Shown here one piece after another: positions 1-64,000 of a stretch of 64,000 nucleotides of DNA. The stretch spans positions 42,263 through 106,262 of the forward strand of contig JAHFFE010000002.1 in NCBI GenBank assembly GCA_023248155.1, read 5' to 3'. This DNA comes from Candidatus Omnitrophota bacterium (GTDB taxonomy: Bacteria > Omnitrophota > Gorgyraeia > 1-14-0-20-64-10). The notes beneath the pieces are model-generated. The model saw only the letters and a list, made by a program, of their open reading frames with translations. It had not been told where the DNA came from and ran no database searches. A program made the position numbers and the translations under genes. Every line of letters starts with the position of its first letter. Within the stretch, counting starts at the first letter, position 1.

Positions 1-2163
1 TTTCATGACGCGCGCGCTTTTGACCACCTGCGGCAGAAACATTTTTCCCTGGCCGAACAGGTCGCCGACAATTTTCATGCCGGCCATCAGCGGTCCTTCA
101 ATAATCGAGAGCGCCCGCGGGTATCGCGGCATAATTTCGGCCAGGTCCTGGTCGATAAAGTCGGTGATGCCGTTGACCAGCGCGTAGGAGAGCCGTTCTT
201 CGGCTGTTTTTTTGCGCCACTCGGCCTCTTTCTTTTCCGCTTTGGCGCCGGCCCCTTGCTGCAGCCCTTCAGAATATTTCAGCAGCCGCTCGGTCGCGTC
301 GGGACGGCGATTGAGCACCAAATCTTCGACCAGCTCCAGCAGGTCCTTCGGAATTTCTTCGTAGATCGTCAGCAATCCCGGGTTGACGATGCCGGTGTCC
401 ATGCCGGCCCGGATCGCGTGGTACAGAAAGCAGGCGTGGATCGCTTCGCGCACCACATTGATGCCGCGGAAAGAAAAGGAGATGTTGCTGATTCCGCCGG
501 TGATATGCGAAAGCGGAAACCGTTTCTTCAGTTCGCGGCAGGCCTCGATATATTCCAGCGCGTAGTTGTTGTGCTCATCCATGCCGGTCCCGACCGTCAG
601 CACATTCGGATCGAAGAAAATATCTTGAGGAGGGAAACCAACCTCTTCGGTCAGGATTTTGTAGGCGCGCGCGCAGATCGCCACTTTTTGCTCAGCAGTG
701 GTGGCCTGGCCTTTTTCGTCGAACGCCATCACGACGGCGGCGGCGCCATACCGGCGGATCAGCCGCGCCCGCTGCAGAAACGGTTCCGGACCTTCCTTCA
801 AGCTGATCGAGTTAACGATCGATTTTCCCTGAAGGCATTGAAGCCCCGCCTCGATCACCGACCATTTCGACGAGTCGACCATCACCACGACGCGGCTGAT
901 TTCCGGTTCGGATCCGACCATGTTTAAAAACCGCGTCATCGCCGCTTCGGAATCGAGCAGGCCTTCGTCAAGGTTTACATCAATGATGAATGCGCCCGAT
1001 TCGATCTGCTGTTTGGCGACGCGCAGCGCCTCCTCGTAATTGCCCGACAGGATTGCTTTCGAAAATTTGGGAGAACCGGTGATGTTGGTCCGCTCGCCGA
1101 TGTTCGTGAAGTTGATTTCCGGCCGCAGCGCCAGCGGTTCCAGTCCGCTTAAGCGGGTGACCGGTTCCGGGTGCGCCGGTTTTCGCGGCGCCTTGTCGGC
1201 AACGGCCTGCGCGATGGCGGCAATATGATCCGGCGTGGTGCCGCAGCAGCCGCCGACGATATTTACCAGACCGCTGGCGGCGAATTCTCCGACGAGCGCG
1301 GCCATCGACGCGGGCGTCTCGTCGTATTCGCCGAACTGGTTCGGCAGGCCGGCGTTGGGATAAGCGCTGATGAAACAATCGGCCGCGCGCGACAATGTTT
1401 CGATGTGCGGCCGCATTTCAGCGGCGCCCAACGCGCAGTTCAAGCCGACGGCCAGCAGGTTGCCGTGCGCGACCGAATTCCAGAATGCTTCCGGTGTTTG
1501 TCCCGACAATGTGCGGCCGCTGCGGTCGGTGATCGTGCCGCTGATCATCAACGGCAGTTTCTTGCCGGTCTTTTCAAAATGGGAGAGCGCCGCGAAAATC
1601 GCCGCTTTGCAGTTGAGCGTATCGAACACCGTTTCAATCAGCAGCAGATCGGCGCCGCCATCGTCGAGTCCGCGGATCTGTTCGGCGTACACTTCTACCA
1701 GCTGATTGAAATTGACGGCGCGGAAACCCGGGTCGTTTACATTGGGGGAGATTGACGCGGTTTTGTTCGTCGGACCAATTGCACCGGCCACGAACCGCGG
1801 TTTGTTCGGATTCCGGTCGGTGGCCTGATCAGCCGCCGCGCGCGCCAGCCGGGCGGCGGCGACATTCAGGTCATAAACATGGCTCTCGAATCCGTAATCA
1901 GCCATCGAGAACCAGTTTGAGTTGAAGGTATTGGTTTCGATGATATCGGCGCCGGCCGCCAGATATTTGGCATGAATTTCCTGAATGATTTTTGGCTGCG
2001 TAAGAACCAGCGCGTCGTTGTTGCCTTTTAACGACGACGGATGATTTTTGAAAAGATCACCGCGGTAGCCGGCTTCATCCAGTTTGTAGCCCTGGATCAT
2101 CGTGCCCATGGCACCGTCGAGAATCAGGATCCGTTTTTGAATTGCGTCGAGGATATTCTTCAT
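1..2163 (-). CDS. metH: Cobalamin-dependent methionine synthase MetH, N-terminal homocysteine- and pterin-binding modules; partial, the C-terminal part runs past the left edge
   Basis: Manual minus-strand translation from the ATG at 2163 gives [24 protein letters not shown]...[11 protein letters not shown]...[12 protein letters not shown]...[12 protein letters not shown], a canonical MetH N-terminal half. No stop in the window, so it is absent from the supplied ORF track; the plus-strand track ORFs at 256-1755 are antisense artefacts. Confidence 0.9.
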
Positions 2164-2196
2164 CGGACTAGAGAATCAGTATAACAAATAACAAAT

Positions 2197-3408
2197 TTAT
2201 CCGGCGAATTTCCGGGCGATCAACGCCGTGCAAACGCCCAGGTAAGTGCCGAGCAGGTTTCCCAGGATTGCCATCAGCAGGCCGATCGTTGCCATCGCCG
2301 GAGAAAATGCCGCGCCGACCATCGGCGCGGAGACGGTTCCGCCGATGTTTGCCTGCGAGGCGGCGGCCACCAGTCCCAGCGGCGCCCGGAACAGAAACCG
2401 TCCGGCTGAAAATAAAATCAGTCCATGAATAACAATCCAGGTCAGTCCTACTGCCAAAAAAACCGGTGTTTGGAAAACAGAGGCCAGGTCGGCGCGCGCG
2501 CCAATCGTGGTCAGCAGCAGGTAGAGCAGAAATTGCGCGGCCGCCGCAGTCCGGGTGCCGGCCTGTTTTCGCAACGGCGTGGCGGATAACATTAATCCGA
2601 GTGCTGTAACCAGAAGAATTGTCCAGGTGGTTGCGCTGAAACCATTGCCTAGGATTGGCAGACGCTGCGCAATTTTTTGCGCACTGATTGATAGCGCGAT
2701 GCTGAGTCCGATCAATAGAATAAAATCGCCCGAAGGGGAGCTGATGGCCGGGCCGCTTGTCCCGCCCAGCGAGCGGGACTGCACTATTGGAAGTCCTTCG
2801 CTCCCACTCGCTACTACTCGTGGACCGTGCCCGCTTAGGCCTTCCGATGCCCGCTCATCTTCTCCCCTCCGAACGATTTTTCCCCATGTTGTTTCCCATT
2901 TTGCGCTGTAGATTAGCAGCGCCATCCAGCTGTAAGCGACCGCCGCATCGACGATCACCAGTGGTCCCAGCAAACTGTCGGGCATATTCAGCGCTTCTTT
3001 TACGGCCAGCATATTGGCCGATCCGCCGGTCCAGCTTCCGGTTAATGCGCCGATTGCGGCCCAGCTTCCGTCGGGAAGCCATCGCCGGTAAATCCAAAAA
3101 CTAATCAACCCGCCGGCCATTGTTCCTACGCATCCGGCCAGCATCACGCCGATGGCCGATCCCGATAATTTCCGCAGCGCCGGCAGATCGGTCTCGATCA
3201 AAAGCAAAATCAGGCAGACCGGCAGTAATTGTTTTGAGCCGAATAGATAGAGACTGCTTTCGTGCGGGATCAGCCCTGCGGTGGCGGCCAGCATCGGCAG
3301 AAAATAACACCAGAACGGGACCGGCGCCCACTTTAACCAGCGCTGTTTCATCAACAGCAATACAAGTCCGGCCAGCAGAATTCCTAAAACGACGGGGGAA
3401 TGAATCAT
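2197..3408 (-). CDS. DUF819 family polytopic membrane protein with an extra low-complexity central loop
   Basis: 403-aa ORF with many TM segments and DUF819-like N- and C-terminal halves. A central Ser/Gly-rich insert (…GEDERASEGLSGHGPRVVASGSEGL…) overlies a palindromic DNA stretch at about 2760-2890. Confidence 0.55.
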   Translation of the reverse strand: MIHSPVVLGILLAGLVLLLMKQRWLKWAPVPFWCYFLPMLAATAGLIPHESSLYLFGSKQLLPVCLILLLIETDLPALRKLSGSAIGVMLAGCVGTMAGGLISFWIYRRWLPDGSWAAIGALTGSWTGGSANMLAVKEALNMPDSLLGPLVIVDAAVAYSWMALLIYSAKWETTWGKIVRRGEDERASEGLSGHGPRVVASGSEGLPIVQSRSLGGTSGPAISSPSGDFILLIGLSIALSISAQKIAQRLPILGNGFSATTWTILLVTALGLMLSATPLRKQAGTRTAAAAQFLLYLLLTTIGARADLASVFQTPVFLAVGLTWIVIHGLILFSAGRFLFRAPLGLVAAASQANIGGTVSAPMVGAAFSPAMATIGLLMAILGNLLGTYLGVCTALIARKFAG

Positions 3409-4457
3409 CCGTTGCGCGATAGCACAGTTAATCGGGAGCCCTCGGTTTTGAAGCCCGGGTTCCCGCCTGGATTTTTTACCAGCAGGTGCGAATCGAGGTC
3501 GATAAAATCAAATGCGCCGGTTCCGCAGGCCAGCGCCACGCTGGGCCAAAGCCCGATCGCCGATTCTGCCATGCAGCTGATCATTAATTTCAGATGGGCT
3601 TTGCGCGCCATCGCGATAATTTCCAGTGCTCCCGAAAGACCCGATTTCGCCAGTTTTACGCAAACCGCCGATGCCGCTTTCTTGCGGATAATTTTCCGCG
3701 CATCGGCCGCGCTGCGAGCTGATTCATCGGCGCAGACCGGAATTTTCAGCGCCTGCGTCACTTTTTTCAATTCCGTCAGCGCTTTTTTGGGCACCGGCTG
3801 TTCCAATAGATCCACCGGCCATGATCGGTCCAGTTGTTTCATAAACGCAAGTGTGGCCGCGGCGTTGCGGAAACCCTGATTCGCGTCGAGCCATAACCGC
3901 GCGCGGGGCGCTGCCGCATGCACCGCTTGAATCCGCTGAAGATCACCGTCAGCATCTCGGCCGGTCAGCTTGATTTTAAATGTACGGAATCCGCGCTGAT
4001 AAGCGGATCGCACCGCTCGGGCCGCATCGGCGGTGGGCCAGGCCGAGATCGTTAACGCCGTCGTGACCGATCGTTTTTTTCCGCCGAACTGTTTCCAGAG
4101 AGAAGTTTTGTTTGTGAGGGCAAAGGCATCGCGCAGCGCGCATTCCAGCGCGGCCGCTGCCGTCGGATAATGGGACAGTTTTTTCCAGCTGTTGCGGATC
4201 AATTTGGGATATTTTGAAATCGGTTTTCCGATGAGATCTTTTTTTAATCCGGACAGTGCGCGGCTCATTGCCGCTTGCGTTTGGTCGGGCCAGGCCAATG
4301 AGGCGGACGCTTCGCCGATGCCGGTGGTTTCATCGGACAATCTGATTTTTACCAGCAGATTCCGGCTCTCAGTCTTTTGTCCGCGCGCCGTGATAAAAAT
4401 CTGTTTCATCGGCAGGTTCCAGCGGAGAAGCTGGATTTTAATAATGCGCGGGGTCAC
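3405..4457 (-). CDS. L-Ala-D/L-Glu (dipeptide) epimerase, enolase superfamily (MR/MLE)
   Basis: 350 aa with KIKLTG, DANQG and ADES catalytic-region motifs typical of the muconate-lactonizing/dipeptide epimerase family. Adjacent to an NlpC/P60 peptidase, as in B. subtilis ykfB/ykfC. Confidence 0.75.
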   Translation of the reverse strand: MTPRIIKIQLLRWNLPMKQIFITARGQKTESRNLLVKIRLSDETTGIGEASASLAWPDQTQAAMSRALSGLKKDLIGKPISKYPKLIRNSWKKLSHYPTAAAALECALRDAFALTNKTSLWKQFGGKKRSVTTALTISAWPTADAARAVRSAYQRGFRTFKIKLTGRDADGDLQRIQAVHAAAPRARLWLDANQGFRNAAATLAFMKQLDRSWPVDLLEQPVPKKALTELKKVTQALKIPVCADESARSAADARKIIRKKAASAVCVKLAKSGLSGALEIIAMARKAHLKLMISCMAESAIGLWPSVALACGTGAFDFIDLDSHLLVKNPGGNPGFKTEGSRLTVLSRNG

Positions 4458-4536
4458 CCCACCACCTCCATCCGTACCAACAGTACGGTTTCGTTCCGAA
4501 ACATGAAACGGAGTTTCATAGATAGAGGTGGTGGGG

Positions 4537-5499
4537 TTATTCCCAATTTAAGTAAGTTCCATAGTCAACCTGGCGGTCCGGCTCTTCGCGCAGCCGTTCA
4601 TCCAGATCGATTTCGCGCACCGTTTTTCCGGTGTTGGGCGCTTCAATCACGCGGTTGTTTCCACTATAGAGCATCACATGGGTGACTTTTTTGGAATTTT
4701 TCGGATCAAATAGAAAAACAAGATCGCCCAGCCGGAGTAGACTCCGTGAGGTTTTATCGCAGTTCATCCATTGTTCATGCGCATCCCGCGGCAGGAGAAG
4801 GTTATTTGCCTGATAGATCAGCCCGATTAACCCCGAACAGTCAACGCCGGTATGCGGAGGAGACGGTTGTTGCGGATCGTACCCGCTGCGGCCTCCCCAA
4901 TAATAAGGATCTCCCAAAAAGAGGCGCGCGGTCTCAACAATTCTCGGATAAAGCAGTTCTTGGGATGATTGAATTTCCTCAATCCGCTGCTGGGGGAGCG
5001 CCTGATTTTCATGGATCCAGGTCTGCGTTCCGTCCAGCAGACGCAGTTTCCACCAGCCATTTTCTTTTGTTCCAGTCAGATGCGTTCCAATTGAGAAACG
5101 AATGAAGACCGGTTCTTTGTCCGATGGTTTTAAACGGGCGTCCGCTTGTTTCGCCGTGATCGTTATTTTTGGAAACCAGTTGTTTTGATCGCTCACCACC
5201 GCCGTTTTGCGGATCCAGCCGGGGTATCCTTCCCAGCGCTGATGGTGCGTGAATTCCTGTTGTTCGGGGCAGAGAACGCGCAGCCAATCACCGCGTTCTT
5301 CCAAAACGCGTACCGGATCGCCGTAGAGAAGCTGGGTTTCTTCAAGCGGGTCATGGTTCCGTTCAGCCGGCGGGTCCGACGGTTCTGTCCTTACATCGGC
5401 TACCGGCACGCAGATCCGTCCGTTGTATGGGAACGAAGCTCCCTCCGCTGCCGTCAGCGCGAAAAAAAATAATAAAATAAACGCCGGAATGCGAACCAT
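4537..5499 (-). CDS. Secreted NlpC/P60 family peptidoglycan endopeptidase (likely gamma-D-Glu-diamino-acid endopeptidase) with an SH3-like N-terminal domain
   Basis: N-terminal signal peptide (MVRIPAFILLFFFALTAAEG). C-terminal DCSGLIGLIY...H...EAPN block fits the Cys-His-His NlpC/P60 catalytic core. Confidence 0.8.
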   Translation of the reverse strand: MVRIPAFILLFFFALTAAEGASFPYNGRICVPVADVRTEPSDPPAERNHDPLEETQLLYGDPVRVLEERGDWLRVLCPEQQEFTHHQRWEGYPGWIRKTAVVSDQNNWFPKITITAKQADARLKPSDKEPVFIRFSIGTHLTGTKENGWWKLRLLDGTQTWIHENQALPQQRIEEIQSSQELLYPRIVETARLFLGDPYYWGGRSGYDPQQPSPPHTGVDCSGLIGLIYQANNLLLPRDAHEQWMNCDKTSRSLLRLGDLVFLFDPKNSKKVTHVMLYSGNNRVIEAPNTGKTVREIDLDERLREEPDRQVDYGTYLNWE

Positions 5500-5554
5500 A
5501 AATTTATTATCCCACGAAAAACATTCACGCTTCTATTCTGGTATAGTGGAAGCC

Positions 5555-6328
5555 ATGTTCCGGTCAGTCGTGAAATCCGCGTCTCTTTTTCTGCTGGCAT
5601 TTTTCGTTTCTGCGTTGCCGGCGCGGGCCGTTTCTTTGGAAAGCCTGACCGACTCCGAAAAACAACTGCGCATTTCCATCTTCAATAAAGTCGATCCGGT
5701 GCTTGCCAAGAAAAAAGAGAAGGGGACTGCGCCGTTATTTACCTACCGGCAGTTTTACGCGCCGTTGAACAAGAAGGAACGGGCTTTTCTGGACGAAATC
5801 CGCGCCGTGGATCCGGACAAAATCGAAGGAGCCAGCCGCCCATTGCCGCCGCCCGCGCCCGATACGGAATTTGTTCCGCTGGGTAAGCAAGTGACGATTC
5901 GCGACGGAAAATCGATCAAGCTGGATCCGCAATATCTGCCGAGGGCCGTTTACGATGCGTATCAGGCGATGATGGCCGCGATGGAAAAAGAGATTGGCAA
6001 ACGGCTGCTGGTCGAGTCAGGATACCGTTCGCCGGCCTATCAGCTGTACCTATTTTTGTTCTATATGCCGAAGCATGATTTCTCGATCCGCGAGACGAAC
6101 CGCCATGTGGCGCTGCCCGGTTGCAGCGAGCATGGCAGTCCGGCGCGGCAGGCAATCGATTTCATTACGCCGGGCGGCATCAACGGCGAGGATCATCCCG
6201 AAGAGTTCGAAGCGCTTGAAGAATACCGCTGGCTGCAGCGCCGCGCGAAAAGTTTCGGTTTTTATCTGTCATATCCGCGCGGCGGAAAATCGGCGTTCGA
6301 ACCCTGGCACTGGCATTATGAGCAATAA
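5555..6328 (+). CDS. Peptidase M15 (VanY/D-Ala-D-Ala carboxypeptidase-like) secreted enzyme
   Basis: Start chosen at the ATG at 5555 (MFRSVVKSASLFLLAFFVSALPARA signal peptide). SEHGSPARQAIDF (SxHxxGxAxD) and EPWHWHY motifs are typical of M15B/VanY. Divergent from the NlpC/P60-epimerase pair. Confidence 0.75.
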   Translation: MFRSVVKSASLFLLAFFVSALPARAVSLESLTDSEKQLRISIFNKVDPVLAKKKEKGTAPLFTYRQFYAPLNKKERAFLDEIRAVDPDKIEGASRPLPPPAPDTEFVPLGKQVTIRDGKSIKLDPQYLPRAVYDAYQAMMAAMEKEIGKRLLVESGYRSPAYQLYLFLFYMPKHDFSIRETNRHVALPGCSEHGSPARQAIDFITPGGINGEDHPEEFEALEEYRWLQRRAKSFGFYLSYPRGGKSAFEPWHWHYEQ

Positions 6329-7637
6329 CGGTCAATTAAAACGGTCGCTCGGTTTGGTCGACGCCACGTCGCTGGTGATTAGCTGCGTGATTGGCGTCGG
6401 AATTTTCCGCACCGCTGCCTCCGTCGCCGCGCATGCGCAAGCCCCCTGGGTTGTTCTACTGGCCTGGGTCGTCGGCGGCGCGCTCTCATTTTTGGGCGCG
6501 TTGTGCTATGCCGAGCTGGGCGCCGCCTATCCGCAGGCCGGCGGCGATTATATTTATCTGTCGCGCGCCTACGGCCCCTGCGTCGGATTCCTGTTCGGGT
6601 GGACAAAAATATTGATCGAACGGATCGGCACCATCACCATTTTGGGCATCGTCTTTGCTGATTACCTGTCGCGGCTGGTTCATTACGGCCCCGATGTTTC
6701 CCGCGCGGTGGCCACGGCCGCGATCCTTTTGCTGACCGGCGTGAACATTCTGGGCGTTCATCTGGGGAAAAACCTGCAGAATTTTCTGGCCGCGCTTAAA
6801 ATCGCGGCGCTGCTGTTGATCATCGGCGTCGGGTTGTTTTCCGGCGGCGCGCACTGGGATTATTTAAGCACCAGCACCGTTGTCCGGATCAATGCGCAGT
6901 CGATCCAAATGTTCGGCATGGCGCTGGTTTTTGTTTTCTGGACCTACGGCGGATGGGAAGCCTCGGCCTATGTCGCTGAGGAGGTGAACGATCCTGCCCG
7001 CGTTCTGCCCTGGTCGATCCTCTATGGATTACTGATCATCACCGTTCTCTATCTGACGGTGAATATGGTTTATATGCTTTATGTTCCTCTGTCGCAGATG
7101 CCGGGCAAGCCGCTGATGGCCGCCGAGGTAATGAAACAGGCGCTCGGTCCCTGGGGTGAAAAGGGGACTTCGCTGATGGTCGCCTGTTCGGCGCTGGGAG
7201 CGCTCAGCGCGATGGTGATGACCAGCAGCCGCATCTTGCTGGCCGTCGGACGCGATCATGCGCTGATGAAACCGATGGCCGCCATTTCAGAAAAAACGCA
7301 TACGCCGGTCCGCGCGCTGCTGTTTAACGGAGTGGGCGCGGTTGTGCTGCTCTGGATCGGAACGTTCGACCAGATCGTCACCTATTCGACAGTCGCCATC
7401 GCCATTTTCTCGTCGATGGCCGCTTTTTCGGTGATTGTGCTGCGCGCGAAAGATCCGCAGACGCCGCGCCCGTATAAAGTCTGGGGTTATCCGGTAACGC
7501 CAGTGCTGTTCACGGGGGCGATGACGCTCTTTATCGGCAACGCGGCGCTGACATCGCCAAAAGATGCCGGTATCGGGTTCCTGCTGGTGCTGCTGGGAAT
7601 TCCGTTGTATCTTTTCTCGCGCTCTCTAAGAAAATAA
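6318..7637 (+). CDS. APC-superfamily amino-acid permease
   Basis: Real start at ATG 6318 (MSNNGQLKRSLGLVDATSLVISCVIGVGIF…), in frame with track ORF 5994..7637 and overlapping the M15 stop by 11 nt. 12-TM APC-type sequence. Confidence 0.8.
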   Translation: MSNNGQLKRSLGLVDATSLVISCVIGVGIFRTAASVAAHAQAPWVVLLAWVVGGALSFLGALCYAELGAAYPQAGGDYIYLSRAYGPCVGFLFGWTKILIERIGTITILGIVFADYLSRLVHYGPDVSRAVATAAILLLTGVNILGVHLGKNLQNFLAALKIAALLLIIGVGLFSGGAHWDYLSTSTVVRINAQSIQMFGMALVFVFWTYGGWEASAYVAEEVNDPARVLPWSILYGLLIITVLYLTVNMVYMLYVPLSQMPGKPLMAAEVMKQALGPWGEKGTSLMVACSALGALSAMVMTSSRILLAVGRDHALMKPMAAISEKTHTPVRALLFNGVGAVVLLWIGTFDQIVTYSTVAIAIFSSMAAFSVIVLRAKDPQTPRPYKVWGYPVTPVLFTGAMTLFIGNAALTSPKDAGIGFLLVLLGIPLYLFSRSLRK

Positions 7638-7691
7638 AACCGATGGGGGATTGTCTGTTTTTAAACGTTTCATTAATAAAGGAGAATCACA

Positions 7692-7841
7692 ATGACAAAA
7701 TCAATTCTGGCACTCGTGGCGGTTTTGGCAGTGGCGGCGGTTGCAGTGAGCGGCTGTTGCTCGATGAAGAAAAAATCGTGCGATCCGAAAAAAATGAACA
7801 GCTCATCGAGCGCCTGCTGTGTCCCCAGCGCAAAGAAGTAG
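7692..7841 (+). CDS. 49-aa Cys-rich mini-lipoprotein (unannotated small ORF)
   Basis: AAGGAGAA Shine-Dalgarno 7 nt upstream of ATG 7692. MTKSILALVAVLAVAAVAVSG|CCSMKKKSCDPKKMNSSSSACCVPSAKK has a lipobox-like VSGC and five further Cys in CC…C…CC spacing. Below the track's 60-aa cutoff. Confidence 0.5.
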   Translation: MTKSILALVAVLAVAAVAVSGCCSMKKKSCDPKKMNSSSSACCVPSAKK

Positions 7842-7853
7842 GATTAATTTACT

Positions 7854-10103
7854 ATGCCCCGGCCGAGCGGATGGCGCAGTTCCGTTGGCCGGGTTCTTTT
7901 TCTGCTGATTTTGACGGCCGGCTGCCGCACTGCGGGACTAACGCCGGTGAATCCTGAGGCGGAAATGCATTCCAACCGGTTAGCGCGCGAAAAAAGTCCC
8001 TACCTGCTTCAGCACGCCCATAACCCCGTCGACTGGTATCCCTGGAGCGACGAGGCGTTCGAGAAAGCCCGCCGCGAAAACAAACCTATTTTCCTGTCGA
8101 TCGGTTATTCAACCTGCCATTGGTGCCATGTGATGGAGCGCGAATCGTTCGAGAACGATGATCTGGCCGCGGTTCTGAACGCGTCATTCGTTTCCATTAA
8201 AGTCGATCGCGAAGAACGGCCCGATATCGACGGCATTTATATGCAGGCCGTGATGCAGATGACCGGGCATGGCGGTTGGCCGCTTTCTGTTTTTTTGACA
8301 CCCGACAAGAAACCGTTTTATGGTGGAACTTATTTTCCGCCCGAAGACCGCTGGGGCCCGCCCGGATTTAGATCACTGCTGCGCGGCGTGATGAACGCCT
8401 GGGAAAACAAGCGCGCTGAAATCGAAAAATCGGCCAGCGGCATGACCAAAGCGTTGGCGCTCGGCGAAGAAGGGCAGGCGCACCCGCCTGAATCAGAACC
8501 TGCCGGGCGCGCTGTTTTTGACCGTGCATTCATGGCGCTGGAATCGGTTTACGATTCCGTTCACGGCGGTTTTGGAGATGCGCCCAAATTTCCGCGCCCG
8601 CACCTGCTTTTTTTTCTGAACCGCTACGCGCGCCGCGCCAAAAATCCGCGCGCGCTCGAAATGGTCGAGGGAACATTGCGCGCGATGGCTGCCGGCGGGA
8701 TTTGCGATCAGTTGGGCGGCGGCTTTCACCGCTACTCCACCGACGCGCATTGGCACCTGCCTCATTTTGAAAAAATGCTGTATGACCAGGCGCTGCTGGC
8801 CATCGCCTATCTGGAGGCCTATCAGATTACGGGGAAACAAGAGTATGCCCAAACGGCGCGCGCTATCTTCGATTATGTTCTGCGCGATATGACCTCTCCG
8901 GAGGGCGGGTTTTATTCGGCCGAAGATGCGGACAGCGCCGTTGATGCCAGCCAACCGAAGCGCAAGCATGAAGGGGCTTTTTATGTTTGGATGGCGAAAG
9001 AGATCGAGCAGCTGCTGGATTCCGAATCGGCTGCTGTTTTTTCTTACGCCTATGGTATCGGCTTGCACGGTAATGTGACCGAAGATCCGACGGGCGAATT
9101 TCCCGGTAAAAATCATTTGTACCGCGCACGCTCTCTAACCGAGACGGCGCAGCATTTCAAAAAACCGGAGCCGGAAATCGAGTCCATATTAAAGGAAGCT
9201 CGCGTGAAACTATTGCAGGTTCGCACCGGCCGGCCGCGTCCGCATTTAGACGATAAAATTCTTGCCGACTGGAATGGTTGGATGATTGCCGCATTCGCGC
9301 TGGGCGGCCGCGTTTTGCAGGAGCCGCGCTATACGCAGGCCGCCGAACGCGCGATGCAGTTTATTCTGCGTTCGATGGTTCGCTCCGACGGGCGTCTGCT
9401 CCATCGTTGGCGCGGCGGGGAAGCGGCCATTCCGGCAATGCTCGATGATTACGCATTTTTGGCGCATGCATCGATTGAGCTGTATCAGACCACCGGAAAA
9501 ACAACTTATTTAGCCAAAGCCGTCCATTGGACGCGCCGCCAGATTGAACTGTTCTGGCAGGAGGAACCGGCCGGATTTTTTCTCACCGCGCATGATGCCG
9601 AACAGTTGCTGCTCCGTCCGAAGGAATGGACCGACGGCGCGATCCCATCGGGCAATTCGATGGCCGCGGTTAATCTACTCCGCCTCGGGCGGATGACCGG
9701 CGAATCTGATTTTGAGAAACGGGCTGAGCAGATGCTTCGCGCGCAGTCGGCCGCGATCACGCGCAACCCGACCGCTTATCCGCAGGCGCTGGCCGCGCTC
9801 GATTTTTTGTGGGGGCCGACGCGCGAACTGGTGCTGGCCGGTTCTGCCGACGATCCTGTTTTCCAGCGGATGCGCGCCTGGACCGACCGCACATTCCTGC
9901 CGGACACGATCGTCTTGTATCACACGGCCGATGCCGAGGGCCAAGCGCTCGAGAAGGTCGCTCCGTTCGTAAAACCGCAAATTGCGCCGGCCGGCAAGAC
10001 GGCCGCCTACCTCTGCGAGGGCCGGACCTGCCAGGCGCCTGTCGGGGAACTGGATTCGTTGAAACAGCGGTTTGAATTTCCTTCGGCCGATCAGGTACAA
10101 TAA
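7854..10103 (+). CDS. YyaL/DUF255 thioredoxin-domain protein fused to an N-acylglucosamine-2-epimerase-like (six-hairpin) domain
   Basis: NPVDWYPW and [14 protein letters not shown] motifs typical of the DUF255 thioredoxin domain. Long alpha-alpha toroid-like C-terminal part. The 7854 start adds a lipoprotein-like leader (LLILTAGC); an alternative start at ATG 7965 ([18 protein letters not shown]) has a better GAGG Shine-Dalgarno. Confidence 0.85.
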
Positions 10104-10107
10104 TTAT

Positions 10108-10446
10108 ATGGGCAATCCTAACAAACCGACCCGCGCGCGCGATCCGCGCATTGCGGCCGTCGTCAATCAAAACGGGTGTACCGGCTGCGAGGCCTGTCTG
10201 ACCGTTTGTCCCGTCGACTGCATCGAACCGGTTCCGGGGCCTGATGCTCAACAGCCGGCTGTTTTACGGCTGGTTGAAATCGACCAGGACCGCTGCATCG
10301 GCTGCGGACTCTGCCCGAAAATCTGCCCCTGGGATACGATCACCATGGAACCGTATCCGGCTTCGCGTGAAATCGCGGTGGCTTATACGCTGCGCTCCGT
10401 CGTGCCCGGGCACGCGGCCGGCGTTCCTTCCGAGATGATCGGTTAG
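10108..10446 (+). CDS. 2x[4Fe-4S] ferredoxin
   Basis: Two CxxCxxCxxxCP clusters (CTGCEACLTVCPVDC and CIGCGLCPKICPWD). Start taken at ATG 10108 to avoid overlap with the yyaL-like gene; the track's 10072 start is also possible. Confidence 0.8.
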   Translation: MGNPNKPTRARDPRIAAVVNQNGCTGCEACLTVCPVDCIEPVPGPDAQQPAVLRLVEIDQDRCIGCGLCPKICPWDTITMEPYPASREIAVAYTLRSVVPGHAAGVPSEMIG

Positions 10447-10917
10447 ATGACCACTTATCTGACGAAAGCCGGCATCCTCAAGCTTGAGGAGGAAATCAAA
10501 CAGCTTCGCAAACAAAAAGCGGAATTAACCGATGAGGTCCGCAAAGCGCGCGAACATGGCGACCTGCGCGAGAATGCCGAATACCATGCGGCCAAGGAAC
10601 GATTAACACAGGTGGTCGAAAAGCTGGGCGACCTTCAATTCAAGATGGTTGACGTCACGGTGGTCGATCCATCGCAGCAAAAAGCCGATATGGCTGTTCT
10701 GGGTATGCGCATCAAAGTAAAAGACCTCACCACAAAACAGACCGATGAATATACGCTGGTCGGCCCCGACGAGACCGATGCCGCCGCCGGAAAAATCTCC
10801 ATTCAGGCGCCGCTGGGCCGCGCTTTCCTGGGCCATAAAGTCGGTGAAAAAATAACCGTCGCTCTTCCGGCCGGGCCCCGCCCGTTTGAAATTCTCTCCA
10901 TTAAAATCGCCGACTGA
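10447..10917 (+). CDS. greA: Transcription elongation factor GreA
   Basis: 156 aa. N-terminal coiled coil with LTKAGILKLEEEIKQL and DLRENAEYHAAKE acidic-tip motifs, plus C-terminal FKBP-like domain. Confidence 0.9.
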   Translation: MTTYLTKAGILKLEEEIKQLRKQKAELTDEVRKAREHGDLRENAEYHAAKERLTQVVEKLGDLQFKMVDVTVVDPSQQKADMAVLGMRIKVKDLTTKQTDEYTLVGPDETDAAAGKISIQAPLGRAFLGHKVGEKITVALPAGPRPFEILSIKIAD

Positions 10918-12103
10918 TCGCGGCCTGATTTACGCGGCCGCGTTTTTGCGCGCGCTCGCCATTGGCCTTCTCGGTGTTTTATTCGCTTTGACGCTGGCCG
11001 CGCGCGGACTGCGCGCCGGTGAAATCGGAGCGCTGGTCGCCGTCGGCATCGCCGGATGCGCCTGCGGCACATTCTTCGTCGGATTCTGGGCCGATTCGTT
11101 CGGCCGCCGCAATACGCTGCTGCTGCTTTCCGCGTTGTCGGTTTTCGGCGCTATTCTTCTGCTGATCTCCCAATCGTTCATCGTTTTGCTGGCAGCCTGT
11201 TTCATTGGCATGGTCAATGCCATGGGGCGGGAGCGCGGCGCTTTCTTTACGCTGGAACAGGCGATCCTTCCAGAGTCGATCGATGCCGCCGGCCGCACGC
11301 ACGCGTTGGCCTGGTACAACGTGATGATCGACGCCGGCCAGGCGACCGGCGCGCTGATGGGCGGTCTGCCGTTTTTACTGCGCCGGCAGTGGGCGGTTCC
11401 CGAGGTGCAGTCGTATCAAACGCTCTGGTGGATTTACCTTGCTCTGGCGCTGGGCTGCCTGCTGCTCTACACCCGGCTAAGCACCGCCGTCGAAATTCAT
11501 GGGCCTATGCCCTGGCATCAGGTTTCCAAAAATTCCCGTAGTATCATTACCCGGTTAAGTCTTTTATTCGGCTTCGATAGTCTGGCCGGCGGATTTTTGC
11601 CCAGCAGTTTGATCGCCTACTGGTTTTTTAAACGGTTTGGCGTCGGGGAAGAACTCGCGGCGCCTTTATTTTTCTTCTCGCACATCGCCAACGCGGTTTC
11701 GTATCTGGTGGCGGTCCGGCTGGCCAGGCGGATCGGTCTGGTCAAGACGATGGTTTTCACGCATATCCCGGGCAACATTTGCCTGATGGCAATTCCGTTC
11801 GCGCCCAGCCTGCCGATTGCCGCTCTGCTTTATTTCTTGCGCGAATGTCTGGTGGAAATGGATGTTCCGACGCGCCAGTCGTATGTGATGGCCGTGGTGG
11901 CTCCCGGCGAACGGACGATGGCCGCCGGCATTACCAACATGACGCGGCTCTGCGCCTGGACCGTGGCGCCGACGCTGGCCGGGCTGGCGATGCAGTCGGC
12001 CGCGATGAGCGTTCCGTTGGTGCTGGGCGGCGGCATGAAAATTGTTTATGACGGCATGCTCTATTATTCGTTCCGTTCTATCAAGCCGCCCGAGGAATTA
12101 TGA
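10886..12103 (+). CDS. MFS transporter
   Basis: About 12 predicted TM helices; GRRNTLL and D/R-containing loop motifs typical of MFS. Start overlaps the greA 3' end by 32 nt. Confidence 0.7.
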   Translation: MKFSPLKSPTDRGLIYAAAFLRALAIGLLGVLFALTLAARGLRAGEIGALVAVGIAGCACGTFFVGFWADSFGRRNTLLLLSALSVFGAILLLISQSFIVLLAACFIGMVNAMGRERGAFFTLEQAILPESIDAAGRTHALAWYNVMIDAGQATGALMGGLPFLLRRQWAVPEVQSYQTLWWIYLALALGCLLLYTRLSTAVEIHGPMPWHQVSKNSRSIITRLSLLFGFDSLAGGFLPSSLIAYWFFKRFGVGEELAAPLFFFSHIANAVSYLVAVRLARRIGLVKTMVFTHIPGNICLMAIPFAPSLPIAALLYFLRECLVEMDVPTRQSYVMAVVAPGERTMAAGITNMTRLCAWTVAPTLAGLAMQSAAMSVPLVLGGGMKIVYDGMLYYSFRSIKPPEEL

Positions 12104-12459
12104 TTACCGTAATCATTGATGGGAATAATGTCTTTCGCGCGCTGGGCGTCTGGAAAGATCCCGCGGCTGAAGGTTTTTTGCAGGAACTGGAAATGGCTGC
12201 CATTGAAAAAGACTGGCAGGTGATGGTGGTGTTCGACGGCCCGGCGCGGTATCTGCCGCGTGAAACCGGCCCGCTGATCGTTCAGTACGGTAACGGCCGG
12301 CAGGCCGATACGCTGATCGAGCGTATGGTCTATGAAAGCAAAGACCGTTTTTCCGTCATTGTCGTTACGCGCGATTACTCAGTCGCCGATGTGGCACGCG
12401 GTTTCGGCGCGCGGTCCTGGCTGCCGGAAATGTTGAAGCAGGAGATCAATTCCAAATAG
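12100..12459 (+). CDS. NYN/YacP-like PIN-fold RNA-binding protein
   Basis: 119 aa. MITVIIDGNNV…VVFDG…VVTRD fits the YacP/NYN domain pattern. ATGA overlap with the MFS gene. Confidence 0.6.
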   Translation: MITVIIDGNNVFRALGVWKDPAAEGFLQELEMAAIEKDWQVMVVFDGPARYLPRETGPLIVQYGNGRQADTLIERMVYESKDRFSVIVVTRDYSVADVARGFGARSWLPEMLKQEINSK

Positions 12460-12496
12460 CGTTGCGGACGGTTTTTAATTCATATAAAGTATCCCT

Positions 12497-13051
12497 ATGA
12501 GCAAAAACCCGCGCATTCTTCCGATTGAGAAGAAGAGCGATATTCCTTCCAAATACCGCGGTACGCCGATCGGATCGTTTGCCGGATACCATAACCTCGG
12601 CCTGCCGGTGAAGCCGTTCACCGGGGCGCAGATGCTGGTCGGCATGTGCATGGATAACCGCAAGCATTTGAATATCCCGGATAATTTTGCCTATATCATC
12701 CGCGCGGCGGGCGCGAATCTGCGGTACAGCGAATTTAAAATTTCGTATGCCATCGGTGTAGGCGGTGTCTCGCATCTGGCGTTGATCGGTCATACGCAGT
12801 GCGGCATGCAGAACCTGGCCGGAAAAAAAGCGGCGTTCATCCGCGGACTCGTGAAGCGGGCCGGTTGGAACAAGCGCCAGGCCGAAGAACATTTTCTGAA
12901 TTTTTGTATGATGTTTGAAATTGGATCGGTGCAGCGATTTATTGTGAGCGAAGTGATGCGGCTGCGTGCCCGTTATCCGAAAATCTCCGTGGCACCGATG
13001 CTCTATAAAGTCGAAGACAGCCGGCTCTATTTTCTGGAAGACGGTTCTTAG
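12497..13051 (+). CDS. Beta-class carbonic anhydrase-like protein
   Basis: CMDNR (CxDxR) and HTQCG (HxxCG) zinc-ligand motifs of beta-CA. Confidence 0.65.
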   Translation: MSKNPRILPIEKKSDIPSKYRGTPIGSFAGYHNLGLPVKPFTGAQMLVGMCMDNRKHLNIPDNFAYIIRAAGANLRYSEFKISYAIGVGGVSHLALIGHTQCGMQNLAGKKAAFIRGLVKRAGWNKRQAEEHFLNFCMMFEIGSVQRFIVSEVMRLRARYPKISVAPMLYKVEDSRLYFLEDGS

Positions 13052-13068
13052 CAAGGGGAGAAAAGACC

Positions 13069-13620
13069 ATGATGGGATGGATTGTTTTAGCGCTCGTCGC
13101 AGTAATCGTGTTGTGGGCGGTGTCGGTTTACAATCAGCTCACGCAGTTGAAAATCCGGGCCGACGGTTCCTGGTCGGACATTGATGTCCAGTTGAAGCGG
13201 CGGCATGATTTGATTCCCAACCTGGTCGAGACGGTGAAGGGCTATGCCGCGCATGAACAGAAAGTTTTTCAAGCGGTTACCGAAGCGCGCTCCCGCGCGA
13301 TGCAGGCCGAAAACCCGGTTTCCCGTGGACAGGCCGAAGCCGGATTATCCGGCGCTCTGAAAAGCCTGTTCGCCGTGGCTGAAGGTTATCCGCAGCTGCG
13401 CGCCAGTGAAAATTTTCAGGGCCTGCAAAGTTCACTGACGCAGACGGAAGAAGCGATCCAGAGCGCGCGCCGCTATTACAACGCCGTCGTGCGCGATTAC
13501 AACACCAAGGTCAGCGTGATTCCGGACCGTTTTGTCGCCGGTGCGGCCGGTTTTCAGGCCAAGGAATTTTTCCAACCCGACAGCGCGGAAGAGCGGCAGA
13601 ACACCAAGGTTTCGTTCTAG
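13069..13620 (+). CDS. LemA family membrane protein
   Basis: N-terminal TM, then YNQL…LKRRHDLIPNLVETVKGYA…, the conserved LemA signature. Confidence 0.85.
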   Translation: MMGWIVLALVAVIVLWAVSVYNQLTQLKIRADGSWSDIDVQLKRRHDLIPNLVETVKGYAAHEQKVFQAVTEARSRAMQAENPVSRGQAEAGLSGALKSLFAVAEGYPQLRASENFQGLQSSLTQTEEAIQSARRYYNAVVRDYNTKVSVIPDRFVAGAAGFQAKEFFQPDSAEERQNTKVSF

Positions 13621-13634
13621 AGCTGGTTTCGTAA

Positions 13635-15374
13635 ATGACAAGTGCTGTCATTTCTCCGCCAGAGGCGGACCCGCCGATCGTTTTGGCGGGGAGGTTCCCC
13701 TCCCGCCGAGAAATCTTGGGGTTTTTCTTTAGCGCATTCTTTTTCTTGGCAGTTCCTGTTGCCTGGGCCTGGGAAATTGAATCGTTTGATGCCGATCTGA
13801 CCGTCGAGAAAAACGGTTCTCTGCTGGTCACCGAGCATATTCAGGTTGATTTTCAGGGCGAACAGAAACACGGCATCTACCGCGACATTCCGATCCGCGC
13901 GACCGATACCTCCGGAAAATCGCGGCCGATCTTTATCGAATTTCTCGGCGCTTCCGATGAACAGGACACTCCGTGGGGTGCGCAGGTTTCCCGGCAGGGC
14001 GAGTTCCGCCACATTCGCCTGGGTTCTTCCGATAGAACTTATTCCGGCCGCAAACTGTTTGCGATTTCTTACACCGTCCAGAATGCGTTCGACGCCTATC
14101 CCGATTACGATGAACTCTACTGGAACGTGACCGGTAACCAGTGGCAGGTTGCGATCCGGCATGCATCCGCCGCGATTCATTTTCCTCCCGCAATTTCCGC
14201 CAGAGAGATAAAATTCACCGCGTATACCGGTGCTTATGGTTCCAGGGAACAGTCGGTACAAATGACGCGTGTTGATCCGGCCACCGTGCGGTATGAAGCG
14301 ACCCGTTCATTCGCTCCCGGCGAGGGATTAACGGTCGTGGCCGGATGGCCGAAGGGGCTGGTTCCGCTTCCATCGGAAGCCCAGCGGGTGGGCTGGCTGC
14401 TTTCGGAGAACCGGCTCTGGTTTATTCCATTTCTGGTTGCGATTGGCATGTTCGCGATTTGGTGGCGGTTCGGAAAAGATATGTCGCCGGGATCGGTGGC
14501 GACTCGGTATGAGCCGCCTGAAAACATCAGTCCGGCCGAAGCCGGATTTTTGTTGAGTGAACGGGAGCAACTTTCGCAGGTGACCGCCACGCTGGTCGAT
14601 CTCTCCAGCCGTGGTTTTTTGCAGATTGAGCCGTTTCGGGGAGATGATTACCGCCTCAGCTTGGCATCCCCCCCACGATCATTGTCCCAACTCAAACCGC
14701 ACGAAAAATTTTTATTGGAAGATGTCTTTGCAGAATCTTCCGGCATTGTGCTTTTATCCGAGCTTGAAAACAAATTTTATTCGAAACTGCCTGGTATTCA
14801 GGGCGCGATTTATAATCAACTGACTGCGCAGTCGTACTGGTACGGACGTCCCGGAAATGTGCGTTCCATCTGGAACATCACAGCTTTTTACCTTTTGGGG
14901 ATCATGACTTTTATTACTCAGCCGTCCGATCTGTGGGATCTGTTTCCGGCAGTTGCTTCCGCAGGGGTCATTTGCTTATTCGGCCAGTTTATGCCGCGGC
15001 GGACATGGAAGGGCGTTCAAGCGCGCCGGGAATTGCTGGGCCTGAAAGAATTTTTATCGCGTACCGACGAAGATCGGATCCGCCGGGAAAAAGACCCTAA
15101 AATTTTGTTTGAACGGATGATGCCGTACGCGATGGTGTTTGGCGTAGCAGGGGCCTGGGCGCATACCTTCGAGAAATTATATAAGGAAGATCCGGCCCGG
15201 TACGGTTTTTCAAACGGCTATTCTCCAATGCTTTTTTATCACCGCTGGGATCTGGCGCAGCAACGGATGAATACAGTGCTGGCTTCTGCGCCGCGCAGCA
15301 GCGGCAGCGGATTTTCCGGCGGAGGCGGTTTCAGCGGCGGCGGTGGGGGTGGCGGCGGCGGCGGGTCATGGTAA
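13635..15374 (+). CDS. DUF2207 domain membrane protein (LemA partner) with a C-terminal poly-Gly tail
   Basis: Signal/TM at the N-terminus, internal TM pairs, C-terminal SGSGFSGGGGFSGGGGGGGGGGSW tail characteristic of DUF2207. Immediately downstream of LemA. Confidence 0.75.
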   Translation: MTSAVISPPEADPPIVLAGRFPSRREILGFFFSAFFFLAVPVAWAWEIESFDADLTVEKNGSLLVTEHIQVDFQGEQKHGIYRDIPIRATDTSGKSRPIFIEFLGASDEQDTPWGAQVSRQGEFRHIRLGSSDRTYSGRKLFAISYTVQNAFDAYPDYDELYWNVTGNQWQVAIRHASAAIHFPPAISAREIKFTAYTGAYGSREQSVQMTRVDPATVRYEATRSFAPGEGLTVVAGWPKGLVPLPSEAQRVGWLLSENRLWFIPFLVAIGMFAIWWRFGKDMSPGSVATRYEPPENISPAEAGFLLSEREQLSQVTATLVDLSSRGFLQIEPFRGDDYRLSLASPPRSLSQLKPHEKFLLEDVFAESSGIVLLSELENKFYSKLPGIQGAIYNQLTAQSYWYGRPGNVRSIWNITAFYLLGIMTFITQPSDLWDLFPAVASAGVICLFGQFMPRRTWKGVQARRELLGLKEFLSRTDEDRIRREKDPKILFERMMPYAMVFGVAGAWAHTFEKLYKEDPARYGFSNGYSPMLFYHRWDLAQQRMNTVLASAPRSSGSGFSGGGGFSGGGGGGGGGGSW

Positions 15375-15403
15375 ATAGAGTACAGGTAAGGTAGAATTTT
15401 AAA

Positions 15404-16048
15404 ATGAGTTCTAAAAATATTGAGCGGTTGGAAGAAAAGATGTCCGGCCTTGAGCCGGAGTCGCTGCGGTACCAGACACTGAAAGCGGCCAAACAGTTTA
15501 AACTTTCCTGGATTGAACTGGGCCAGATGCTGTGGACCGTCTACAAGGACAAGAAATTCCGCGAATGGGGCTATCTCGCGTTTGATGCCTATTGCTCCAA
15601 AGAAGTCGGCATCCGCGAAGCGACCGCCAAAAAACTTCTGCAGTCCTACTACTTTCTGGAAAAAGAAGAGCCGACCATTCTTCGCCAGTTGAAAGAAGAG
15701 ACGACGCCTGAAAAAATGCCGTCGCCCGATTCGGTGAATCTGCTGCGCCTGCTTAAAAACAAGCCCGAGGTGACCGAGCAAAGTTATCAGAAAGTGCGCG
15801 GCTATGTGCTTGAGAAGGGCAAGGAAGCGCCCGAGATCCGCAAAGAAGTTAAAACCATTTTAGACGAGTCCCGGACCGACGACGAAGATCCGGAAGAAGC
15901 GCGCGATCAGCGGACCCGTACGACGGTCCGCCGCATGGTCGGAACGTTGAAATCGATCCGCCAGCAGTTGACGACCGGCGATCTGGTTCCGGAAAAACTG
16001 TTGAAAGAGATCGACGCGCTTTCTGAAAAACTCGAGGGGATTCTTTAG
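15404..16048 (+). CDS. Hypothetical acidic, K/E-rich protein
   Basis: 214-aa ORF directly after the DUF2207 gene; no recognisable motif. Confidence 0.4.
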   Translation: MSSKNIERLEEKMSGLEPESLRYQTLKAAKQFKLSWIELGQMLWTVYKDKKFREWGYLAFDAYCSKEVGIREATAKKLLQSYYFLEKEEPTILRQLKEETTPEKMPSPDSVNLLRLLKNKPEVTEQSYQKVRGYVLEKGKEAPEIRKEVKTILDESRTDDEDPEEARDQRTRTTVRRMVGTLKSIRQQLTTGDLVPEKLLKEIDALSEKLEGIL

Positions 16049-16055
16049 AACCGGC

Positions 16056-16418
16056 ATGGAACCATGGCCGGTCCGGTTTGCAGTTTGGATGAGTCAAAGA
16101 AATGGCCGTTCGTTCGCGCGCGCACTGCATTCGAAAATGCGTCAGCGCGGTTTGTTGACGACGGCATCGCTTCCGATGGAACAATGGAATTTGTTTTTAG
16201 ACGGCCGGCTTGGCTGGAAAATGCTGGGTCCCGGCCGGTATCAATTTACCGACGGGCAGACGCTCTCGCTGAAACAGTTTTCGACAGCCGATGCCCTGGT
16301 GGAGAAACTTGCAGCAATTGAATTAACAGCGGTCAGCCGCGAATTGCCGCCGCCGTTACAGGCGCGCGTGATTGATGAGGCGATTCGTGCGGCAATGACC
16401 GAATGGAAACGGAGATAA
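16056..16418 (+). CDS. Hypothetical protein
   Basis: 120-aa ORF, tightly spaced with its neighbours; no motif recognised. Confidence 0.35.
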   Translation: MEPWPVRFAVWMSQRNGRSFARALHSKMRQRGLLTTASLPMEQWNLFLDGRLGWKMLGPGRYQFTDGQTLSLKQFSTADALVEKLAAIELTAVSRELPPPLQARVIDEAIRAAMTEWKRR

Positions 16419-16424
16419 GCACCG

Positions 16425-17681
16425 ATGACACCCATTGGATTAAAGCGGGGCCTTCGAACCCCGTTTGTGAAAATGAGCAAGGAGTTCGCCCGCCTTAACG
16501 CGGTTAAACTTTCAACCCGGCTGATTGACGCCATTCTTGAGAAACAGCTGGTTCCGGCCGACCGGATTCAGCACCTGATCTGGGGCAGTGTAGTGGCCGA
16601 CCCGAATATTTATTCAATCGGCCGCGAAGCGGTACTGGGATCGAAGCTGGACAATCGCGTCGAGGCTTACAGCGTCACGCGCGCCTGCGCCACATCGTTG
16701 CAGGCGGCGGCGAATGCGGTTACCTATTACCAGACTTTTCCGGGCGATGCTTCGATCGCGCTGGTCGGCGGCGTCGAATCATTTTCAACGGCCCGTCCTG
16801 TGATTACCGACGAAGCGGCCGCATTTTTTCAGACGATGGCGTCCAAGGCCTCGGTATTTCAGAAGCTGGGCGCTTTTATTAAAACGCCGTTCTGGAAATT
16901 AATGCCGACAGCGCCGTCGGCCAAGGAATATTCGACCGGCCTGACTATGGGCCAGCATTGCGAACAGATGGTGAAAGCGTTTAAAGTTTCACGCCAACGG
17001 CAGGATCGTCTGGCGCTTGCATCGCATCAGAACGCCGTGAAAGCGCGGCCGTTTCTGGCGTCGCAGTTGGTCACCATCGACGGCACGGCGAAAGATACGC
17101 TGATCCGCCAGGACACCTCACTGCAGGCGCTGGGGGCGCTGGCTCCCGTCTTTGACCGCTCGAGCGCGGGAACATTGACGGCCGGCAACTCCAGCCCGTT
17201 AACCGACGGCGCGGCGGCGTTATTCTGCATTTCTCCGTCGCTGGAACGGGTCGTTCCCCCCGAGGCCTACCTGTCTGATTTTGAATTTGTCGGCGTGGAA
17301 CCGAAGGACGGACTTTTGATGGGACCGGGTAAGGCGATGCTGCGCATTCTACAGCGCCGTAAACTGCGCTGGAACGAAATCGATTATGTCGAATTTCATG
17401 AAGCGTTTGCCGGGCAGGTCCTCTGCAACATCGAGGCGATCAACAGCCCGGTCTACCGCAAAAATAGTTACGGCATTGATTATGATGCCGGCACGCTCGA
17501 CGAAGCGCGCATCAATTCGTGGGGCGGCTCGGTCGCTTACGGCCATCCGTTCGGCGCCACCGGCGCCCGGATGCTCAACCAGGCGATTACCTATCTGATG
17601 GAGACCAAGTCCCGCCGCGCGCTGATCGGCATCTGCACGGCCGGCGGTCTCGGCGGAGCGGCGCTTGTTGAGCGTCGATAA
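16425..17681 (+). CDS. Thiolase family protein (acetyl-CoA C-acyltransferase-like)
   Basis: Active-site Cys region (VTRACATSLQAAANA), NSWGGSVAYGHPFGATGARM, and C-terminal GICTAGGLGGAALVER (thiolase signature). Confidence 0.8.
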   Translation: MTPIGLKRGLRTPFVKMSKEFARLNAVKLSTRLIDAILEKQLVPADRIQHLIWGSVVADPNIYSIGREAVLGSKLDNRVEAYSVTRACATSLQAAANAVTYYQTFPGDASIALVGGVESFSTARPVITDEAAAFFQTMASKASVFQKLGAFIKTPFWKLMPTAPSAKEYSTGLTMGQHCEQMVKAFKVSRQRQDRLALASHQNAVKARPFLASQLVTIDGTAKDTLIRQDTSLQALGALAPVFDRSSAGTLTAGNSSPLTDGAAALFCISPSLERVVPPEAYLSDFEFVGVEPKDGLLMGPGKAMLRILQRRKLRWNEIDYVEFHEAFAGQVLCNIEAINSPVYRKNSYGIDYDAGTLDEARINSWGGSVAYGHPFGATGARMLNQAITYLMETKSRRALIGICTAGGLGGAALVERR

Positions 17682-18057
17682 CCGGTTGCGGTTTGTTGGG
17701 CTATGGCTGCCGGTTATCGCCTACATCGCGTTTATTTTCTGGCTCTCCTCGGCGCCGCGGACCGCGCCCTCTTTTTTAAAATGGCCCGGCGGCGATAAGG
17801 CGTTCCATACCGTTGAATATGCAGGCCTCGGTGTTTTGCTGCTGCGCGCGCTGAACGGATCCTGGCCGTCCAAATATGAATGGGGTCAGCTGATTCTGGC
17901 CGGCTGGTTTATCGCCATGATTATCGGCGGGCTCGATGAATATTATCAGCAGTTCACGCCGACGCGCTCCAGCAGCGTTCTCGACTGGTCGGCTGACGCC
18001 ATCGGCGCGTTGATGGGACAGATTCTCTACTGGTTAAAGGTCTCCAATAACCCCTAA
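17665..18057 (+). CDS. VanZ-like family membrane protein
   Basis: DKAFHTVEYAGLG and GGLDEYYQQFTPTRSSSVLDWSAD motifs typical of VanZ. Confidence 0.7.
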   Translation: MLSVDNRLRFVGLWLPVIAYIAFIFWLSSAPRTAPSFLKWPGGDKAFHTVEYAGLGVLLLRALNGSWPSKYEWGQLILAGWFIAMIIGGLDEYYQQFTPTRSSSVLDWSADAIGALMGQILYWLKVSNNP

Positions 18058-18118
18058 GCTTACTTCCCGTTTTTCCGAGCGGTCCCGCTGGGATTTAACT
18101 CAAAACCGGCTCGCTCTT

Positions 18119-19231
18119 TTGCGGTCGCAATTATCGGCGCAAGGCACCCCGGTAATTGATCTGACCGTTTCCAATCCGACGGCTATTGGGTTAACCTATC
18201 CGCCGGAATGGGTCGACGAACTGGCCGATCCGGCTGTTTTTTCGTACGCGCCCGACCCGAAAGGACTTTCGCTCGCGCGCCGCTCGGTCGCCGCTCTCTT
18301 TTCGAAAAAAGGGGTTCCGGTTACTGAAGAACAAATTGTTTTAACGGCCAGCACCAGCGAAGCGTATTCCTGGCTGTTTAAACTGTTGGGCGATCCCGGC
18401 AGTAATGTTTTGGTTCCTACGCCCAGTTATCCGTTATTTGGTTATCTGGCCGGCTTGAATGATCTGGAAGCCGTCCCTTATTTTTTACGCCGTACCGGCG
18501 ACGGCCCATGGCACCTGGACCGCGAATCGGTGGTCGCTGCGTTCGATGAAAAAACCTGCGCCGTGGTTGCCGTGCATCCAAACAATCCGACCGGCTCGGC
18601 GCTGCGCGCCGATGAAGCGCGCTGGCTGGCCGATTTTTGCGCCCAGCGCGGAGTTGCGCTGATTTCCGACGAGGTTTTCGCCGATTATTTGCACACGCCC
18701 GATCCGCAGATTCCGCCGACACTGCTGGGCAATTCCGGCGCGCTGACCTTTGCGCTGGGCGGGTTGTCCAAATTCGCGGCATTGCCGCAGATGAAAATGG
18801 GCTGGATCGCCTGCAACGGTCCGGCGGAGGATTGCGCGCAAGCGCTGGCGCGGCTGGAACTGATCGCCGACACCTATCTCTCGGTCAATACGCCGGTTCA
18901 GCGCGCGGCGCCGGCTTGGATTACGCAGGCCGACAGAATCCAGCAGCCGATCCGCAGCCGTTTGTCTGAGAATCTGAAATTTTTGCGCGAACAAACAGCC
19001 GCTGGATCCTGGCGTTTGTTGCCGTCGGACGGCGGCTGGAGCGCGGTGCTGCATAACCCGGCGCTGGCCGATGAAGAAACGTGGGCTGTTTCGCTGCTGG
19101 AAAAGAAAAATGTTTTTGTGCATCCCGGTTTCTTTTTTGATTTTGAACAGGAAGGATTTGTCGTCGTCAGTTTGTTGTGCGAACTCAAACAGTTCAGGGA
19201 AGGGATTACGCGGCTTTGCTCCCATGAATAA
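18119..19231 (+). CDS. PLP-dependent aminotransferase, class I/II fold
   Basis: Fold-type I aminotransferase pattern (…VIDLTVSNPT…, PSYPLF, GLSKFAALPQMKMGW with the likely Schiff-base Lys). The true start may be a non-ATG codon slightly upstream. Confidence 0.65.
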   Translation: MRSQLSAQGTPVIDLTVSNPTAIGLTYPPEWVDELADPAVFSYAPDPKGLSLARRSVAALFSKKGVPVTEEQIVLTASTSEAYSWLFKLLGDPGSNVLVPTPSYPLFGYLAGLNDLEAVPYFLRRTGDGPWHLDRESVVAAFDEKTCAVVAVHPNNPTGSALRADEARWLADFCAQRGVALISDEVFADYLHTPDPQIPPTLLGNSGALTFALGGLSKFAALPQMKMGWIACNGPAEDCAQALARLELIADTYLSVNTPVQRAAPAWITQADRIQQPIRSRLSENLKFLREQTAAGSWRLLPSDGGWSAVLHNPALADEETWAVSLLEKKNVFVHPGFFFDFEQEGFVVVSLLCELKQFREGITRLCSHE

Positions 19232-20015
19232 AAAAATCCTGATTAGCTTGGTTATTTTTGGCATGGCATCAACGGCGCTGGGCGCGGAATCAACGCGCTG
19301 GCCCTATCCGAAAGAATCGGGCCGGTATCAGGTGCGGCAGTTGTCCAACAACGCGATTCTCTGGACGATTGACTGGACTACCACCGTCACGCAGTCGTCC
19401 GGACATGCGCAAATTCAGATTACGGAAACCGGAGAAGGAAAAATCCCGAAATATAAACAGCCGGTCAAATGGACAAAACAATTTTCATTTAAAGAATCGG
19501 AGGGCGGCACGCTCTCTTTTGATGAAATGAAATCAACCCGCTCGCTTCAGAGTGGAGAGTTTGTGGATGCATCGACGGTCACCCGCGGTTCAGGCGGAAT
19601 CAGCTACCACGATGCCGAGAAGGGAAAGAAAGAAAAGCAGGGAAATTTCCCGGGCGGTCCCGATGTGTTGCCCGACGAGATGTTGTTTCATTGGGCGCGC
19701 ATGGTTCCGAAAGAGGGACCCTTGCCGCAGCCGGTGCGCGAAGCGCTTTTTATTCTATCCGCCGGCCGGGCCGTGACAATGCAGGCCCGCGTTGCGAAAG
19801 TGGAAACCGTTAAAGTGCCGGCCGGAGAATTTGCCTGCTACCGGATGGAGCTTGCACCCAAGTTGCCGGGCGGACTAAAAATGTTTGCCCCGAAAATGAC
19901 CATTTGGTGCCGGCAGGAAGCGCCCTATGCGTGGGTTCGCTATGAAGGGCCGCTGGGTGGAAGCCCCGGTGCCCCGCGCGCTATAATTGAATTAATGGAA
20001 TGGAGCCATCAATAA
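19224..20015 (+). CDS. Secreted hypothetical protein
   Basis: In-frame ATG at 19224 gives the signal peptide MNKKILISLVIFGMASTALGA. The track's 19071 start would overlap the aminotransferase. Confidence 0.5.
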   Translation: MNKKILISLVIFGMASTALGAESTRWPYPKESGRYQVRQLSNNAILWTIDWTTTVTQSSGHAQIQITETGEGKIPKYKQPVKWTKQFSFKESEGGTLSFDEMKSTRSLQSGEFVDASTVTRGSGGISYHDAEKGKKEKQGNFPGGPDVLPDEMLFHWARMVPKEGPLPQPVREALFILSAGRAVTMQARVAKVETVKVPAGEFACYRMELAPKLPGGLKMFAPKMTIWCRQEAPYAWVRYEGPLGGSPGAPRAIIELMEWSHQ

Positions 20016-20155
20016 TGAAGATCAAGTGTGACCAGTGCGAGCGCGCGTTCGATGATGTGCTGATGCAGATTTCGGATCAAAATGGACAGATTTTGTACCT
20101 GTGCCCGGAATGTTTCACGGGCCATGCCGAGCATCCGGCCGACGAACAACCCTAA
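20015..20155 (+). CDS. 46-aa zinc-ribbon micro-protein, translationally coupled (TAATG)
   Basis: MKIKCDQCERAFDDVLMQISDQNGQILYLCPECFTGHAEHPADEQP has two CxxC pairs. Its start codon overlaps the stop of the upstream gene. Confidence 0.45.
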   Translation: MKIKCDQCERAFDDVLMQISDQNGQILYLCPECFTGHAEHPADEQP

Positions 20156-20172
20156 AATTCTTCTCATTTCTT

Positions 20173-20310
20173 GAGTCAGTCCGGGAGCGGGTCCGTGAAC
20201 GCGCTCGAAATCGACTACCGATTTCTCGCTCCGGTTTCGGCCTTACCGGAAACCCCGCTGAAACGGCCTCAACAGGGTTCACGCGACCCATCTCCCGAAC
20301 TGCCTCTTAC
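20173..20310 (+). repeat. Copy 1 of a ~137-nt element with imperfect 15-bp terminal inverted repeats (MITE/REP-like or structured RNA)
   Basis: Near-identical to 51873..52009 (only a few mismatches). Ends gagtcagtccgggag…ctcccgaactgcctc are reverse complements; internal hairpin cgaaatcg-actac-cgatttcg. Lies just 3' of a stop codon. Confidence 0.7.
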
Positions 20311-20478
20311 TCAGCTACGAAGCGGCTTCGGGTGACGCGGGCGGGAGAGGCCTCCGCCGCCACGCGCGCAGCGAAGCGAGCACGGACGGCGGAGAGTGTC
20401 CCCGAGCGGCAGGACCCGAAGCGACGGAGATTTCTGGTATGCCCGAGCCGAATTGAGCACATCCAAAGTTTATTTCGT

Positions 20479-20507
20479 TTGACAAAACCGTATAGGTGAG
20501 GTATTGT
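20479..20507 (+). promoter_or_regulatory. Sigma70-like promoter (TTGACA-17 nt-TATTGT)
   Basis: -35 TTGACA at 20479-84, 17-nt spacer, -10 TATTGT at 20502-07, in an AT-richer island. Confidence 0.5.
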
Positions 20508-20513
20508 ACTTGT

Positions 20514-20748
20514 ACGGTTTATTAGAGTAGAAAAAAATGAATCAGAACTATACCTCGTATAAGAAGGCCATTTGTGCCATGACGGCTGTAGCAGCCGTGT
20601 GGCAGACGGATCTTTTTGTCTGTGCACCGATGCACGACTTGCGTCCGATGGGCCTTAAGGGAGGCGTTCTCTAGTTCCAAAGTAGTCGATAAACAGAGTC
20701 AAAAACCTTAAAGGCCCATGATCAAACGATCGTGGGCCTTTCTCTTTT
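20514..20748 (+). ncRNA. Candidate ~230-nt small transcript or leader between promoter and intrinsic terminator; contains a possible 45-aa sORF (20537..20674)
   Basis: Bounded by the promoter above and the terminator at 20711-48. Lower GC than its surroundings. sORF MNQNYTSYKKAICAMTAVAAVWQTDLFVCAPMHDLRPMGLKGGVL has a weak Shine-Dalgarno. Class not identifiable by eye. Confidence 0.3.
20711..20748 (+). terminator. Rho-independent terminator
   Basis: aaggcccatgatc-aaac-gatcgtgggcctt (13-bp stem, one mismatch) followed by tctctttt. Confidence 0.6.
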
Positions 20749-20783
20749 AGAACCCGCCATTGGGGCGAGGTTAACCAGGAGGA

Positions 20784-21020
20784 ATGAAGATGCCAAGAGT
20801 GAATGAACGAAAAAGTGAAAGCAGCAGCAGCCCGCCGAAATTGGGCCGGGGCAGCCGGAAAAACGCGGTTCAGCTGACCGCGCTGCTTTACCTGCGGGAA
20901 GCTTTAATCAACCAACGGTACGAGAATTGCCCTGAGTTCGTGGCGGTTGCCAAAGAATTCGGAGCGAGTCCTGCCGATATAGAGGCGTTACTGGAAGATG
21001 CTAGACGATTACCGGAGTGA
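20784..21020 (+). CDS. Hypothetical 78-aa protein (more likely 76 aa from ATG 20790)
   Basis: AGGAGG Shine-Dalgarno at 20777-82. MKMPRVNERKSESSSSPPKLGRG…EFVAVAKEFGASPADIEALLEDARRLPE; possible small helical DNA-binding fold, unassigned. Confidence 0.45.
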   Translation: MKMPRVNERKSESSSSPPKLGRGSRKNAVQLTALLYLREALINQRYENCPEFVAVAKEFGASPADIEALLEDARRLPE

Positions 21021-21024
21021 TTGT

Positions 21025-21906
21025 TTACGCAGCCAGAGCGGCGGGCGCTTTAACGGCCATCTGCTGGCGCTGTTGGGGTGTGGGCAGCTGGATGTTCCAG
21101 GCCAGCCCGAGCAACGAGAGAAGCCGGACTGTGCCATGGGTTATGTCCAGCTCCCACCACCGCAGCCCGTGGGCCGCGGAACGGGGGAATGCATGATGGT
21201 TATTGTGCCAGCCTTCGCCGTAGGTCAGCAGAGCAACCCACCAGTTGTTCGTCGACTGATCGTTGGATGCCCAGGTGCGGTAGCCCCAGACATGCGAAGC
21301 CGAATTGACGAACCATGTGGAGTGCCAGACGAATACGGTGCGCAACGCGAAGCCCCAAAGAAACGCGGACCATCCGCCCCAGAGAAACAGGCCGGCTGCC
21401 AAAATCAATTGATAGTACGGAAAAGTTTTTTCGATGAAACGGTAGACTGGATCGCGGTCAAGATCGGACGCGTAATGCCGGTAATTTTCGTACCGGTCGA
21501 GCTCGTCGCTGAACGAACAGAGCCAGCCCATGTGCGCCCAGAAGAAACCGCGCGTCGGGCTGTGAGGATCGTTCGGCATATCGGAGCGCGCGTGATGCAT
21601 GCGGTGAACAGCCACCCATTTGATGGGGCCGTTCTGCCAGGCCAAGCAGGCTAACCAGGTAATAAAATAATCCAGCGGTTTCCAGAGCTGGAACGACCGG
21701 TGCGTTAGCATCCGGTGATACGCAAGGCAAATCCCGATCCCGCCAGTAAGCCACTGCAGCACAAAGAATGCCCAGAACCCTTTCCAGCTGAAGCAAAAGA
21801 GAGCGGCCACCGCCAAAATGTGCATAACAGCGAAGACAGCAACGCTGTCCCACTTAATGCGCACCGGTTTGAGTAAATCGGTAGGAGTCTTTGATTCTTC
21901 TTGCAT
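21025..21906 (-). CDS. Membrane acyl-CoA/acyl-lipid delta-9 desaturase (stearoyl-CoA desaturase family)
   Basis: Three histidine boxes HRMLTHRSF, HRMHHARSD and HNNHHAFP, plus TM helices. Confidence 0.85.
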   Translation of the reverse strand: MQEESKTPTDLLKPVRIKWDSVAVFAVMHILAVAALFCFSWKGFWAFFVLQWLTGGIGICLAYHRMLTHRSFQLWKPLDYFITWLACLAWQNGPIKWVAVHRMHHARSDMPNDPHSPTRGFFWAHMGWLCSFSDELDRYENYRHYASDLDRDPVYRFIEKTFPYYQLILAAGLFLWGGWSAFLWGFALRTVFVWHSTWFVNSASHVWGYRTWASNDQSTNNWWVALLTYGEGWHNNHHAFPRSAAHGLRWWELDITHGTVRLLSLLGLAWNIQLPTPQQRQQMAVKAPAALAA

Positions 21907-22012
21907 GATAAGAATAGGTTAGCACCGGACAAGCGCTGTGTCAAAGTAAATCGGGCCTTGTTTTTGCCCGCCTATTGACCCGCGTTGAAGAGTCTGTTAC
22001 TGTGAAATTCTT

Positions 22013-23167
22013 ATGAAAAATATCCGGTGGCGCGACTTACTGATTGTGGCGGTGGCGGTCTCTCTGTCCTGGGGTTTGCGCGGCCAGCAGGGGCATGAGC
22101 GGGGTGCTGCCGCTGCCGGTGCGATGATCGGTTTGGCGCTGGGTGCCGTGACCGGCGGAGCTCCGTGGATCGGGTCGGCCGTCATCGGGTCGCTGACGTT
22201 TGCCATAGGCGGATCATTAAGCTACGGCCGGTTTGTGCAGGCCGCGTATGAAGGATCCTGGGAAGCGATCGGCTCGCTGGCCTTGATCGGTTTCGTCTGG
22301 GGCGGATTGGGCGCGCTCGGTTTGGGTCTGGGGCTGGCACTGCCCCGGTATAAATTGTGGGAGCGCGTCGTCATCGCCGGCGGATTGTTTCTCGTCTGGT
22401 TTTTAGTCGACCGTCTTTTATGGGGGTGGCTGGCCGGCCCCGATGATTTCTGGACGCGCGAACTAATGGCCATTATCCTGCTGGGCGTCTGGTCGCTGGT
22501 ATCGGCCTATGTCGGCGTCTGGCGCGGCGATTCCACTTCGTTAAAACTGGCCGTGGCCGGCGCGATCGGATTCGCCGTCGGATTTCCTCTGGCGGCCGGT
22601 GTGCAGGGCCTGGGCCAGTTAACCGGAATTCAGGCCGACTGGTGGGCCATCTCGGAACATTTAATCGGTTTGTGCGGCGGGTTAAGTCTGGGGATTACCG
22701 TTCTTTCGATGAAACCAACCTGGCAGTTGCCGCTGGCCGTCAAGCCGTGGGAACGGTGGTCGGGCATGGTCTGGCTGCTCTGGTTTTTGCCGGCCTGGCT
22801 GCTGGCCAATAATGTCGATTATTGGGTGAAGGAGCGAGCGCTGTTTCCGGCCGGTATCGGCCATGCAATCAGCTGGCTGATGATTCTGATTCTCGTTGGG
22901 CTGGCGGTTTGGGGCTGGTCTGAAATGCGCCGCGGCCGGTTATTCGTGATCTCCTGGATGCCGCGCCACCTGCGCCGTATATTTCTATTCTTCGTCTGGA
23001 TTACGACGATCCTGGCCTGCTCCAAGACGCTGCTTACTGAAACATTGAACAGTTCCGTTTTCGTTTTTGCCGGCATGGCGCTGCTGCTGACTTGGCTGGT
23101 CGGCACCTACCGTTCCGGTCTTCCGCCGGTTCGCCAAGCACGGGCCATAAAAACCGCCTCAAATTAG
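22013..23167 (+). CDS. Hypothetical polytopic membrane protein
   Basis: 384 aa, Gly/Trp-rich, about 10 hydrophobic segments; no motif recognised. Confidence 0.5.
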   Translation: MKNIRWRDLLIVAVAVSLSWGLRGQQGHERGAAAAGAMIGLALGAVTGGAPWIGSAVIGSLTFAIGGSLSYGRFVQAAYEGSWEAIGSLALIGFVWGGLGALGLGLGLALPRYKLWERVVIAGGLFLVWFLVDRLLWGWLAGPDDFWTRELMAIILLGVWSLVSAYVGVWRGDSTSLKLAVAGAIGFAVGFPLAAGVQGLGQLTGIQADWWAISEHLIGLCGGLSLGITVLSMKPTWQLPLAVKPWERWSGMVWLLWFLPAWLLANNVDYWVKERALFPAGIGHAISWLMILILVGLAVWGWSEMRRGRLFVISWMPRHLRRIFLFFVWITTILACSKTLLTETLNSSVFVFAGMALLLTWLVGTYRSGLPPVRQARAIKTASN

Positions 23168-23313
23168 GGATTGCCCTTGTATTTTGAGAGGGGATAAGCC
23201 ATTATGAGAGTGGGCCTTTCTGTCAGAACTGTTGAAAAAACTTAAAATTGTTAATCGTATGGAATCCGATAGTGGGGAATTGGGGCTGCACCATTAATTG
23301 AGGGAGGCAAGGA

Positions 23314-23718
23314 ATGGAAGAAACGCAGAACACTCATATTTTATTGGTGGATGATGAACCGGATTTGGTCCAAATGGTCTCGGTTCGGTTGAAAGCGGCC
23401 GGATACAATGTCGCCGTTGCGTATGACGGGCAGCAGGCGCTCGATTATGTCAAGCAGACGCGGCCGGACATGATTATTCTCGACTTGATGCTGCCGAAGC
23501 TCGATGGCTACAAGGTCTGCCGGCTATTGAAATTCGACGAGCGGACGAAAGGAATTCCGATCCTGATTTTCACGGCGCGCGCGCAGGTGGAAGATGTAAC
23601 GCTGGCGACTGAGTGCGGGGCCGACGCCTACCTGACCAAACCGTTCGAGGCGAAAACGCTGTTGACCAAGATTCAGGATTTAGTCGGGCTGGGCAAGAAA
23701 AACGCGGAACCAAAATAA
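23314..23718 (+). CDS. Single-domain response regulator (CheY-like receiver)
   Basis: ILLVDDEPD…ILDLMLPKLDG…TKPF with the phospho-acceptor Asp. Confidence 0.85.
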   Translation: MEETQNTHILLVDDEPDLVQMVSVRLKAAGYNVAVAYDGQQALDYVKQTRPDMIILDLMLPKLDGYKVCRLLKFDERTKGIPILIFTARAQVEDVTLATECGADAYLTKPFEAKTLLTKIQDLVGLGKKNAEPK

Positions 23719-23735
23719 TCCGGCGAGGGAAACGA

Positions 23736-25382
23736 ATGCCCACCGCGAAAAAGCAGCTTAACCGAAAAGAACTGCGGAGCTGGCTCGCTCAGCTGGATCA
23801 GCAGCTGGATCTGGAAGCGCTGATGAAAGGCTGCTGCGGGATGTTGATTAAGCTGACCGGAGCCGACCGTTGTTCGATTATGGTGCTCGACAGCGATACC
23901 GACCACCTGATCGTCCGCTGGGCGCATGGAAACCGGGTGCAGATGAAGGGCTCCGGCATGAAATTCCGCGTCGGTGAAGGGTTGTGCGGATGGGTGGCCC
24001 GTTCGCAAAAATCATTCTGCTCTTTGGATGCCACGAAAGAAGTCCGTTTCATGCCGCGCGCGCAGCAATCGGGGCAACCGCGCAATTTCAAAGAAGTGCG
24101 CGGCATTTGCTGCACGCCGCTGGTGGTCGACGGACGAACCGTCGGCGTGATCAATTTCTCCAGCTTTGACGCCAAAAAAACCCGCTTCGACTGGATCCGC
24201 AAGGACGAAGTCAAACTGTTTATCGAACGGCTGGCCCGCGTGATTTACCAGGCCGCGCTGCTGCGCGAATCGCAGGCCGTTTCAGAACGGTTCCGGCGGC
24301 AGGCCAAGGCCACCTCGGAGACCGTCGCTCAGGTCAGCCACGAAGTGCGCACGCCGCTGACGCTGGTCACTGAGGCGTCGCAGCAGCTGATTGATGAACT
24401 CGCCGGACCGCTTCAACCCGACCAGAAAAAACTGGTCCATATCATTCAATCCCAATCCCAGCGGATGCTGAAGCTGGTTTCGGAACTGCTCGACATTTCG
24501 CGCATCGAAGCCGGCCGCATGGCGCTGTACCGCGAACCGATGTCGATGGCCGATGCCATCCGCGACGTGGCCGACCGTTACCAGATGCTGGTTTCGCCGC
24601 GCAAACTGATTTTGGAAATCGGACTGGTCCCGCTGGTTTACGGCGACAAGACGCGGCTGGCGCAGATCGTCGAGAACCTGCTCGGCAATGCCGTTAAATT
24701 CACGCCGCCGGAGGGTTCAATTACCATTGGACTGCGCGAAAAAGGCAAAACGGCCGAGATCTCCGTGCAGGATACCGGCGCCGGCATTCCGCACAAGCAA
24801 CTCAAACTGCTGTTCCAGCGTTTTTCAAAACTCAAAGTGGCCGCCGGCATTAATGTGCGCGGCACCGGTTTGGGGCTGATGATCGTCAAGGAAGTGGCGC
24901 AGATGCACGGCGGGGCGGTACGCGTTGACTCGGAACCGGGCAAGGGAACCCGCTTTTCGGTGACGCTGCCGCTGTATTCGTCGACGCTGGCGCTCTCGGA
25001 AGAGTTCCGTGTGATGCGCGAGCAATCGTCGCGCGAAGGGCGGGATCTGGCGATTCAATTGCTGCGCCTGAAAAAAGATCCGAAAGCCACGCTCAATGAA
25101 ATCCGTGAAATGCTGGTCAAGCATGTGTCGCGCGAAGACCGCATTTTGGAAAACCCCGACGGCGGCCTGGTGATTTTGTCGGTCGTCGACCCGGAAGGGT
25201 TCGCGGCGATGCGAAAAAGAATCGATCAGGTATTTGCCGCGAATTTGCCGGCGGTCAATTCCCGCGATTTAGGCTGGGGGTGGGCGCTGGTTCCAAAAGA
25301 GGGAACGACGCTGACCATGGTGCTGCCGATTGCCGAGCGCCGCGCGCAGGAAGAAAAATTGGAGGCCGCGAAAAGCCGATGA
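23736..25382 (+). CDS. GAF-domain sensor histidine kinase
   Basis: Start at ATG 23736 (MPTAKKQLNRKEL…), in frame with track ORF 23613. GAF-like N-terminus, H-box VSHEVRTPLT, then N, G1 (DTGAGI) and G2 (GTGLGL) boxes. Confidence 0.85.
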   Translation: MPTAKKQLNRKELRSWLAQLDQQLDLEALMKGCCGMLIKLTGADRCSIMVLDSDTDHLIVRWAHGNRVQMKGSGMKFRVGEGLCGWVARSQKSFCSLDATKEVRFMPRAQQSGQPRNFKEVRGICCTPLVVDGRTVGVINFSSFDAKKTRFDWIRKDEVKLFIERLARVIYQAALLRESQAVSERFRRQAKATSETVAQVSHEVRTPLTLVTEASQQLIDELAGPLQPDQKKLVHIIQSQSQRMLKLVSELLDISRIEAGRMALYREPMSMADAIRDVADRYQMLVSPRKLILEIGLVPLVYGDKTRLAQIVENLLGNAVKFTPPEGSITIGLREKGKTAEISVQDTGAGIPHKQLKLLFQRFSKLKVAAGINVRGTGLGLMIVKEVAQMHGGAVRVDSEPGKGTRFSVTLPLYSSTLALSEEFRVMREQSSREGRDLAIQLLRLKKDPKATLNEIREMLVKHVSREDRILENPDGGLVILSVVDPEGFAAMRKRIDQVFAANLPAVNSRDLGWGWALVPKEGTTLTMVLPIAERRAQEEKLEAAKSR

Positions 25383-25795
25383 CCATTCTAATCATTGAAG
25401 ATGAAGCGCAGGTCCGTGAATTGCTCGGCCGCCGCCTGCAGGCGCACAGCTACGAAACGCAGGAGGCCGAGAACGGCAAGGTCGGCCTTGAAAAGGCCAA
25501 ACAGCTGAAGCCCGAACTGATCATCCTTGATTTGAATATGCCGGAGATCGACGGAATCCAGGTTTATCAGCGGCTGCGCCAGGATCCGGACACCGCGAAG
25601 ATTCCGGTTCTTTTTCTGACCGCATTGTCGGCCGGTGGAACGATGACCGAGCAAAGCCTGGCGATTATCGCTTCGGCGAAGCACCGTGTGCAGTTGACGG
25701 GAAAATATGCCGTCATGGGTAAACCATATGATGCTCAGCAGCTGTTGGAGACGATCCGAAAACTGCTGGGGCAGGAGAGCGCGCCGGCGGTATGA
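25379..25795 (+). CDS. Single-domain response regulator
   Basis: ATGA overlap with the kinase. ILIIEDEAQ…ILDLNMPEIDG…K. Confidence 0.85.
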   Translation: MTILIIEDEAQVRELLGRRLQAHSYETQEAENGKVGLEKAKQLKPELIILDLNMPEIDGIQVYQRLRQDPDTAKIPVLFLTALSAGGTMTEQSLAIIASAKHRVQLTGKYAVMGKPYDAQQLLETIRKLLGQESAPAV

Positions 25796-27465
25796 AATCG
25801 ACCAAGCAGACCGATGAACGGCTCGTTGAAGAAGGGCTGATTACGCCGGAACAGCTGGCGAAGGCCCGCTCGGAAGCGCTGCGCGGCGGAGGCACCGTGC
25901 GCGAAGCGATCCTGCGAATGCGGTTTGTCGAGCCGTCGCGCATGGCCGACTGGCTCAGCCAGCAGCTGCAGATTCCGCGCGTGGAATTAAAATCGTACGT
26001 GATCGATTCGAAAGTTCTGCAGCTTGTTCCCGAGGCGCTGGCCCGCAAGCATCGCGTCATCCCGTTGTTTAAGGTAGGTAATTCGCTCACCGTTGCCACG
26101 GCCGATCCGCTGAATTTAATCGCGCTCGACGAACTGCATTTGAAAACCGCCAAAACGATCGAACCGGTTGTCGCCACCGATCAGGAAATTAATCAGGCGC
26201 TGGCCGATTATTACGGCACGAAAGGGCGCGTCGATGAGCTGGTGTCGGGGATGCCGGCCGAGACCGCCGCGGCGGAACTTCCTTCCGGCGCCGCTGCCGC
26301 GCAGAAAGCGTCGGACCCGCCTGTGGTGCAGCTGGTTAATCTGCTGCTCACCGACGCGGCCCGTTACCGCGCGTCAGATATTCACCTGGAACCCGAGCAT
26401 GAGGGGATGCGCGTCCGGTTCCGCATCGACGGAATTTTGCGCGAACAAACGGTGCTGCCCAAATCGCTGGAGCCGGCCGTTGTTTCGCGCATCAAGATTC
26501 TTGCCGGCATGGACATTGCCGACCAGCGCAAACCGCAGGACGGCCGTTTCCGGACGACGCTGGAAGGGCACGAGGTCGATCTGCGTATTTCGGTGATTCC
26601 GTCGATGGACGGAGAAACGGTCGTGATGCGTTTGCTGGATACGCAGGGCTTGCGCCTCGACATGAGCCAGCTGGGCATGGATGCCGACATGTTGGCACGC
26701 TACCAGCAGCTGGTTCAGCGCGCCTGGGGAATTTTGCTGGTGACCGGTCCGACCGGTTCCGGAAAAACGACGACACTGTATTCGACGCTGGCGTCGCTCA
26801 ATGCCGTCGAGCGCAACATCGTCACGATTGAAGATCCAGTCGAATATCGTTTGTCCGGCATCCGGCAGATTCAGGTGAATTCATCCGTGCAGCTGACGTT
26901 CGCCACCGGCTTGCGTTCGATTTTGCGTCAGGACCCCAACATCATCATGGTCGGAGAAATCCGTGACCGCGAAACGGCCGAGATCGCGATTCAATCGGCG
27001 TTGACGGGTCATATGGTTTTCTCGACGCTGCATACCAATGACGCGGCCACCGCCATTACACGGCTGCTCGACATGGGCATCGAGCCGTTCCTGGTCAGTT
27101 CCAGCTTGATCGGCGTGTTGGCCCAGCGGCTGGTGCGCACACTTTGTCCCGAATGCAAAACCGACGATCCGGCGCAGGAAGAAAAAGCGCGCAAGATGGG
27201 GTTCACCGGGACGGGTCACTGGATGAAAGCGGCCGGCTGCCGCCAATGCGGAAAAACCGGATACCGCGGCCGGATCGCGCTGTTTGAGCTGATGCCGATG
27301 GATGAAACGATTCAGAAAATGACGCTGGCCAAAACGTCGGCGTCCGATATCGCCACGCACGCGCATTCCGCCGGCATGAAAGCGCTGCGCGAAGACGGGC
27401 TGGCCAAGGCGGCGGCCGGAATCACGACGATCGACGAGGTGTTCCGCGTCGTCTCGGAGGCGTAA
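25792..27465 (+). CDS. Type IV pilus/T2SS assembly ATPase (GspE/PilB family)
   Basis: GspE N-terminal domain, Walker A VTGPTGSGKTTTLYS, Asp and His boxes, tetracysteine CPEC…CRQC zinc motif. Confidence 0.9.
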   Translation: MKSTKQTDERLVEEGLITPEQLAKARSEALRGGGTVREAILRMRFVEPSRMADWLSQQLQIPRVELKSYVIDSKVLQLVPEALARKHRVIPLFKVGNSLTVATADPLNLIALDELHLKTAKTIEPVVATDQEINQALADYYGTKGRVDELVSGMPAETAAAELPSGAAAAQKASDPPVVQLVNLLLTDAARYRASDIHLEPEHEGMRVRFRIDGILREQTVLPKSLEPAVVSRIKILAGMDIADQRKPQDGRFRTTLEGHEVDLRISVIPSMDGETVVMRLLDTQGLRLDMSQLGMDADMLARYQQLVQRAWGILLVTGPTGSGKTTTLYSTLASLNAVERNIVTIEDPVEYRLSGIRQIQVNSSVQLTFATGLRSILRQDPNIIMVGEIRDRETAEIAIQSALTGHMVFSTLHTNDAATAITRLLDMGIEPFLVSSSLIGVLAQRLVRTLCPECKTDDPAQEEKARKMGFTGTGHWMKAAGCRQCGKTGYRGRIALFELMPMDETIQKMTLAKTSASDIATHAHSAGMKALREDGLAKAAAGITTIDEVFRVVSEA

Positions 27466-27469
27466 ACCG

Positions 27470-28699
27470 ATGCCGACGTTTGCGTATCAGGCGCGCGATG
27501 AAGCGGGGCGGCTGGTGAAAGGGTTTCAGGAGGCGGAATCCCAGACTCTGCTGCTGCAGCAATTGCGCAAGGCCGGTTATTTAATCACGCGGCTGGAAGA
27601 AAAGACACAACAGAGTACGAGCTGGCTGCCTGACCTTCAGTTTGGAAAAAGGGTCGACGGGCAGGACCTGCTGATGGCTATTTTACAGCTGGCGAATCTG
27701 GTCGAGGCCGGACTTCCGCTGTTAACGGCGCTCAATACCGTTTGCGAGCAGTGGGCCGACGGTCCGCTGAAAGAGGCGCTCAGCGCCGTCGTGCGCGACA
27801 TTGAATCGGGCGAGAAATTTTCGCAGGCGCTCAAAAAGCATCCGCATATTTTCCCGAAATTAATGGTGAGCATGGTGATGGTCGGCGAGCAGACCGGAAA
27901 ATTGGACCTGGTGCTGATGCGGTTCTCGTCGTTTCTCGAACGGGACATGGCCGAACGCAGGGCGCTTCAGTCGGCTCTGAGTTATCCGATTTTGCTGTTT
28001 TGCGCCAGCATCGTGCTGGTGCTTTTCGTGGTGACGTTTGTGGTGCCGCAGTTTTCCGAGTTGTTCGTCAAGGCCGGCGTGCGGATGCCGGCGCCCACGC
28101 TCTTTTTATGCGGCGTCGGAAAATCGATCCGGCAATACTGGTGGCTCATGATTCTTTCGGTGCCGGCGGCCGGGGTTGGGGTTCCTCTGCTGATGCGCCG
28201 TCCCGATGTTCGCGCGTTCTGCGACCGATGGATTCTGAAAGTTCCGATATTCGGGAAGGTGATTTATCAGACGGTCATCCTGCGTTTCGCGCGCAGCCTG
28301 GCCACGCTGGTGGCCAGCGGCATCTCGATTTTGAGCGCGCTGGATACCGCCCGGGAAATGGTCGACAACCAGATGATCGAAGCCGAGCTCAAGCGCGTGC
28401 GCAGCGCCGTCGAGCGCGGCGAGAAACTGTCGGCGGCGCTGGCTGCCGGGAAAATTTTTCATCCCGACGTGGTGCAGATGGTCAAGGCCGGCGAAGAATC
28501 CGGCCGCATGGACGCGATGCTCGACAAGGTCGCCGATTTTTATGAGATGCGCGTTAATTTTTCATTGAAACAAATGGTTACTTTTCTGGAACCGCTTTTA
28601 TTAATGGGGATGGGAGGCATCGTCGTTTTAATTATGGCGTCTTTGATCTTGCCGATGTTTGATATGGTCAAGGTCTTACAAAATGGAGGGTTACGCTGA
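27470..28699 (+). CDS. Type IV pilus/T2SS inner-membrane platform protein (GspF/PilC)
   Basis: Two T2SSF repeats, three TM segments. ATGA overlap with the following gene. Confidence 0.85.
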   Translation: MPTFAYQARDEAGRLVKGFQEAESQTLLLQQLRKAGYLITRLEEKTQQSTSWLPDLQFGKRVDGQDLLMAILQLANLVEAGLPLLTALNTVCEQWADGPLKEALSAVVRDIESGEKFSQALKKHPHIFPKLMVSMVMVGEQTGKLDLVLMRFSSFLERDMAERRALQSALSYPILLFCASIVLVLFVVTFVVPQFSELFVKAGVRMPAPTLFLCGVGKSIRQYWWLMILSVPAAGVGVPLLMRRPDVRAFCDRWILKVPIFGKVIYQTVILRFARSLATLVASGISILSALDTAREMVDNQMIEAELKRVRSAVERGEKLSAALAAGKIFHPDVVQMVKAGEESGRMDAMLDKVADFYEMRVNFSLKQMVTFLEPLLLMGMGGIVVLIMASLILPMFDMVKVLQNGGLR

Positions 28700-29172
28700 T
28701 GAAAATGAGGCAACGTAAAATAAGCAAAGGGTTCACGCTGGTCGAGTTGATCATCGTGATCGCCGTGATCGCGATTTTGCTGGGCATCGCGCTTCCGCGG
28801 CTGCGCGGCATGATTGACGAAGGCAACTCCGCCCGCGCCGCTGCCGAAGTCCGCGCGCTGCAGGCGGCAGTCGAGTCTTTCTTTATCCATAACGCCCGCG
28901 TTTATCCGGCGGCCGGCGCGACCTGGGAAAACGCGTTAGTGGCCGCGAGCCCGCGGCTGATTGGCGCCGCGCTGCTCGATCCGTTTAACGGGGCTGTTCA
29001 ATATCAGTACGCGCTATCGGCCAACGGCCAGTTTTATGTAATCTCGTCGTTCGGCCCCAACAGGGCTGCAACGATTATCGGCATTGATAACACCGGCGCG
29101 GTCACTCCTGCGGGAGCTACCGGAGACGATATCTTCAGCTCGAACGGCACTCCGGGTAACGGCGGGTTTTAA
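28699..29172 (+). CDS. GspG-like major (pseudo)pilin with prepilin peptidase site
   Basis: KGFTLVELIIVIAVIAILLGIALP N-methylation motif. AAAEVRALQAAVESFFIHNARVYP resembles the GspG alpha-beta loop. Confidence 0.8.
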   Translation: MKMRQRKISKGFTLVELIIVIAVIAILLGIALPRLRGMIDEGNSARAAAEVRALQAAVESFFIHNARVYPAAGATWENALVAASPRLIGAALLDPFNGAVQYQYALSANGQFYVISSFGPNRAATIIGIDNTGAVTPAGATGDDIFSSNGTPGNGGF

Positions 29173-30153
29173 TTGGTAGTGGAGTTACTGCGAGGGAAGG
29201 GACGGCTCCAGCTGGTGCTTGGGGCCGTCCTGACCTGCGGCGTGGGGATCGCGTTGTCAATGGCCGCGCTGATGGTGCCCGAGCGTTTTGATGCCTGGCG
29301 CATCTACGCGTTCGGCGTGGGCGTTATTTTTTTCATGCTGGCCTATCTGATTTCCAGCTTTCGGCACGCTTCTAAAATCGAAACACTGGTTCTTGAACGG
29401 ACCGCTGAGTTGCAGGCGGCCAACCTGCGTCTGCTTGAGTTGGGAAAAATCAAGGATGAATTTGTCGCGGTGGTCAGCCATGAACTGCGCACGCCGATCG
29501 CCGTGATGCGCGAGGGGATCTGCCAGATGCAGGAAGGGGTTTGCGGTCCGATTACTCTGGAACAGCAGGCAACCATCGCGATCACATTAAGAAATCTCGA
29601 GCGGCTGCGCGAGCTGGTTGAGGATATGCTCGATATTTCCAAAATTGAAGCGGGAAAAATTGTTTTACAGCATGAAAAATTCGATTTTATTCAACTGGTT
29701 CGGGAAATCCAGAATTCTTTTTTGCCCCGTTCGCGCGAGAAAGAGATCGGCCTTGAATTGCATTTGCCGGGGCCGCATCTCTGGGTCCGGGCCGACCGCG
29801 CGAAACTGGCGCAGGTATTAACGAACCTGGTCAGCAACGCCATAAAGTTTACCGATCAGGGCGAGGTGCGCGTGACCGTGGAAGAGGACGCGCAACAGAT
29901 CCGGTGCGCGGTCTCCGACAGCGGCATCGGCATTTCGGACGAGAACATGCCCAAGCTGTTCCAGAAATTCCAGCAGTTTACGCGTCTCAGCAACGGTGAA
30001 AAAGGCAGCGGTCTGGGCCTGGCCATCTGCAGGGGGTTAATCGATCTGCATCAGGGCCGTCTCTGGGCCGAGTCGTCTTACGGAAAAGGAAGCCGTTTTA
30101 TTTTCAGCATCCCCAAGGGGGAAAACAGGGAGCCGTCCGCCGCCATCCGATGA
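29173..30153 (+). CDS. Membrane-anchored histidine kinase (2 TM, no periplasmic sensor domain)
   Basis: TTG start directly after the pilin stop (ATG 29260 is an alternative). H-box VSHELRTPIA, G1 DSGIGI, G2 GSGLGL. Confidence 0.75.
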   Translation: MVVELLRGKGRLQLVLGAVLTCGVGIALSMAALMVPERFDAWRIYAFGVGVIFFMLAYLISSFRHASKIETLVLERTAELQAANLRLLELGKIKDEFVAVVSHELRTPIAVMREGICQMQEGVCGPITLEQQATIAITLRNLERLRELVEDMLDISKIEAGKIVLQHEKFDFIQLVREIQNSFLPRSREKEIGLELHLPGPHLWVRADRAKLAQVLTNLVSNAIKFTDQGEVRVTVEEDAQQIRCAVSDSGIGISDENMPKLFQKFQQFTRLSNGEKGSGLGLAICRGLIDLHQGRLWAESSYGKGSRFIFSIPKGENREPSAAIR

Positions 30154-31274
30154 ACGAGTCGCCATTTGCCGTCAATCCGTTTTCGCGGGAAATCCGCGTT
30201 TTGCTGATCGAAAACGACCTGGCTGAAGTCCGCCGATTTAAAGAAGTACTCTCCGAGGCGGGAGAGAAATTATTTCCGGTCACCTGGGCCGATCGTATGG
30301 CCGAGGGTTTGAGCCGTATTTCGGGAGATTCCGTTGATCTGATCGCGCTTGGGCTTTCTCTGCCTGACTCGTCAGGAGCGGATCTGTTCGCGCGCGTCCA
30401 CGCGCAGGCGTCGCATCTGCCGATCGTGCTGCTGGTATCGGCCGCGCAGGAAACAGAAGCCCAGCAGGCCGTTCTGGCTGGCGCACAGGATTATCTAATC
30501 AGGGGAAAATGGGAATCGTCGGTTCTTCCGCGCGTATTGCGTTACGCGGTGGAGCGCAAAGCGGTCGAGCGGATGAAAGACGAATTCGTCAGCAGTGTTT
30601 CGCACGAATTGCGCACGCCGCTGGCGATCGTCAAGGAAGGCGTCAGCCTGGTTCTCGACGGAGTTTCCGGTCCGCTTACCGCCGACCAGGATAAAATCCT
30701 GAAAGTCGCCCAGGACAACATCGACCGGCTCGCGCGTATTATCGAGAACCTGCTGGATGTTTCGGAACTGGACCGCGGCCGCATGAAGCTGAAGATTCAG
30801 CCGATCGATATTTTTGATCTGATCCGAAAAAAAGCCGAACAGCTGGCGCCAAAAATCCGCGAGAAGGGCATCGAATTTTCAGTGCAGATCCCTTCTGAAA
30901 AAAAGATGATGGAAGCCGATCCGATCCGCGTCGAACAAATATTAACCAGCCTTTTGGGCAATGCGTTGAAATTCACACGTAAAGGTTCCATCGTGCTGTC
31001 GGTGACCGAAGAACCGGACCGTTTAATCTGCCAAATATCCGATACCGGCATCGGCATTGCGCGCGAAGATCTGCCTAAAATTTTCCGCCGGTTCCAGCAG
31101 TTTGGGCGCAAAGACGGCCCCGGCGAGCAGGGGACCGGGCTGGGACTGTGGCTTTCGCAGCAGTTTATCGAGCTTCATGGAGGATCGGTCTGGGTTGAGA
31201 GCGAACAGGGCCGCGGCACGCGCGTTTTCTTTTCGCTTCCGAAGCCGGTTGTTCCGGCGGTAGAACCGGCATGA
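30150..31274 (+). CDS. Hybrid receiver-histidine kinase (REC + HisKA + HATPase_c)
   Basis: N-terminal receiver (VLLIENDLAE…DLIALGLSLPDS…), then H-box VSHELRTPLA and DTGIGI/GTGLGL boxes. Confidence 0.8.
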   Translation: MNESPFAVNPFSREIRVLLIENDLAEVRRFKEVLSEAGEKLFPVTWADRMAEGLSRISGDSVDLIALGLSLPDSSGADLFARVHAQASHLPIVLLVSAAQETEAQQAVLAGAQDYLIRGKWESSVLPRVLRYAVERKAVERMKDEFVSSVSHELRTPLAIVKEGVSLVLDGVSGPLTADQDKILKVAQDNIDRLARIIENLLDVSELDRGRMKLKIQPIDIFDLIRKKAEQLAPKIREKGIEFSVQIPSEKKMMEADPIRVEQILTSLLGNALKFTRKGSIVLSVTEEPDRLICQISDTGIGIAREDLPKIFRRFQQFGRKDGPGEQGTGLGLWLSQQFIELHGGSVWVESEQGRGTRVFFSLPKPVVPAVEPA

Positions 31275-31663
31275 AAATCCGTCGGAATGCCGGTGGTTTT
31301 ACGCTGCTCGAGATGCTGATCGCGCTGGGCATTTTAATGACGGGTGTTCTTGCGACGGTCTACCTGGTAAGCCGCGGCATTGCCGCGACGAATGATACCG
31401 AGTCCACCGAGCAGGCGCTGGCATTGGCGCAGCAGCGGATGGAAGCGCTTCGCTCGGGCGCTTATGCCGCGATTGTCAACGAACCGCGTGCCGCCGTGGC
31501 CGGCTGGGTTAATTTCGACCGCCAGGTGGTTGTAGCACAGCCGGCCGGTACCGGTGTGAGCAATCAGATTCGCCAGGTCACCGTTACGGTATTTTGGCCG
31601 ACGACCGGCGGCGAGCAGAACCTGACATTAACCACCTATGTCTGCAATGTCGTCAATAACTAG
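31271..31663 (+). CDS. Minor pseudopilin (prepilin-type N-terminal domain)
   Basis: GGFTLLEMLIALGILMTGVL. Confidence 0.75.
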   Translation: MKIRRNAGGFTLLEMLIALGILMTGVLATVYLVSRGIAATNDTESTEQALALAQQRMEALRSGAYAAIVNEPRAAVAGWVNFDRQVVVAQPAGTGVSNQIRQVTVTVFWPTTGGEQNLTLTTYVCNVVNN

Positions 31664-32180
31664 GCGGTCGCGCGGCGTCAGTCTGCTTGAATTGATTTTG
31701 GCGGTTGGTCTTTTTTCTGTACTGCTGATTGCGCTGTTCGGTGTTTACCGGATCATTTTTATCTCGACCACGTCGGTTCAGGACCGGATGCAGCTGCAGC
31801 GGAGCGCCGAGCATGGCCTTGAAAAAGCGATCCGCGATTTGCGTACCGCGGTGGCGCTGCAGAACGATCCGAGCAACGCGATCCGGTACACGCTTCAACA
31901 GGGCGCTGCGCAGAATTCGTTTATTTTATATCTCTACAACGCGGCCGACCCGTTTCTGCCGCCTTACACGCAGCCGACGTATGAACTTCGGCAGGCGCCC
32001 GTCGCCGGCGCGATTGGCGGCGCGTTTGTGTATGGCGCCGGCACGCTGTTGGTGCGCGATGTTCAGCCGCCGCCGGCATCGGTTATTCAGGTTGCCGGAA
32101 CATTGGCAACGCTGGATCTCAGCGTGACGCGGGGAAACGAAACTTACCGTCTGGTTAAACAGGTCAGGCGCAGAAGTTGA
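31638..32180 (+). CDS. Minor pseudopilin (prepilin-type N-terminal domain)
   Basis: RGVSLLELILAVGLFSVLLIAL; overlaps the preceding gene. Confidence 0.65.
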   Translation: MSAMSSITRRSRGVSLLELILAVGLFSVLLIALFGVYRIIFISTTSVQDRMQLQRSAEHGLEKAIRDLRTAVALQNDPSNAIRYTLQQGAAQNSFILYLYNAADPFLPPYTQPTYELRQAPVAGAIGGAFVYGAGTLLVRDVQPPPASVIQVAGTLATLDLSVTRGNETYRLVKQVRRRS

Positions 32181-33073
32181 TGCGCGCCTCTGCGCAGCGC
32201 GGAGTGGCGCTGGTGATGGTGATGGCTTTTTTGATTCTGTTCGCGACGATGGCGACATTTTTTGTTTTCACGGCCTCTGTTTTCGTAAAGAACAGCGGCT
32301 GGGAGCAGGTGGACCACCAGGTATTCTGGATTGCGGAGGCCGGTTTGCAAAAAGCGATTTGGAATTTGAAAACGCCGGTTGCCAGCGGTGGGCGGGGTGA
32401 GCTCTGGACAACGGCTGGAACTCTGGAAAATTTGGCCAATGGGAACTATACGATGGTGGTTGAGGCCTGGGATTACGCACTTGCCGCCAATGGGGCCACT
32501 GCGGTGTCCGTACCACCCACTGTTGTCAATCCCGCTTCTAATGCGATTGATGGCAACGGCGCTACTTTCTGGGAGTCCAGTGGATCACCTGTAATCACTC
32601 AACAAGATTTAATCATCACACTGCCTTATGCGATTACCGTGAATCGGTTGCGGTTCTTAGCGTTTAGTACTCCAGCGTTTCCACAAAACTACATTCCGCG
32701 GGATTATAGTTGGGCTGTTTCCCCAGACAACGCGGTTTGGACGCCTGCTTTACCCGCGATTACCAACAACACCAGTGCTGACAGTGATCTTGCCGTTCCA
32801 CCGGCTTTAGCTGTGGGCGGGCCGGCGGATGTTTTTCCCGCTCAGACGAATGTGCGGTTTGTCCGTTTGCGGACGACGCGGGATGGTGTCGGGGCTCCCG
32901 CGCGCGCGCGTGTCATTGCTCTGGAGATCAACGGCCGGCGGATTACTTCCACGGGCCGGATTACGACCGGCGGGGTTACCATTGCCAGGACTGTCCGCCA
33001 AACGGTTGTCACCGACGACGCGCTTCCTCAAAATCAAGTGGCTTATTACCAGCCCGACTGGACGGAGCAGTAG
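32177..33073 (+). CDS. GspK/PilX-like minor pseudopilin carrying a discoidin (F5/8 type C)-like domain
   Basis: RGVALVMVMAFLILFATMA leader region. Central NAIDGNGATFWESSG…QDLIITL…YSWAVSPDNAVW matches the discoidin-domain pattern. Confidence 0.6.
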   Translation: MMRASAQRGVALVMVMAFLILFATMATFFVFTASVFVKNSGWEQVDHQVFWIAEAGLQKAIWNLKTPVASGGRGELWTTAGTLENLANGNYTMVVEAWDYALAANGATAVSVPPTVVNPASNAIDGNGATFWESSGSPVITQQDLIITLPYAITVNRLRFLAFSTPAFPQNYIPRDYSWAVSPDNAVWTPALPAITNNTSADSDLAVPPALAVGGPADVFPAQTNVRFVRLRTTRDGVGAPARARVIALEINGRRITSTGRITTGGVTIARTVRQTVVTDDALPQNQVAYYQPDWTEQ

Positions 33074-33075
33074 CG

Positions 33076-34653
33076 ATGGCCGAACGAATTTTAGCGCTTG
33101 ATCTGGGAACCGAATCGTTCAAACTGCTGACGGCTGAGGAGCAGGCTGGTTCATGGGTCATCACGCATCTGGGTTCCAAAGAGATTCCTCCCGGCGCCAA
33201 TGACGCGATTCGTCTGCAGGCCTTAAAAGAATTAATCGGCGAGATTCAGTTAAAACAATTCCGCACCGTCGTCAGCGTGCTGGACGATTCTTTTTCATCT
33301 GTGCGCCAGATTTACACGCCGCCGATACCGGCATCGGAACTGCTTTCAGCGGTCCGCTGGGAAATGCAGAATTTTCTGGCGATCCCTCCGGAAGAAACGG
33401 CGGTTGATTTAATTTCTTTGGGCACGGTTGATTTAGGCGGCGTTACCAAACAGAGGCATATCGCGGCGGCGGTCTCCGTCGAGGCGGTCCGCAATCATTG
33501 CGCGCTGCTGGCGTCGGCCGGCATTCGTCCGTCGCAACTGATCCCGAAAAATTTAGCGCTCGCTCTCTGCGCCGAAAAGCTACAGCCGTCTTCGGCCGAT
33601 CTGCCCCGCGTTATTTTGGATATCGGGTCGTCTTCGGCCGAATGCGTCGTGCAGGAAGGGCTGTGGCCGGTGTTTGCGCGCAGAATTCCCGGCGGATCGC
33701 AGGGGCTGACGCGCGAGATGAGCGGCATGATCGTTTCGGGCCAGGGGCAGGTGGCGCTTACGGCCGATGAAGCCGAACAGTTAAAACGCCGCGTCGGGAT
33801 CCCTTCAAGGGACGCCGGAGACCTGGGCGTCAAAGGGATTTCCGGCATGCAGCTTTTTTCGCTGATGCGCGCCTGGCTGGACCGCCTGGCCGTTGAAACC
33901 GAACGCTCGGTCACTTTTTATGGTGAGACTTCCGGCCGCAATGCCGTTGCCGAAATTATTCTGCTGGGCGGCGGCGCCCATCTGCGCGGATTGCCCGAAT
34001 GGCTCTCGGAACGGCTCGGGGTCCGCGTGAGCGTTCCGGCCGGATTAACGGGTGATCAGGCCGTTTTCGGAAAATTTCCGTCTGTCCGGGGCGTGGAATG
34101 CGCTTACGCGGCCGTTCTGGGTGCTGTTTACGGCGAAGGCAAAGGCCTGAATCTTTTACCGGCTGAAATACGCGAAAAAACAAAACGGACGGTTCAACGG
34201 ATGGCGGCCGCGGCGCTGGGCGCCGCTTTCGCGGTGGCGCTGATCGTCGGCGGCGTAGGCTTGCGATTGTATCAGCGTAATTTACGGGGACAGATCGCCG
34301 CGATGGAAATCGAAGCCGCTTCGACTAACCAGCGCTGGGCTGATTTAAAAGAATATTTGTCGGCCCGGAACCGCATTATCTCCGAACCGCGCTGGCGTGA
34401 TTTTTTAATGGAGTTAAGCCAAGCGACCCCCGCTCAAATAAAGCTCTCTTCGTTGACAGTGGATGAAACCCGCCAGGTCACGCTGCGCGGAGTTATTCAT
34501 GCCGGGCCGCGCTCCGTGCAAGATCTGATGGCCGATTATTTGCGCGTGCTGCATGGCCGCTCATTAACTCAGGTCGAATTGCGACGGACCCGCCGTACGG
34601 ATAATGATTCGGCTGAGGCGGAGTTTGAAATCGGAGGCCGCTTACTGCCATGA
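33076..34653 (+). CDS. PilM-PilN fusion protein (actin-like ATPase + bitopic N component)
   Basis: N-terminal ILALDLGTESFKLL (PilM/FtsA-like). Internal TM (AAAALGAAFAVALIVGGVGL) followed by a PilN-like coiled coil. Confidence 0.7.
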   Translation: MAERILALDLGTESFKLLTAEEQAGSWVITHLGSKEIPPGANDAIRLQALKELIGEIQLKQFRTVVSVLDDSFSSVRQIYTPPIPASELLSAVRWEMQNFLAIPPEETAVDLISLGTVDLGGVTKQRHIAAAVSVEAVRNHCALLASAGIRPSQLIPKNLALALCAEKLQPSSADLPRVILDIGSSSAECVVQEGLWPVFARRIPGGSQGLTREMSGMIVSGQGQVALTADEAEQLKRRVGIPSRDAGDLGVKGISGMQLFSLMRAWLDRLAVETERSVTFYGETSGRNAVAEIILLGGGAHLRGLPEWLSERLGVRVSVPAGLTGDQAVFGKFPSVRGVECAYAAVLGAVYGEGKGLNLLPAEIREKTKRTVQRMAAAALGAAFAVALIVGGVGLRLYQRNLRGQIAAMEIEAASTNQRWADLKEYLSARNRIISEPRWRDFLMELSQATPAQIKLSSLTVDETRQVTLRGVIHAGPRSVQDLMADYLRVLHGRSLTQVELRRTRRTDNDSAEAEFEIGGRLLP

Positions 34654-35159
34654 AACTTAAAAACCCGAAGCCGGCCGCCGCCGCGGGTCTTATTTTTTCC
34701 ATACTGATTCTGGTGATCGGTTATCTGCTGCCTGCGGCCGACATTCAGGCTCTATTGCGCCAGAAAAAACAGATTCAAATGACCGTGGATCAAGCAACTG
34801 ACGCCGTCCGTCCCGCGCGCGGTTCTGAATTCCGTGAACTGCCTTTACAAGAAGAAACTCCGGAGTTGTTTAAGCGTTTTTACCGGCTGGCTGAACGGCA
34901 CCGGGTTCGCGTGATGGAGTTCTCGCCGCGCATCGTTTTGCCCGGAACGGCCGATCAACCGGCCGTTCTTCCCATCGATATTCAGATGGAGGCCGCTTAT
35001 TCCGACGCGGGAGACTTTATCGGAAAGCTGACGACGGATCCGGAAATGGGGATTGTTTCCGTCCGCCGAATCGATATGGTTCCCGATGGCGAAAATAACG
35101 GACAGCTGCGGCTGTCCGTCGTGGTAGAGTTTTGTTTGAAAGCCGATAGCAATGCGTGA
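34650..35159 (+). CDS. PilO/GspM-like bitopic protein
   Basis: N-terminal TM, coiled coil, ferredoxin-like C-terminal part. Position directly after pilMN. Confidence 0.5.
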   Translation: MKLKNPKPAAAAGLIFSILILVIGYLLPAADIQALLRQKKQIQMTVDQATDAVRPARGSEFRELPLQEETPELFKRFYRLAERHRVRVMEFSPRIVLPGTADQPAVLPIDIQMEAAYSDAGDFIGKLTTDPEMGIVSVRRIDMVPDGENNGQLRLSVVVEFCLKADSNA

Positions 35160-35610
35160 TCCAAAACAAAAAATTATCCTGACGGTTTTAGGGATTGTGC
35201 TCGTCGTGGTTTGGACGCGGGCGTTCATGATGAAGCCGGTCTATCGCCATAATCCGCCGCCGGTTTCTTTTCATGCCTCCGGCAGGGTTGTTGCGCCCCG
35301 GCCTTTAGCCAAAGAATCGCCGGATGAAGAACCGCCTGTCCTGAGATGGAAACGTGATCCGTTCGCTGTTTCCGAGATAGTACTGTCTTCCGGGCCGGAG
35401 AAATCAACTTTGTCGTCGGGGGCCAATGCAAAGCCGGCCGCCCCTCTGCGCCTGGAGGGGATTTTATGGGATGCCCGCAAACCGGCCGCGCTGATTAATG
35501 ACACGCTGGTTGAGGTCGGTTCTTCCGTGGGCGGCTGGAAAGTGGTTGAAATCAGGGAAGACCGCGTGAGTCTTTCCGATGGACAATCCACCCAAACTCT
35601 TGAAATCTAG
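35152..35610 (+). CDS. PilP/GspC-like protein
   Basis: N-terminal TM, Pro-rich linker. C-terminal LRLEGILWDARKPAALINDTLVEVGSSVGGWKVVEIREDRVSL matches the PilP/GspC HR-domain pattern. Confidence 0.5.
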   Translation: MRDPKQKIILTVLGIVLVVVWTRAFMMKPVYRHNPPPVSFHASGRVVAPRPLAKESPDEEPPVLRWKRDPFAVSEIVLSSGPEKSTLSSGANAKPAAPLRLEGILWDARKPAALINDTLVEVGSSVGGWKVVEIREDRVSLSDGQSTQTLEI

Positions 35611-36133
35611 CCGCCATCCCTTTTTTTGTTTGGCTGCTTTTCTGGTTTTCACGCAGATTGTTTTGTTTTCCGGAACGTGCGCGCGTGCCGCCGATGTTCC
35701 GTGGACGCTTCAGGAGCTGTCTGCCTATTACCGCGGTCCCGATCAAATCGCCCAATTTCTCAGAAAAAAAATCGTGCTGGTTTCCGACAGGCAATTGTTC
35801 GGCTGCGACGATTACTGGCAGTCTCCGGCCGAAACATTGCGAAGCGGAAAAGGCGATTGCGAAGATTACGCGTTGTTGGCCGAAGCGCTGTTGCGCCGGC
35901 AGAAAATTCCGGCCTGGGTTTTTTCGGTCTACGGCCCGGGCGGGTACGCGCATACGGTCTGCGCGTTTAAACAAAATGGCCGATACAATGTCATCAATGT
36001 GGATCAACTGATTTCGTATCAGGCCGAGTCCTTTAAAGAACTTGCCGGGAAGCTTCATCCTCGATGGGAATGGGCCGCGGTGGCCCGAAGAGCCGGTCAC
36101 CGCGGCAAAGCACTGCGCCGGATTACTCCGTAA
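35579..36133 (+). CDS. Secreted transglutaminase-like cysteine protease
   Basis: Signal peptide. [16 protein letters not shown]…YAHTVCAF…NVD gives the Cys-His-Asp transglutaminase-like core. Last gene of the pilus cluster. Confidence 0.65.
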
Positions 36134-36665
36134 TTGTCACTTTCTCCATCTTGATTTCGGAAAGCGGCCGGTCGCCCGAATCTCGGGGGGCATTGGCGAT
36201 CGCATCGGCCACAGACTGGCCTTCGATGACCTTACCGAAAATCGCATGCTTGCCGTCCAGCCAGGGGGTGGGAGCTACCGTGATGAAAAACTGGCTTCCA
36301 TTCGTGTTCGGTCCGGCGTTGGCCATTGAAAGCATGCCGGCAGAGGTGTGCTTGAGCCCCGGCCCGAATTCGTCCGGAAAGCTGTATCCGGGGCCGCCCC
36401 GGCCGGTTCCGGCCGGGTCTCCGGTCTGGATCATGAAACCGGGGATAACTCGGTGAAAGATGATTCCATTATAGAAACCTTTATTGGCCAGCGTCACGAA
36501 ATTCCCGACTGTTTTGGGCGCTTTGTCCTTGTACAGCTCTACGACAATCTTGCCTTTTGTCGTTTCGATCGTTGCTTTGGGATTTGCGGGTGCTGCGTTG
36601 GCATTCGACATCAGAAAAAATCCTCCGGTGAATAATAGACTAATGATTAGGATAAATTTTCGCAT
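36123..36665 (-). CDS. ppiB: Secreted cyclophilin-type peptidyl-prolyl cis-trans isomerase
   Basis: Start at ATG 36665 ([24 protein letters not shown] signal peptide). [15 protein letters not shown] and GSQFFIT cyclophilin signatures. Confidence 0.85.
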
Positions 36666-36684
36666 GAGAGACCCCTGTTGGAAA

Positions 36685-36722
36685 TCTAAAAAACCTGTCA
36701 TGCCGAGATCGTTTCTGCTCGG
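36685..36722 (-). terminator. Probable intrinsic terminator after nrdJ
   Basis: Minus strand: gccgagcagaaacgatctcggc hairpin followed by a T-run (ttttttag) about 10 nt downstream. Confidence 0.35.
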
Positions 36723-36748
36723 CATCTTACACGCCTAATACCAGGTTT

Positions 36749-39544
36749 TTACGAACAGCCGGATGTTTCGCCGCAGTTGAAGCACTTGTAGCAGCTTCCC
36801 GAGCGAACCATCATCGATCCGCAGCTATGACAGGGCGGGGCATCCACCTGGCCCTGGAACCCTTGCCGGGTTGTGGGCGTTATGGTGGAGGTGGTCCCGT
36901 CCGTTGATGCCGGCTGCGTGATATCCGCCTGCTTGGCGGCCAGGTCAGTCACCGTTGCCGGGGCTTGCGGCTGCTCTGCAGTCGGCAGAAACTTTAACGC
37001 CAGCCACCGGAACACATAGTCGAGAATCGACTGCGCGAACCGGATCTGCGGGTTGGAAGTGATGCCGGCCGGCTCGAACCGCATATGGGTGAATTTCTTC
37101 ACCAGCGCTTCCAGCGGCACGCCGTACTGCAGCGCCAGCGAGATCGCCGTCGCGAAGGCGTCCAGAAGTCCCGAGATCACGGTGCCTTCCTTGGACATCA
37201 CGATGAAAATCTCACCCGGCTTGCCGTCTTCGTACAGGCCGACCGTTAAATAGCCGTCATGGCCAGCGATCGAAAACTTGTGCGTGAACGCCTGACGCTC
37301 ATCCGGCAGGTACTTGCGTTTCGCGCGCGTCTTGATTTGCGCGGCGATTTCCCGCGAGATCGCTTCACCGGTTTCTGATTTTTCGCTCTTCTCTTCTTTT
37401 CCGGCCGAGAGCGGCTGAACTTTCTTGGATCCGTCACGGTAGATCGCCACCGCTTTTACGCCCAGTTTCCACGATTCGATGTAGGTCTGCATAATCTCAT
37501 CAATCGTGATGTCGGTGGGAACGTTGACCGTCTTGGAGATGGCGCCGCTGATAAACGGCTGAACGGCTCCCATCATCCGGACATGGCCCATGTAATGGAT
37601 ATACCGCGTCCCTTTCATTGATTTGAACGCGCAGTCGAAGACCGCCAGGTGCTCGTCTTTGAGCCCGGGCGCTCCCTCGATGGTTTCTTCCTTGTCGAGG
37701 TGCTGACAGATCGCGGTAACCTCGTCCTCGGAATAGCCCAGCCGTGAAAGCGCTTTCGGAACGGTCTGGTTCACAATTTTCATCAACCCGCCGCCAACCA
37801 GCTTCTTGTATTTGATCAGCGCGATGTCAGGCTCCACGCCGGTCGTATCGCAGTCCATCATGAACCCGATCGTTCCGGTCGGCGCCAGCACTGACATCTG
37901 GGAATTGCGCACGCCCTGGGCCGTGCCCAGCTTGAGAGCTTCGTCCCAGGACTGCTGTGCGGCGCTGAACATTGCCTCGGGAACCAGGCGGTCATCGACG
38001 GCCACCAGCGCGTCGCGGTGCATTCGGATTACTTTCAACTGCGCGTCGCGGTTGGCGGCAAATCCGGCGTACGGACCTTTAACTCCGGCGATTTCCGCCG
38101 AGGTCCGGTACGCTTCGCCGCACATCAGCGCGGTGATCGCCGCGGCGTAGGCGCGGCCTTTGTCGGAATCATAAGGAACACCCAGCGACATCAGCAAAGC
38201 GCCCAGGTTTGCATAACCCAGACCCAGTTCGCGGAACGCGCGGGCATTCTCGCCGATCTTCTGCGTCGGGTAGGAAGAATTGTCCACGACGATATCCATT
38301 GCCGTTGAAATCGTCCGGACCGCCGACTTGAAATCTGACACATGAAAATGTCCGGCCTCGTCGACGAATTTCATCAGGTTCAGACTGGCCAGGTTGCAGG
38401 CGCTGTCGTCGAGGTGCATATATTCGGAGCAGGGGTTGCTGGCATTAATTCGCCCGCTGTTGGGGCAGGTGTGCCATTTGTTGATGGTCGTATCGAACTG
38501 CATGCCCGGGTCGCCGCAATGCCAGGTCGCTTCCGCGATGGAGTAGAGCAGATCGCGTGCCTGAACGGTATGCACCGGTTTGCGGTCGGCCGTGCCGAGA
38601 AGATCCCATGCTTTATTGTCGGCGGCGGCCTGCATGAACTCGTCGGTCGCACGGACCGAATTGTTCGCGTTCTGAAAGTAAACGCTGCCGTAGGCTTCTC
38701 CGTCGATGGCGGAGTCATAACCGGCTTCAACCAATGCCCAGGCCTTGCGTTCTTCGTCCCACTTGCAGCGGATAAATCGCTCGATGTCCGGATGATCCGA
38801 ATTCAGAACCACCATTTTCGCGGCGCGCCGGGTTTTACCGCCCGACTTGATCACGCCGGCGGATGCATCGGCGGCCCGCATGAACGAAACCGGTCCGGAA
38901 GCGGTTCCGCCGCCGGCCAATCGTTCCTTGCTGCCGCGGATCGGGGAAAGGTTCACGCCCGATCCGGACCCGTACTTGAAAATCATTCCTTCGGTCTTGT
39001 ACCAGTCGAGGATCGACTCCATCGTGTCTTTGACCGACAGGATGAAGCAGGCCGAGCATTGCGGCTTGGCTTCGATTCCAACATTGAACCAGACCGGGGA
39101 GTTGAACGCGACGCGCTGCATGACCAGCATATGCGTCAATTCCGCGCGGAACGATTCAGCATCTTCGGCGCTGGCGAAATAGCCGTCTTTGATGCCCCAC
39201 TCGGTGATGGTGTTGGCGACGCGATTGATCAGCTGTCGAACCGACGATTCGCGCTGCGGGGTTCCCAACTGGCCGCGGAAATATTTGGAGACCACCACAT
39301 TGGTGGCCGTCTGCGACCAGAAGATAGGCATTTCCACCTGCTTCTGCTCAAAGACAACCTCGCCATGCTCATTGGTGATTGAGGCGGCGCGGAACTCCCA
39401 CGAAATCTCATCGTAGGGGTGCGTCCCGGCTGTAGTGAAATACCGCGGAATCTCCAAACCTTTCAAAGACGCATTACTCTTGGCTTGTCCTCGTGTGGTC
39501 ATCGATTTGGCGGAAGCCTCTCCCAAGGCGGAATCGTTCGACAT
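36749..39544 (-). CDS. nrdJ: Class II (adenosylcobalamin-dependent) ribonucleotide reductase NrdJ with C-terminal zinc ribbon
   Basis: About 930 aa. Conserved NrdJ blocks (…VMQRVAFNSPVWFN…, NPCSEYMHLDDSACNLASLNL). C-terminal CHSCGSMMVRSGSCYKCFNCGETSG. Start taken at ATG 39544 (MSNDSALGEAS…); ATG 39604 is the alternative. Confidence 0.9.
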   Translation of the reverse strand: MSNDSALGEASAKSMTTRGQAKSNASLKGLEIPRYFTTAGTHPYDEISWEFRAASITNEHGEVVFEQKQVEMPIFWSQTATNVVVSKYFRGQLGTPQRESSVRQLINRVANTITEWGIKDGYFASAEDAESFRAELTHMLVMQRVAFNSPVWFNVGIEAKPQCSACFILSVKDTMESILDWYKTEGMIFKYGSGSGVNLSPIRGSKERLAGGGTASGPVSFMRAADASAGVIKSGGKTRRAAKMVVLNSDHPDIERFIRCKWDEERKAWALVEAGYDSAIDGEAYGSVYFQNANNSVRATDEFMQAAADNKAWDLLGTADRKPVHTVQARDLLYSIAEATWHCGDPGMQFDTTINKWHTCPNSGRINASNPCSEYMHLDDSACNLASLNLMKFVDEAGHFHVSDFKSAVRTISTAMDIVVDNSSYPTQKIGENARAFRELGLGYANLGALLMSLGVPYDSDKGRAYAAAITALMCGEAYRTSAEIAGVKGPYAGFAANRDAQLKVIRMHRDALVAVDDRLVPEAMFSAAQQSWDEALKLGTAQGVRNSQMSVLAPTGTIGFMMDCDTTGVEPDIALIKYKKLVGGGLMKIVNQTVPKALSRLGYSEDEVTAICQHLDKEETIEGAPGLKDEHLAVFDCAFKSMKGTRYIHYMGHVRMMGAVQPFISGAISKTVNVPTDITIDEIMQTYIESWKLGVKAVAIYRDGSKKVQPLSAGKEEKSEKSETGEAISREIAAQIKTRAKRKYLPDERQAFTHKFSIAGHDGYLTVGLYEDGKPGEIFIVMSKEGTVISGLLDAFATAISLALQYGVPLEALVKKFTHMRFEPAGITSNPQIRFAQSILDYVFRWLALKFLPTAEQPQAPATVTDLAAKQADITQPASTDGTTSTITPTTRQGFQGQVDAPPCHSCGSMMVRSGSCYKCFNCGETSGCS

Positions 39545-39960
39545 GAAAGCTCTCCAAAATAGATTACCTGATGCAAGGGAGAAAATAAACCCTTGGACAG
39601 GCAATCAAAAAAGTTGTTGTTTCAAACTGCTCATACTGCCGCTTGCCCTGCAGCGTTTGCGGTGGGAGGGAATCCCCTTCGGGGAGTATGGGGATGAAGC
39701 CCTATTCATTCCGTACAATTGGTGCTTTTTGCTGAACAGAACCTAGTCTGCCTTCTCACTTAGGCCGACGAGGCCCTCTCAACTGCACCCACCCCCCTCC
39801 ACAACATCTTGCGGGCAGAGATTGTTTTACCGCAATATGTGGCGCTTTGTCAAGTCTAAAAGCAGAAAAAATTTCAACAATCAACTATTGTATATATTAA
39901 CAAATCGTTTCCGTCGGGGGGTATCGTTTGGGCGCACAATTCATGCTATAATCGGTTTTA

Positions 39961-40521
39961 ATGGAAACCGCAATTGCGTTAAAAGAATGGGCGATTATCA
40001 CTCAGGCCGCGGGTGCCGGAGAACAGGTGATTTTGCTGCGAAAGGGAGGGATCCGCGACCCGCAGGGACTCTTTGCTCTCGAACACCGCGAATTTTTGCT
40101 TTACCCTACCTGGGAACATCAGAAAAAAGAATGGGTTCGCGCGCCGTTCCAGCAGAAATACAGCGCTGTTTTAGAAGCCAAAGAACCGGCCCAGGTCCCA
40201 TTTTCAGTTTATGCCGGCGTAGCGTACCACACCGAAATTAAAAACCTTTCTGTTTTCACGAGGCTCGAAAAATACCATATCTGGACGCCCGAATTTTTTG
40301 CCTACCGGGCGCAATACCATCCGGAATCACCCACGCTGCTGGCGGTCATCCGCGCTTATCATCTGCCCAAGACGGTGAACGTTTCTCCGGAACCGGACTA
40401 TGCCGGCTGTAAATCCTGGGTGAATTTAAAGAGGCCGGTTTCAGTGGATGGCGGTGAGCCGGTGATTGAAAACCGGAAATTCCGGACGATATTGGAAGAG
40501 ATTAGAGAGGTTTGCGGTTAG
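39961..40521 (+). CDS. DUF1802 family protein
   Basis: METAIALKEWAIITQAAGAGEQVILLRKGGI… fits the DUF1802 N-terminal signature. Divergent from nrdJ. Confidence 0.6.
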   Translation: METAIALKEWAIITQAAGAGEQVILLRKGGIRDPQGLFALEHREFLLYPTWEHQKKEWVRAPFQQKYSAVLEAKEPAQVPFSVYAGVAYHTEIKNLSVFTRLEKYHIWTPEFFAYRAQYHPESPTLLAVIRAYHLPKTVNVSPEPDYAGCKSWVNLKRPVSVDGGEPVIENRKFRTILEEIREVCG

Positions 40522-40528
40522 TTAAGAG

Positions 40529-41926
40529 TTAATTACCGGCGCCGGTATTGCGCGCCAGTGCGAAGAACGATTCGGCCACATCTTCGGCCACCTGCCCGTT
40601 GCGGATCAAATCCATGATGGAACGCTCCAGCGTGTACATCTTGGCGTTTCCACCGGTTTCAATCACGGAAGGCAGCTGGGAAAGAGTGCCGTTGCGGATA
40701 ATGTTCCGGCCGGCCGAGGTGGGCACGAATACCTCGGTGGCGAGTGCCAGCCCGCCCTCAAGCGCTTGTTCGCGCGGAATCAGGTACTGCGTCAAGACTC
40801 CCTGAAGACAGCTGGCCAGCTGGAAGGTTGCTTGCTGGCGCTGTTCCGGCGAGCAAATAGTCGCGAACCGGTCGATCGCCTGCACGGTGTTGGTGGCGTG
40901 GAACGACGCGAGCACCAGCGTGCCGGTTTCAGCCGCGTTGAGAACTACCTGCGCCGTTTCAGCGTCATCGACCTCACCGACGACAATGACATCGGGGTCC
41001 TGCCGCAGCGCGCGGCGCACGGCCTCGGCGAATGACAGCGTATCGGAACCCACCTCGCGCTGTTTGATCACCGCTTTTTTGTTTTGGTGAATATATTCAA
41101 TCGGCCGCTCCAGGCAGATGACGATGGCATCGCGATCTTCGTTGATCTGTTCCACCAGGCTGTTGAGCGTCGTTGTTTTTCCGGACCCCGTCGGGCCAAC
41201 CACCAGAATCAGGCCGCTGTTTTTGCGCGTCCAGTCAATGACTACCGACGGAAGCCCCAGTTTTTCCCAATGGGTTACTTTCGCCGGGATACTGCGGATT
41301 GCTGTCTCGACCTGGCCGCGCTGCCAATGCACATTCAGGCGGAACCGTTGCGTGACCGAGATCGAGTAGGCCAGATCCATCTCCCGCTGTTTCTCAAACA
41401 TGCAGATCTGCTCATCGGACATGACACTATAGACCAGCGAACGGATCTCGCCGGGTTTCAAAATTGGAAACTTCATCGGCTTGAGCCGTCCGCGCACGCG
41501 CGCGATCGGCGGGCTGTTCGTGGTTAAATGCAGGTCGGAACCGCCCATTTTGATTAATTCTTCCAGCAGGTTGCGGATATCCATCGTTTCCAGCCGCTGC
41601 AAGATTTCGATGGCGCTGGAAGGATCGATTCTTTCGAACTGCAGGCCAAGCCAATATTTTTGCGCCGGGATTTTTTCTTCCACGCGAATGACGCGGCAGT
41701 TGGCCAGCAATGTTTGATTGTACCCGGGAACATGCAGCTGCAACCGTATCGCCGCGCCGATTTCCACAGGGGAAGCGGTGTTAATGAGCGCGCCGGTTGA
41801 GCTGACATTAACGGTGGTGGAGGGAAGCAGTACTCCGAAAGGAGCACCGTCTTTCAGCAGCTGATACGCTGCCACATAGGCCAGTTGGGCGCGATACGCG
41901 CGCGATGTTTCAGTAGTGTTCGCCAT
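40529..41926 (-). CDS. PilZ-domain/PilT-family retraction ATPase fusion
   Basis: N-terminal ~110 aa contain RAYRA (RxxxR) and NVSSTG ((D/N)xSxxG) c-di-GMP-binding PilZ motifs. C-terminal part is PilT-like (Walker A VVGPTGSGKTTTL, Asp box, His box). Confidence 0.75.
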   Translation of the reverse strand: MANTTETSRAYRAQLAYVAAYQLLKDGAPFGVLLPSTTVNVSSTGALINTASPVEIGAAIRLQLHVPGYNQTLLANCRVIRVEEKIPAQKYWLGLQFERIDPSSAIEILQRLETMDIRNLLEELIKMGGSDLHLTTNSPPIARVRGRLKPMKFPILKPGEIRSLVYSVMSDEQICMFEKQREMDLAYSISVTQRFRLNVHWQRGQVETAIRSIPAKVTHWEKLGLPSVVIDWTRKNSGLILVVGPTGSGKTTTLNSLVEQINEDRDAIVICLERPIEYIHQNKKAVIKQREVGSDTLSFAEAVRRALRQDPDVIVVGEVDDAETAQVVLNAAETGTLVLASFHATNTVQAIDRFATICSPEQRQQATFQLASCLQGVLTQYLIPREQALEGGLALATEVFVPTSAGRNIIRNGTLSQLPSVIETGGNAKMYTLERSIMDLIRNGQVAEDVAESFFALARNTGAGN

Positions 41927-42003
41927 GAACTCGGTTGATTAGTATGCTATCGAACGAAACCGGATTTGACAAGCGAAAATAAAAAAACCGCACGGAAACA
42001 TTC

Positions 42004-43446
42004 TTAGCTTGAATAGGTGATAACCACCCGCCCGACGGCGCCGTTATTGGATCCGGACGGAGATCGGGCAAACCAGCCGCATCCTCCGCCTCCGGGAGCT
42101 ACGCCGTCTGTTCCGATAAAGCGTGAACTGTTCAATTCACCAACGCTTCCGGCGCCACCATTTCCTCCGCTTCCTCCCGCCCGTTGGTATAATGTAAAAA
42201 ACGGCGCTATGGCATCCTGGCCCGAAATATTAAATGTTGCCGTACTGGTTCCGCCTCGTCCTACAATAGCTCCTTCAATTCCTCCAGAGCTTCCGCCTCT
42301 TCCGCCTGTAGCGCTAACAGCAGGGGGAACATTCAGTCCTGTTACGGAGGAGGTGCCGCCGTTGCCTCCGGTATTTGAATTTGTTTTCTGACCTGTTCCT
42401 CCGGCACCGACCGTGATGGTCAAAACGGCTCCAGGTGTTACCGTCGCGAGTTGTCTGCCGTAACCTCCACCTCCACCTCCGTGACCAAACTGAGCGCCGC
42501 CAGCGTTGGGGCTTCCGCCACCGCCACCTCCACCTCCCCAAACTTCAACTGTGACTCCTGTTACTCCGGCCGGTACAGTCCAGTTCGTTGCTCCGGCTGT
42601 GCCAAATACCACTTGCGTTGTCAGGCCTACGCTTCCGCTTACGGAGGCTAAAATAGTAGTCCATGCTGTTCCGTTGTAGAGATTTAATTGGTTCGTAGTG
42701 GTGTTGTAAATTATCAGCCCGGCTACTGGACCGGCAATCGCGTTCCGCTCGGCCGTGATCATTCGAGGAGGGAGAAACCCCTTTGTCGTAGAAGTCAGAT
42801 CCAATGCCGCCGATGCGGCCGGCGCCGCCGTTCCGATCCCCACATTCCCGCCCAGAGGGTTCAACACCAGGTTTCGGAAAGCCACATTCTGTGACTCCGC
42901 TTGAATGTAGCCGGTATTGGTAAAGTTGGTGCTGTCGTAATCCCGGTTGAACCCCAGCGCTAGGCCTCCATTCCCCGCAGCGAGGCTCGGCGTGTTCAGA
43001 TAAATGCCGCTTTGCCCGTTCGCTGAAATCCGCGCCCCGCTGGCCCCAGCTACATCCAACGCGTAAGCGGGGGCCGCCGTCCCAATCCCAACCCGTATTC
43101 CCGGAGTTCCCGGCACTCCAGCGTTGTCTGCTCCAGACGAGAAAATGACATTACTGATGGCGTCATCGGCCCCCACCACATGCAGCGGTCCCTGCGGGTT
43201 GGTAGTCCCGATACCCACTGGACCTACGATGAACGCCGCGCCATTGTTTAGAGGAGGGGTTGGCGTTGCCTCAAAATCGGTTCCGACCGTTAAGCTTTGG
43301 AGATGTTGATTGCCTGTGTTGGACGAAGAGGGGTAGTAGGTGACCAGTTCGACGGTTTCCGCCCACGCGTAACCGGCGAGGATGCCAATGATGAGGAATA
43401 AAAACAATGCGTTGCCGCTGGAAAACCTGCTTTTAATTTTTATCAA
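42004..43446 (-). CDS. Secreted glycine-rich protein with tail-fibre-like repeat motifs
   Basis: Signal peptide. Repeated VGIGTTNPQGPLHV, NVGIGTAAP…LDL and KGFLPPRMT…YNGTAW motifs reminiscent of phage tail-fibre/collar modules. C-terminal GGGGGGG-rich region. Confidence 0.5.
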   Translation of the reverse strand: MIKIKSRFSSGNALFLFLIIGILAGYAWAETVELVTYYPSSSNTGNQHLQSLTVGTDFEATPTPPLNNGAAFIVGPVGIGTTNPQGPLHVVGADDAISNVIFSSGADNAGVPGTPGIRVGIGTAAPAYALDVAGASGARISANGQSGIYLNTPSLAAGNGGLALGFNRDYDSTNFTNTGYIQAESQNVAFRNLVLNPLGGNVGIGTAAPAASAALDLTSTTKGFLPPRMITAERNAIAGPVAGLIIYNTTTNQLNLYNGTAWTTILASVSGSVGLTTQVVFGTAGATNWTVPAGVTGVTVEVWGGGGGGGGSPNAGGAQFGHGGGGGGYGRQLATVTPGAVLTITVGAGGTGQKTNSNTGGNGGTSSVTGLNVPPAVSATGGRGGSSGGIEGAIVGRGGTSTATFNISGQDAIAPFFTLYQRAGGSGGNGGAGSVGELNSSRFIGTDGVAPGGGGCGWFARSPSGSNNGAVGRVVITYSS

Positions 43447-43522
43447 ACAATCTCCCTGTTCGAATAAGTATACCCGATAAAAACGAGTATGAACAGCGGC
43501 GGTTGACAGCGTGAATTAGAGC

Positions 43523-44023
43523 GTGGTAGCTTCCTATACAATGAACCGCTGGAGACCCGTTCTCACGATGATCGCCGCGCTGGCGGCCGGTTTTGCCATC
43601 GGCGCCGGGATCGGCTGGATCCACCGCCAATCGCGGCCGGCACCCGCTCCGGCGCTTCCGGCCCAAACCCAGTTTCGCATCAACGGCCTGATCGATATCC
43701 ATCCGAAATTCAAAAAAAGAGTCAAGCAGTCCGATGTTTTATTTCTCGTGGTTCGTCTTGAAGGGCAGGCCGTTCCGTACGCGGTTAAAAAAATAGCCCC
43801 GGTTTCTTTTCCTCTGCCATACGCGATTGGCCCCGAAGACCGGATGCTCGGAGAAGCGTCGGAACCGCTGAGTCCCGGCCGCAAAATCTCGCTGGCGGCG
43901 CGGCTGGACCACGACGGAGAAGTGTCTGCGAGTCCCGGGGATTTGGAGGGGAGCCCTGCCGAAGGATCATTCGAGTTGCCCGCCGATTCTCTGCATATTT
44001 TAATCGACCGCGTCGTGAAATAA
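43523..44023 (+). CDS. Hypothetical membrane-anchored protein
   Basis: N-terminal TM (PVLTMIAALAAGFAIGAGIGWI); no motif recognised. Directly upstream of the ECF sigma gene. Confidence 0.4.
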   Translation: MVASYTMNRWRPVLTMIAALAAGFAIGAGIGWIHRQSRPAPAPALPAQTQFRINGLIDIHPKFKKRVKQSDVLFLVVRLEGQAVPYAVKKIAPVSFPLPYAIGPEDRMLGEASEPLSPGRKISLAARLDHDGEVSASPGDLEGSPAEGSFELPADSLHILIDRVVK

Positions 44024-44028
44024 AGGGG

Positions 44029-44054
44029 GGAACTTTTTCCTGAACAAGGGGTCT
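44029..44054 (+). promoter_or_regulatory. ECF-type promoter P1 (GGAAC-N17-GTCT) in front of the sigma gene; probably autoregulated
   Basis: -35 GGAAC at 44029-33, 17-nt spacer, -10 GTCT at 44051-54, only 2 nt before ATG 44057, which implies a leaderless mRNA. Confidence 0.55.
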
Positions 44055-44056
44055 TT

Positions 44057-44641
44057 ATGAGTGACGCGGAGCTGGTTGAACAAGCGCGTGCCGGAGACCG
44101 GCAGGCATTTGATCAACTGATGCAACGCTATGAGCGCGAAATGATCGGCGTGGCCTATCGAATGCTGGGCCACTCCGAAGACGCGGTCGATTTGGCACAG
44201 GAGGTGTTCTTGCGCGCCTGGCGCGGGCTCGGCCAGTTTCGCGGCGAAGCGTCGTTTCGCAGCTGGCTTTACCGGATCGCGCTCAATCTGGCGCGCAACA
44301 AACGCCGGTGGTACGCGCGCCATCGGATTGCTTCGATGGTTTCATTAAGCCCGTCCGACGAAGAGACCGAAGAAGGGGACCCTGCGCCGGTTGTACCGAT
44401 CGCTGACCCCTCGACGGATCCGCGTGCCGAGGCGCAGGCGAGTCAGTTTCAGGAAGCGGTGCGGCAGGCGTTGGAAAAACTTCCGGCGGAATTTCGGGAA
44501 ACGGTGATATTAAGGGATATTCAACAGTTGTCGTATGAGGAAGTCGCGCAAGCGACCGGACAACCGGTTGGAACGGTCCGGTCGCGGTTATCCCGCGGCC
44601 GGCATTTGCTGCGGGAAGCGTTAAAAGGAATTTATCCATGA
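44057..44641 (+). CDS. ECF (group IV) sigma-70 factor
   Basis: Region 2 (…DLAQEVFLRAWRGLGQFRG…SWLYRIALNLARN) and region 4 HTH (LSYEEVAQATGQPVGTVRSRLSRGR). Confidence 0.9.
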   Translation: MSDAELVEQARAGDRQAFDQLMQRYEREMIGVAYRMLGHSEDAVDLAQEVFLRAWRGLGQFRGEASFRSWLYRIALNLARNKRRWYARHRIASMVSLSPSDEETEEGDPAPVVPIADPSTDPRAEAQASQFQEAVRQALEKLPAEFRETVILRDIQQLSYEEVAQATGQPVGTVRSRLSRGRHLLREALKGIYP

Positions 44642-45591
44642 ACTGTCAGCAGTGCAGCGAACATCTTTCGGCGTACCTTGACGGACTGCTGTCGGCCTCT
44701 GAGCGGCAGGCGCTGGAGAGCCATTGCGCCGGCTGCGCCCGGTGCGCGGCGGAACTCGCCGATCTTCAGAAAATCCTGATAGCGCTTCCTCAATTGCCGC
44801 AGCCGCCGGTTCCGGAAAATTTCCGCCGCCGTGTCTGGTCTGAGATCGACCGGAAAGGACGGCCGCTCGATTCCTGGCTCATTAAATTGCCGGTAGGCGC
44901 TTTGGCGACGGCGGCCGTTATTTTATTGGTCGCGCGGGTTTCGCAAGATACCATGCCGCAAATGAAGGAACAGGCCGTGCTTTCCGATGTTGCCGCTGCT
45001 CGTTTTGCCGAGCCGACTATGCGACAGCAGAAGGCAGCTCCGCTTGCTGAACAAGAAGAATCAGTATCTGCAAAGGTCATTAATCAAGATAAAAACAAAA
45101 TGGAGTTAAAAGACAAAGCCGATCGATCCGAAGAAACATTGGGAAAATCCCAATCGGTTTCAGCGGCCGCGTCGCCTCAATTAGCGCCGCAACAAAACAG
45201 GGCTTCTATGAAAATGTTGGAAACGGAAGATGGAGAACTTGTTTCTGGGAGGAAAATGTCCGCCGATAGTTCTTCGGCAGCCAGCTTGGTTGCCGATGGT
45301 TTGGAAGATAAAAAATCCAGTTTCGATTCTGCTTATGGCGAATCTGAGCGATGGTTTTTAAGAGTAGAAGATCCATCGGCTACGCAGGTTTTGGTTAGGC
45401 ATATCCTCCAAGAAATGAATGCTTTCAATATTCGGTCGATTTCGCCCTACATAACCGAATTTCAGGTCTCGTTCGGCCAACGCGATTCTTTAAAACAGTA
45501 TTTAAATGAACTGGGCGATCTTCAGCAAGTATCTTCGGAAGATTCCACAATCGAAACAATAACCATTATTGTTCTCCAGCGAACATCGTAA
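44638..45591 (+). CDS. Zinc-binding (ZAS-type) anti-sigma factor, single TM, periplasmic C-terminal domain
   Basis: ATGA overlap with the sigma gene. CQQC…HCAGCARC HxxxCxxC-type motif. TM at PVGALATAAVILLVA. Confidence 0.75.
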   Translation: MNCQQCSEHLSAYLDGLLSASERQALESHCAGCARCAAELADLQKILIALPQLPQPPVPENFRRRVWSEIDRKGRPLDSWLIKLPVGALATAAVILLVARVSQDTMPQMKEQAVLSDVAAARFAEPTMRQQKAAPLAEQEESVSAKVINQDKNKMELKDKADRSEETLGKSQSVSAAASPQLAPQQNRASMKMLETEDGELVSGRKMSADSSSAASLVADGLEDKKSSFDSAYGESERWFLRVEDPSATQVLVRHILQEMNAFNIRSISPYITEFQVSFGQRDSLKQYLNELGDLQQVSSEDSTIETITIIVLQRTS

Positions 45592-45598
45592 ATTTTTG

Positions 45599-45624
45599 GG
45601 AACTTTTTCTTCCGCCCGGTGTCT
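45599..45624 (+). promoter_or_regulatory. ECF-type promoter P2 (GGAAC-N17-GTCT) before the precursor-MNIO operon
   Basis: GGAAC at 45599-603, GTCT at 45621-24. About 55 nt including the 5' UTR and GGGAGG Shine-Dalgarno are nearly identical to P3. Confidence 0.6.
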
Positions 45625-45653
45625 GCATCAGTAGAAAAGGGAGGAATAAACCA

Positions 45654-45863
45654 ATGAAAATTCCAGCGTCAGTGTTAGCGGTCATGTTGGTTGGATTGGG
45701 AAGCGTCGGCGTGATGGGCTGTGCCGCGCACCAGACTCCGACTGAAAAAGCACCCAAAAATAAACCGGACTCTGTTGAGCCGGCTGCCAACCCCCAACCC
45801 GAAACACCGAATCGCCCGAGTCGTTCTGCCGGTTATGAGTGTCGTGCCTGCGGAATGGGATAA
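45654..45863 (+). CDS. 69-aa secreted/lipobox peptide with C-terminal YECRACGMG; candidate RiPP precursor
   Basis: MKIPASVLAVMLVGLGSVGVMG|C signal + lipobox. Pro/Glu-rich linker, C-terminal CxxC. Immediately upstream of the DUF692 gene and behind the GGGAGG Shine-Dalgarno of P2. Confidence 0.55.
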   Translation: MKIPASVLAVMLVGLGSVGVMGCAAHQTPTEKAPKNKPDSVEPAANPQPETPNRPSRSAGYECRACGMG

Positions 45864-45865
45864 AA

Positions 45866-46738
45866 ATGGGGATTCCTCTCGTAGGGCTGTCGTTAATGCC
45901 GGAGGACCCCTTTCGTCAGGCGGCCTACCCTCTTTTTGAAGCGGGGGAAGTCGATGTTCTGGAATGGAGTTTTGATATGGGGTGGGCCGGCGCTCCGTTG
46001 CCTGAATGGATGGAGCAACTGCTCCATCTTTATGGGCAGCGGGGCCGCCTGCTGGGGCATGGAGTTTCATTTTCGCTCTTGTCCGGACAGTGGACCGACC
46101 GCCATCAGAGGTGGCTGCAATTATTATCGGAAGAAGCCACTCGCCACCGGTACCGGCATATCTCCGAACATTATGGATTTATGACGGCCGGAACTTACCA
46201 GAAAGGGGCTCCATTACCGGTCCCCAAAACTCCCGATACAGTTCGTCTCGGGCAGGACCGGTTGCGCCGGCTGGCCGAAGCGGCCGGATGTCCGGTCGGG
46301 CTGGAAAATCTGGCGTTTGCGTTTGGCGCTCATGATGTTTGGGATCAAGGTTCTTTTTTGGAAGAACTGCTGGAATCAGTGGATGGCTTTCTTCTGCTCG
46401 ATCTTCATAATCTCTACTGCCAGTCGGTAAATTTCAAAGCGCCTTGGACTGAATTAGTCGCGCAATACCCGCTCCATCGCGTTCGGGAGCTGCATCTTTC
46501 AGGCGGGTCCTGGTTCGCCGGTGAGCCGTCTTCCCGCTATGAACCGATCCGGCGCGATACGCACGATGGCGCTGTGCCCGAGGAACTTTTCGCTATGCTG
46601 CAGTCCATTTTGAAACGGGCTCCGGCGGTTGAAGCGGTAATTCTCGAACAGCTGGGCGATTCATTAGAGAGCGACGAATCGAAGGTTCGATTCCAGGCCG
46701 ATTACCGGAAAATTCGGGCGATTGTCCATGGACAATAA
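45866..46738 (+). CDS. DUF692 / MNIO (multinuclear non-haem iron oxidative) enzyme, MbnB/TglH/BufB-like
   Basis: Start at ATG 45866 (MGIPLVGLSL…), 3 nt after the peptide stop. HGVSFSL, SEHYGF, PVGLENLAFAF, LLLDLHNLYCQSVNF, VRELHLSGG and RRDTHDG match the conserved DUF692 TIM-barrel blocks. Confidence 0.8.
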   Translation: MGIPLVGLSLMPEDPFRQAAYPLFEAGEVDVLEWSFDMGWAGAPLPEWMEQLLHLYGQRGRLLGHGVSFSLLSGQWTDRHQRWLQLLSEEATRHRYRHISEHYGFMTAGTYQKGAPLPVPKTPDTVRLGQDRLRRLAEAAGCPVGLENLAFAFGAHDVWDQGSFLEELLESVDGFLLLDLHNLYCQSVNFKAPWTELVAQYPLHRVRELHLSGGSWFAGEPSSRYEPIRRDTHDGAVPEELFAMLQSILKRAPAVEAVILEQLGDSLESDESKVRFQADYRKIRAIVHGQ

Positions 46739-46934
46739 AACCTGCGAAGATAAAAACCTCGATAATTTCCAAAGCCGCTTGCTGGAGCTTATGCTGCAGC
46801 CGCTCTCGCAAGAACAGCGCTGGAGAGCTCTGAAAACAGACCCTCTTTTTATACCCTACCAGAACTACATCGCCTCATTTGATCCGCGCATGATGGAAGT
46901 GGCCGCGCAGATTATCCGGAAATGGACTGTTTAG
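46722..46934 (+). CDS. 70-aa protein resembling only the N-terminal (substrate-recognition) part of the DUF2063 MNIO partner
   Basis: Overlaps the MNIO 3' end by 17 nt. LDNFQSRLLELMLQP…YQNYIASF pattern resembles the DUF2063 N-terminus; the C-terminal domain is absent. Confidence 0.4.
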   Translation: MSMDNKTCEDKNLDNFQSRLLELMLQPLSQEQRWRALKTDPLFIPYQNYIASFDPRMMEVAAQIIRKWTV

Positions 46935-46937
46935 CCG

Positions 46938-46963
46938 GGAACTTTTTCCTCCGCCCGGTGTCT
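46938..46963 (+). promoter_or_regulatory. ECF-type promoter P3 (GGAAC-N17-GTCT) before the 639-aa secreted protein gene
   Basis: GGAAC at 46938-42, GTCT at 46960-63; near-duplicate of P2 including UTR and Shine-Dalgarno. Confidence 0.6.
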
Positions 46964-46991
46964 GCATTAGTAGAAAAAGGGAGGAACGACG

Positions 46992-48911
46992 ATGACTATT
47001 CAAACAAAGATTTTCGCGATTGCGGTGGCAGCGGTAGCGTGGATTACAGCCGGCCAGTCTTTTGCCGAGGCAACGACCGAGCCGTATTCATTGGAGCAGG
47101 GCCGTTATTCCGCGGTTGTCGACGGGGAAAAAGTTAAAATTCAGGCGGCGCTGGAATTCAAGGTGCTTGAAGACGGCCTGATCCAGATTCCGGTTTCGTT
47201 TGGCGGCGCCGAAATTCTGGATCTGAAATTATCCGGAGGATCCGCCGTGTTGGCGGTTGAGAACGACCAATACACGGTTCGGATTAGCCGCAAAGGAACC
47301 GTTCGGCTGACGGCCATGTTGATCGTGCCGTTGTCGCGCAATGCGGATCAGGAAGGGTTTTATCTCGAGATTCCGCAGGCGGTTTTTTCTTTCTGCACGG
47401 TCACGGTTCGGCGCGCCAGCGTGCAGTTAAGTCCTAATTATGCGGCCGCCGGAACCAGTCAGACCCGCGGCGATCAGACGATCATTACGCTGCCGTTGGG
47501 CTTAAAGCGGCAGGCCCAGGTTTTCTGGACGGTCCGCCCAATCCAGGAAACGCCGAAAACAACAGAACCGGTGGAGCCGGTTTATTTGGCGAATCTGCAG
47601 CTGCTGGGCACGCTGGAAGAAGAAACATTCCGTTGTTTGGCCACCGTTGATTTGCATCTGCTGCAGGGCGAATTAAAAACGGCTTTGTTCGAGCTGCCTT
47701 CGGGCTGGACCGTTACCGGGGTGCGCGGGGGTTCCGGCATTGCGGATTGGAAGACCGAGGCGGCCGGTTCGAATCAGCAGATCACGGTTATTTTCAACCA
47801 GCCGTTCAAGGAGGGGAACCTTCGTCTGCTGATTGATGCCGAACAACCGCTGAGCAGCGGCAGTGCCTCGGTTTCTTTGCCGAGTATTATTCCGGTCGGC
47901 GCAAAACGGTTAACGGGCCAATTGGCGCTGGCAACGGCCACGGCCATGGAATTGAAAGATCCGGTGATGGAAGGGGTCAAGCGGATCGATGTCCGGGAAT
48001 TGCCCGACGAATTGCGCGCGATGGCCAACGCGCCGGTCGTGGCGGCATTTCGTTATATGGAAGCCCCTTACCATGTGACGACCCAATTAATCCGTCCCGA
48101 AGAATTGCCGGTATTGGTGGCGATCGCTGAATCGGGAGAGTTAATCACGGTGGCTGCGCCGACGGGTGAAACCATTACGCGCGCGATTTATCAAATCCGT
48201 AATAACAAAAAAACAACGCTGAGCGTCACACTGCCGGCGGGGTCTACGCTCTGGTCGGTGCTGGTCGACCAGCGTCCGGTGAAGCCGTCGGCCGGACCGC
48301 GCGGGCAGATTCAAATTCCGATCATGAACAACCATGGTCCGGAAACGGTCTTCCCGGTGGAAATCGTCTATGTCCAGAAAACCGGTTCATTGAAATCGTT
48401 ACTTGGCCAAGTCCGTTACGAAGGTCCCGGCCTCGATATCCCGGTCACCGTTTCGTCCTGGAAACTGCTTTTACCCGACGGATTGATAAAGATCGGTTAT
48501 TCCGGCAATGTAGAAGCTGGTTTTTCGGTGAACACGGTGCCAGTCGAATTGGCTGCTTATCGCGATGTTTCGGCGAATGCGGCGCTCCGACGGGACTCTG
48601 CCCGATGCCAAAAAGTATTAGCCGCTGCTCCGGCAGCGCAGTCGTTGGCCGATTGCGAGTATAAGGTAAAGGAAGAATTTCAGGAGGTGGTTGGTAAAAC
48701 TCAGCAAACCGGCGTGCTGCCGTTCCGGATTTCAATTCCGCAGAGCGGCCGCGTTTACCGGTTTGGCCGGTTGCTGGCCGTCAACGAGCCGATGTCGGTC
48801 CAGATTAATTATGTCCGGACATCCGCAATGCCGTTCGCCAGCGGCGGAATGGTGTTTGTTGGATTGATGGGGCTGGCGGGTGTTGCCCGGCTGGTTCGTG
48901 CCAAGAAGTAA
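46992..48911 (+). CDS. Large secreted beta-rich protein with C-terminal TM anchor; member of the ECF regulon
   Basis: Signal peptide MTIQTKIFAIAVAAVAWITAGQSFA, C-terminal GGMVFVGLMGLAGVARLVRAKK. No catalytic motif recognised. Confidence 0.55.
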   Translation: MTIQTKIFAIAVAAVAWITAGQSFAEATTEPYSLEQGRYSAVVDGEKVKIQAALEFKVLEDGLIQIPVSFGGAEILDLKLSGGSAVLAVENDQYTVRISRKGTVRLTAMLIVPLSRNADQEGFYLEIPQAVFSFCTVTVRRASVQLSPNYAAAGTSQTRGDQTIITLPLGLKRQAQVFWTVRPIQETPKTTEPVEPVYLANLQLLGTLEEETFRCLATVDLHLLQGELKTALFELPSGWTVTGVRGGSGIADWKTEAAGSNQQITVIFNQPFKEGNLRLLIDAEQPLSSGSASVSLPSIIPVGAKRLTGQLALATATAMELKDPVMEGVKRIDVRELPDELRAMANAPVVAAFRYMEAPYHVTTQLIRPEELPVLVAIAESGELITVAAPTGETITRAIYQIRNNKKTTLSVTLPAGSTLWSVLVDQRPVKPSAGPRGQIQIPIMNNHGPETVFPVEIVYVQKTGSLKSLLGQVRYEGPGLDIPVTVSSWKLLLPDGLIKIGYSGNVEAGFSVNTVPVELAAYRDVSANAALRRDSARCQKVLAAAPAAQSLADCEYKVKEEFQEVVGKTQQTGVLPFRISIPQSGRVYRFGRLLAVNEPMSVQINYVRTSAMPFASGGMVFVGLMGLAGVARLVRAKK

Positions 48912-48991
48912 AAAGAGTGGGCTCCCTGACCAGGTTTTCAGGGAGCCCGGTTCTTTGTTCTTTTTGATTCTCTGCGTGGTAAAATAACAGT

Positions 48992-49444
48992 TTGCCGATG
49001 ACCTCCTTAGATCAGTTTTTTCAAAATCGCATTATTTGGTCTACGTTTGCCGCCTGGGTGATTGCTCAGGGGGCCAAGATGATGCTGTTCTTTCGGCAAA
49101 AACGGCGGTTTGATGTCCGCTGGATTACAGAAACCGGCGGCATGCCATCGGCCCACTCGGCCGGCGTGGCGGCGCTGGCGATGTCGGTCGGATTGACCGA
49201 CGGTGTTGGAACAACCACATTCGGCATCGCGCTGATTTTCGCGCTGGTTACGATGTTTGACGCGCAGGGTGTCCGCCGCGCGGCGGGCCGGCAGGCGGTT
49301 GCGTTTAATCTGATTATTGAAGAGTTATACGCCAAGGGCCATGTCAGCAACCAGCGTGTGCGTGAACTGCTGGGGCATACGCCGGTCGAGGTGTTGGTCG
49401 GCGCGCTGGTCGGGGCGTTAACAGCATGGGCCATTTGCCGCTAA
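48992..49444 (+). CDS. Divergent PAP2 (YuiD/DUF212) family membrane protein
   Basis: GGMPSAHSAG and surrounding TM pattern typical of the divergent PAP2 family. Confidence 0.6.
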   Translation: MPMTSLDQFFQNRIIWSTFAAWVIAQGAKMMLFFRQKRRFDVRWITETGGMPSAHSAGVAALAMSVGLTDGVGTTTFGIALIFALVTMFDAQGVRRAAGRQAVAFNLIIEELYAKGHVSNQRVRELLGHTPVEVLVGALVGALTAWAICR

Positions 49445-49459
49445 AGTGAAAGAGTAAAG

Positions 49460-50296
49460 ATGAACTCGAAATTACGATGGATTGTAGTCGCCGCGGTGGT
49501 TTTAATCGCGGCCGTTTCGTTAGGGATGGTGATTGGACGCGGTTCGGCCAAGCAAACCCCGGCCATTGTTGCTACTGAGGAAGCGGTTTCTCCGGCTCCG
49601 TCCGACAACGCAAAAGTGGTTTTAGCGCGCGGCGACACGGCCAAGGCCCAGGGTTCTTACCAGCAAGCCCAGAAATTATACGAGCAGGCGCTCGATAAAA
49701 GCCCCGATACCGCCACTTCCACGAAGGCGCAGTCGCAATTGGGCCAGGCTAATATCCAGGCAATCTTCTCGACGCAATTTAGCCCAAGCGACTTATCCTA
49801 CGAAGTGCAGTCGGGCGATACGCTCACAAAAATCGCGCGCAAACATCATGTCACGGTCGAACTGCTGCGCGTTTGCAACGGCCTGCGCGGCGACTTAGTC
49901 CGGCTCGGACAGACGCTCAAAATCCCCAACGTCAACTTCATCGTTTTCGTCGATAAATCACAAAACCTGCTGACGCTCAAAAACGGCGAGCAGGTATTCA
50001 AGACCTACCGCTGTTCCACCGGCCGCGGCGGAATTACGCCGGTCGGTGATTTTAAAATTGCCAACAAAATGATCGATCCGGTCTGGAAAGGCCTTGTCTC
50101 TCCCAGCGATCCGAAAAATCCGCTGGGCACGCGCTGGCTCGGGTTTGATCTGCCGCAATACGGAATTCATGGAACCAACGATCCGTCTACGATCGGACAG
50201 CCGGTCACCCAGGGATGCGTGCGAATGCTCAACGAAGATGTGGAAGAGCTTTATACGCTGCTGCCGGTCGGAACCGTAATCATCATCGCTGAGTAA
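49460..50296 (+). CDS. L,D-transpeptidase (YkuD) with LysM domain
   Basis: LysM (YEVQSGDTLTKIARKHHVTVELLRVCNGL). Catalytic HGTNDPSTIGQPVTQGCVRM with the conserved His/Cys. Confidence 0.8.
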   Translation: MNSKLRWIVVAAVVLIAAVSLGMVIGRGSAKQTPAIVATEEAVSPAPSDNAKVVLARGDTAKAQGSYQQAQKLYEQALDKSPDTATSTKAQSQLGQANIQAIFSTQFSPSDLSYEVQSGDTLTKIARKHHVTVELLRVCNGLRGDLVRLGQTLKIPNVNFIVFVDKSQNLLTLKNGEQVFKTYRCSTGRGGITPVGDFKIANKMIDPVWKGLVSPSDPKNPLGTRWLGFDLPQYGIHGTNDPSTIGQPVTQGCVRMLNEDVEELYTLLPVGTVIIIAE

Positions 50297-50306
50297 GGAG
50301 ACTTTT

Positions 50307-51278
50307 ATGGCGACATTCACTTTTACGCTGGATTTTGAACGGCCGATCATCGAGCTGGAACAAAAAATCCAGGAACTCAAAAACTTGAACGGATCCAAGG
50401 CCAAGGGCGTCGACATGGGCCACGAGATCCAGCTGCTCGAGGGCAAAGTCGCGCAGATGCGCAAGCAGGTGTATGACAATTTAACGCCCTGGCAGCGCGT
50501 GCAGATGGCGCGCCATCCCAAGCGTCCCTACACGCTTGATTACGTCGGCAAATGCATGACCGATTTCGTCGAGCTGCACGGCGACCGTTTATTCGCCGAC
50601 GATAAAGCGCTCATCGGCGGGTTTGCCAAGATCGACGGCATCCCGGTCATGATCATCGGCCACCAAAAAGGCAAAGACACCAAAGAAAACCTTTTCCGCA
50701 ATTTTGGTTCGGCGCACCCGGAAGGCTACCGCAAAGCGATCCGCCTGATGCAGATGGCCGACAAGTTCAAACTGCCGATCCTCTGTTTTGTCGATACGCC
50801 GGGCGCTTACCCGGGCGTCGGCGCCGAGGAGCGCGGCCAGTCATCGGCGATCGCCTATAACCTGCGCGAAATGGCGCGGTTCAAGGTTCCGATCATCGTT
50901 TCGGTCATCGGCGAGGGCGGTTCCGGCGGCGCGCTGGGCATCGGCGTGGGCGATTATGTGATGGTAATGGAAAACGCTTATTACTCGGTGATCTCGCCCG
51001 AAGGCTGCGCGGCTATTTTGTGGAAAGATCGCGCCAAGGCCCCCGATGCCGCGACTAATTTGAAGATGACCGGCAAAGATCTGCTGGCGCTGAAAATCAT
51101 CGACGAGATTATCCCGGAACCGTTCGGCGGCGCGCATAAAGATCCCGACGCCGCGGCGGCCAATTTGAAAGCGGCGCTTCTGAAGAATTTGCGCGCGCTG
51201 CAAAAAATGACGCCCGATCAACTAGTGGCGCACCGCGACCAGAAATACCGCAACATCGGTTTATTCACCGAAGTCTAG
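50307..51278 (+). CDS. accA: Acetyl-CoA carboxylase carboxyltransferase alpha subunit
   Basis: …DTPGAYPGVGAEERGQSSAIA…SVIGEGGSGGALGIGVGD… canonical AccA. Confidence 0.9.
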   Translation: MATFTFTLDFERPIIELEQKIQELKNLNGSKAKGVDMGHEIQLLEGKVAQMRKQVYDNLTPWQRVQMARHPKRPYTLDYVGKCMTDFVELHGDRLFADDKALIGGFAKIDGIPVMIIGHQKGKDTKENLFRNFGSAHPEGYRKAIRLMQMADKFKLPILCFVDTPGAYPGVGAEERGQSSAIAYNLREMARFKVPIIVSVIGEGGSGGALGIGVGDYVMVMENAYYSVISPEGCAAILWKDRAKAPDAATNLKMTGKDLLALKIIDEIIPEPFGGAHKDPDAAAANLKAALLKNLRALQKMTPDQLVAHRDQKYRNIGLFTEV

Positions 51279-51287
51279 CCTCTTAGT

Positions 51288-51839
51288 ATGGCCGCCCGTA
51301 AAGGACTTGTTATTGTTTATACCGGCGACGGCAAGGGTAAAACCTCCGCTTCACTCGGTGCCGCGATGCGCGCGCTGGGCCACGGCTGGCGCGTACTAAT
51401 CATCCAGTTTTTCAAGGGTGACTGGCCGGTGGTTTACGGCGAGCTGGAACTGGCCAAAAAACTCTATCCGCAATTTGAAGTTCTGCAGTTGGGCAAAGGC
51501 TTCGTAAAAATCATGGGCGACAAGAAACCATTTGATGCCCATGTCGACGCCGCCCGCGAAGCGCTCAAGATCGCGCGCGAAAAAATGCTCTCGGGAGATT
51601 ACGATCTGATCATCCTCGACGAGGTCAACTACGCGCTGGGCTATATGGATTTTAAACTGCTCGAACCGTCCGATGTCATCGAGTTTTTAAAGCAGAGACC
51701 GCCGAAAGTTCATATCATTCTGACCGGCCGCAACGCACTGCCTGAAATCATCGAAATGGCCGATCTCGTCACCGAAATGAAAGAGATCAAACATCCGATG
51801 AAAAAGGGAATCCCCGCCCAGCAGGGCATCGACTTCTAA
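51288..51839 (+). CDS. cobO: ATP:cob(I)alamin adenosyltransferase (CobA/CobO/BtuR type)
   Basis: GLVIVYTGDGKGKTSASLG P-loop and DEVNYAL motif. Confidence 0.8.
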   Translation: MAARKGLVIVYTGDGKGKTSASLGAAMRALGHGWRVLIIQFFKGDWPVVYGELELAKKLYPQFEVLQLGKGFVKIMGDKKPFDAHVDAAREALKIAREKMLSGDYDLIILDEVNYALGYMDFKLLEPSDVIEFLKQRPPKVHIILTGRNALPEIIEMADLVTEMKEIKHPMKKGIPAQQGIDF

Positions 51840-51872
51840 ACCCCGCGCTTCCCGTCGATAAACTGTGATTCG

Positions 51873-52009
51873 AGGCAGTTCGGGAGCGGGTCCGTGAACG
51901 CGCTCGAAATCGACTACCGATTTCTCGCTCCGGTTTCGGCCTTACCTAAAACCCCGCTGAAACGGCCTCAACAGGGTTCACGCGACCCATCTCCCGAACT
52001 GCCTCTTAC
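51873..52009 (+). repeat. Copy 2 of the ~137-nt inverted-repeat element
   Basis: Perfect 15-bp terminal inverted repeats (gaggcagttcgggag / ctcccgaactgcctc). Same orientation as copy 1, again directly 3' of a gene, and next to two tRNA genes. Confidence 0.7.
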
Positions 52010-52251
52010 CGATTCTTGCGTGAGCGATTCCGTGCAGGATAAGGCTGAGCAGGCACTGGAAACCCTGAGCGGGCATGGTTCTCCGCTAAAAGCGGAGAGA
52101 GCGAAGGGTTGACCGTAGTGCAGCGAGACTCGCAGGGGCGAGCAAGCGGCCTGCGAACGCCTTGCCTGACGGAAGCGGGAGCGCAGAATTTGCGGCGATC
52201 GAATCAAGTTGAATGCCCGGACTGACTTGAAAAAGTAGATTCGGAAAGTTA

Positions 52252-52335
52252 TGCCGAGGGAGAGAATCGAACTCTCATGGGGTTGCCCCCGCAGGTTTTT
52301 GAGACCTGTGCGTCTACCGATTTCGCCACCTCGGC
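52252..52335 (-). tRNA. tRNA-Leu (anticodon CAA)
   Basis: Minus-strand cloverleaf GCCGAGG…CUCAAAA…long variable arm…GAGAG-UUCGAUU-CUCUC…CCUCGGC-A. CCA is not encoded. Confidence 0.85.
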
Positions 52336-52357
52336 GGGAGAATGAAGAGAAAATTTA

Positions 52358-52430
<73 letters not shown>

Positions 52431-52507
52431 GATTAGAACTCCCAGTCTACCCAGCAGGGCGTTGGTTGTCAATCATACCCCCCTCTGCTAGAATCAGTTT
52501 CTTGACC

Positions 52508-54937
52508 ATGAGTTATCCATTCTCCGATATCGAATCCAAATGGCAGAAGCGCTGGGAAGAACAGGGCGCTTTCCGTGCCGTTATGGGCAAGTCCGCCTCT
52601 TCCAAAAAATATTATCTGCTGGAGATGTTCCCTTATCCGTCGGGCCGCATCCATATGGGCCATGTCCGCAACTATACCATCGGTGATGTGATGGCCCGGT
52701 TTCGCAAGGCGCAGGGCTGCCAGGTGCTGCACCCGATGGGGTTCGACGCGTTCGGGCAGCCGGCCGAGAACGCCGCCATCAAGAAAGGCGTTGATCCGGC
52801 CGCCTGGACCTATGACTGCATCGCGCAGATGCGCGACGGCCTTAAAAAACTGGGCATCTCCTACGACTGGGACCGCGAGCTGGCCACCTGCGACGCCGAT
52901 TATTATCGGTGGAACCAGTGGATCTTCCTGAAAATGGCCGAGAAGGGGTTGGCTTATCGCGCCAAGTCGCCGGTCAACTGGTGCCCCTCCTGTCAGACAA
53001 CGCTGGCCAATGAAGAGGTGATCGACGGCGAATGCTGGCGCTGCCATTCCAAAGTCGACCCGAAACTGCTCGAACAATGGTTTTTAAAAATCACCGCGTA
53101 TGCCGAACCGCTGCTCAACGATCTTGATAAATTAGCCCACTGGCCCGACCGCGTCCGAGCCATGCAGCGCAATTGGATCGGTCGCAGCGAAGGCGTTGAG
53201 ATTTTCTTTTCGGTGAAAGGGACCGGCGAGAAATTGCCGGTTTTCACAACGCGCCCCGATACGATTTTCGGCGCGACTTATGTGGTGCTGGCGCCCGAAC
53301 ATCCACTGGCCAAAAAATTAAGCGCCGGAACGCCGCAGGAAAAACCGGTCGCTGCGTTTGCTGAAGCGGTGGCACGCCGTTCCAAAATAGAGCGGACCGC
53401 CGAAGGCGTAAACAAGCAGGGGGTTTTCACGGGCGGCTATGCCGTGAATCCGGTCAACGGCGAAACGATCCCTATCTGGATCGCCGATTATGTGCTGATG
53501 GAGTACGGCACCGGCGCGATCATGGCGGTTCCGACGCACGATCAGCGCGATTTTCTGTTTGCCAAAGAACAAAAACTTCCAATGCGCGTCGTTATTCAGG
53601 GGGGAGAGGGCGGGGGTGAGGGGGCTTATGTAGGCGAAGGGGTGTTGGTCAACTCAGCGCAGTTCAGCGGTCTGAAAAATACCGACGCCAAAAAGAAAAT
53701 CGCGCTCTGGATGGAAGAAAAAGGGCACGGCAAGCGGGTCACGCAATGGCGTCTGCGCGACTGGCTGATCTCGCGCCAGCGCTGCTGGGGAACGCCGATC
53801 CCGATGATCTATTGCGCGGCCTGCGGCGTGGTGCCGGTGCCGGAAGATCAACTGCCGGTCCGCCTCCCTGAAAAACTTCCGATTACCGGAGAGGGCGGCT
53901 CTCCGTTGGCCAAGGTCAAAGAGTTTGTCGAAACCACCTGTCCGTGCTGTAAAAAACCGGCCCGGCGCGAAACCGATACGATGGCCACCTTTTTTGACTC
54001 CTCCTGGTATTTTCTGCGCTTTTGTTCGCCGAAAGAAACCCAACTGCCGTTTGATCCGAAAGAAGCCGCGCACTGGATGCCGGTTGATCAATACATCGGC
54101 GGCATCGAGCATGCGATTCTGCATCTGCTTTACTCGCGCTTCTTCACCAAGTTTCTGAAAGATATCGGCCTGTTGTCTGTCGACGAGCCGTTCACGCGCC
54201 TGTTAACGCAGGGCATGGTGCTCAAAGACGGCGAGGTGATGTCGAAGTCGCGCGGCAATGTGGTTGACCCTGACGGTGTCATTGAAAAACATGGCACCGA
54301 CGCGATGCGCCTTTTTATTTTATTTGCGGCGCCCCCCGAAGACCAGCTCGAATGGAACGACAGCGGCATCGACGGCGTCGATCGTTTTTTAAATCGCGTC
54401 TGGAATTTAGTTGAGCGTCTGGATGGTTATGCGCCGACCGAATCCAATGGTACTGAAACCAAAGAACTGCGCCGCATTACGCACGCCACGATCAAGCGGG
54501 TAACCGATGAGGTCGACGCGTTCAAATTCAACACCGCCATCAGCGCGTTGATGGAGATGCGTAACGCAATTGAAAAATCATGGGGAAAAGTTCCCACCGA
54601 TGCCGCGCGCGAGTCGGTCGAAGCGCTGGTCTGTTTACTGAATCCGTTCGCGCCGCATATCGCCGAAGAGCTTTGGCAGAAGTTGGGCCACTCCGACCTA
54701 CTGGCAATCCGCACTTGGCCTGCATACGATCCGACATTGCTGACGCAGTCGGAAGTTTCAATCATCCTTCAGGTCAACGGCAAACTTCGCTCTAAAATTA
54801 CACTACCCAAAGATGCGCCGGCCGAGCAGGTAAAGGCATCGGCGTTGGCCGATCCTGCTGTTCAGAAATGGCTGGAAGGGAAAGCCCCGCGCGACATCAT
54901 CATCGTTCCAAACCGCCTCGTCAACCTCGTCATTTAA
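52508..54937 (+). CDS. leuS: Leucyl-tRNA synthetase
   Basis: Start at ATG 52508 (MSYPFSDIESKWQKRWEE). HMGH and KMSKS (VMSKS) class I motifs; CP1 editing domain. Confidence 0.9.
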   Translation: MSYPFSDIESKWQKRWEEQGAFRAVMGKSASSKKYYLLEMFPYPSGRIHMGHVRNYTIGDVMARFRKAQGCQVLHPMGFDAFGQPAENAAIKKGVDPAAWTYDCIAQMRDGLKKLGISYDWDRELATCDADYYRWNQWIFLKMAEKGLAYRAKSPVNWCPSCQTTLANEEVIDGECWRCHSKVDPKLLEQWFLKITAYAEPLLNDLDKLAHWPDRVRAMQRNWIGRSEGVEIFFSVKGTGEKLPVFTTRPDTIFGATYVVLAPEHPLAKKLSAGTPQEKPVAAFAEAVARRSKIERTAEGVNKQGVFTGGYAVNPVNGETIPIWIADYVLMEYGTGAIMAVPTHDQRDFLFAKEQKLPMRVVIQGGEGGGEGAYVGEGVLVNSAQFSGLKNTDAKKKIALWMEEKGHGKRVTQWRLRDWLISRQRCWGTPIPMIYCAACGVVPVPEDQLPVRLPEKLPITGEGGSPLAKVKEFVETTCPCCKKPARRETDTMATFFDSSWYFLRFCSPKETQLPFDPKEAAHWMPVDQYIGGIEHAILHLLYSRFFTKFLKDIGLLSVDEPFTRLLTQGMVLKDGEVMSKSRGNVVDPDGVIEKHGTDAMRLFILFAAPPEDQLEWNDSGIDGVDRFLNRVWNLVERLDGYAPTESNGTETKELRRITHATIKRVTDEVDAFKFNTAISALMEMRNAIEKSWGKVPTDAARESVEALVCLLNPFAPHIAEELWQKLGHSDLLAIRTWPAYDPTLLTQSEVSIILQVNGKLRSKITLPKDAPAEQVKASALADPAVQKWLEGKAPRDIIIVPNRLVNLVI

Positions 54938-55208
54938 CGTCACCGTCGCGCGCTTCCGTCAGGCAAACCCTTTTTCGAGTCGGCTCGTGTATGGGGACCG
55001 TGGACACGCTCGGAATTGATTACCCATTCCATCGGTGCGCCGAGGCGCCTGGTGGCGTAACTTCCGCTATCGCCAGCCGCTCTGTCTCCGGCCTTGCCGA
55101 AGAACAATTCGATTCGGCCTCCGCCAAGGTCCACTTGCCCCATATCCCGATCCGCCTCTACCCACGCAGGCGCTTTGGTGACGCGGGTGATGTAAAAAAT
55201 AGATAAAC

Positions 55209-55243
55209 TTGCATTGATTTATTGTAATTTATAAGGTATAGTT
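55209..55243 (+). promoter_or_regulatory. Sigma70-like promoter in an AT-rich island before the giant gene (TTGATT-17 nt-TATAGT)
   Basis: -35 TTGATT at 55214-19, -10 TATAGT at 55237-42. ATG at 55255 has no obvious Shine-Dalgarno, so the leader is very short or absent. Confidence 0.4.
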
Positions 55244-55254
55244 TCTCTATCATC

Positions 55255-58200
55255 ATGAAACACCAATCTAGTCACCCTATGGGGCCGCGAACCCCATTTT
55301 TATTTGGCCGTTTTTTGAGCGCTTTGCTAATCATTAGCATGGTGCTGACGATCCCGCATGCCTATGCCGACACTCTGCGCGTTTCCAACGCCGGTCAGGA
55401 AGAGAATCCAGTTCGCACCCTTCTGGAAACCGAATTATCCGCCGACCAGAAGGCGGATGCTGAAACTTCTCTTTCCATAAAACAAGCAGTCTCCGAGGAA
55501 GACGAAGACGAAAATGAGTTTGAATGGAGAATGCCGTTGCCGAAACAAGCGGGTGATTTCGAGCTGAACGAAGGTTTTCTGTCGGATGACCATCCGGCAG
55601 TTCGGGTTGTATCCGAGCGGCTGAACGCGCTTCTTCCTGATCTGAAACCGGATGAACGGCCTCAATTGCGGGTCCTGGCTTCCCGCGGCCAGGGGATCCA
55701 GGCCCTGATGTTTGAGGATGGCACCCTCGTGGTAAGCCCAGAATTGGTAGATGTGGTCGAATATGAAGAGGAGTTGGATTTTGTCCTCCTGCATGAAATC
55801 AACCACTGGCATCGAAAACATATTAAGCAAACGGAGCGACTTCTGGAAAGCGGAGGAATTCTCACTGCCGTAGTGCGCTCGTTGGGATTAGACAGGTACC
55901 AGGAGTATGAGTCGGATATGGCCGCTTTCTGGGGGTTGCTCGATCGCCGGCGCAGCGGGTTGGGGGCCGTGATTTTTATGGAACGTCTGGAAAAGGAACG
56001 CCTGGAGAAAAAGAGGATCATGGTGGATTGGGATCTCGCGCACGGGACAATGCGGGACCGGATCCTGAATATGAAGAGTTTGATCCCATTGGTGCATATG
56101 CAATATCTAGACGCACCCCTGCATCCGATGGACCCGTCGGTCCGGCAGTCGCTCTCCTCCCTTCCGATTGAAGGGTTAATGGATCGATTGATGAGGATTC
56201 CGAGCCGGCAATCCGGAGTTCAAGAAAAGCATCTGGAGGCGCTGGAGCCGGAAATCCGGGCCCTCTCTCCCGAACTTCGTCTTCAGTTTATCGGTTATGC
56301 GGTGGGCCTGATGGATCAAGCGTTTGCTCATGCGCTGACGGAAATGGAATTGAGAGTAATTAATCTTGACAGCGAGAGAAACGCGGCGGGCGATGTGATT
56401 TGGAGTAAGGAAGAATTGCGCCGTCTTTCTGAGGTGTCGGGTCGCGTGAACTATGCCCCGCGCGCTATACCGCGCTTTTTGCACTTATGGAATGAAACCG
56501 TTTCCGGGATGCTCTCTGGAGTTTCTCCTGAGGTAGCGATTTTCCTGAACCAGCTTCTTTACAAACTGAATATGGAAGGACGTCTTTATAACATCCTGGA
56601 GGATCAAACCTTTGAAGGCCTAAAAGAAGTTCTTCTATCGGAAACGGATGCGGAACGGGAATCGGTGGATGAAGAGCTTCTGCAGATCAAAAACCATCTC
56701 CTGGCACAACGGGAAAGCTATTTATCCGTTTTGGAATTGCCAAAATTGGAGAATGCTTTGGAGGTGTTGGAAAATCCGGTTTCAAGGGCGGAATGGGTGG
56801 ATCGGCTCGGAAGAATGTCCCGAATGGGAGCTGGAATCAACGCCGGTTTGTCGTTTATGGTGGAGCAGATCTCTTCCACTATGGCTCAGCGGCCCGGAAG
56901 AGATTTTCTTTCGGAAACGGGGGAGCTGCTGGCTGCGTTTCGTGACCTGATGAGCCGATCCGAAGTCCTGCGTCAGGAAACCGTGGTCCGGCATATGAAC
57001 CGGGTTTGGACCCAGCTTTTTATGAGACAGGCGGCGCTTCTGCATACCGAAGCAGCGGGCCTGGAAGAAGGGTTCCATAAGACGGTTGCGGAGGTGGCCC
57101 GGCGGCATGGTTTTCAGGAGGATGTCACCGGGATCAGAGAAGAGCTTAGAGTCCATCCGGAGATGAAACCCTGGGTTGGAAAATACTTTGATGCGTTTAC
57201 TCAGCAGGAGTCGCTGTTTCGACGGTTGGATCAGATTGAGGAAGACCTTTCAAAAATCGATGTAAAGGATCGAAAAGCCGCCTCCGCACCTTATCAAATC
57301 CTGTTGCTGGAGGCCGCGAATTTGCTCAACGGTGTTCCCGAGATTGTTCCTGTGGAAGGCGAACTACGGAAAAGAATCGATCGGGCTGAATTCAAGATCC
57401 GGTATTTGAACAGGGTGGTGGGGCTGCGGGTCAATTATAGAGATTTCACGCTCTGGGGACCAGAGCAAGCCCTGTTGCCCGATCCGATTTCGATGGATGA
57501 TCTGCGGTTTCTGGTTGGCTGGTGGGCTTCTGTGGCGGAGGACAGTCGGGAGTATCAGGAAGGGGTTAAGCTCCTCTCACAAAAGGAACAATGGATGGAT
57601 CATTGGAAGAAAGTGGCCAGAGTGGAGGAAGTGAATGCTTTGGCGGACACATTGACGAGTCCCAGTGAAGCGGCGCAATCCATAGGGACGGTCATCCACA
57701 GCGGTCTTGCCGGGTCCCAAATCCATTCCGAAGAAATCAGGAAGGTTTTTTACGATTTGGCGCAAGAAGTATTGGAGCGTGACATGGCCCAGGCAAAGAG
57801 CGAGGAGGTGTTTTTTGGTTTATTGGATGGTTACGCCCAGCGGTGGCCGGTTCGTCCTAATGCTGAGGTGGTACGAAAAGGGGTGCAGTTCCTGAACGCT
57901 TCGAAAAGCACCGATCAACCCCTGATTTGGCAGAGGAGATTACTGTTGAGTTTCTTTGCCTCCGACCCGCTCATTCGACGTCAATTGGGCGAGTATTCAG
58001 TGCTTCAAATCGTTCAATCAGAGAGGGTCTCCTTCGATGACGCCTACGCGCTTTTGTTCGAGCGCTACAAACCGCAGGGAACGGCCGGTGGGTTGAGGGC
58101 CCTGAGGGCTTTGCTGGATCGGGCACATACCTACCCGGAACTGGACCGGTTGAAAGAGGCCGGCGCCGATTTCCTGAAGTTCCTGCAAAGTTCTCTGCTG

Positions 58201-61200
58201 GCTGGTGGAGCGGTGCTCGCGGAAGGGGGTGTGGAGCATTGGCTCGACGTCGGGGACCGATCCCAGCTTTTTCGATCTTTGATGGCCAGCGGGCAGGACG
58301 ATTGGCTGCTGCGCCGGCAGGTGGCTTCTTATTGGACGGGAATTTACAGCGAAATAATTAACTCCATGCTTATGAACAATTTCGAGCGCGACCTGCGCTA
58401 TTGGGACGACGCAGACGAAATCGAGGACTGGAGCGGCAGGAGTCCGTCTATCTCTGTGAACCGTGTCAGCCCGTTTGAGCTGGCCATGGACCGGATTTAT
58501 ATGTTGGGGGATCCCGAACGCTACGCCATGCTTCGAAAGCTGCTGGCGGATGAGGATGGTATTTTGCGCAGGGCCCGCCATGACCTGTTGGATGCTTTCC
58601 TGAACCAGCACCTGGATTCCAGCGGAGAGGAGCGGGCGGCTGAAGTGGTTTCTGAGGTGCTGGGGACAGTTCTCAAGATCATGCCCGAAGACGATCTGTT
58701 TTTGCTGGTTGCCCCGTTGTTGATGGATCGGATTGGCAACCCGCCGGAATCTCCCGCGGAACCGGCTGAAGCAAGCGTGGAGACGGAAGATTGGAGCCGG
58801 CGGATTGCGCTGCGACTGGCAAGGAGTGCCGGGCTTAGGAAGGGTCAGCGCCAGAATTTTGTGGAGACGATGGCGCCGGCGCTTGAAAGAAAGTTTTCCT
58901 GGTTCTTGCGGGGACACGGTCCGGATGTGACGCCCGACCCTGGAGCGGAGCGGGATCTTTTCTCGGTGGTTCCGCCGGAGTTTTACCAGAACAGAACGCA
59001 TCCGATGAGTCCGCTGGAGATGACTCTCGAGACGGCCCGCCAGCTGGGAGCGCCGGGGGTGCGGTTCCTTCAGTTGGTGGGGCAGACGGTCCGGCTTCCT
59101 GAAGATTACCGGAAGCAATTTCTGACCGTTTACGACAATGTAGAGGGGCAGTCTTTGCTGTCCGTCGCCGAAACGATCCGGAATCTTCTTCCAGAGTATG
59201 CCGGGCGGATTCAGCGGTTTGTGCGCCGTCTTGGAGGAGGCTCGATCTACACGGTATGGGAAGTAGAGGTCGTGGCCACCGAGGAGGAATATCCGGGCCG
59301 CGCCGGGGAGCTGGTCCGTGAGGCGGTGCGGGTTGTCAATCCGAACGCGCTGTATCGCTCGCGCAAATCGGTGCAGGTGATCCGGGACGCGCTGACCCAG
59401 CTGGCTCAAGAACAGCCGCAATCCGGCTATGCGCTGGCGCTTCCCATGGTGGATCTTCTGGAGGAGTGGATCGCGAAAGAGCTGGAGGACACTTCTTTTG
59501 AAGCCGATGATCAAGAGTTCCGGAGCCGCTGGAACGGCTGGGCCCCCGAAGGATTCCAGAAAACGGTAGTGGTCCCGCGAACCCTGCCCACTGGCATTCC
59601 GGAGATCCGACGGGCGGAGTTCCTGCCCGGGGAGAGCTTCACGTCCCTGGATTCGCTGGAGAACGCAGAACAGAGAGAGCTGGTTGCGTTGGCCAGTCAT
59701 TTTTATTTTCAACAGGTGGTGGATTCGGTTCAGCAAGTTTTGTCCGGGCAGAGAGAGGAGACCCTGATCCTCTCCGATATTTCTGTTGGGAATTTTCTGA
59801 GGACTTCCGAGGGACATCTGGGGGATCTGGACCGAGGGATGTTCTTGAAGTTTAATCGGACGGAGGCCGGGGTTCTCATGAATTTCAGCTTTGCCGCCAC
59901 GGTCCAACAACGGGCCGAGGTGTTGATCTCGCATCTCTGGACGCTGGACCTGAACCAGGCATCCTCCGAAGACCTTGCCCAGCGGGGGGTGAGCCCGGCC
60001 TCCATGGCGGCGGAGATTGCGGGCGGATTGGACCCTGTCGGCTCCATGGAGAAAACGGCTTTGGATGTAATTTTGGGCATTCAAAACCGTGGGTTGCGTG
60101 TTCCATTGCAGTTCCAGTTATTGTTCAAGAATTTCAATGCTTTAAGAGAGATCGCTGACGGGGAGATGAGCCCGCAGGCCCGTTTCGGTTCTTTGGAAGC
60201 GGCTCTGCAGTATCTCCCCACCGCTGGCCAGGAAGAAAACGGAACTGATCAGCTGGTGAATGGTGCGCGCGGCCAGCTGATTCTTTACCATCGGTTTAGA
60301 GCCGCCGCTACCACCTCGGAAGCGCTTAAACAATATGGTTTATACGAAGCAGCTAGGATCAAACCCCGGTTAGAAAAAATTCTTTCTTCCGCTGCGCTAG
60401 GAGGACTTAAGTATGCGGTCATTAATTTAATGGAACATGGAAATGGCGGCGACCTGGAAATTTTCTTAACCCAGCCCGATGCCGACGGCATCTCTCGCGT
60501 GACGGTCCGTCTGGCCGATGATGGCCCCGGGATTGCGGATCCTCGTGAATTGCTGGCACGAAGCATCGAGGCGCATTCCGGCGTGCGGGCAAGTCGGTAT
60601 GAAGAACCGCGCGGATACGGCTGGAAAAATATCGCCGCCCCGTCCGCTGAAATGACAGTCGAGTCGGGCCATGTGAAATGGCGACTTTTCAAAGAGGCAA
60701 ATAATCTTCGTTTTAAATTGGACGAGGAACCCTCCGATGTGAGTAAAGGCACTGTGATTACTGTGGTTTACGAATCCACCGCTGCCGGGCAGGAAGAAAC
60801 AACATGGAAGGGGCCGACCGATCCGGTTGATGCGGTAACCCGGTTGGTGAACGCATTGATCGCGCAGGGATATAAAGGAGAACAGAGGCTTACTTTAGAC
60901 CGGACATCAACACTGCTCAAGCGATCGCCAACACAGCAAGCGCTTTCTTTGAATCCGGGGCTGGTTGCCGAGATGAACAGCCTCTTGAAAAGAGTGGCTG
61001 CAGTAAAAGAACCACGGATGAAATTATTGAAACCGGTTTGGACAAAGTTCCACGGATCAGAATTAGCAGTCGTCATTATTCAAAAAGGACCCGTTCCGGT
61101 TCGCACCGATCCCGTTGAAGTGGTATCCCGCTTGGTGGATGCATTGATTGCGCAGCAGGCCAGCGGAGAACGGCAGCTTGCTTTAAAACAGACAGTACGG

Positions 61201-64000
61201 CTTTTGAATGGGGTACCCAGCCAAGCGACTCTGTCCAGGAATTCAAAGGTTCTCACTCGTATAAATGAACTGTTAGAAATTGTGGCAGCGGATGAACAAC
61301 CTTCCGAGCCGCAGTTGATACCGGCTTGGGAGAAGTTCCATGCATCGCGGCTGAAATCGGTGGTCATCGCGAAAGAAGTGCGCACTGCCGGCCAGGAGGA
61401 GAGTATCTGGGAGGATATTTCGCAGGCATTTGGAATTTCAAAGGATTCGCTTCTGGAGCGCTTATCGGAGCGGGATAGAAATCAGCTAAGAAGGGCAACC
61501 GATATCACTGCTCCTAAAATGATTGTTCTTTACGCGCGGATTTTTGGTGTATCGATCCCGGCGCTTCAGCAAACGCAGCTGGCGCAAAGAATCGTAGCCG
61601 CTCGAATTGTTACAGAAAAGCCCATGCCGGCAAGAGTTCGGAGGGCCTACGACTCTTTGGAGCGAAGCCTGCTTGATTCCGATATTGATAGCGGAGTCCG
61701 GCAAATGGCGCAGAATGTCCGCGAAGAATTGGCAGAACTCTCTTCGGAAGATCCAGCCGTCCGGACGCTGAGGCAGCTGGTTCAGCCGAAGGATTATTCA
61801 CAACAGCAGGAAACTATTTTGGAAAGAGCGGCTCGATGGGTGGCGGGGGCTCTGGACCCTGAATCTCAGAATATAGATGAAACCGTCGCCGATCTTCGGG
61901 CCATTACGTCATCTCACTCCATAGAACAGATGGCCAAAGTCCTTAAGGCGGATCAGGCGTTCTCATTGGGTGAGCCCTGGCGGCTGAAGGCTCTGTTGAG
62001 AAGCCTGCTTCAAACAGACAGCTTCTTTTTTCCGGCTCGGTTTTCAGGCGGCAGAATAGTTCCCCTGCTGGTTGTTGTTGATTCCGACAGTGCGTATCCA
62101 TTGCCGCGGTTTGCCGGCAATGCCGCCCATGAATACGCCCATGCTCTGTTGATCCGCCGTCCGTTTTGGAAGGAACAGGTCACGGGAACTTCGATGGCGG
62201 ATTGGATTACCCAAGCCGTAGAATTACTTGCTGCGGATCGAATCGCTTTGGAAAACAGCGAGAATCCGGACCCCTATTTGTCTGTCTTGTATCGTGAGGG
62301 AGAGCGACTTGCCTTGCAGGGGTCTTCCTCGGAATGGGAGTCAATGCTGAGAGAATTAGATCAATTCCCTGATTCAAAGCGCTGGTACTTGCAAGGTGTT
62401 TTCATTGGCGGGTTGGCCAAAGGACTTGGAAAGCGGGCGGCCGATCAAACAGCGCGGTCGGCGGAACCGTTCGCAGCGCATGAACTGGGACTCCGTTTTA
62501 TTTCCTCTTTGGCGGATGCGATTGCTGAATCCGGCGGGCGTTCTCCGATCGAGGTCTTGATTAAAACGGCACAAGGTTTCCCGGAGATCGCTCCCGCCGG
62601 CCAGGAAGAGCGACAAGTTCTTCGATTCTATCCGGACCAGGGCGGAGCAAAAATAATTGCAGAACAAGGAACAAGTTGGACACCACTCTCCCCGGTTTCT
62701 CCTCAACGATTGATTTTACCCAACGATCCAGGCTGGCGTCTTGCCGTCGAAGAGCCCCGGCTTCGACAGCTGGCGGAATTTCTGTTCCAGCAATTCCAAA
62801 CTAATATTGCCCAGGGATATCCGCTTCAAACGGGGGATAGAAATATCGTAGAAGCCATTCGAGCTGTTTATCCCATTCCTGGTTTAGAACCATACGAAGG
62901 AATGCTTACTCAGAGTAATTTCATGAATCTGATTGATCTGCTGGACAGAGGGCTGTTTCTTCGGGCTGGCGCGTCCATTCAATTATTCGCAGGCGGAAAG
63001 ATTGCTGCTTACATTACGCTGGATCTTCCGTGGCAAGAAATTTCATATCTGGGCGGGCGTGCCAGCACGTGGCTTGTCTCCACGAAACTTCAAATCGATC
63101 AAAGAGATCCGTACTCGTTCATTTACGGGTCTAGCTTCATGAACCTGAGCCTGTACGATCCCGCGGTTGGCCAGCAAGCGATGGAGTTCCAGTATCAGGA
63201 ATTTTTATCTAAGGGAAAAAGCCGAGGTGTTCCACCGGCGGCTCTCCAGCTGATGCAGCAGCTTCATGACCGTGATCCGGTAATATATCAGCGGTTATTT
63301 GGTGTTGACAGCTCGAAACAAGAGGAAATTAACCACGCGCGTGATTTTGTCTGGGCTGCCTATTTCTATCCGATTGTTGTTGACGCTAAAGAAGGGGCGA
63401 CGCAGCCCTTTGTCGCGGAAGCGGTCATTCGACCCGATTCCTTTTTGGACCGGACGGTCTGGAATCGTTCCAAGCGAAGAGCTTCAGACCTTGTATTCTC
63501 TGCTCGAAATATTGTAGAACTCTCCGGGCAGACGCAGGGATTGGTCGATACACTGCAGGCATTAAGAGATAATCAGGGGGAAGATTGGGCGTACGGTTAT
63601 TTCTGGCTCTATCTGTTCCAAAAAACGGAGGAAAGGTTGCATCGGCCCGGAACGGTTGCCGCGGGGCATGATCGGACAGCGGCAGAATCAGTTTTTGATT
63701 TTTTGAAGGGGGAAGGGTTCGCCGATCTTCAGCAGATAGAAGATCATCTGCGGATGGTGCCCAACGCTCACGGATCCAGAGCGCTGGGAATTGCCCAACG
63801 GCTCCATGATGAAAATTTTCTGACCGAAGCCGAACGCGTCGCTATTCTGGAAAAAAGTGAACGAGGAGAACTGGTTTCCCTGGGTGTTCGCCAGACCGCC
63901 GCCGGCCAGGAAGAAAATGCAGTGCAAGCAATTACCGCCGACGAAATCCGCGCGCGGTTTGCCGATATTTCGGTGCAGGATGGGGAAACCGGATATTTGG
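55255..64000 (+). CDS. Giant secreted multidomain protein; at least 2915 aa within the window and continuing past the right edge
   Basis: Manual frame-1 translation from ATG 55255 to 64000 shows no stop; frame confirmed against the +1-offset track ORFs at 56648 and 57707. N-terminal signal peptide (MKHQSSHPMGPRTPFLFGRFLSALLIISMVLTIPHAYA|D). HEINH at about 55792 and HEYAH at about 62128. GHKL-like motif block (DDGPGI…GYGW) at about 60520-60620. Two ~96-aa tandem repeats at 60784-61402. Recurring AGQEE motif. Absent from the track because it has no stop; track ORFs on the minus strand here (e.g. 58018..60084) are antisense artefacts. Confidence 0.8.
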   Translation, partial: MKHQSSHPMGPRTPFLFGRFLSALLIISMVLTIPHAYADTLRVSNAGQEENPVRTLLETELSADQKADAETSLSIKQAVSEEDEDENEFEWRMPLPKQAGDFELNEGFLSDDHPAVRVVSERLNALLPDLKPDERPQLRVLASRGQGIQALMFEDGTLVVSPELVDVVEYEEELDFVLLHEINHWHRKHIKQTERLLESGGILTAVVRSLGLDRYQEYESDMAAFWGLLDRRRSGLGAVIFMERLEKERLEKKRIMVDWDLAHGTMRDRILNMKSLIPLVHMQYLDAPLHPMDPSVRQSLSSLPIEGLMDRLMRIPSRQSGVQEKHLEALEPEIRALSPELRLQFIGYAVGLMDQAFAHALTEMELRVINLDSERNAAGDVIWSKEELRRLSEVSGRVNYAPRAIPRFLHLWNETVSGMLSGVSPEVAIFLNQLLYKLNMEGRLYNILEDQTFEGLKEVLLSETDAERESVDEELLQIKNHLLAQRESYLSVLELPKLENALEVLENPVSRAEWVDRLGRMSRMGAGINAGLSFMVEQISSTMAQRPGRDFLSETGELLAAFRDLMSRSEVLRQETVVRHMNRVWTQLFMRQAALLHTEAAGLEEGFHKTVAEVARRHGFQEDVTGIREELRVHPEMKPWVGKYFDAFTQQESLFRRLDQIEEDLSKIDVKDRKAASAPYQILLLEAANLLNGVPEIVPVEGELRKRIDRAEFKIRYLNRVVGLRVNYRDFTLWGPEQALLPDPISMDDLRFLVGWWASVAEDSREYQEGVKLLSQKEQWMDHWKKVARVEEVNALADTLTSPSEAAQSIGTVIHSGLAGSQIHSEEIRKVFYDLAQEVLERDMAQAKSEEVFFGLLDGYAQRWPVRPNAEVVRKGVQFLNASKSTDQPLIWQRRLLLSFFASDPLIRRQLGEYSVLQIVQSERVSFDDAYALLFERYKPQGTAGGLRALRALLDRAHTYPELDRLKEAGADFLKFLQSSLLAGGAVLAEGGVEHWLDVGDRSQLFRSLMASGQDDWLLRRQVASYWTGIYSEIINSMLMNNFERDLRYWDDADEIEDWSGRSPSISVNRVSPFELAMDRIYMLGDPERYAMLRKLLADEDGILRRARHDLLDAFLNQHLDSSGEERAAEVVSEVLGTVLKIMPEDDLFLLVAPLLMDRIGNPPESPAEPAEASVETEDWSRRIALRLARSAGLRKGQRQNFVETMAPALERKFSWFLRGHGPDVTPDPGAERDLFSVVPPEFYQNRTHPMSPLEMTLETARQLGAPGVRFLQLVGQTVRLPEDYRKQFLTVYDNVEGQSLLSVAETIRNLLPEYAGRIQRFVRRLGGGSIYTVWEVEVVATEEEYPGRAGELVREAVRVVNPNALYRSRKSVQVIRDALTQLAQEQPQSGYALALPMVDLLEEWIAKELEDTSFEADDQEFRSRWNGWAPEGFQKTVVVPRTLPTGIPEIRRAEFLPGESFTSLDSLENAEQRELVALASHFYFQQVVDSVQQVLSGQREETLILSDISVGNFLRTSEGHLGDLDRGMFLKFNRTEAGVLMNFSFAATVQQRAEVLISHLWTLDLNQASSEDLAQRGVSPASMAAEIAGGLDPVGSMEKTALDVILGIQNRGLRVPLQFQLLFKNFNALREIADGEMSPQARFGSLEAALQYLPTAGQEENGTDQLVNGARGQLILYHRFRAAATTSEALKQYGLYEAARIKPRLEKILSSAALGGLKYAVINLMEHGNGGDLEIFLTQPDADGISRVTVRLADDGPGIADPRELLARSIEAHSGVRASRYEEPRGYGWKNIAAPSAEMTVESGHVKWRLFKEANNLRFKLDEEPSDVSKGTVITVVYESTAAGQEETTWKGPTDPVDAVTRLVNALIAQGYKGEQRLTLDRTSTLLKRSPTQQALSLNPGLVAEMNSLLKRVAAVKEPRMKLLKPVWTKFHGSELAVVIIQKGPVPVRTDPVEVVSRLVDALIAQQASGERQLALKQTVRLLNGVPSQATLSRNSKVLTRINELLEIVAADEQPSEPQLIPAWEKFHASRLKSVVIAKEVRTAGQEESIWEDISQAFGISKDSLLERLSERDRNQLRRATDITAPKMIVLYARIFGVSIPALQQTQLAQRIVAARIVTEKPMPARVRRAYDSLERSLLDSDIDSGVRQMAQNVREELAELSSEDPAVRTLRQLVQPKDYSQQQETILERAARWVAGALDPESQNIDETVADLRAITSSHSIEQMAKVLKADQAFSLGEPWRLKALLRSLLQTDSFFFPARFSGGRIVPLLVVVDSDSAYPLPRFAGNAAHEYAHALLIRRPFWKEQVTGTSMADWITQAVELLAADRIALENSENPDPYLSVLYREGERLALQGSSSEWESMLRELDQFPDSKRWYLQGVFIGGLAKGLGKRAADQTARSAEPFAAHELGLRFISSLADAIAESGGRSPIEVLIKTAQGFPEIAPAGQEERQVLRFYPDQGGAKIIAEQGTSWTPLSPVSPQRLILPNDPGWRLAVEEPRLRQLAEFLFQQFQTNIAQGYPLQTGDRNIVEAIRAVYPIPGLEPYEGMLTQSNFMNLIDLLDRGLFLRAGASIQLFAGGKIAAYITLDLPWQEISYLGGRASTWLVSTKLQIDQRDPYSFIYGSSFMNLSLYDPAVGQQAMEFQYQEFLSKGKSRGVPPAALQLMQQLHDRDPVIYQRLFGVDSSKQEEINHARDFVWAAYFYPIVVDAKEGATQPFVAEAVIRPDSFLDRTVWNRSKRRASDLVFSARNIVELSGQTQGLVDTLQALRDNQGEDWAYGYFWLYLFQKTEERLHRPGTVAAGHDRTAAESVFDFLKGEGFADLQQIEDHLRMVPNAHGSRALGIAQRLHDENFLTEAERVAILEKSERGELVSLGVRQTAAGQEENAVQAITADEIRARFADISVQDGETGYL
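60784..61402 (+). repeat. Tandem ~288-nt (about 96-aa) intragenic repeat inside the giant gene
   Basis: Unit 1 …TDPVDAVTRLVNALIAQGYKGEQRLTL…WTKFHGSELAVVII…; unit 2 …TDPVEVVSRLVDALIAQQASGERQLAL…WEKFHASRLKSVVI…. Each unit is bounded by A-G-Q-E-E (gccgg(g/c)caggaagaa). Confidence 0.7.

Follow-up and report, generated by a model that had tools for sequence, protein, structure and literature searches.

A sigma-E-like ECF regulon whose ancestral target is a 639-aa protein has, in our view, probably taken in a lipo-RiPP gene set by way of a duplicated promoter. This picture draws on the motif statistics, gene identities, conservation, synteny and promoter duplication observed in the window (the whole stretch of 64,000 nucleotides that was analysed) and in its relatives. 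In the mechanism we propose, a sigma-E-like ECF sigma factor is paired with a membrane-spanning zinc-finger anti-sigma factor, and the conserved job of the family, in what are probably Omnitrophota, would be to turn on a beta-sandwich protein that is secreted and anchored in the membrane, 639 aa long in the window. Ancestral control would have been exerted from one promoter just 3′ of the anti-sigma gene. Within the window's lineage, a three-gene ChrH/DybH-type lipo-RiPP set would have come to lie between the genes for the anti-sigma factor and the 639-aa protein, and some 50 nt comprising promoter, leader and Shine-Dalgarno sequence (SD) would have been duplicated, so that both units fire on the same signal, with transcription from both stopping at a shared terminator (Table 1). 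The switch itself, the ECF sigma/anti-sigma pair, is of the ordinary stress-response type; the RiPP set, which would have been recruited, is present only in this lineage. We know of no function or regulator for the ChrH/DybH-type lipo-RiPP class.

Table 1. Features of the sigma factor locus and its three promoter motifs, in window coordinates
Feature	Position	Strand	Remarks
CycH Ig-like domain ORF	43568..44023	+	PF23892 E 3.5e-12
P1, ECF promoter motif GGAACTTTTTCCTGAACAAGGGGTCT	44029..44054	+	matrix 31.5 bits; near-identical in L082
SD-like AAGGGG within P1 spacer	44046..44051	+	5 nt before sigma ATG; identical in L082
ECF sigma factor, 194 aa, RpoE/SigW-like	44057..44641	+	Pfam and TIGR02937 matches
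Anti-sigma factor, 317 aa	44638..45591	+	N-terminal zf-HC2, PF13490 E 3e-8
P2 cassette (motif 45599-45624)	45598..45647	+	GGAAC 45599-45603, GTCT 45621-45624, predicted +1 45631-45634, SD GGGAGGA 45639-45645
Putative RiPP precursor, 69 aa	45654..45863	+	signal peptide, lipobox-like VMGC, C-terminal CRACGMG
MNIO (DUF692) enzyme, ChrH/DybH subfamily, 290 aa	45866..46738	+	PF05114 E 1.5e-31
68-aa ORF, split-off ChrH C-terminal helical-bundle domain, MelHc-like	46728..46934	+	11-nt overlap with end of MNIO gene
P3 cassette (motif 46938-46963)	46937..46987	+	GGAAC 46938-46942, GTCT 46960-46963, predicted +1 46970-46973, SD GGGAGGA 46979-46985
639-aa protein	46992..48911	+	signal peptide, chain of beta-sandwich domains, C-terminal membrane helix
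Intrinsic terminator	48918..48949	+	12-bp stem, then T-rich tail

An earlier note on this DNA had reported three copies of GGAAC-N17-GTCT. The window has exactly three exact matches, all on the + strand and all inside 3 kb; in 100 shuffles the average was 0.34 matches and the count never reached three. When a weight matrix trained solely on promoter sites of other genomes was scanned over the window, P1, P2 and P3 scored 31.5, 35.9 and 37.7 bits and the next best match 12.7 bits. P1 fronts an ECF sigma/zinc-finger anti-sigma pair, P2 the three-gene MNIO RiPP set and P3 the 639-aa envelope protein. The further claim that these are ECF-type promoters beside an ECF sigma/anti-sigma pair is borne out by family profiles and by the motif at the same junctions in relatives. 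Specifically, the motif is kept at two places, ahead of the sigma gene and ahead of the unit with the 639-aa homologue, in L082, L083/L084, L085, L088, L089, L092 and L087 (alignment A2), conservation having been counted in seven related loci, which come from at least five more lineages that are probably Omnitrophota. The motif is of the E. coli sigma-E type (GGAACTTTT / GGTC), for which the published consensus is GGAACTTTT / (T/C)GGTCAAAA, with spacing rules; in mapped sigma-E promoters the +1 lies 5-6 nt past the -10 pentamer and 25-28 nt past GGAACTT (PMC1312014). By analogy, the holoenzyme formed by RNA polymerase and the window's sigma factor would recognise GGAACTTTT-N-GG(G/T)GTCT, and P1 to P3 are predicted to be active promoters; all +1 positions given here are predictions that carry the E. 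coli spacing rules over to a host of a distant phylum.

The sigma factor contains regions 2 and 4 only, with matches to PF04542 (Sigma70_r2), PF08281 (r4_2) and PF07638 (ECF) and a TIGR02937 score of 117.8 bits (cutoff 42.9), and a conserved SDxELV follows directly on its ATG. It is related to RpoE and SigW but the equivalog of neither, scoring 140.1 bits with TIGR02939 (cutoff 236) and 124.6 bits with NF007223 (cutoff 209). The anti-sigma gene runs in the same direction, its start overlapping the sigma stop (ATGA), and has its own SD, AAAGGA, ahead of 44638. In its product the zinc motif H-x3-C-x2-C can be read in HCAGCARC and one membrane helix is predicted; the extracytoplasmic part is encoded by low-GC sequence (0.40-0.50) and is evolving fast. 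Between the window and L082 the anti-sigma factors share 59% amino acid identity, compared with 84-91% for neighbouring genes. Upstream, the CycH-Ig ORF corresponds to a 151-aa gene call in an identical contig (L001) and occupies the same position in L082.

Judged from its genes, the unit behind P2 is a ChrH/DybH-type lipo-RiPP cluster made up of a precursor, an MNIO enzyme and a split C-terminal domain. The best NCBIfam model for the enzyme is NF050165 MNIO_ChrH (E 2.6e-102), aligned over profile positions 2-283 of 363. When the MNIO protein and the 68-aa ORF behind it are fused in silico, the alignment runs in one stretch over positions 2-360 of 363; the 68-aa ORF alone matched no profile model. 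In 14 other loci (Planctomycetota and Cyanobacteria) a small ORF homologous to it comes after the MNIO gene, and a separately encoded ChrH C-terminal domain, MelHc, has been described (PMC13056109). The score with the ChrH model, 351 bits for a cutoff of 600, is that of a divergent relative and not of an equivalog. Likewise, the precursor matches NF050125 ChrA_rel_RiPP (E 8.7e-8) at 32.8 bits where the cutoff is 40, which places it as a divergent relative of the ChrA-related peptides. Its C-terminus, CRACGMG, keeps CxxCGxG without the Pro of CPxCGxG, and the L082 orthologue ends in CPPCGRG. Endings that lack the Pro, among them CEACGRG, CYACGRG and CLACGMG, are found in other loci of the ChrH family, of which 79 of 80 have an ORF ending in C..CG.G. 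The precursor's N-terminal segment, MKIPASVLAVMLVGLGSVGVMGC, has n- and h-regions and VMGC and is conserved in L082, the Met at -2 being non-canonical for a lipobox. The mature peptide is predicted to be a lipid-anchored, modified RiPP. The marks of a DAG-RiPP, a RiPP of the lipoprotein pathway, are a signal peptidase II signal with a lipobox Cys, a -4 Da macrocycle/heterocycle at the motif, and lipidation. The earlier note had passed over the products of P2 and P3, that is, the ChrH-type lipo-RiPP cluster and the conserved envelope protein.

The 639-aa protein has no match in Pfam or NCBIfam and 38 homologues, one of which adjoins the sigma/anti-sigma genes in each of L083, L085, L088 and L092, and it appears to be the conserved, ancestral target of this sigma family. 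The folds matched by its structure model (pLDDT 78) are Ribophorin I/Ost1-like, with low TM-scores. L082 has the same terminator behind the gene, conserved through compensatory changes in the stem.

From GGGAAC to GGGAGGAA, P2 and P3 are identical at 47 of 51 nt, the differences being three substitutions and one single-base indel (repeat family D1); up to the start codons they are identical at 49 of 57. The heading of the earlier note had counted two leaderless promoters, a pair that is absent from the sequence: both P2 and P3 come with a leader and an SD, with 29 nt (P2) and 28 nt (P3) between GTCT and ATG, GGGAGGA included, and their mRNAs should begin with about 20 nt of unstructured leader that includes a strong SD. 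Its proposal that promoter, UTR and SD were duplicated as one cassette stands, and single-promoter relatives together with a concerted change in L082 explain the origin. Promoters orthologous to P3 are found in L082, L087, L083, L088, L089 and L092. In L082 both copies carry the derived leader AGCTAAAGGG, and the window, L087 and L092 keep TAGAAAA; because the same derived change is present in both copies, P2 and P3 appear to be kept alike by gene conversion, judging by this one lineage, the two promoters occurring together in just two genomes (the window and L082). Functional constraint acts on the -35, the -10 and the SD of every ECF target, and one could suppose that shared selection for a strong promoter and ribosome binding site made P2 and P3 alike with no duplication. 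We consider this extremely improbable, given that the identity spans the 17-nt spacer (16/17) and the leader, that P1 has only the -35 and -10 blocks in common with them, that orthologous target promoters elsewhere vary freely in spacer and leader, and that a derived indel is common to both L082 copies. As for the RiPP genes, relatives at 43-58% identity have the sigma/anti-sigma pair, the 639-aa homologue and one promoter, located between the anti-sigma gene and the unit of the 639-aa homologue, and no RiPP genes; this sigma factor, its anti-sigma factor, the 639-aa protein and the promoter motif are all missing from each of 80 ChrH-family loci from other phyla. The simplest history would be an insertion of the RiPP set and a duplication of promoter and leader, a direction set by parsimony, applied without a rooted tree to about six lineages. 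It is rather improbable that the RiPP set and both promoters are ancestral and were lost from the single-promoter lineages by recombination between the 50-nt direct repeats. Such flanking repeats would permit a clean deletion that restores one promoter, and the RiPP block shows no compositional anomaly; however, all five or six more distant lineages are without the set, the nearest MNIO relatives (~60% identity) come from Planctomycetota and Cyanobacteria and not from sister lineages, and the sigma factor and motif are absent from every other ChrH locus in the comparison.

P1 does lie 2 nt before the sigma gene, as the earlier note observed (the last base of GTCT is 44054, the first of the ATG 44057), but the leaderless sigma mRNA that it drew from this spacing is not what sigma-E geometry predicts. 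That geometry puts the +1 at 44061-44064, past the ATG and within codons 2-3, and because the expected start lies inside those codons, P1 would not be able to give a leaderless sigma mRNA. A leaderless gene would have no SD upstream, and here AAGGGG is present and conserved in L082. This element and the co-directional CycH-Ig gene, which ends 33 nt before the ATG, fit translation from a read-through transcript. Most likely, then, sigma is translated via AAGGGG from read-through RNA of the CycH-Ig gene; a search for a housekeeping promoter for read-through into sigma found none. The leaders of sigma orthologues are ordinary, except in L091/L092, where the geometry is leaderless with the right spacing; the 2-nt gap at P1 is therefore a derived oddity. 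P1 belongs to the same motif family as P2 and P3 and would descend from the autoregulatory promoter of the relatives, but it could be a decaying relic: 31 of 34 positions are conserved between the window and L082, which is significant against the locus-wide neutral rate (p 0.0014) and not against the slower neighbouring gene (p 0.18).

Should transcription nonetheless start at A44057 itself, the product would be a leaderless, positively autoregulated sigma mRNA. The ATG comes straight after the motif, P1 is intact in the window and in L082, and the L091/L092 orthologues (GTCTAACGAAG-ATG, without SD and with correct spacing) suggest that leaderless sigma expression exists in the family. Yet A44057 is just 4 nt past the C of GTC, leaving 21 nt from the -35 to the start where 25-28 are observed and a discriminator of 0 nt where mapped sigma-E promoters have 5-6, the SD-like element 5 nt before the ATG would be without a role in leaderless translation, and a co-directional gene ends 33 nt upstream; we regard such a start as quite improbable. 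It is possible, though unlikely, that P1 fires at the normal spacing, so that its RNA is missing the start codon of sigma yet includes the anti-sigma gene, and possibly downstream genes. In that case sigma activity would raise anti-sigma and not sigma, which is pure negative feedback. The predicted +1 and the retention of the motif in the window and L082 agree with this, and the arrangement recurs, with a sigma start codon inside the promoter motif in at least two other ECF lineages (L095/096/106/116; L109/134) and a co-directional gene just upstream wherever sequence is available (the L134 contig is too short). The case is entirely inferential, however; the ATGA overlap usually means that anti-sigma is translationally coupled to sigma, and P1 is not clearly better conserved than its local background. 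In M. tuberculosis sigE and S. coelicolor sigR, a stress promoter in or next to the sigma coding start gives transcripts that differ in coding potential. Those cases employ alternative in-frame start codons, whereas the next in-frame ATG of the window's sigma, codon 22, is without an SD.

E. coli sigma-E (RpoE)/RseA and other RpoE/SigW-like ECF systems likewise pair a two-domain sigma factor (regions 2 and 4) with a single-pass anti-sigma factor encoded alongside, use the same promoter register (GGAACTT-N16-TC..., GGAACTTTT ... GGTC), have a copy of the motif upstream of the sigma gene and act on cell-envelope proteins. In contrast, the window's anti-sigma factor joins a zf-HC2 (ZAS) N-terminus to an unrelated extracytoplasmic part, P1 overlaps the start codon, and the target genes and the host phylum (probably Omnitrophota) differ.

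With chryseobasin and the DAG-RiPPs (PMC10214503, PMC13056109), the predicted cluster shares the MNIO core and a C-terminal helical bundle, separately encoded as in MelH/MelHc, and a precursor directly upstream with a CxxCGxG end and a putative DybA-like lipoprotein-type signal peptide. It differs in the replacement of Pro by Arg in the motif (CRACGMG), in having no ChrI (DUF1772), ChrE or ChrP, and in being embedded in an ECF regulon, of which those two papers make no mention ("sigma" has 0 occurrences). In Bufferin Buf1 clusters, an MNIO-modified signal-peptide RiPP lies beside genes for an ECF-type sigma factor and an NrsF anti-sigma factor, a setting like that in the window; promoter architecture was not analysed in the papers concerned (PMC12452194, PMC11626156). 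However, the window's MNIO enzyme fits ChrH (343 bits) over BufB (86 bits), and the precursor, the partner protein (DUF2063 in Buf1) and the anti-sigma factor (NrsF in Buf1, zf-HC2 here) all differ.

Within the Actinobacteria, a cluster-situated ECF sigma/anti-sigma pair, MibX/MibW, drives the RiPP operons of microbisporicin, an example of an ECF-controlled lantibiotic, via a shared promoter motif. Microbisporicin belongs to a different RiPP class, and MibX appears dedicated to its cluster, whereas the window's sigma factor would have an older, conserved target outside the RiPP genes.

Exactly three copies of the promoter motif GGAAC-N17-GTCT are present in the 64-kb window, always on the forward strand, and dinucleotide-preserving shuffles of the window contain a mean of 0.34 matches, with three or more in 0 of 100. 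Specifically, the sites precede the sigma gene (P1), the RiPP set (P2) and the gene for a 639-aa protein (P3); all carry an extended -35 block, GGGAACTTTTTCYT, and beyond the -10 and -35 blocks P1 resembles the other two only in AT.AGT. In an alignment of 14 sites G.AAC.T...G.GTCT is invariant (consensus TTTCnGGGAACTTTTT-N-GGGGTCTnAT), and the motif matches, in identical register, the consensus of mapped E. coli sigma-E promoters, GGAACTTTT / (T/C)GGTCAAAA, in which a 16-nt spacer is preferred (PMC1312014). A 31-nt matrix trained on sites outside the window only scores the three sites at 31.5–37.7 bits and the next best window match at 12.7 bits. The three motif copies described in the earlier note are confirmed, and within these 64 kb the regulon consists of these three sites only. 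A fourth candidate, GGAAC-N16-GTC at 46582–46605, falls within the coding sequence of the MNIO gene (at the EELFAML codons), has a low matrix score and is probably a chance match. No site resembling a terminator is found at either junction on the way from the sigma gene to the 639-aa gene.

Features of the ECF sigma locus, in window positions
Feature	Position	Strand
CycH Ig-like ORF	43568-44023	+
P1, GGAAC-N17-GTCT	44029-44054	+
ECF sigma factor, RpoE/SigW-like	44057-44641	+
Anti-sigma factor, N-terminal zf-HC2 (HCAGCARC), one membrane helix	44638-45591	+
P2, GGAAC-N17-GTCT	45599-45624	+
69-aa peptide (RiPP precursor), after P2	45654-45863	+
MNIO (DUF692) enzyme	45866-46738	+
68-aa ORF, before P3	46728-46934	+
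P3, GGAAC-N17-GTCT	46938-46963	+
639-aa protein without family match, after P3	46992-48911	+
Strong terminator	48918-48949	

The distribution of the motif among related loci supports the reading of these sites as an ECF regulon. In L082, a syntenic contig from another genome whose MNIO enzyme is 87% identical, all three motifs are kept at the same junctions. The 639-aa family is small (38 proteins, the closest named member being from Candidatus Omnitrophica), and relatives at 43–58% identity (L083/L084, L085, L088, L089 and L092) have the motif both before the sigma gene and before the unit that contains the 639-aa homologue. The order in L083, L088 and L092 is sigma, anti-sigma, promoter, 639-aa homologue, and in L085 two additional genes stand between the promoter and the homologue. 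Every one of these relatives has a single target promoter 3′ of the anti-sigma gene and is without the RiPP genes. Other phyla were covered by 80 ChrH-family loci (from Chryseobacterium, other Bacteroidota, Planctomycetota, Cyanobacteria, Verrucomicrobiota and others): none carries the promoter motif, and neither tblastn nor a sigma profile HMM found the sigma factor, the anti-sigma factor or the 639-aa protein within 7 kb.

The genes behind P2 form a RiPP biosynthetic set. The 69-aa peptide matches the NCBIfam family "chryseobasin-related MNIO class RiPP peptide" (E 8.7e-8), and MNIO_ChrH is the family matched by the enzyme (E 2.6e-102; profile positions 2–283 of 363). When the enzyme is fused to the 68-aa ORF, the match lengthens to positions 2–360 in one stretch, which identifies the ORF as the ChrH-family-specific C-terminal helical bundle, separately encoded. 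A separately encoded bundle is also found in MelH/MelHc, where MelHc is needed for activity, and the same study defined the precursors with a C-terminal CPxCGxG motif and a lipobox (“DAG-RiPPs”) (PMC13056109). The window precursor carries MKIPASVLAVMLVGLGSVGVMGC and ends in CRACGMG; its L082 orthologue ends in CPPCGRG. An ORF with a C..CG.G ending is present in 79 of the 80 ChrH-family loci from other genomes, non-Pro variants among them. Several Bacteroidota loci (L005, L007, L008, L011, L013 and L014) have three to four tandem precursor genes with one MNIO gene behind, and the C-terminal motifs of these precursors differ (CPPCGMG, CPGCGMG, CEACGRG, CGKCGKG). ChrI (DUF1772) is absent from the window cluster. 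Because the scores lie below the NCBIfam equivalog cutoffs, the RiPP set is a divergent relative of the ChrH/DybH class.

P2 and P3 agree at 47 of 51 positions from GGGAAC to GGGAGGAA, and at 49 of 57 up to the start codons, and together they are the top direct-repeat family of the region. This identity, and the single promoter of the relatives, sustain the proposal that promoter, UTR and Shine-Dalgarno sequence were duplicated as one cassette. Given that the single-promoter relatives are without RiPP genes and that the 80 loci of other phyla have neither the sigma factor nor the motif, the most parsimonious history would make the 639-aa gene the ancestral sigma target: the three RiPP genes would have been inserted between the promoter-leader and the 639-aa gene, with about 50 nt duplicated at the insertion, such that both units would have kept promoter, leader and Shine-Dalgarno sequence. 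The closest MNIO relatives, about 60% identical, are from Planctomycetota and Cyanobacteria, and one Planctomycetota precursor has the N-terminus MKIPASVL in common with the window precursor; both observations are compatible with horizontal acquisition of the set. The GC content of the RiPP block (0.53–0.57) is the same as that of the flanks and gives no compositional sign of foreign origin. The repeats would also permit clean loss of the set. The leaders of the window, L087 and L092 contain TAGAAAA; both L082 copies instead carry a derived AGCTAAAGGG (an indel plus substitutions), and since the derived leader is identical in the two, gene conversion between the P2 and P3 copies would be the simplest explanation, although it rests on one lineage.

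The circuit belongs to a well-known kind, and its main value is that it ties a ChrH/DybH-type lipo-RiPP to an envelope-type ECF switch. Lipidated macrocyclic peptides of this type are widespread and their physiological role is stated to be unknown (PMC10214503, PMC13056109); neither of these studies mentions sigma factors or regulation, or reports a regulator. Sigma and anti-sigma genes are known to adjoin the Buf1 bufferins, which are a different MNIO class (PMC12452194, PMC11626156). The 639-aa protein has no Pfam or NCBIfam match even at E ≤ 5. Its AlphaFold model (pLDDT 78) shows beta-sandwich domains in a chain, together with a signal helix and, C-terminally, a membrane helix, and the best solved-structure matches (ribophorin I/Ost1, integrin legs and VIT-domain proteins; TM-scores 0.2–0.3) are generic beta-sandwich, C-terminally anchored proteins. 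On this model it is predicted to be envelope-anchored and extracytoplasmic; neighbouring genes in the relatives include VIT-VWA and DUF4139 proteins. In the window, a ChrH/DybH cluster and a conserved envelope protein share promoter and leader under an envelope-type sigma/anti-sigma pair, which raises the hypothesis that the peptide takes part in a cell-envelope stress response. The arrangement offers a practical handle, in that expression of the sigma factor or removal of the anti-sigma factor should switch the cluster on. The locus would also illustrate cleanly, in a natural case, how duplication of a 50-nt promoter-leader cassette brings a biosynthetic cluster under a regulon that was already there.

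The relation of P1 to the sigma gene deserves separate consideration. Among 60 mapped sigma-E promoters the discriminator is 5–6 nt long and +1 comes 25–28 nt after GGAACTT (PMC1312014). By these rules the predicted starts are 45631–45634 for P2, 46970–46973 for P3 and 44061–44064 for P1. The P2 and P3 leaders would then measure about 20 nt, contain a GGGAGGA Shine-Dalgarno sequence and, by prediction, be unstructured. The P1 interval lies past the ATG at 44057, which is the only possible sigma start codon because of an in-frame stop at 44021 and the true one because the conserved SDxELV N-terminus follows directly; with the P1 GTCT ending at 44054, a +1 at 44057 would demand a discriminator of 0 nt. 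Past the predicted start there is no alternative in-frame start before codon 22, and the ATG at that codon is without a Shine-Dalgarno sequence. The earlier suggestion of two leaderless promoters, with P1 giving a leaderless autoregulatory sigma mRNA, therefore does not hold for P2 and P3 and is not supported for P1. Counted from the C of GTC, the sigma start codon stands at +4 in both the window and L082; other orthologues have it at +9 (L091/L092), +21 (L085), +21 or +30 (L088) and +39 (L083). In L091 (403–438) and L092 (98–133), with 58%-identical sigma orthologues, the arrangement is GGAAC-N17-GTCTAACGAAG-ATG without a Shine-Dalgarno sequence, that is, TCTAA, a 5-nt discriminator and then ATG. 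This canonical spacing fits a leaderless, autoregulated sigma mRNA, such that the leaderless idea is right for the relative but not for the window.

How, then, is the window sigma factor made? AAGGGG lies in the P1 spacer 5 nt before the sigma ATG, and the same ATG follows the end of a co-directional gene by 33 nt; both features are kept in L082 and together suggest that the sigma factor is translated from read-through RNA. A sigma-70 consensus scan found no housekeeping promoter for such RNA on the forward strand upstream of 43568, and the window does not have the TGCTAGTATGG element that L083, L085 and L091 keep upstream of P1. In those relatives (L083 6180–6200, L085 565–585, L091 ~355–375) TG(C/T)TAGTATG(G/A) followed by GTCAAGG stands ~45–130 nt upstream of P1 and looks like an extended -10 housekeeping promoter; in the window the CycH-Ig gene occupies its place. 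A more far-reaching reading is that P1 is active and that its transcript, starting in sigma codons 2–3, encodes the anti-sigma factor and perhaps downstream genes but not the sigma factor, which would come solely from upstream-gene read-through, with pure negative feedback in place of positive autoregulation. We consider this unlikely. The P1 interval is identical to that of L082 at 31 of 34 positions, which exceeds the neutral rate across the locus (0.68; p 0.0014) but does not exceed the rate of the neighbouring gene (0.84; p 0.18). At least three ECF lineages have a sigma start codon inside or against the sigma gene's own promoter motif: the window type and two from a metagenome scan whose sigma factors are 35–44% identical to the window sigma (L095/L096/L106/L116 and L109/L134). 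The sole in-frame start codon is an ATG in the spacer (M-E-S-V...) in L095 (770), L096 (3952), L106 (2725) and L116 (3970), and a GTG within the -10 element in L109 (3921) and L134 (72). In all of these except L134, whose contig is too short upstream, a co-directional gene ends 10–40 nt upstream. That such promoters yield anti-sigma-only RNAs and pure negative feedback in these lineages is speculative; if the sigma-less reading of P1 were true, ECF modules would have a wiring that recurs and has gone undescribed.

In minimum-energy folds of read-through RNA the pyrimidine-rich promoter spacer pairs with the Shine-Dalgarno sequence in every P2/P3 instance, and the predicted ECF-initiated leader is unstructured. 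As a promoter-embedded anti-Shine-Dalgarno device this is rejected for the window, being a composition effect: 41–89% of dinucleotide shuffles of the promoter segment mask the Shine-Dalgarno sequence at least as well as the real segment (window, L082). In the target-operon leader of L085 (2590–2635) the -10/discriminator region can pair with the Shine-Dalgarno sequence and start codon as a 14-bp helix (z -2.05). No more than 3% of its shuffles reach the same masking, and for L085 the effect on read-through RNA may be genuine. Rfam elements in the leaders at E ≤ 1 were limited to a chance snoRNA match.

The extracytoplasmic half of the anti-sigma gene (44850–45600) has a GC content of 0.40–0.50 versus ~0.57, and the whole protein is 59% identical to that of L082, with neighbouring proteins at 84–91%; the two together point to a fast-evolving sensor domain. 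The terminator hairpin is kept in L082 (~6244–6275) with compensatory stem changes (CTCCCTGA/TCAGGGAG versus CTCTTTGG/CCAAGGAG). Divergent from the locus, at 42004–43446 on the reverse strand, the gene call of L001, the contig identical to the window, has a 480-aa glycine-rich protein (PF26696 PTL_trimer, PF21722 Gly_rich_2). Further upstream lies a PilZ-T2SSE ATPase gene, which likewise neighbours the sigma gene in L083/L084.

Follow-up and report, generated by a model that had tools for sequence, protein, structure and literature searches.

The locus at positions 44029–48911 of the window (i.e., the whole 64,000-nucleotide stretch from Candidatus Omnitrophota analysed here) places the genes of a predicted modified peptide beside a sigma/anti-sigma pair, which raises the question of which RiPP family the peptide belongs to and how it came to stand among these regulatory genes. 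The answer that we regard as highly probable is that a chryseobasin-like DAG-RiPP cassette (a precursor, the core of an MNIO enzyme and its Hc subunit, encoded apart) has been inserted in a pre-existing ECF sigma/anti-sigma regulon of Omnitrophota. That is to say, judged from its sequence, the locus is a further member of the described ChrH/DybH DAG-RiPP family and not a bufferin locus.

Gene Organization

Six ORFs were found at or near the coordinates of the earlier note on this DNA, and the same ORFs were called independently by gene callers on the identical public contig (L039), which bears out the gene order and positions given there. All features described below lie on the + strand. The last gene, p639, is followed by an intrinsic-terminator-like hairpin at 48918–48949 (12 bp with 8 G-C pairs, then a T-rich tail), which marks the predicted end of the transcription unit. 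In the terminator scan, no comparable hairpin was found to separate the precursor gene from the anti-sigma gene, or p639 from Hc.

MNIO Enzyme and Hc Subunit

With 2 nt between it and the precursor stop, the MNIO gene (45866–46738) has ATG 45866 (290 aa), not GTG 45839, as its likely initiation codon. The product matches PF05114 in Pfam at 1.6e-31, and the earlier reading of an MNIO (DUF692) RiPP locus holds. In NCBIfam, NF050165 MNIO_ChrH is matched at 2.9e-102 over model positions 2–283 of 363, with 342 bits against an equivalog cutoff of 600; the ChrH and ChrA-related models are centred on Bacteroidota, and both window products score below their curated cutoffs. The BufB model gives 2e-24 (86 bits, cutoff 310), HvfB 2.6e-20, and the TglH structure 8hci 3.6e-13. 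On these profile matches, the enzyme is assigned to the ChrH/DybH/MelH (chryseobasin) subfamily, with only the TIM-barrel core present in this gene product. The residues of metal-ligand type, H65, H102, E147, D179, H181, N182, H210, D231, H233 and E261, are all invariant in 40 homologues, and the enzyme is therefore predicted to be catalytically competent.

The small ORF 3′ of it (46722–46934) probably starts at ATG 46728, so that Hc is a 68-aa product of 46728–46934; its overlap with the MNIO stop is 11 nt, in a different frame. It had been described as a reduced, DUF2063-like partner; the ORF and 18 orthologues, however, gave zero Pfam matches at E ≤ 10. In BLASTP, Hc matches the C-termini of natural MNIO fusions (P0041, 9e-10; P0099, 2e-7), and when MNIO and Hc were fused artificially, the ChrH HMM match widened to 2–361 of 363 and gained 10 bits. 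The AF2 model is a four-helix bundle (pLDDT 83). In addition, Hc lies directly 3′ of, or is fused to, MNIO in 25 other loci (E ≤ 0.01). From synteny, fusions and model, Hc is thus taken as the C-terminal helical-bundle domain of the ChrH family, encoded separately as in MelHc. The split arrangement, in which Hc has its own start overlapping or abutting the MNIO stop, occurs in L044 (the locus of the closest relative), Verrucomicrobiota, Cyanobacteria, Chlamydiales and Planctomycetota, and is further kept in Acidimicrobiia and some Myxococcota; fused versions are found in P0041, P0099, Obscuribacterales and Labilithrix.

Precursor Peptide

The precursor gene (45654–45863) encodes a 69-aa peptide. 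It has a lipoprotein signal peptide with the lipobox V-M-G-C (Cys23, with Ala at +2), and a linker rich in Pro, Lys and Glu leads to the C-terminus YECRACGMG, whose core is C63-R-A-C66-G-M-G69. The lipobox and signal peptidase II call follows a PROSITE PS51257-style rule, which the peptide satisfies, and not SignalP. The NCBIfam model 'chryseobasin-related MNIO class RiPP peptide' (ChrA_rel_RiPP) is matched at 8.7e-8 with 32.8 bits, under its cutoff of 40. A CxxCGxG-stop ORF stands 5′ of MNIO in 31 of 38 related loci, and the L044 orthologue retains the signal peptide, the lipobox and CPPCGRG. The peptide, called atypical before, is thus a typical precursor of the ChrH/DybH family; the earlier proposals of a Sec-exported lipobox precursor and of a Cys peptide conserved beside MNIO homologues are supported, with modification probably taking place at the C-terminal Cys pair. 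The second position of the CPxCGxG motif is P in 31 of 38 related precursors and A, E, T, G, Y or I in the other 7; the Arg of the window was not seen among them, and no non-Pro substrate of this type was found among those tested in the literature on the family.

Sigma/Anti-Sigma Pair and Promoters

The sigma gene (44057–44641) encodes an RpoE-like ECF (group 4) sigma factor, with matches to Pfam Sigma70_r2 (7e-18) and r4_2 (7e-15) and to NCBIfam sigma70-ECF (3.6e-34, exceeding the model cutoff); its orthologues in the Omnitrophota loci L040 and L042 are 57–58% identical. The anti-sigma gene (44638–45591) overlaps the sigma stop by 4 nt with its start, and its product is matched by Pfam zf-HC2 (3e-8) and, under the cutoff, by the NCBIfam anti-sigma model (7e-13). 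Read from the translation, it has an N-terminal zf-HC2 motif H29-x3-C33-x2-C36 and a single hydrophobic segment at about residues 80–101, followed by a C-terminal extracytoplasmic part of about 215 aa. p639 (46992–48911) is a conserved 639-aa envelope protein of unassigned function that has a signal peptide at its N-terminus, tandem beta-sandwich domains and a transmembrane helix at its C-terminus.

The motif GGAAC-N17-GTCT occurs three times in 64 kb, at 44029, 45599 and 46938, all within this locus; 0.34 occurrences are expected by chance, and 0 of 100 shuffles reached three. The locus motif matches the E. coli sigma-E consensus, GGAACTT-N16-TCTGA. P1 (44029–44057, GGAACTT-N16-TCTTTA) is located 5′ of the sigma gene, P2 (45599–45627, GGAACTT-N16-TCTGCA) 5′ of the precursor gene, and P3 (46938–46966, GGAACTT-N16-TCTGCA) 5′ of the p639 gene. 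From the conservation of the motif, we infer that they are ECF-type promoters. The earlier note had counted three near-identical ECF promoters; three copies do exist, but near-identity (93% over 44 nt, leader included) holds only for P2 and P3, which are 1339 bp apart, whereas P1 shares 61%. P2 is followed by a leader of about 20 nt with the Shine–Dalgarno sequence GGGAGG before the precursor gene. The sigma gene's ribosome-binding site and its ATG are overlapped by the −10 element of P1, so that P1 as placed cannot drive translation of full-length sigma and its function is doubtful; positive autoregulation of sigma is therefore only putative here. L040 and L042 have equivalent motifs with normal spacing 5′ of their sigma genes.

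Origin of the Cassette

In the Omnitrophica MAG loci L040 and L041 there is no cassette, and the order is PilZ-PilT, sigma, anti-sigma, promoter, p639, Ig_CycH, DUF212, YkuD, AccA and CobA; L042 resembles this order and is likewise cassette-free. The housekeeping proteins of these relatives are 72–75% (AccA), 72–75% (LeuRS) and 80–83% (CobA) identical to those of the window. Among the compared loci that share this backbone, the peptide-MNIO-Hc cassette is confined to the window and L044; it lies between the anti-sigma gene and p639, flanked by the P2 and P3 copies. The P3 motif is also found 5′ of the p639 homologues in L040, L041 and L044 and 5′ of the p639 operon in L042. For this ECF sigma, p639 is the presumed ancestral target, with P3 as the gene's ancestral promoter. 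Ig_CycH orthologues adjoin the p639 homologues in L040, L041 and L042, and this synteny links the Ig_CycH-like small exported protein of the window (43523–44023, start probably 43568; Pfam Ig_CycH 3.5e-12) to the regulon. Its position is 3′ of the p639 homologue in the relatives and 5′ of the sigma gene in the window.

The nearest MNIO relatives have the same three-gene unit of precursor, MNIO and Hc in unrelated contexts, and an ECF sigma was found within 6 kb in 0 of 38 homologous loci in other phyla. The ECF control suggested earlier thus stands insofar as ECF-type promoters and a sigma/ZAS anti-sigma pair adjoin the cassette; it is not a trait of the family and appears to be a local acquisition in the window lineage. 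The direction, insertion, is read from a comparison of three cassette-free and two cassette-bearing genomes, and loss of the cassette in the L040–L042 relatives is the alternative to insertion in the window lineage.

Alternative Explanations

The cassette might be a mere neighbour of the ECF regulon, with P2 as a non-functional by-product of a duplication during insertion and the RiPP genes constitutive or under another promoter. P1 is indeed a case of a good match to the motif at a non-functional site, and L044 has at the same place a P2 copy that has diverged more than P3 (GGGAACTTTCTCTTTTAGCCGGGGTCTGCA vs. GGGAACTTTTTCTTCCGCCCGGTGTCTGCA); a scan for sigma-70-type promoters gave no convincing match either way. 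However, GGAAC, the 17-nt spacing and GTCTGCA are retained in P2 in both cassette genomes, as are the leader and Shine–Dalgarno sequence at the correct distance from the ATG, although the spacer has diverged, a pattern expected under selection for promoter function. Moreover, no terminator separates the cassette from the anti-sigma gene or from p639, which makes co-transcription with the regulon genes likely even without P2. We consider this explanation unlikely.

The split MNIO/Hc gene could also suggest a decaying locus, in which a frameshift cut the C-terminal domain off a once-fused ChrH-like gene, the enzyme is inactive and the Arg-for-Pro exchange reflects a degenerating precursor. The 11-nt overlap in different frames, the fused relatives and the unique Arg would agree with this, but the split layout is conserved in L044 and many phyla, the Hc proteins of the window and L044 share 76% identity, the catalytic residues of MNIO are intact, and position 2 is non-Pro in 7 of 38 precursors. 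Furthermore, separate MelH and MelHc make a stable complex, and both are needed for activity (PMC13056109), so that decay is very improbable. Hardly any credence, slightly less still, is given to the bufferin-like reading of the earlier note, i.e., a RiPP for metal stress from a divergent or undescribed subfamily of MNIO, whose Cys residues an MNIO with a reduced DUF2063 partner would turn into thiooxazole or oxazolone-thioamide to bind copper, with ECF control like that of Buf1. Bufferins (BufA/BufB/BufC, Buf1/Buf2; PMC11626156, PMC12452194) do share with the window the MNIO fold with conserved metal ligands and exported Cys-containing precursors, a subset of which is also predicted to be lipidated, and Buf1 clusters adjoin a sigma/anti-sigma pair (PMC12452194). 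The window enzyme, however, belongs to another MNIO clade, its BufB E-value being 78 orders of magnitude worse than that for ChrH, and a DUF2282/Buf2 or 6-Cys precursor, DUF2063 and DoxX are all absent at the locus in Pfam and NCBIfam searches. The anti-sigma factor is of the zf-HC2 and not the NrsF type, the sigma/anti-sigma pair is older than the cassette, and the core CxxCGxG is the ChrA/DybA signature. The chemistry expected is a macrocycle plus hydantoin instead of a thiooxazole, and a modified DybA homologue lacks the absorbance of the aromatic groups of bufferins and methanobactins (PMC13056109).

Proposed Mechanism

In the proposed mechanism, an envelope signal would inactivate the membrane anti-sigma factor and free the ECF sigma, which would transcribe precursor, MNIO and Hc from P2, probably reading through into p639, and also p639 from P3, stopping at the hairpin. 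In the cytoplasm, the MNIO·Hc heterodimer would carry out a four-electron oxidation of the core, in which the sulphur of Cys63 is crosslinked to the former Cys66 in a small macrocycle, and the Cys66-Gly-Met backbone is rearranged to a hydantoin, leaving a thiohemiaminal thiol (−4 Da, as in DybA and MelA1) that could either stay free or be S-methylated (+10 Da, as in ChrA). The modified precursor would then be exported by Sec, diacylglycerylated by Lgt at Cys23 and cut by signal peptidase II after Gly22, with N-acylation possible. The end product would be a lipopeptide of 47 residues, tethered to the membrane, whose flexible Pro/Lys/Glu-rich linker carries the macrocycle at its distal end. With the cassette placed between p639 and the anti-sigma gene, and a direct repeat of the ECF promoter and leader on either side of it, the lipopeptide would be co-induced with the original envelope protein p639. 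These steps of chemistry, lipidation and regulation are inferred by analogy with experiments on DybAH, MelA1/MelH/MelHc and lipo-DybAH for chemistry, Hc requirement and lipidation (PMC13056109) and on ChrA for chemistry (PMC10214503), the chemical analogy resting on homologues at most about 40–57% identical.

Comparison with Known Systems

The regulatory part resembles RpoE-type ECF sigma/ZAS membrane anti-sigma pairs, which are co-transcribed with overlapping stop and start, have an HxxxCxxC zinc-finger anti-sigma domain plus one transmembrane segment, and use target promoters of the form GGAACTT-N16-TCTGxA; the difference is that, in the window lineage, the putative autoregulatory promoter has the wrong spacing to the start codon of sigma. 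ChrA/ChrH(/ChrI) of Chryseobacterium (PMC10214503) shares the MNIO subfamily, by the best HMM match, and a two-Cys C-terminal core. However, ChrA has an SPI signal without a lipobox, ChrH is fused, the product is S-methylated, and the chr operon further encodes ChrI (a DUF1772 protein), an epimerase and an M42 peptidase, all absent in the window.

Lipidated CPxCGxG precursors and a separate MelHc-type subunit have been characterised experimentally as DAG-RiPPs (PNAS 2026, PMC13056109), so the subfamily is not undescribed as the earlier note had supposed. MelA1/MelH/MelHc of a Melainabacteria MAG (PMC13056109) has, as the window does, an MNIO core of about 290 aa with a helical subunit of about 70 aa just 3′, and MelHc binds the MNIO and is needed for modification of the C-terminal motif. 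MelA1, in contrast, is a non-lipidated 34-kDa TPR protein with an SPI signal, whereas the window substrate is a 69-aa lipoprotein-type peptide, and the published MelH-type neighbourhoods contain no sigma factor. DybA/DybH of Dyadobacter crusticola and other Bacteroidota DAG-RiPPs (PMC13056109) share with the window a short precursor bearing an SPII signal, a lipobox Cys and a C-terminal CxxCGxG immediately 5′ of a ChrH-subfamily MNIO, no RRE or DUF2063 partner, and, as the product expected, a lipid-anchored peptide with macrocycle and hydantoin (−4 Da). They differ in the helical bundle, which is fused in DybH and a separate protein in the window, in the core (CPACGMG vs. CRACGMG), and in the host, Bacteroidota against Omnitrophota. 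Their genes also stand beside SusC/SusD/TonB genes, whereas the window cassette stands behind an ECF promoter in a sigma/anti-sigma/envelope-protein regulon. Precursor, MNIO subfamily and Hc type being already known, what is specific to this locus is the context, i.e., the apparent lineage-specific regulatory capture of the cassette.

Gene Organization of the Locus

The six ORFs that the earlier note had named are all present, and they were called independently on the identical public contig (L039, SRR14366787). First of all, the ECF sigma gene (44057-44641) encodes a protein with regions 2 and 4 only (Sigma70_r2 7e-18, r4_2 7e-15). It adjoins the gene of the anti-sigma factor (44638-45591; zf-HC2 3e-8), in whose translation one hydrophobic segment and an N-terminal zinc-finger domain, H29-x3-C33-x2-C36, can be read. 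That is to say, according to the profile matches and the translation, the sigma regions and the adjacent HxxxCxxC anti-sigma are those of an ECF sigma/ZAS anti-sigma pair. These are followed by the 69-aa precursor peptide (45654-45863; MKIPASVLAVMLVGLGSVGVMGCAAHQTPTEKAPKNKPDSVEPAANPQPETPNRPSRSAGYECRACGMG) and by the MNIO of 290 aa, which probably begins at ATG 45866; GTG 45839 was dropped as its start because the N-termini of homologues and the independent gene calls favour the ATG. The small ORF Hc (46728-46934), most likely starting at ATG 46728, encodes 68 aa and overlaps the end of the MNIO gene, stop included, by 11 nt. Precursor, MNIO and Hc together are called the cassette here. The 639-aa ORF (p639, 46992-48911) ends just 5′ of a strong terminator-like hairpin (48918-48949).

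In the surroundings, 40529-41926 (-) encodes an ATPase of the PilT/T2SSE type that carries a c-di-GMP-binding PilZ domain at its N-terminus; in L040, L041 and L042, the Omnitrophota relatives, this gene is conserved as a neighbour of the sigma gene. Between the PilZ-PilT and Ig_CycH genes lies the gene of a 480-aa secreted glycine-rich protein (42004-43446 (-); Gly_rich_2 1e-12, Pfam), which is labelled PTL_trimer in the precomputed annotation of L039 and is missing from the syntenic position in L040. Two adjacent tRNA genes (52252-52430 (-); Rfam RF00005, 59 and 67 bits) are located upstream of the LeuRS gene, and no rRNA was found in the window.

Family Placement of the MNIO

The search of the 45866-46738 product against the DUF692/MNIO model, which the earlier note had suggested, gave a match to this TIM-barrel enzyme family (PF05114, 1.6e-31). 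Among the NCBIfam models, the best agreement was with MNIO_ChrH (NF050165, 2.9e-102), the match ending at model position 283 of 363, while the other clades scored far lower (BufB 2e-24, HvfB 2.6e-20, ApyH 4.5e-9, MbnB 2.4e-3); judged by sequence, no other characterised MNIO clade is as close to the enzyme as ChrH. The ChrH equivalog cutoff of 600 bits is missed, the MNIO reaching 342.5 bits, or 352.5 bits with Hc appended. Since the natural MNIO + helical-bundle fusion proteins P0041 and P0099 from other phyla likewise reach only 355-359 bits against this model, the cutoff is read as delimiting the Chryseobacterium-type ChrH and not the wider subfamily. Across 40 homologues, H65, H102, E147, D179, H181, N182, H210, D231, H233 and E261 are invariant, and, with an alignment to TglH, the nearest solved relative by sequence, these residues are taken to correspond to the iron ligands of MbnB/TglH. 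The proposal of a divergent or undescribed MNIO subfamily is abandoned: the enzyme belongs to the ChrH/DybH/MelH subfamily, and all three features that had seemed odd are covered by the literature. The locus adds a member to a described family, is not a new MNIO subfamily, and leaves the understanding of MNIO chemistry unchanged.

The Precursor Peptide

It has been reported that ChrH converts CPACGMG, at the C-terminus of ChrA, into a macrocycle plus an imidazolidinedione (PMC10214503), that the wider ChrH/DybH subfamily acts on CPxCGxG (PMC13056109, PNAS 2026), and that precursors of the DybA type have a lipobox and receive three acyl groups from the lipoprotein pathway, being called "DAG-RiPPs" (PMC13056109). 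The window precursor matches the chryseobasin-related MNIO class RiPP peptide model (ChrA_rel_RiPP) at 8.7e-8, with 32.8 bits against a cutoff of 40. Its C-terminus, CRACGMG, retains both Cys and both Gly and has Arg where CPxCGxG has Pro. An ORF ending in CxxCGxG-stop on the same strand, at most 430 nt upstream of the MNIO, was found in 31 of 38 related loci. Pro occupies position 2 of the motif in 31 of 38 such ORFs, the other 7 having A, E, T, G, Y or I there.

The closest relative, L044, whose MNIO is 87% identical, has the precursor MKIPASLLGVMLIGLGSVGVMGCAAQQ...DYCPPCGRG, and the C-terminal Cys pair, on which the earlier note had staked the conservation of the 69-aa peptide, is thus kept. 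The signal peptide is nearly identical in the two precursors. Their comparison indicates that signal peptide, lipobox and Cys/Gly core are conserved and the linker is variable, and the CPPCGRG of L044 points to the Arg of the window as a recent replacement of Pro. If modified as predicted, the Arg-containing macrocycle would be a variant that widens the substrate range of the family.

As for the lipobox, MKIPASVLAVMLVGLGSVGVMG directly before C23 conforms to a PROSITE PS51257-style rule (K2, an uncharged h-region, VMGC, Cys at 23 and Ala at +2), as do precursors in Myxococcota loci, in Planctomycetota loci and in L047. The precursor therefore has a predicted SPII lipoprotein signal peptide with the lipobox Cys before the core. 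What had been regarded as an atypical precursor shows the lipobox known from DybA-type precursors and, with Arg for Pro, the Cys/Gly core of the family.

Some variants were also seen at related loci. In an Obscuribacteraceae MAG (L017), the gene at 7200-7994 (-) lies shortly 3′ of a fused MNIO gene and convergent with it; its 264-aa product ends in ...HICYGCGRG and resembles a large protein substrate of the MelA1 type in which Tyr replaces Pro. In L048, the MNIO (59% identity) is directly preceded by a 135-aa ORF (1419-1826 (+)) whose C-terminus, CKKCSRG, has Ser for the first Gly and is possibly a variant core motif. The Polyangiaceae MAGs L028-L031 and L034 encode MNIO homologues of 41-43% identity whose reading frames, lengthened by a further C-terminal region, come to about 710 aa; no CxxCGxG ORF was found upstream of them, and they may represent a different sub-clade with another substrate.

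The Hc Subunit

In all members of the ChrH/DybH family, a helical bundle of about 7.8 kDa is added at the C-terminus; in Cyanobacteria/Melainabacteria it is a separate protein, MelHc, that binds MelH and is needed for activity (PMC13056109). The 68-aa ORF at 46728-46934 is this bundle, encoded separately; the homology rests on tblastn and phmmer over the fetched loci and on the fused homologues. An Hc homologue lies directly 3′ of the MNIO, or is fused to it, in 25 other loci (phmmer and tblastn): it has its own gene in Verrucomicrobiota, Cyanobacteria, Chlamydiales, Planctomycetota, Acidimicrobiia and some Myxococcota, and is fused in Obscuribacterales and Labilithrix. Hc aligns to the C-termini of P0041 (9e-10) and P0099 (2e-7), and when it is appended to the MNIO, the ChrH HMM alignment reaches positions 2-361 of 363 with a gain of 10 bits. 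The family consensus is LAxFQxxLLELL...FDPRMLEVAAxLVKKWG, and the AF2 model of Hc alone is a four-helix bundle (pLDDT 83).

A word-indexed protein search with the ORF, then taken as 70 aa, returned only itself and one relative, and a PDB profile search with the small-ORF family gave nothing meaningful. The description of this ORF as DUF2063-like found no support, since no DUF2063 match appeared for it or for 18 orthologues at E<=10; Pfam at E<=0.1 for the ORF, and at E<=10 for 19 aligned orthologues, yielded nothing beyond scattered chance matches.

Promoters and Leaders

The motif GGAAC-N17-GTCT occurs at three sites in the 64 kb, all of them in this locus (P1, P2 and P3, at 44029, 45599 and 46938), against 0.34 expected, and it is kept across orthologous loci. 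From this enrichment and conservation, sigma-dependent transcription from these sites is putatively assigned. The likeness claimed for three near-identical ECF promoters holds for P2 and P3, which agree by 93% over 44 nt including the leader, and does not extend to P1, with 61%.

In P1 (44029-44059), the -10 element (GGTCTTTA/TCTTTA, 44052-44057) overlaps the Shine-Dalgarno sequence (AAGGGG) and ATG of the sigma gene, so the predicted transcript start lies inside the sigma ORF and full-length sigma could not be encoded from P1. Owing to this misplacement, autoregulation of sigma through P1 is putative in this lineage. The same overlap is present in L044, and L040 and L042 have a normal leader of 17-40 nt. 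In the window lineage the Ig_CycH gene now stands just 5′ of the sigma gene, and its relocation may have removed the sigma-gene leader.

The leaders 3′ of the -10 of P2 and P3 (45622-45653 and 46961-46991; in L044, 2914-2944 and 4280-4311) are nearly identical within each genome: they read CAT(C/T)AGTAGAAAA(A)GGGAGGAA in the window and CATAGCTAAAGGGAGGAAC in both copies of L044, and thus differ between the two genomes. This pattern suggests that the two repeats undergo gene conversion, or else that the leader is an element common to both.

Proposed Insertion of the Cassette into an ECF Regulon

The window shares with L040 (Omnitrophica MAG, GCA_023818545.1), L041 and L042 a backbone of genes from PilZ-PilT to LeuRS, comprising the PilZ-PilT ATPase, ECF sigma, zf-HC2 anti-sigma, p639 homologue, Ig_CycH, DUF212, LysM-YkuD, AccA, CobA and LeuRS; the identity of these relatives to the window is 72-75% for AccA, 72-75% for LeuRS and 80-83% for CobA. 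Synteny and these identities point to an Omnitrophota bacterium as the source of the window. In these cassette-less relatives, GGAAC-N17-GTCT precedes the sigma gene and the p639 gene or operon. The conserved backbone and the position of the motif argue that sigma, anti-sigma and p639 form the ancestral regulon. Neither Pfam nor NCBIfam gave a match for the envelope protein p639, of which only 38 homologues were detectable. In L042 (2633-7783), one ECF-promoted operon encodes a 182-aa protein, an 853-aa VIT/VWA protein and, after these, the p639 homologue; homologues at a greater distance carry CarboxypepD_reg at the N-terminus and form tandem paralogues next to a TonB-dependent receptor (L046, 3947-8223).

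Peptide, MNIO and Hc are absent from the syntenic loci of L040, L041 and L042, and only in the window and L044 does the cassette stand between the anti-sigma gene and p639. The promoter and leader at its two ends form a direct repeat, 1339 bp apart. Outside the lineage, the nearest MNIO relatives (57-59% identity) belong to the same compact unit of three genes, set in neighbourhoods that are unrelated; in one of these a DDE transposase gene is close by. In L049 (6428-7321), a DDE-type transposase gene is about 330 bp 3′ of an MNIO-Hc pair which stands beside ribosomal-protein genes, as fits a mobile unit; the 44-aa ORF called 5′ of the L049 MNIO does not encode a CxxCGxG precursor. Most economically, the locus is explained by a mobile three-gene cassette that entered an ECF regulon already in place, the promoter being duplicated in the process. 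Gain of the cassette rather than its loss is the direction that five genomes suggest.

ECF sigma as a family-wide partner of the MNIO cassette was ruled out for the phyla of the 38 loci examined, since phmmer found no ECF sigma within 6 kb of the MNIO homologues in these loci from other phyla. It has also been reported that sigma-70 domains occur in about 20% of Bacteroidota DybH-type neighbourhoods and in none of the MelH type (PMC13056109 SI). The regulatory context of the cassette is lineage-specific and mildly informative.

Possible Function of the Product

In the proposed mechanism, an envelope signal would free sigma, after which P2 and P3 would fire; with a 2-nt gap before the MNIO gene and an 11-nt overlap after it, translation of precursor, MNIO and Hc would be coupled. 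The cytoplasmic MNIO•Hc would then modify C63-R-A-C66-G-M-G69; for homologues, four-electron oxidation to the macrocycle plus hydantoin and the need for a separate Hc subunit have been shown (PMC13056109). After export, lipidation of Cys23 would leave a 47-residue tethered lipopeptide; lipidation via Lgt, LspA and Lnt has been shown for homologues, and lipo-DybAH was detected by membrane-fraction MS (PMC13056109). It is a speculative and rather doubtful proposal that the tethered macrocycle would be an inducible envelope-protective or envelope-sensing effector, whose ligand at the membrane surface might be a pyrophosphate-lipid or a metal/thiol, and which might work jointly with p639.

For the products of ChrH/DybH, the chemistry is known and the biological role is stated as unknown (PMC13056109). 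The locus offers a natural case in which the cassette stands directly behind a recognisable ECF promoter, beside a sigma/anti-sigma pair, with predicted co-induction of a conserved envelope protein, and this context leads to the testable hypothesis that the product has an inducible envelope function. If true, the ECF envelope-stress wiring would offer, for the first time, a physiological clue to what chryseobasin-like RiPPs do, and the flanking promoter repeat would show a general "plug-in" route for bringing compact RiPP cassettes into stress regulons that already exist. The significance is limited in that the organism is uncultivated and the family already described.

Comparison with Described RiPP Systems

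The bufferin-like reading can be compared with the locus point by point. Bufferins have a BufB-type MNIO (NF050167), against which the window enzyme reaches only 86.3 bits where the cutoff is 310, and a 6/12-Cys precursor in the case of Buf2, whereas the mature peptide here has only two Cys, both in the CxxCGxG context. The precursor has no match at E<=0.1 to DUF2282, the domain of Buf1 precursors, a DUF2063 (BufC) partner is absent from all neighbouring ORFs as well, and DoxX and an NrsF anti-sigma, which are bufferin hallmarks, are absent at the locus. This reading was therefore given up in favour of a chryseobasin-like system. The macrocycle plus imidazolidinedione (hydantoin), a change of -4 or +10 Da, has been shown only for ChrA, DybA, ChsA, HymA, ArlA and MelA1 (PMC10214503, PMC13056109).

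In the paper library searched, no report connects Omnitrophota with DUF692. The split enzyme and lipidated precursors, the latter as predicted, were found in MAGs of Omnitrophota, Verrucomicrobiota, Planctomycetota, Chlamydiales, Acidimicrobiia and Myxococcota, so the split MelH/MelHc architecture and such precursors reach well past the phyla stressed in PMC13056109. With DybA, the locus shares the lipidated type of precursor, as predicted from its sequence, and with MelH/MelHc the split type of enzyme. In summary, it combines a putative DybA-type lipidated precursor with a MelH/MelHc-type split enzyme, each already published, and the same combination is present in other MAGs (L010 and L016; L007 and L011; L047).

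Follow-up and report, generated by a model that had tools for sequence, protein, structure and literature searches.

A probable DybA-type RiPP precursor encoded beside a split MNIO enzyme in an ECF sigma/anti-sigma locus

Results

A short gene at 45654..45863 of a 64-kb stretch of DNA (hereafter the window) most likely encodes a DybA-type, chryseobasin-related RiPP precursor, a so-called DAG-RiPP; we put the probability of this reading at about 0.75. DAG-RiPPs are lipobox-anchored MNIO substrates, and the class was published in PNAS in 2026 (PMC13056109). Precursors of the DybA type combine a signal peptidase II (SPII) signal with a CPxCGxG motif, and for DybA both modification by DybH (-4 Da, with an NMR structure) and triacylation in E. 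coli have been demonstrated (PMC13056109). A sequence-only reading of the locus had called a lipobox-anchored MNIO substrate unusual, a view overtaken by the description of the DybA-type DAG-RiPPs and their triacylation.

The precursor gene and its relatives

The gene lies on the forward strand, as do all features located below, and ends with a TAA stop codon at 45861..45863. Its 69-aa translation, MKIPASVLAVMLVGLGSVGVMGCAAHQTPTEKAPKNKPDSVEPAANPQPETPNRPSRSAGYECRACGMG, is composed of a predicted signal peptide (residues 1-22, 45654..45719), the lipobox cysteine Cys23 (45720..45722), a Pro-rich linker (residues 24-62) and the core CRACGMG (residues 63-69, 45840..45860). The Shine-Dalgarno sequence GGGAGG (45639..45644) is located 9 nt upstream of the ATG and belongs to a promoter/5′UTR cassette of ~60 nt, which is repeated upstream of the gene for the protein p639. 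The sequence-only reading had reported this ORF with its strong Shine-Dalgarno sequence, and had placed the only cysteines other than that of the lipobox in a final CxxC four residues from the end. Both descriptions were borne out: the peptide contains exactly three cysteines, C23, C63 and C66, with C66 fourth from the C-terminus. The distance of 3 nt given there between the stop codon and the MNIO start has to be corrected to 2 nt, as the in-frame ATG of the MNIO gene on the same strand is at 45866.

In the six-frame translation of the whole window, this is the only ORF with a CxxCGxG-stop ending, where 0.03 would be expected from shuffled sequences; the ORF is confirmed as a real gene, beyond chance. 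The same 69-aa sequence is recorded in NCBI, Logan and ENA assemblies. An ortholog (P0002) occupies the identical syntenic position. The three in-frame indels that distinguish it preserve the frame of the signal peptide, lipobox and C-terminal motif; it has the same signal and lipobox arrangement, a diverged linker and the C-terminus CPPCGRG, and dN/dS between the two genes is 0.21 in the signal region.

The best family match of the peptide is NCBIfam NF050125 (ChrA_rel_RiPP, "chryseobasin-related MNIO RiPP peptide"; E=8.7e-8), which is covered over its full profile (1-56) at 32.8 bits, under the curated cutoff of 40. All eight split-clade precursors that we tested stay under this cutoff, those other than the present peptide at 16-28 bits. 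When the peptide served as the query, word-indexed and exhaustive HMMER searches recovered nothing beyond the peptide itself, one ortholog and a 469-aa match without significance. Scanning metagenomes for patterns derived from it produced 459 matches, none of which was a relative. The peptide's short length and low complexity are the reason why we sought relatives via the enzyme instead. The resulting set comprises 38 loci from about seven phyla, with 40 precursors adjoining an MNIO gene.

The N-terminal signal and lipidation

The N-terminus of the precursor obeys a PROSITE PS51257-style lipobox rule, with the predicted cleavage at VMG↓C23. The strictest lipobox consensus is [LVI][ASTVI][GAS]C, outside of which the Met at position -2 falls; the PROSITE-style rule allows it. 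The +2 residue is Ala, so the peptide has no Asp-type inner-membrane retention signal. Among the 40 precursors, nine, from this lineage and the Myxococcota, carry a lipobox Cys at residues 21-24, and these lipobox-type precursors also share M1, K2, I3, P4 and L8.

The same N-terminus can be read differently, as that of a genuine ChrH-type substrate that is secreted via signal peptidase I (SPI) and not lipidated, Cys23 being incidental. The sequence G-C-A↓A forms a plausible SPI site, since G21-C23-A24↓A25 provides small residues at -3 and -1, and Met is uncommon at the -2 position of a lipobox. In addition, many split-clade precursors from Verrucomicrobiota, Cyanobacteria and Acidimicrobiales have SPI-type or signal-anchor N-termini, and both ChrA and MelA1 are SPI substrates (PMC13056109). 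However, besides the agreement with the PROSITE-style rule, the ortholog retains VGVMGC unchanged, while conservation of the linker drops to about half; conservation of Cys23 within the lineage is judged here on two orthologs only. In Myxococcota, the homologous MKIP... signal peptides have a canonical lipobox Cys at the equivalent position (IAGC at C22-23; VSGC, VAAC and VAGC at C21), and the full-length match to NF050125 takes in the signal region. On balance, secretion via SPI without lipidation is unlikely, and lipidation of the precursor at Cys23 is likely, as judged from these sequence features. Neither lgt, lspA nor lnt was found among the scanned ORFs of the 64-kb window, and a survey of the whole window revealed no lipoprotein-pathway, protease or exporter gene fitting the system.

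The C-terminal core

All 40 precursors end with CxxCGxG. The search required the two cysteines and Gly5 of this motif; Gly7 was left free and yet is present in 40/40. Almost all precursor genes are located directly upstream of the MNIO gene, and one, in L019, is on the opposite strand. Alignment of homologous loci, the check suggested in the sequence-only reading, showed an invariant C-terminal Cys motif and a conserved lipobox Cys with a hypervariable linker between them. This comparative evidence supports its view of an exported, lipobox-bearing precursor, its pairing of that precursor with a neighboring modifying enzyme and its choice of the C-terminal Cys pair as the substrate. The core that it proposed, CxxC, is retained as to the two cysteines but was drawn too short: the conserved unit is the seven-residue CxxCGxG at the extreme C-terminus.

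The position after the first Cys is Pro in 30 of the 40 precursors and A, Y, E, T, G, H, I or R in the other ten. The published Pro of CPxCGxG is replaced in our peptide by Arg64, found in this precursor alone, and changing it in silico (R64P) raised the NF050125 score by only 3.4 bits. This locus and its relatives suggest that the Pro is dispensable in nature; the literature surveyed describes no experimental test of a non-Pro core variant. By analogy with the characterized systems, modification of CRACGMG by the MNIO is predicted. We grade chemistry on the C-terminal core as very probable and not higher because Arg stands where Pro is usual. With Arg in place of Pro, the macrocycle could differ in shape or charge.

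The peptide might instead be a small lipoprotein of the ordinary kind that uses its CxxC, unmodified, as a metal or redox site, in which case its adjacency to the MNIO would be incidental or the Pro-to-Arg change would have made it a dead substrate. CxxC is a common metal and redox site, Arg occupies motif position 2 in none of the 39 other precursors, and both curated family cutoffs, for the peptide and for the enzyme, were missed. This explanation has to contend with the recurrence of the order precursor-MNIO-Hc (Hc being a small helical-bundle protein, described below) in 38 loci of about seven phyla, and with an MNIO and Hc that are intact, with every invariant residue present. The precursor and MNIO genes are probably translationally coupled, since the gap between them is only 2 nt; Pro is missing from a quarter of the natural precursors, and its restoration in silico has the small effect noted above; and the identical peptide occurs in all three assembly collections. 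We therefore consider an unmodified lipoprotein quite improbable.

The MNIO enzyme and the separately encoded helical bundle

The gene downstream of the precursor (45866..46738) encodes a 290-aa ChrH/DybH/MelH-like MNIO (DUF692) that has no signal peptide and lacks the C-terminal helical bundle. A GTG at 45839, which would make the gene overlap that of the peptide, was rejected as the start codon, as homolog alignments begin at the residues encoded from ATG-45866. The protein matches Pfam PF05114 (1.5e-31, 110 bits; cutoff 25), and its best NCBIfam model is MNIO_ChrH (2.6e-102, 342.6 bits, profile positions 2-283 of 363), which exceeds the next-best model about 4-fold in bits. The equivalog cutoff of MNIO_ChrH, 600 bits, was reached neither by the MNIO alone nor with Hc appended (351.2 bits); this model seems to derive from enzymes of the Chryseobacterium type. 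The residues H65, H102, E147, D179, H181, N182, H210, D231, H233 and E261 are all retained in the MNIO; they represent the H/D/E/N columns conserved at ≥97% across 120 MNIO homologs. We take the invariant His, Asp and Glu residues to be iron ligands, after the structures of MbnB and TglH.

The bundle missing from the MNIO is found in the next gene, Hc (46728..46934), which shares 11 nt with the end of the MNIO gene and encodes a 68-aa MelHc-like ChrH C-terminal helical-bundle domain. Concatenation of MNIO and Hc extended the ChrH profile match collinearly to positions 2-360 of 363. Over its full length, Hc can be aligned to the C-terminal domains of homologs in which the two parts are fused (381-383 aa; blastp against their C-termini: P0043, 7.6e-8; P0101, 1.4e-5), and AF2 models it as a 4-helix bundle (pLDDT 82). 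In at least 22 of the 38 loci, an Hc homolog is encoded directly downstream of the MNIO. Enzymes of the ChrH/DybH/MelH subfamily have in addition a helical bundle (about 7.8 kDa) at the C-terminus, either fused or as a separate protein (MelHc), and MelH is inactive without MelHc (PMC13056109). From its sequence and model, Hc is predicted to supply this bundle in trans. The 68-aa Hc ORF and the ECF promoter wiring described below were both missed by the sequence-only reading.

Two other MNIO chemistries were weighed against these assignments. In one, the peptide is a bufferin- or oxazolin-type copper chelator, its Cys converted to thiooxazole or oxazolone-thioamide under the control of a metal-stress sigma factor. 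Some bufferins and oxazolins do carry lipoprotein signals, and Buf1 clusters include sigma/anti-sigma genes (PMC12452194, PMC13056109). Against this, the MNIO scored only 86 bits with the BufB model (cutoff 310), 73 with HvfB (cutoff 360) and 17.5 with MbnB, a DUF2063 partner and a DoxX gene are absent, the peptide has no DUF2282, 6-Cys or EGKCG features, and the DybH product is without a chromophore (PMC13056109), which makes a copper chelator of this type very unlikely. In the other, the TglA precedent cited in the sequence-only reading, the peptide would be a TglA/pearlin-type scaffold with a C-terminal Cys on which a TglH-like MNIO acts; among solved structures, TglH is the nearest (PDB 8hci; E=3.6e-13, 52.6 bits) and both systems share C-terminal Cys chemistry, but the peptide ends with Gly-Met-Gly and not Cys, neither a PEARL (TglB) family match nor a TglI-like partner (an RRE fold; PMC10214503) is present among the scanned neighbors, and the ChrH model scores 342 bits against the 52.6 for TglH, so that this is extremely unlikely. 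The sequence comparisons support placing the MNIO on the ChrH/DybH side and not with TglH.

The cassette within an ECF sigma factor module

Upstream of the precursor are the genes for an ECF (RpoE-like) sigma factor (44057..44641, 194 aa) and a membrane anti-sigma factor (44638..45591, 317 aa), the latter of which overlaps the sigma stop by 4 nt. The sigma factor matches Pfam Sigma70_r2, r4_2 and Sigma70_ECF, and NCBIfam RpoE TIGR02939 (8e-41, under the equivalog cutoff). The anti-sigma factor has an N-terminal zf-HC2 domain (HxxxCxxC; Pfam PF13490, 3e-8; NCBIfam antisigma NF052375, 7e-13). A sigma factor composed of Sigma70 regions 2 and 4 only, a zf-HC2 anti-sigma factor co-transcribed with it and a promoter motif common to the sigma gene and its targets characterize an ECF/ZAS module, to which the locus conforms in sequence. 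Downstream of Hc, the gene for p639 (46992..48911) encodes a predicted, putatively co-regulated envelope protein of 639 aa, in which tandem beta-sandwich domains lie between a signal helix at the N-terminus and a TM helix at the C-terminus. The gene is followed by a terminator-like hairpin of 12 bp (8 GC) with a T-rich tail (48918..48949), which by its sequence is taken to close the transcription unit.

RpoE-type ECF modules are autoregulated from GGAAC-N16/17-(G)TCT promoters, the E. coli sigma-E-type consensus. The σE-like motif GGGAACTTT-N14-GTCT has three exact matches in the 64 kb, against 0.05 expected, and these are located upstream of the sigma gene (GGGAACTTTTTCCTGAACAAGGGGTCT, 44028..44054), the precursor gene (GGGAACTTTTTCTTCCGCCCGGTGTCT, 45598..45624) and p639 (GGGAACTTTTTCCTCCGCCCGGTGTCT, 46937..46963). 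The same three positions carry the motif in the related locus L001, where the site upstream of the precursor is kept despite diverged flanks; the p639 site is also kept in L047 and in L041, which lacks the cassette. A sigma-70 promoter scan of the region gave nothing above shuffle expectation. The motif upstream of the sigma gene suggests autoregulation, and control of the precursor by the ECF sigma factor appears reasonably likely from these promoter-like sequences. Neither this placement of the σE-like motif nor the probable insertion of the cassette into the ECF regulon, described below, was found in the literature searched. A third member of the lineage is represented by short JGI contigs, of which L046 begins inside the MNIO and L047 shows the p639 promoter only. 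The sole metagenome match to the promoter/5′UTR cassette, L045, is AT-rich and has no long ORFs, and was discarded as a chance match.

Because related Omnitrophota loci (L041 and L043) carry the sigma/anti-sigma/p639 module without the MNIO cassette, the precursor-MNIO-Hc cassette is probably an insertion into the ECF regulon, and p639 would be part of the ancestral ECF module and not of the RiPP core. A more specific scenario, in which the cassette was captured together with a duplicated promoter/5′UTR into a pre-existing RpoE-like regulon whose ancestral target was p639, is conceivable but doubtful. No GC or skew anomaly indicative of horizontal transfer was found across the cassette. We found 38 homologs of p639, which has no Pfam match even at E≤10 and none in NCBIfam. 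Its AF2 model (pLDDT 78, pTM 0.36) gave generic tandem beta-sandwich matches by Foldseek against the PDB (ribophorin I/Ost1, integrin legs and ITIH VIT) at TM-scores of about 0.2.

Discussion

Proposed pathway

The following steps are drawn by analogy with the published experiments on DybA/DybH and MelA1/MelH/MelHc. In the cytoplasm, a complex of the MNIO and Hc would recognize the CRACGMG at the extreme C-terminus and catalyze an O2-dependent four-electron oxidation of the core with a net change of -4 Da. Cys63 would be joined to the beta-carbon of the former Cys66 to form a macrocycle, and the core backbone would rearrange to a hydantoin (imidazolidinedione) involving Gly67 and Met68, leaving a thiohemiaminal thiol. 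The modified peptide would be exported via Sec, after which Lgt would add diacylglycerol to Cys23, LspA would cut at Gly22↓Cys23 and Lnt may go on to acylate the amino group thus exposed. The expected product is a 47-residue lipopeptide, with a macrocyclic head on a Pro-rich, disordered membrane tether of 39 residues; its free thiol may have a metal-related function. The adjacent RpoE-like ECF sigma factor would drive expression through the σE-like promoter, so that release of the sigma factor by the membrane anti-sigma factor would trigger synthesis of the lipopeptide.

The precursor is very likely a further member of the published DAG-RiPP class, and the locus joins two features that PMC13056109 describes apart: lipobox peptides have been reported with fused enzymes in Bacteroidota, and split enzymes with SPI-secreted 30-kDa proteins in Cyanobacteria. 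The ChrH/DybH subfamily probably extends to Omnitrophota, a phylum unnamed in the main text of that paper; the assignment of the locus to this phylum is based on its synteny with a named Omnitrophica MAG. The chief interest of the locus is regulatory, in that the cassette stands behind a conserved sigma-E-like promoter in an ECF sigma/anti-sigma module. This wiring offers envelope-stress induction as a testable hypothesis for the chryseobasin-like family. If it is functional, the membrane-tethered macrocyclic lipopeptide would be an envelope-stress-induced effector, perhaps acting with p639, and would offer a first physiological lead on chryseobasin-like RiPPs, to which published work assigns no function.

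Comparison with known systems

The closest counterpart is DybA/DybH of Dyadobacter crusticola (PMC13056109). In both systems a short precursor, which has an SPII signal with a lipobox Cys and runs through an unconserved linker to CxxCGxG at its very end, is encoded directly upstream of a ChrH-subfamily MNIO, an RRE- or DUF2063-type partner is absent, and a membrane-tethered macrocycle/hydantoin lipopeptide is the product, predicted in our case. The two differ in that the C-terminal helical bundle is fused in DybH and a separate 68-aa protein here, and in that the motif is CPACGMG in DybA and CRACGMG here. Our peptide lacks a Bacteroidota-style KDD/Asp surface-export signature after the Cys, and the neighbors of DybA/DybH, in a Bacteroidota host, are SusCD/transport genes, whereas the present locus, probably of Omnitrophota, has the ECF sigma/anti-sigma genes upstream.

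The enzyme organization is closer to that of MelA1/MelH/MelHc from a Melainabacteria MAG (PMC13056109), which likewise comprises an MNIO of about 290 aa and a small helical-bundle subunit, there needed for activity, and a substrate with C-terminal CxxCGxG. MelA1 itself is a 34-kDa TPR protein with an SPI signal, in contrast to the 69-aa lipobox peptide. ChrA/ChrH(/ChrI) of Chryseobacterium (ACS Cent Sci 2023, PMC10214503) shares the enzyme subfamily and the C-terminal Cys-x-x-Cys-Gly-x-Gly target; it differs from the present locus in its longer, SPI-secreted precursor and its S-methylated product (+10 Da), and the ChrI (DUF1772), epimerase and M42 peptidase genes of the chryseobasin cluster are all missing here. 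The Buf1 bufferin clusters (PMC11626156, PMC12452194) resemble the locus in encoding an exported Cys-containing MNIO RiPP beside sigma/anti-sigma genes, a subset being predicted lipoproteins, but belong to another MNIO clade with a DUF2063 partner, another precursor family and thiooxazole chemistry for copper binding. Finally, as in RpoE-type ECF modules, the genes for the sigma factor and the ZAS-domain anti-sigma factor overlap, and sigma-E-like -35/-10 elements precede the sigma gene and the targets; the difference is in the targets, which here are a RiPP cassette and a beta-sandwich membrane protein.

A candidate lipopeptide precursor beside an MNIO gene

The sequence-only reading had proposed that the 69-aa ORF at 45654..45863 (+), MKIPASVLAVMLVGLGSVGVMG|CAAHQTPTEKAPKNKPDSVEPAANPQPETPNRPSRSAGYECRACGMG, encodes a lipobox peptide modified at its C-terminal Cys core by the adjacent MNIO. 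The ORF stands as described, as does its GGGAGG Shine-Dalgarno sequence (45639..45644, +; 9 nt ahead of the ATG), while the gap between the stop codon (TAA, 45861..45863) and the in-frame MNIO ATG at 45866 is 2 nt rather than 3 nt. Under a PROSITE PS51257-style rule, the N-terminus contains a lipobox in which Cys23 is the +1 residue. In a six-frame translation of the 64-kb window, the precursor is the sole ORF with a CxxCGxG-stop ending (0.03 expected from shuffles).

The best family match of the precursor is NCBIfam NF050125, 'chryseobasin-related MNIO class RiPP peptide', over its full length (8.7e-8; 32.8 bits against a curated cutoff of 40 bits). All other split-clade precursors tested also miss this cutoff (16-28 bits), the window peptide is the top scorer of the clade members compared, and an in silico R64P substitution adds only 3.4 bits; the sub-cutoff score is therefore due to the narrowness of the model and not to a defect of the peptide. 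Searches of protein and metagenome collections with peptide-based queries came to a dead end.

Precursors at related loci

The ortholog locus L001, on an 8.3-kb contig, has the same gene order as the window: Ig_CycH, sigma, anti-sigma, peptide, MNIO, 68-aa ORF, 641-aa protein, DUF212 and LysM/YkuD. Its 76-aa peptide keeps MKIPAS...GLGSVGVMGC, ends in CPPCGRG and is separated from the window peptide by three in-frame indels in the linker; dN/dS between the two is 0.21 in the signal region and 0.46 in the linker. A search with the MNIO against a single genome from each GTDB species yielded 38 loci (41-59% identity) from Verrucomicrobiota, Cyanobacteria, Obscuribacterales, Planctomycetota, Chlamydiales, Myxococcota and Acidimicrobiales. 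From about 31 of these, plus the window and L001, we collected 40 ORFs with a CxxCGxG C-terminus, nearly all directly 5′ of the MNIO gene.

The signals of these precursors are SPase I-like, signal-anchor, lipobox or none, and lipobox precursors were found in the window lineage and in seven Myxococcota loci. Aligning these lipobox precursors, a check that the earlier reading had proposed, bore out its expectation: all of them share M1, K2, I3, P4 and L8, a lipobox Cys within residues 21-24 and the C, C, G and G of the terminal motif, and the linkers vary from roughly 40 to 110 residues. By analogy with published lipobox precursors, the window peptide is likely to be lipidated. Secretion via SPase I without lipidation would agree with the SPase I-like signals of other precursors; set against the invariant lipobox Cys, we consider it unlikely.

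The search pattern demanded the two Cys and Gly5 and left Gly7 free, and Gly7 is present in 40/40 precursors. Motif position 2 is Pro in 30 of the 40 and A, Y, E, T, G, H, I or R in the remaining ten, Arg occurring in the window precursor only. This lone Arg is what a lipoprotein with an unmodified CxxC, or a dead substrate, would have in its favor; weighed against the spread of residues at this position, such an outcome is improbable. Modification of the peptide despite Arg64 is probable.

Two tandem precursor genes per MNIO are present at L003 (5424..5993), L004 (33..419), L010, L014, L020 and L040, and the paralogues are often unlike at motif position 2 (e.g., CAGCGLG with CPPCGRG, CEGCGRG with CPGCGMG), which suggests that the 'Pro' position is naturally tolerant. 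The Polyangiaceae lipobox precursor (L017 4917..5966) has an internal CPACGTG, further sequence and a terminal CPACGMG. Two Planctomycetota precursors of 267 aa (L009 5181..5984) and 275 aa (L013 2664..3491) both end in CPGCGMG and combine a twin-arginine motif (SRRGWLK / RRSFLF) with a lipobox (LMGC / FAGC). Both are candidate lipoproteins exported by Tat and modified by a split ChrH-like MNIO, a combination that we did not find in the main text of PMC13056109. The 61-aa Chlamydiales precursor (L006 5791..5976), ending in CAACGTG, lacks both a hydrophobic N-terminus and any recognizable signal peptide, and is either cytoplasmic or called from a wrong start codon.

A split ChrH-type enzyme

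The MNIO/DUF692 enzyme (45866..46738, +; 290 aa; PF05114, 1.5e-31) keeps all His/Asp/Glu/Asn columns that are at least 97% conserved among its 120 nearest homologs. Alone it spans only positions 2-283 of the 363 in the MNIO_ChrH profile and thus lacks the ChrH C-terminal extension; 118 of the 120 nearest homologs are of this short, split type. The 68-aa ORF Hc (46728..46934, +), which overlaps the MNIO stop by 11 nt, encodes this domain separately. With Hc appended, the enzyme gives a single collinear profile match, now covering 2-360 of 363. Hc aligns end to end with two fused homologs of 381-383 aa over their final ~58 residues (E=7.6e-8 and 1.4e-5), its structure model is a four-helix bundle (pLDDT 82), and its homologs lie directly 3′ of the MNIO gene in at least 22 of the 38 related loci.

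MNIO_ChrH is by far the best NCBIfam model of the enzyme (2.6e-102, 342.6 bits), against 86 bits for BufB, 73 for HvfB, 36 for ApyH and 17.5 for MbnB; bufferin-like chemistry is very improbable beside the ChrH score. TglH is the nearest solved structure, yet at E=3.6e-13 only, and TglA-like chemistry, the precedent chosen in the sequence-only reading, hardly deserves consideration where ChrA/DybA fit. We put the probability that the window peptide is a genuine ChrH-type substrate at about 0.85-0.9.

The ECF module and the origin of the cassette

Upstream of the precursor are genes for an ECF sigma factor with RpoE-like family matches (44057..44641, +) and, overlapping it by 4 nt, a zf-HC2 membrane anti-sigma factor (44638..45591, +). 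The window has exactly three occurrences of the motif GGGAACTTT-N14-GTCT (0.05 expected; three reached in no shuffle): at 44028 (+) within the 33-nt gap ahead of the sigma gene, at 45598 (+) within the 62-nt gap ahead of the peptide gene, and at 46937 (+) within the 57-nt gap ahead of p639, the gene for a 639-aa protein downstream of Hc. L001 carries the motif at all three corresponding positions amid diverged intergenic bases. GAACTT-N16-TCTG within the motif resembles the classical sigma-E-type consensus, which fits with the RpoE-like matches of the sigma factor. ECF control of the peptide gene is probable. The peptide and p639 copies (45598..45653 and 46937..46991) lie in a common ~55-60-nt direct repeat including the 5′UTR and Shine-Dalgarno sequence; scanning metagenomes for this promoter cassette was a dead end. 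p639 is followed by a strong hairpin and its T-rich tail.

The two repeat copies are nearly identical in the window (1 mismatch in the 27-nt promoter) and further apart in L001, hinting at a possible recent gene conversion in the window genome. In the sigma-gene promoter (44028..44059), the -10-like GTCT ends 2 nt ahead of the annotated ATG (GTCTTTATG), so either the sigma mRNA would be leaderless or the start codon lies elsewhere.

The p639 protein received no family assignment and has only 38 homologs, the nearest named one from a 'Candidatus Omnitrophica' MAG (L041). Its AF2 model (26-sequence alignment; pLDDT 78, pTM 0.36) shows tandem beta-sandwich domains between a signal helix at the N-terminus and a TM helix at the C-terminus, and Foldseek against the PDB returned just generic multi-sandwich ectodomains with low TM-scores. 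L041, L042 (a second assembly of the L041 genome) and L043 (another MAG) keep the neighborhood at 43-83% amino-acid identity, in the order PilZ-ATPase, sigma, anti-sigma, p639 homolog, DUF212, LysM/YkuD, AccA and CobA; peptide, MNIO and Hc are absent from these neighborhoods. By this synteny, the organism of the window probably belongs to Omnitrophota. In L041 the promoter motif directly precedes the p639 homolog, and L047, a third lineage member, keeps the promoter cassette ahead of its own. p639 is part of the ECF module, outside the conserved RiPP core. The comparison is most simply read as an insertion of precursor-MNIO-Hc into an older ECF module, between its anti-sigma gene and p639, with duplication of the promoter/5′UTR. 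Acquisition by transfer fits with the nearest genomic relatives of the MNIO, which belong to other phyla (≤60% identity); the composition of the cassette shows no anomaly.

In L043 (2633..5759; GCA_023248095.1), a 182-aa ORF and an 853-aa VIT/VWA protein lie between anti-sigma and the p639 homolog, and this slot seems to take varied cargo. The gene for a small exported Ig-like CycH-domain protein (PF23892; 43523..44023, +) is upstream of the sigma gene in the window, but in L041 and L043 it comes after the p639 homolog, a local rearrangement inside the conserved module.

Elsewhere the window has the content of an ordinary chromosome (class II RNR, LeuRS, type IV pilus/T2SS genes, histidine kinases, two tRNAs), and none of the ORFs scanned belongs to a lipoprotein pathway or to RiPP export. 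At 40529..41926 (-) and 42004..43446 (-), a PilT/T2SSE-type ATPase that bears a PilZ (c-di-GMP-binding) domain at its N-terminus adjoins a secreted glycine-rich PTL_trimer/Gly_rich_2 protein; the former is syntenic in Omnitrophota relatives and the latter is not. The ~3 kb at 54940..58015 contain no ORF of at least 150 aa, no tandem repeat and no Rfam family at gathering score, and the adjacent 688-aa ORF (58018..60084, -), in which R, Q, H and P abound, appears to be a spurious antisense frame.

Proposed pathway and relation to known systems

By analogy with DybA/DybH and MelH/MelHc, the lipopeptide would be made once the ECF sigma factor is freed from its anti-sigma factor. A cytoplasmic MNIO-Hc complex would oxidize CRACGMG at the C-terminus, forming a macrocycle/hydantoin and leaving a thiol. 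Export via Sec and processing at G22|C23 by Lgt, LspA and possibly Lnt would then give a 47-residue lipopeptide with Ala at +2 and a 39-residue linker, containing 8 Pro, as its tether.

ChrH-subfamily MNIOs convert a C-terminal CPxCGxG to a macrocycle and hydantoin (-4 Da; NMR structure for DybA/DybH), and the function of their products is given as unknown (PMC13056109, PNAS 2026). In the same study, many Bacteroidota precursors, those of DybA type, carry an SPase II signal with the lipobox Cys as a 'third conserved cysteine' and were triacylated in E. coli, and the authors named them 'DAG-RiPPs'; MelHc of Cyanobacteria and Melainabacteria is a separate C-terminal helical bundle that binds MelH and is needed for activity. 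The idea of a lipobox-anchored MNIO substrate was thus correct in substance but is already published, so that the 'unusual' of the earlier reading is out of date, and with this correction and ChrA/DybA in place of TglA as the precedent, that interpretation is supported. Our literature search found no description of conserved ECF-promoter wiring for the ChrH/DybH/MelH subfamily, and this wiring is a useful lead toward its function. The window locus very likely encodes a further member of the DAG-RiPPs, and Omnitrophota is probably a new host phylum for the subfamily. It unites a lipobox peptide, as in DybA, with a split enzyme, as in MelH/MelHc, and its CRACGMG core departs from the published motif by a non-canonical Arg.
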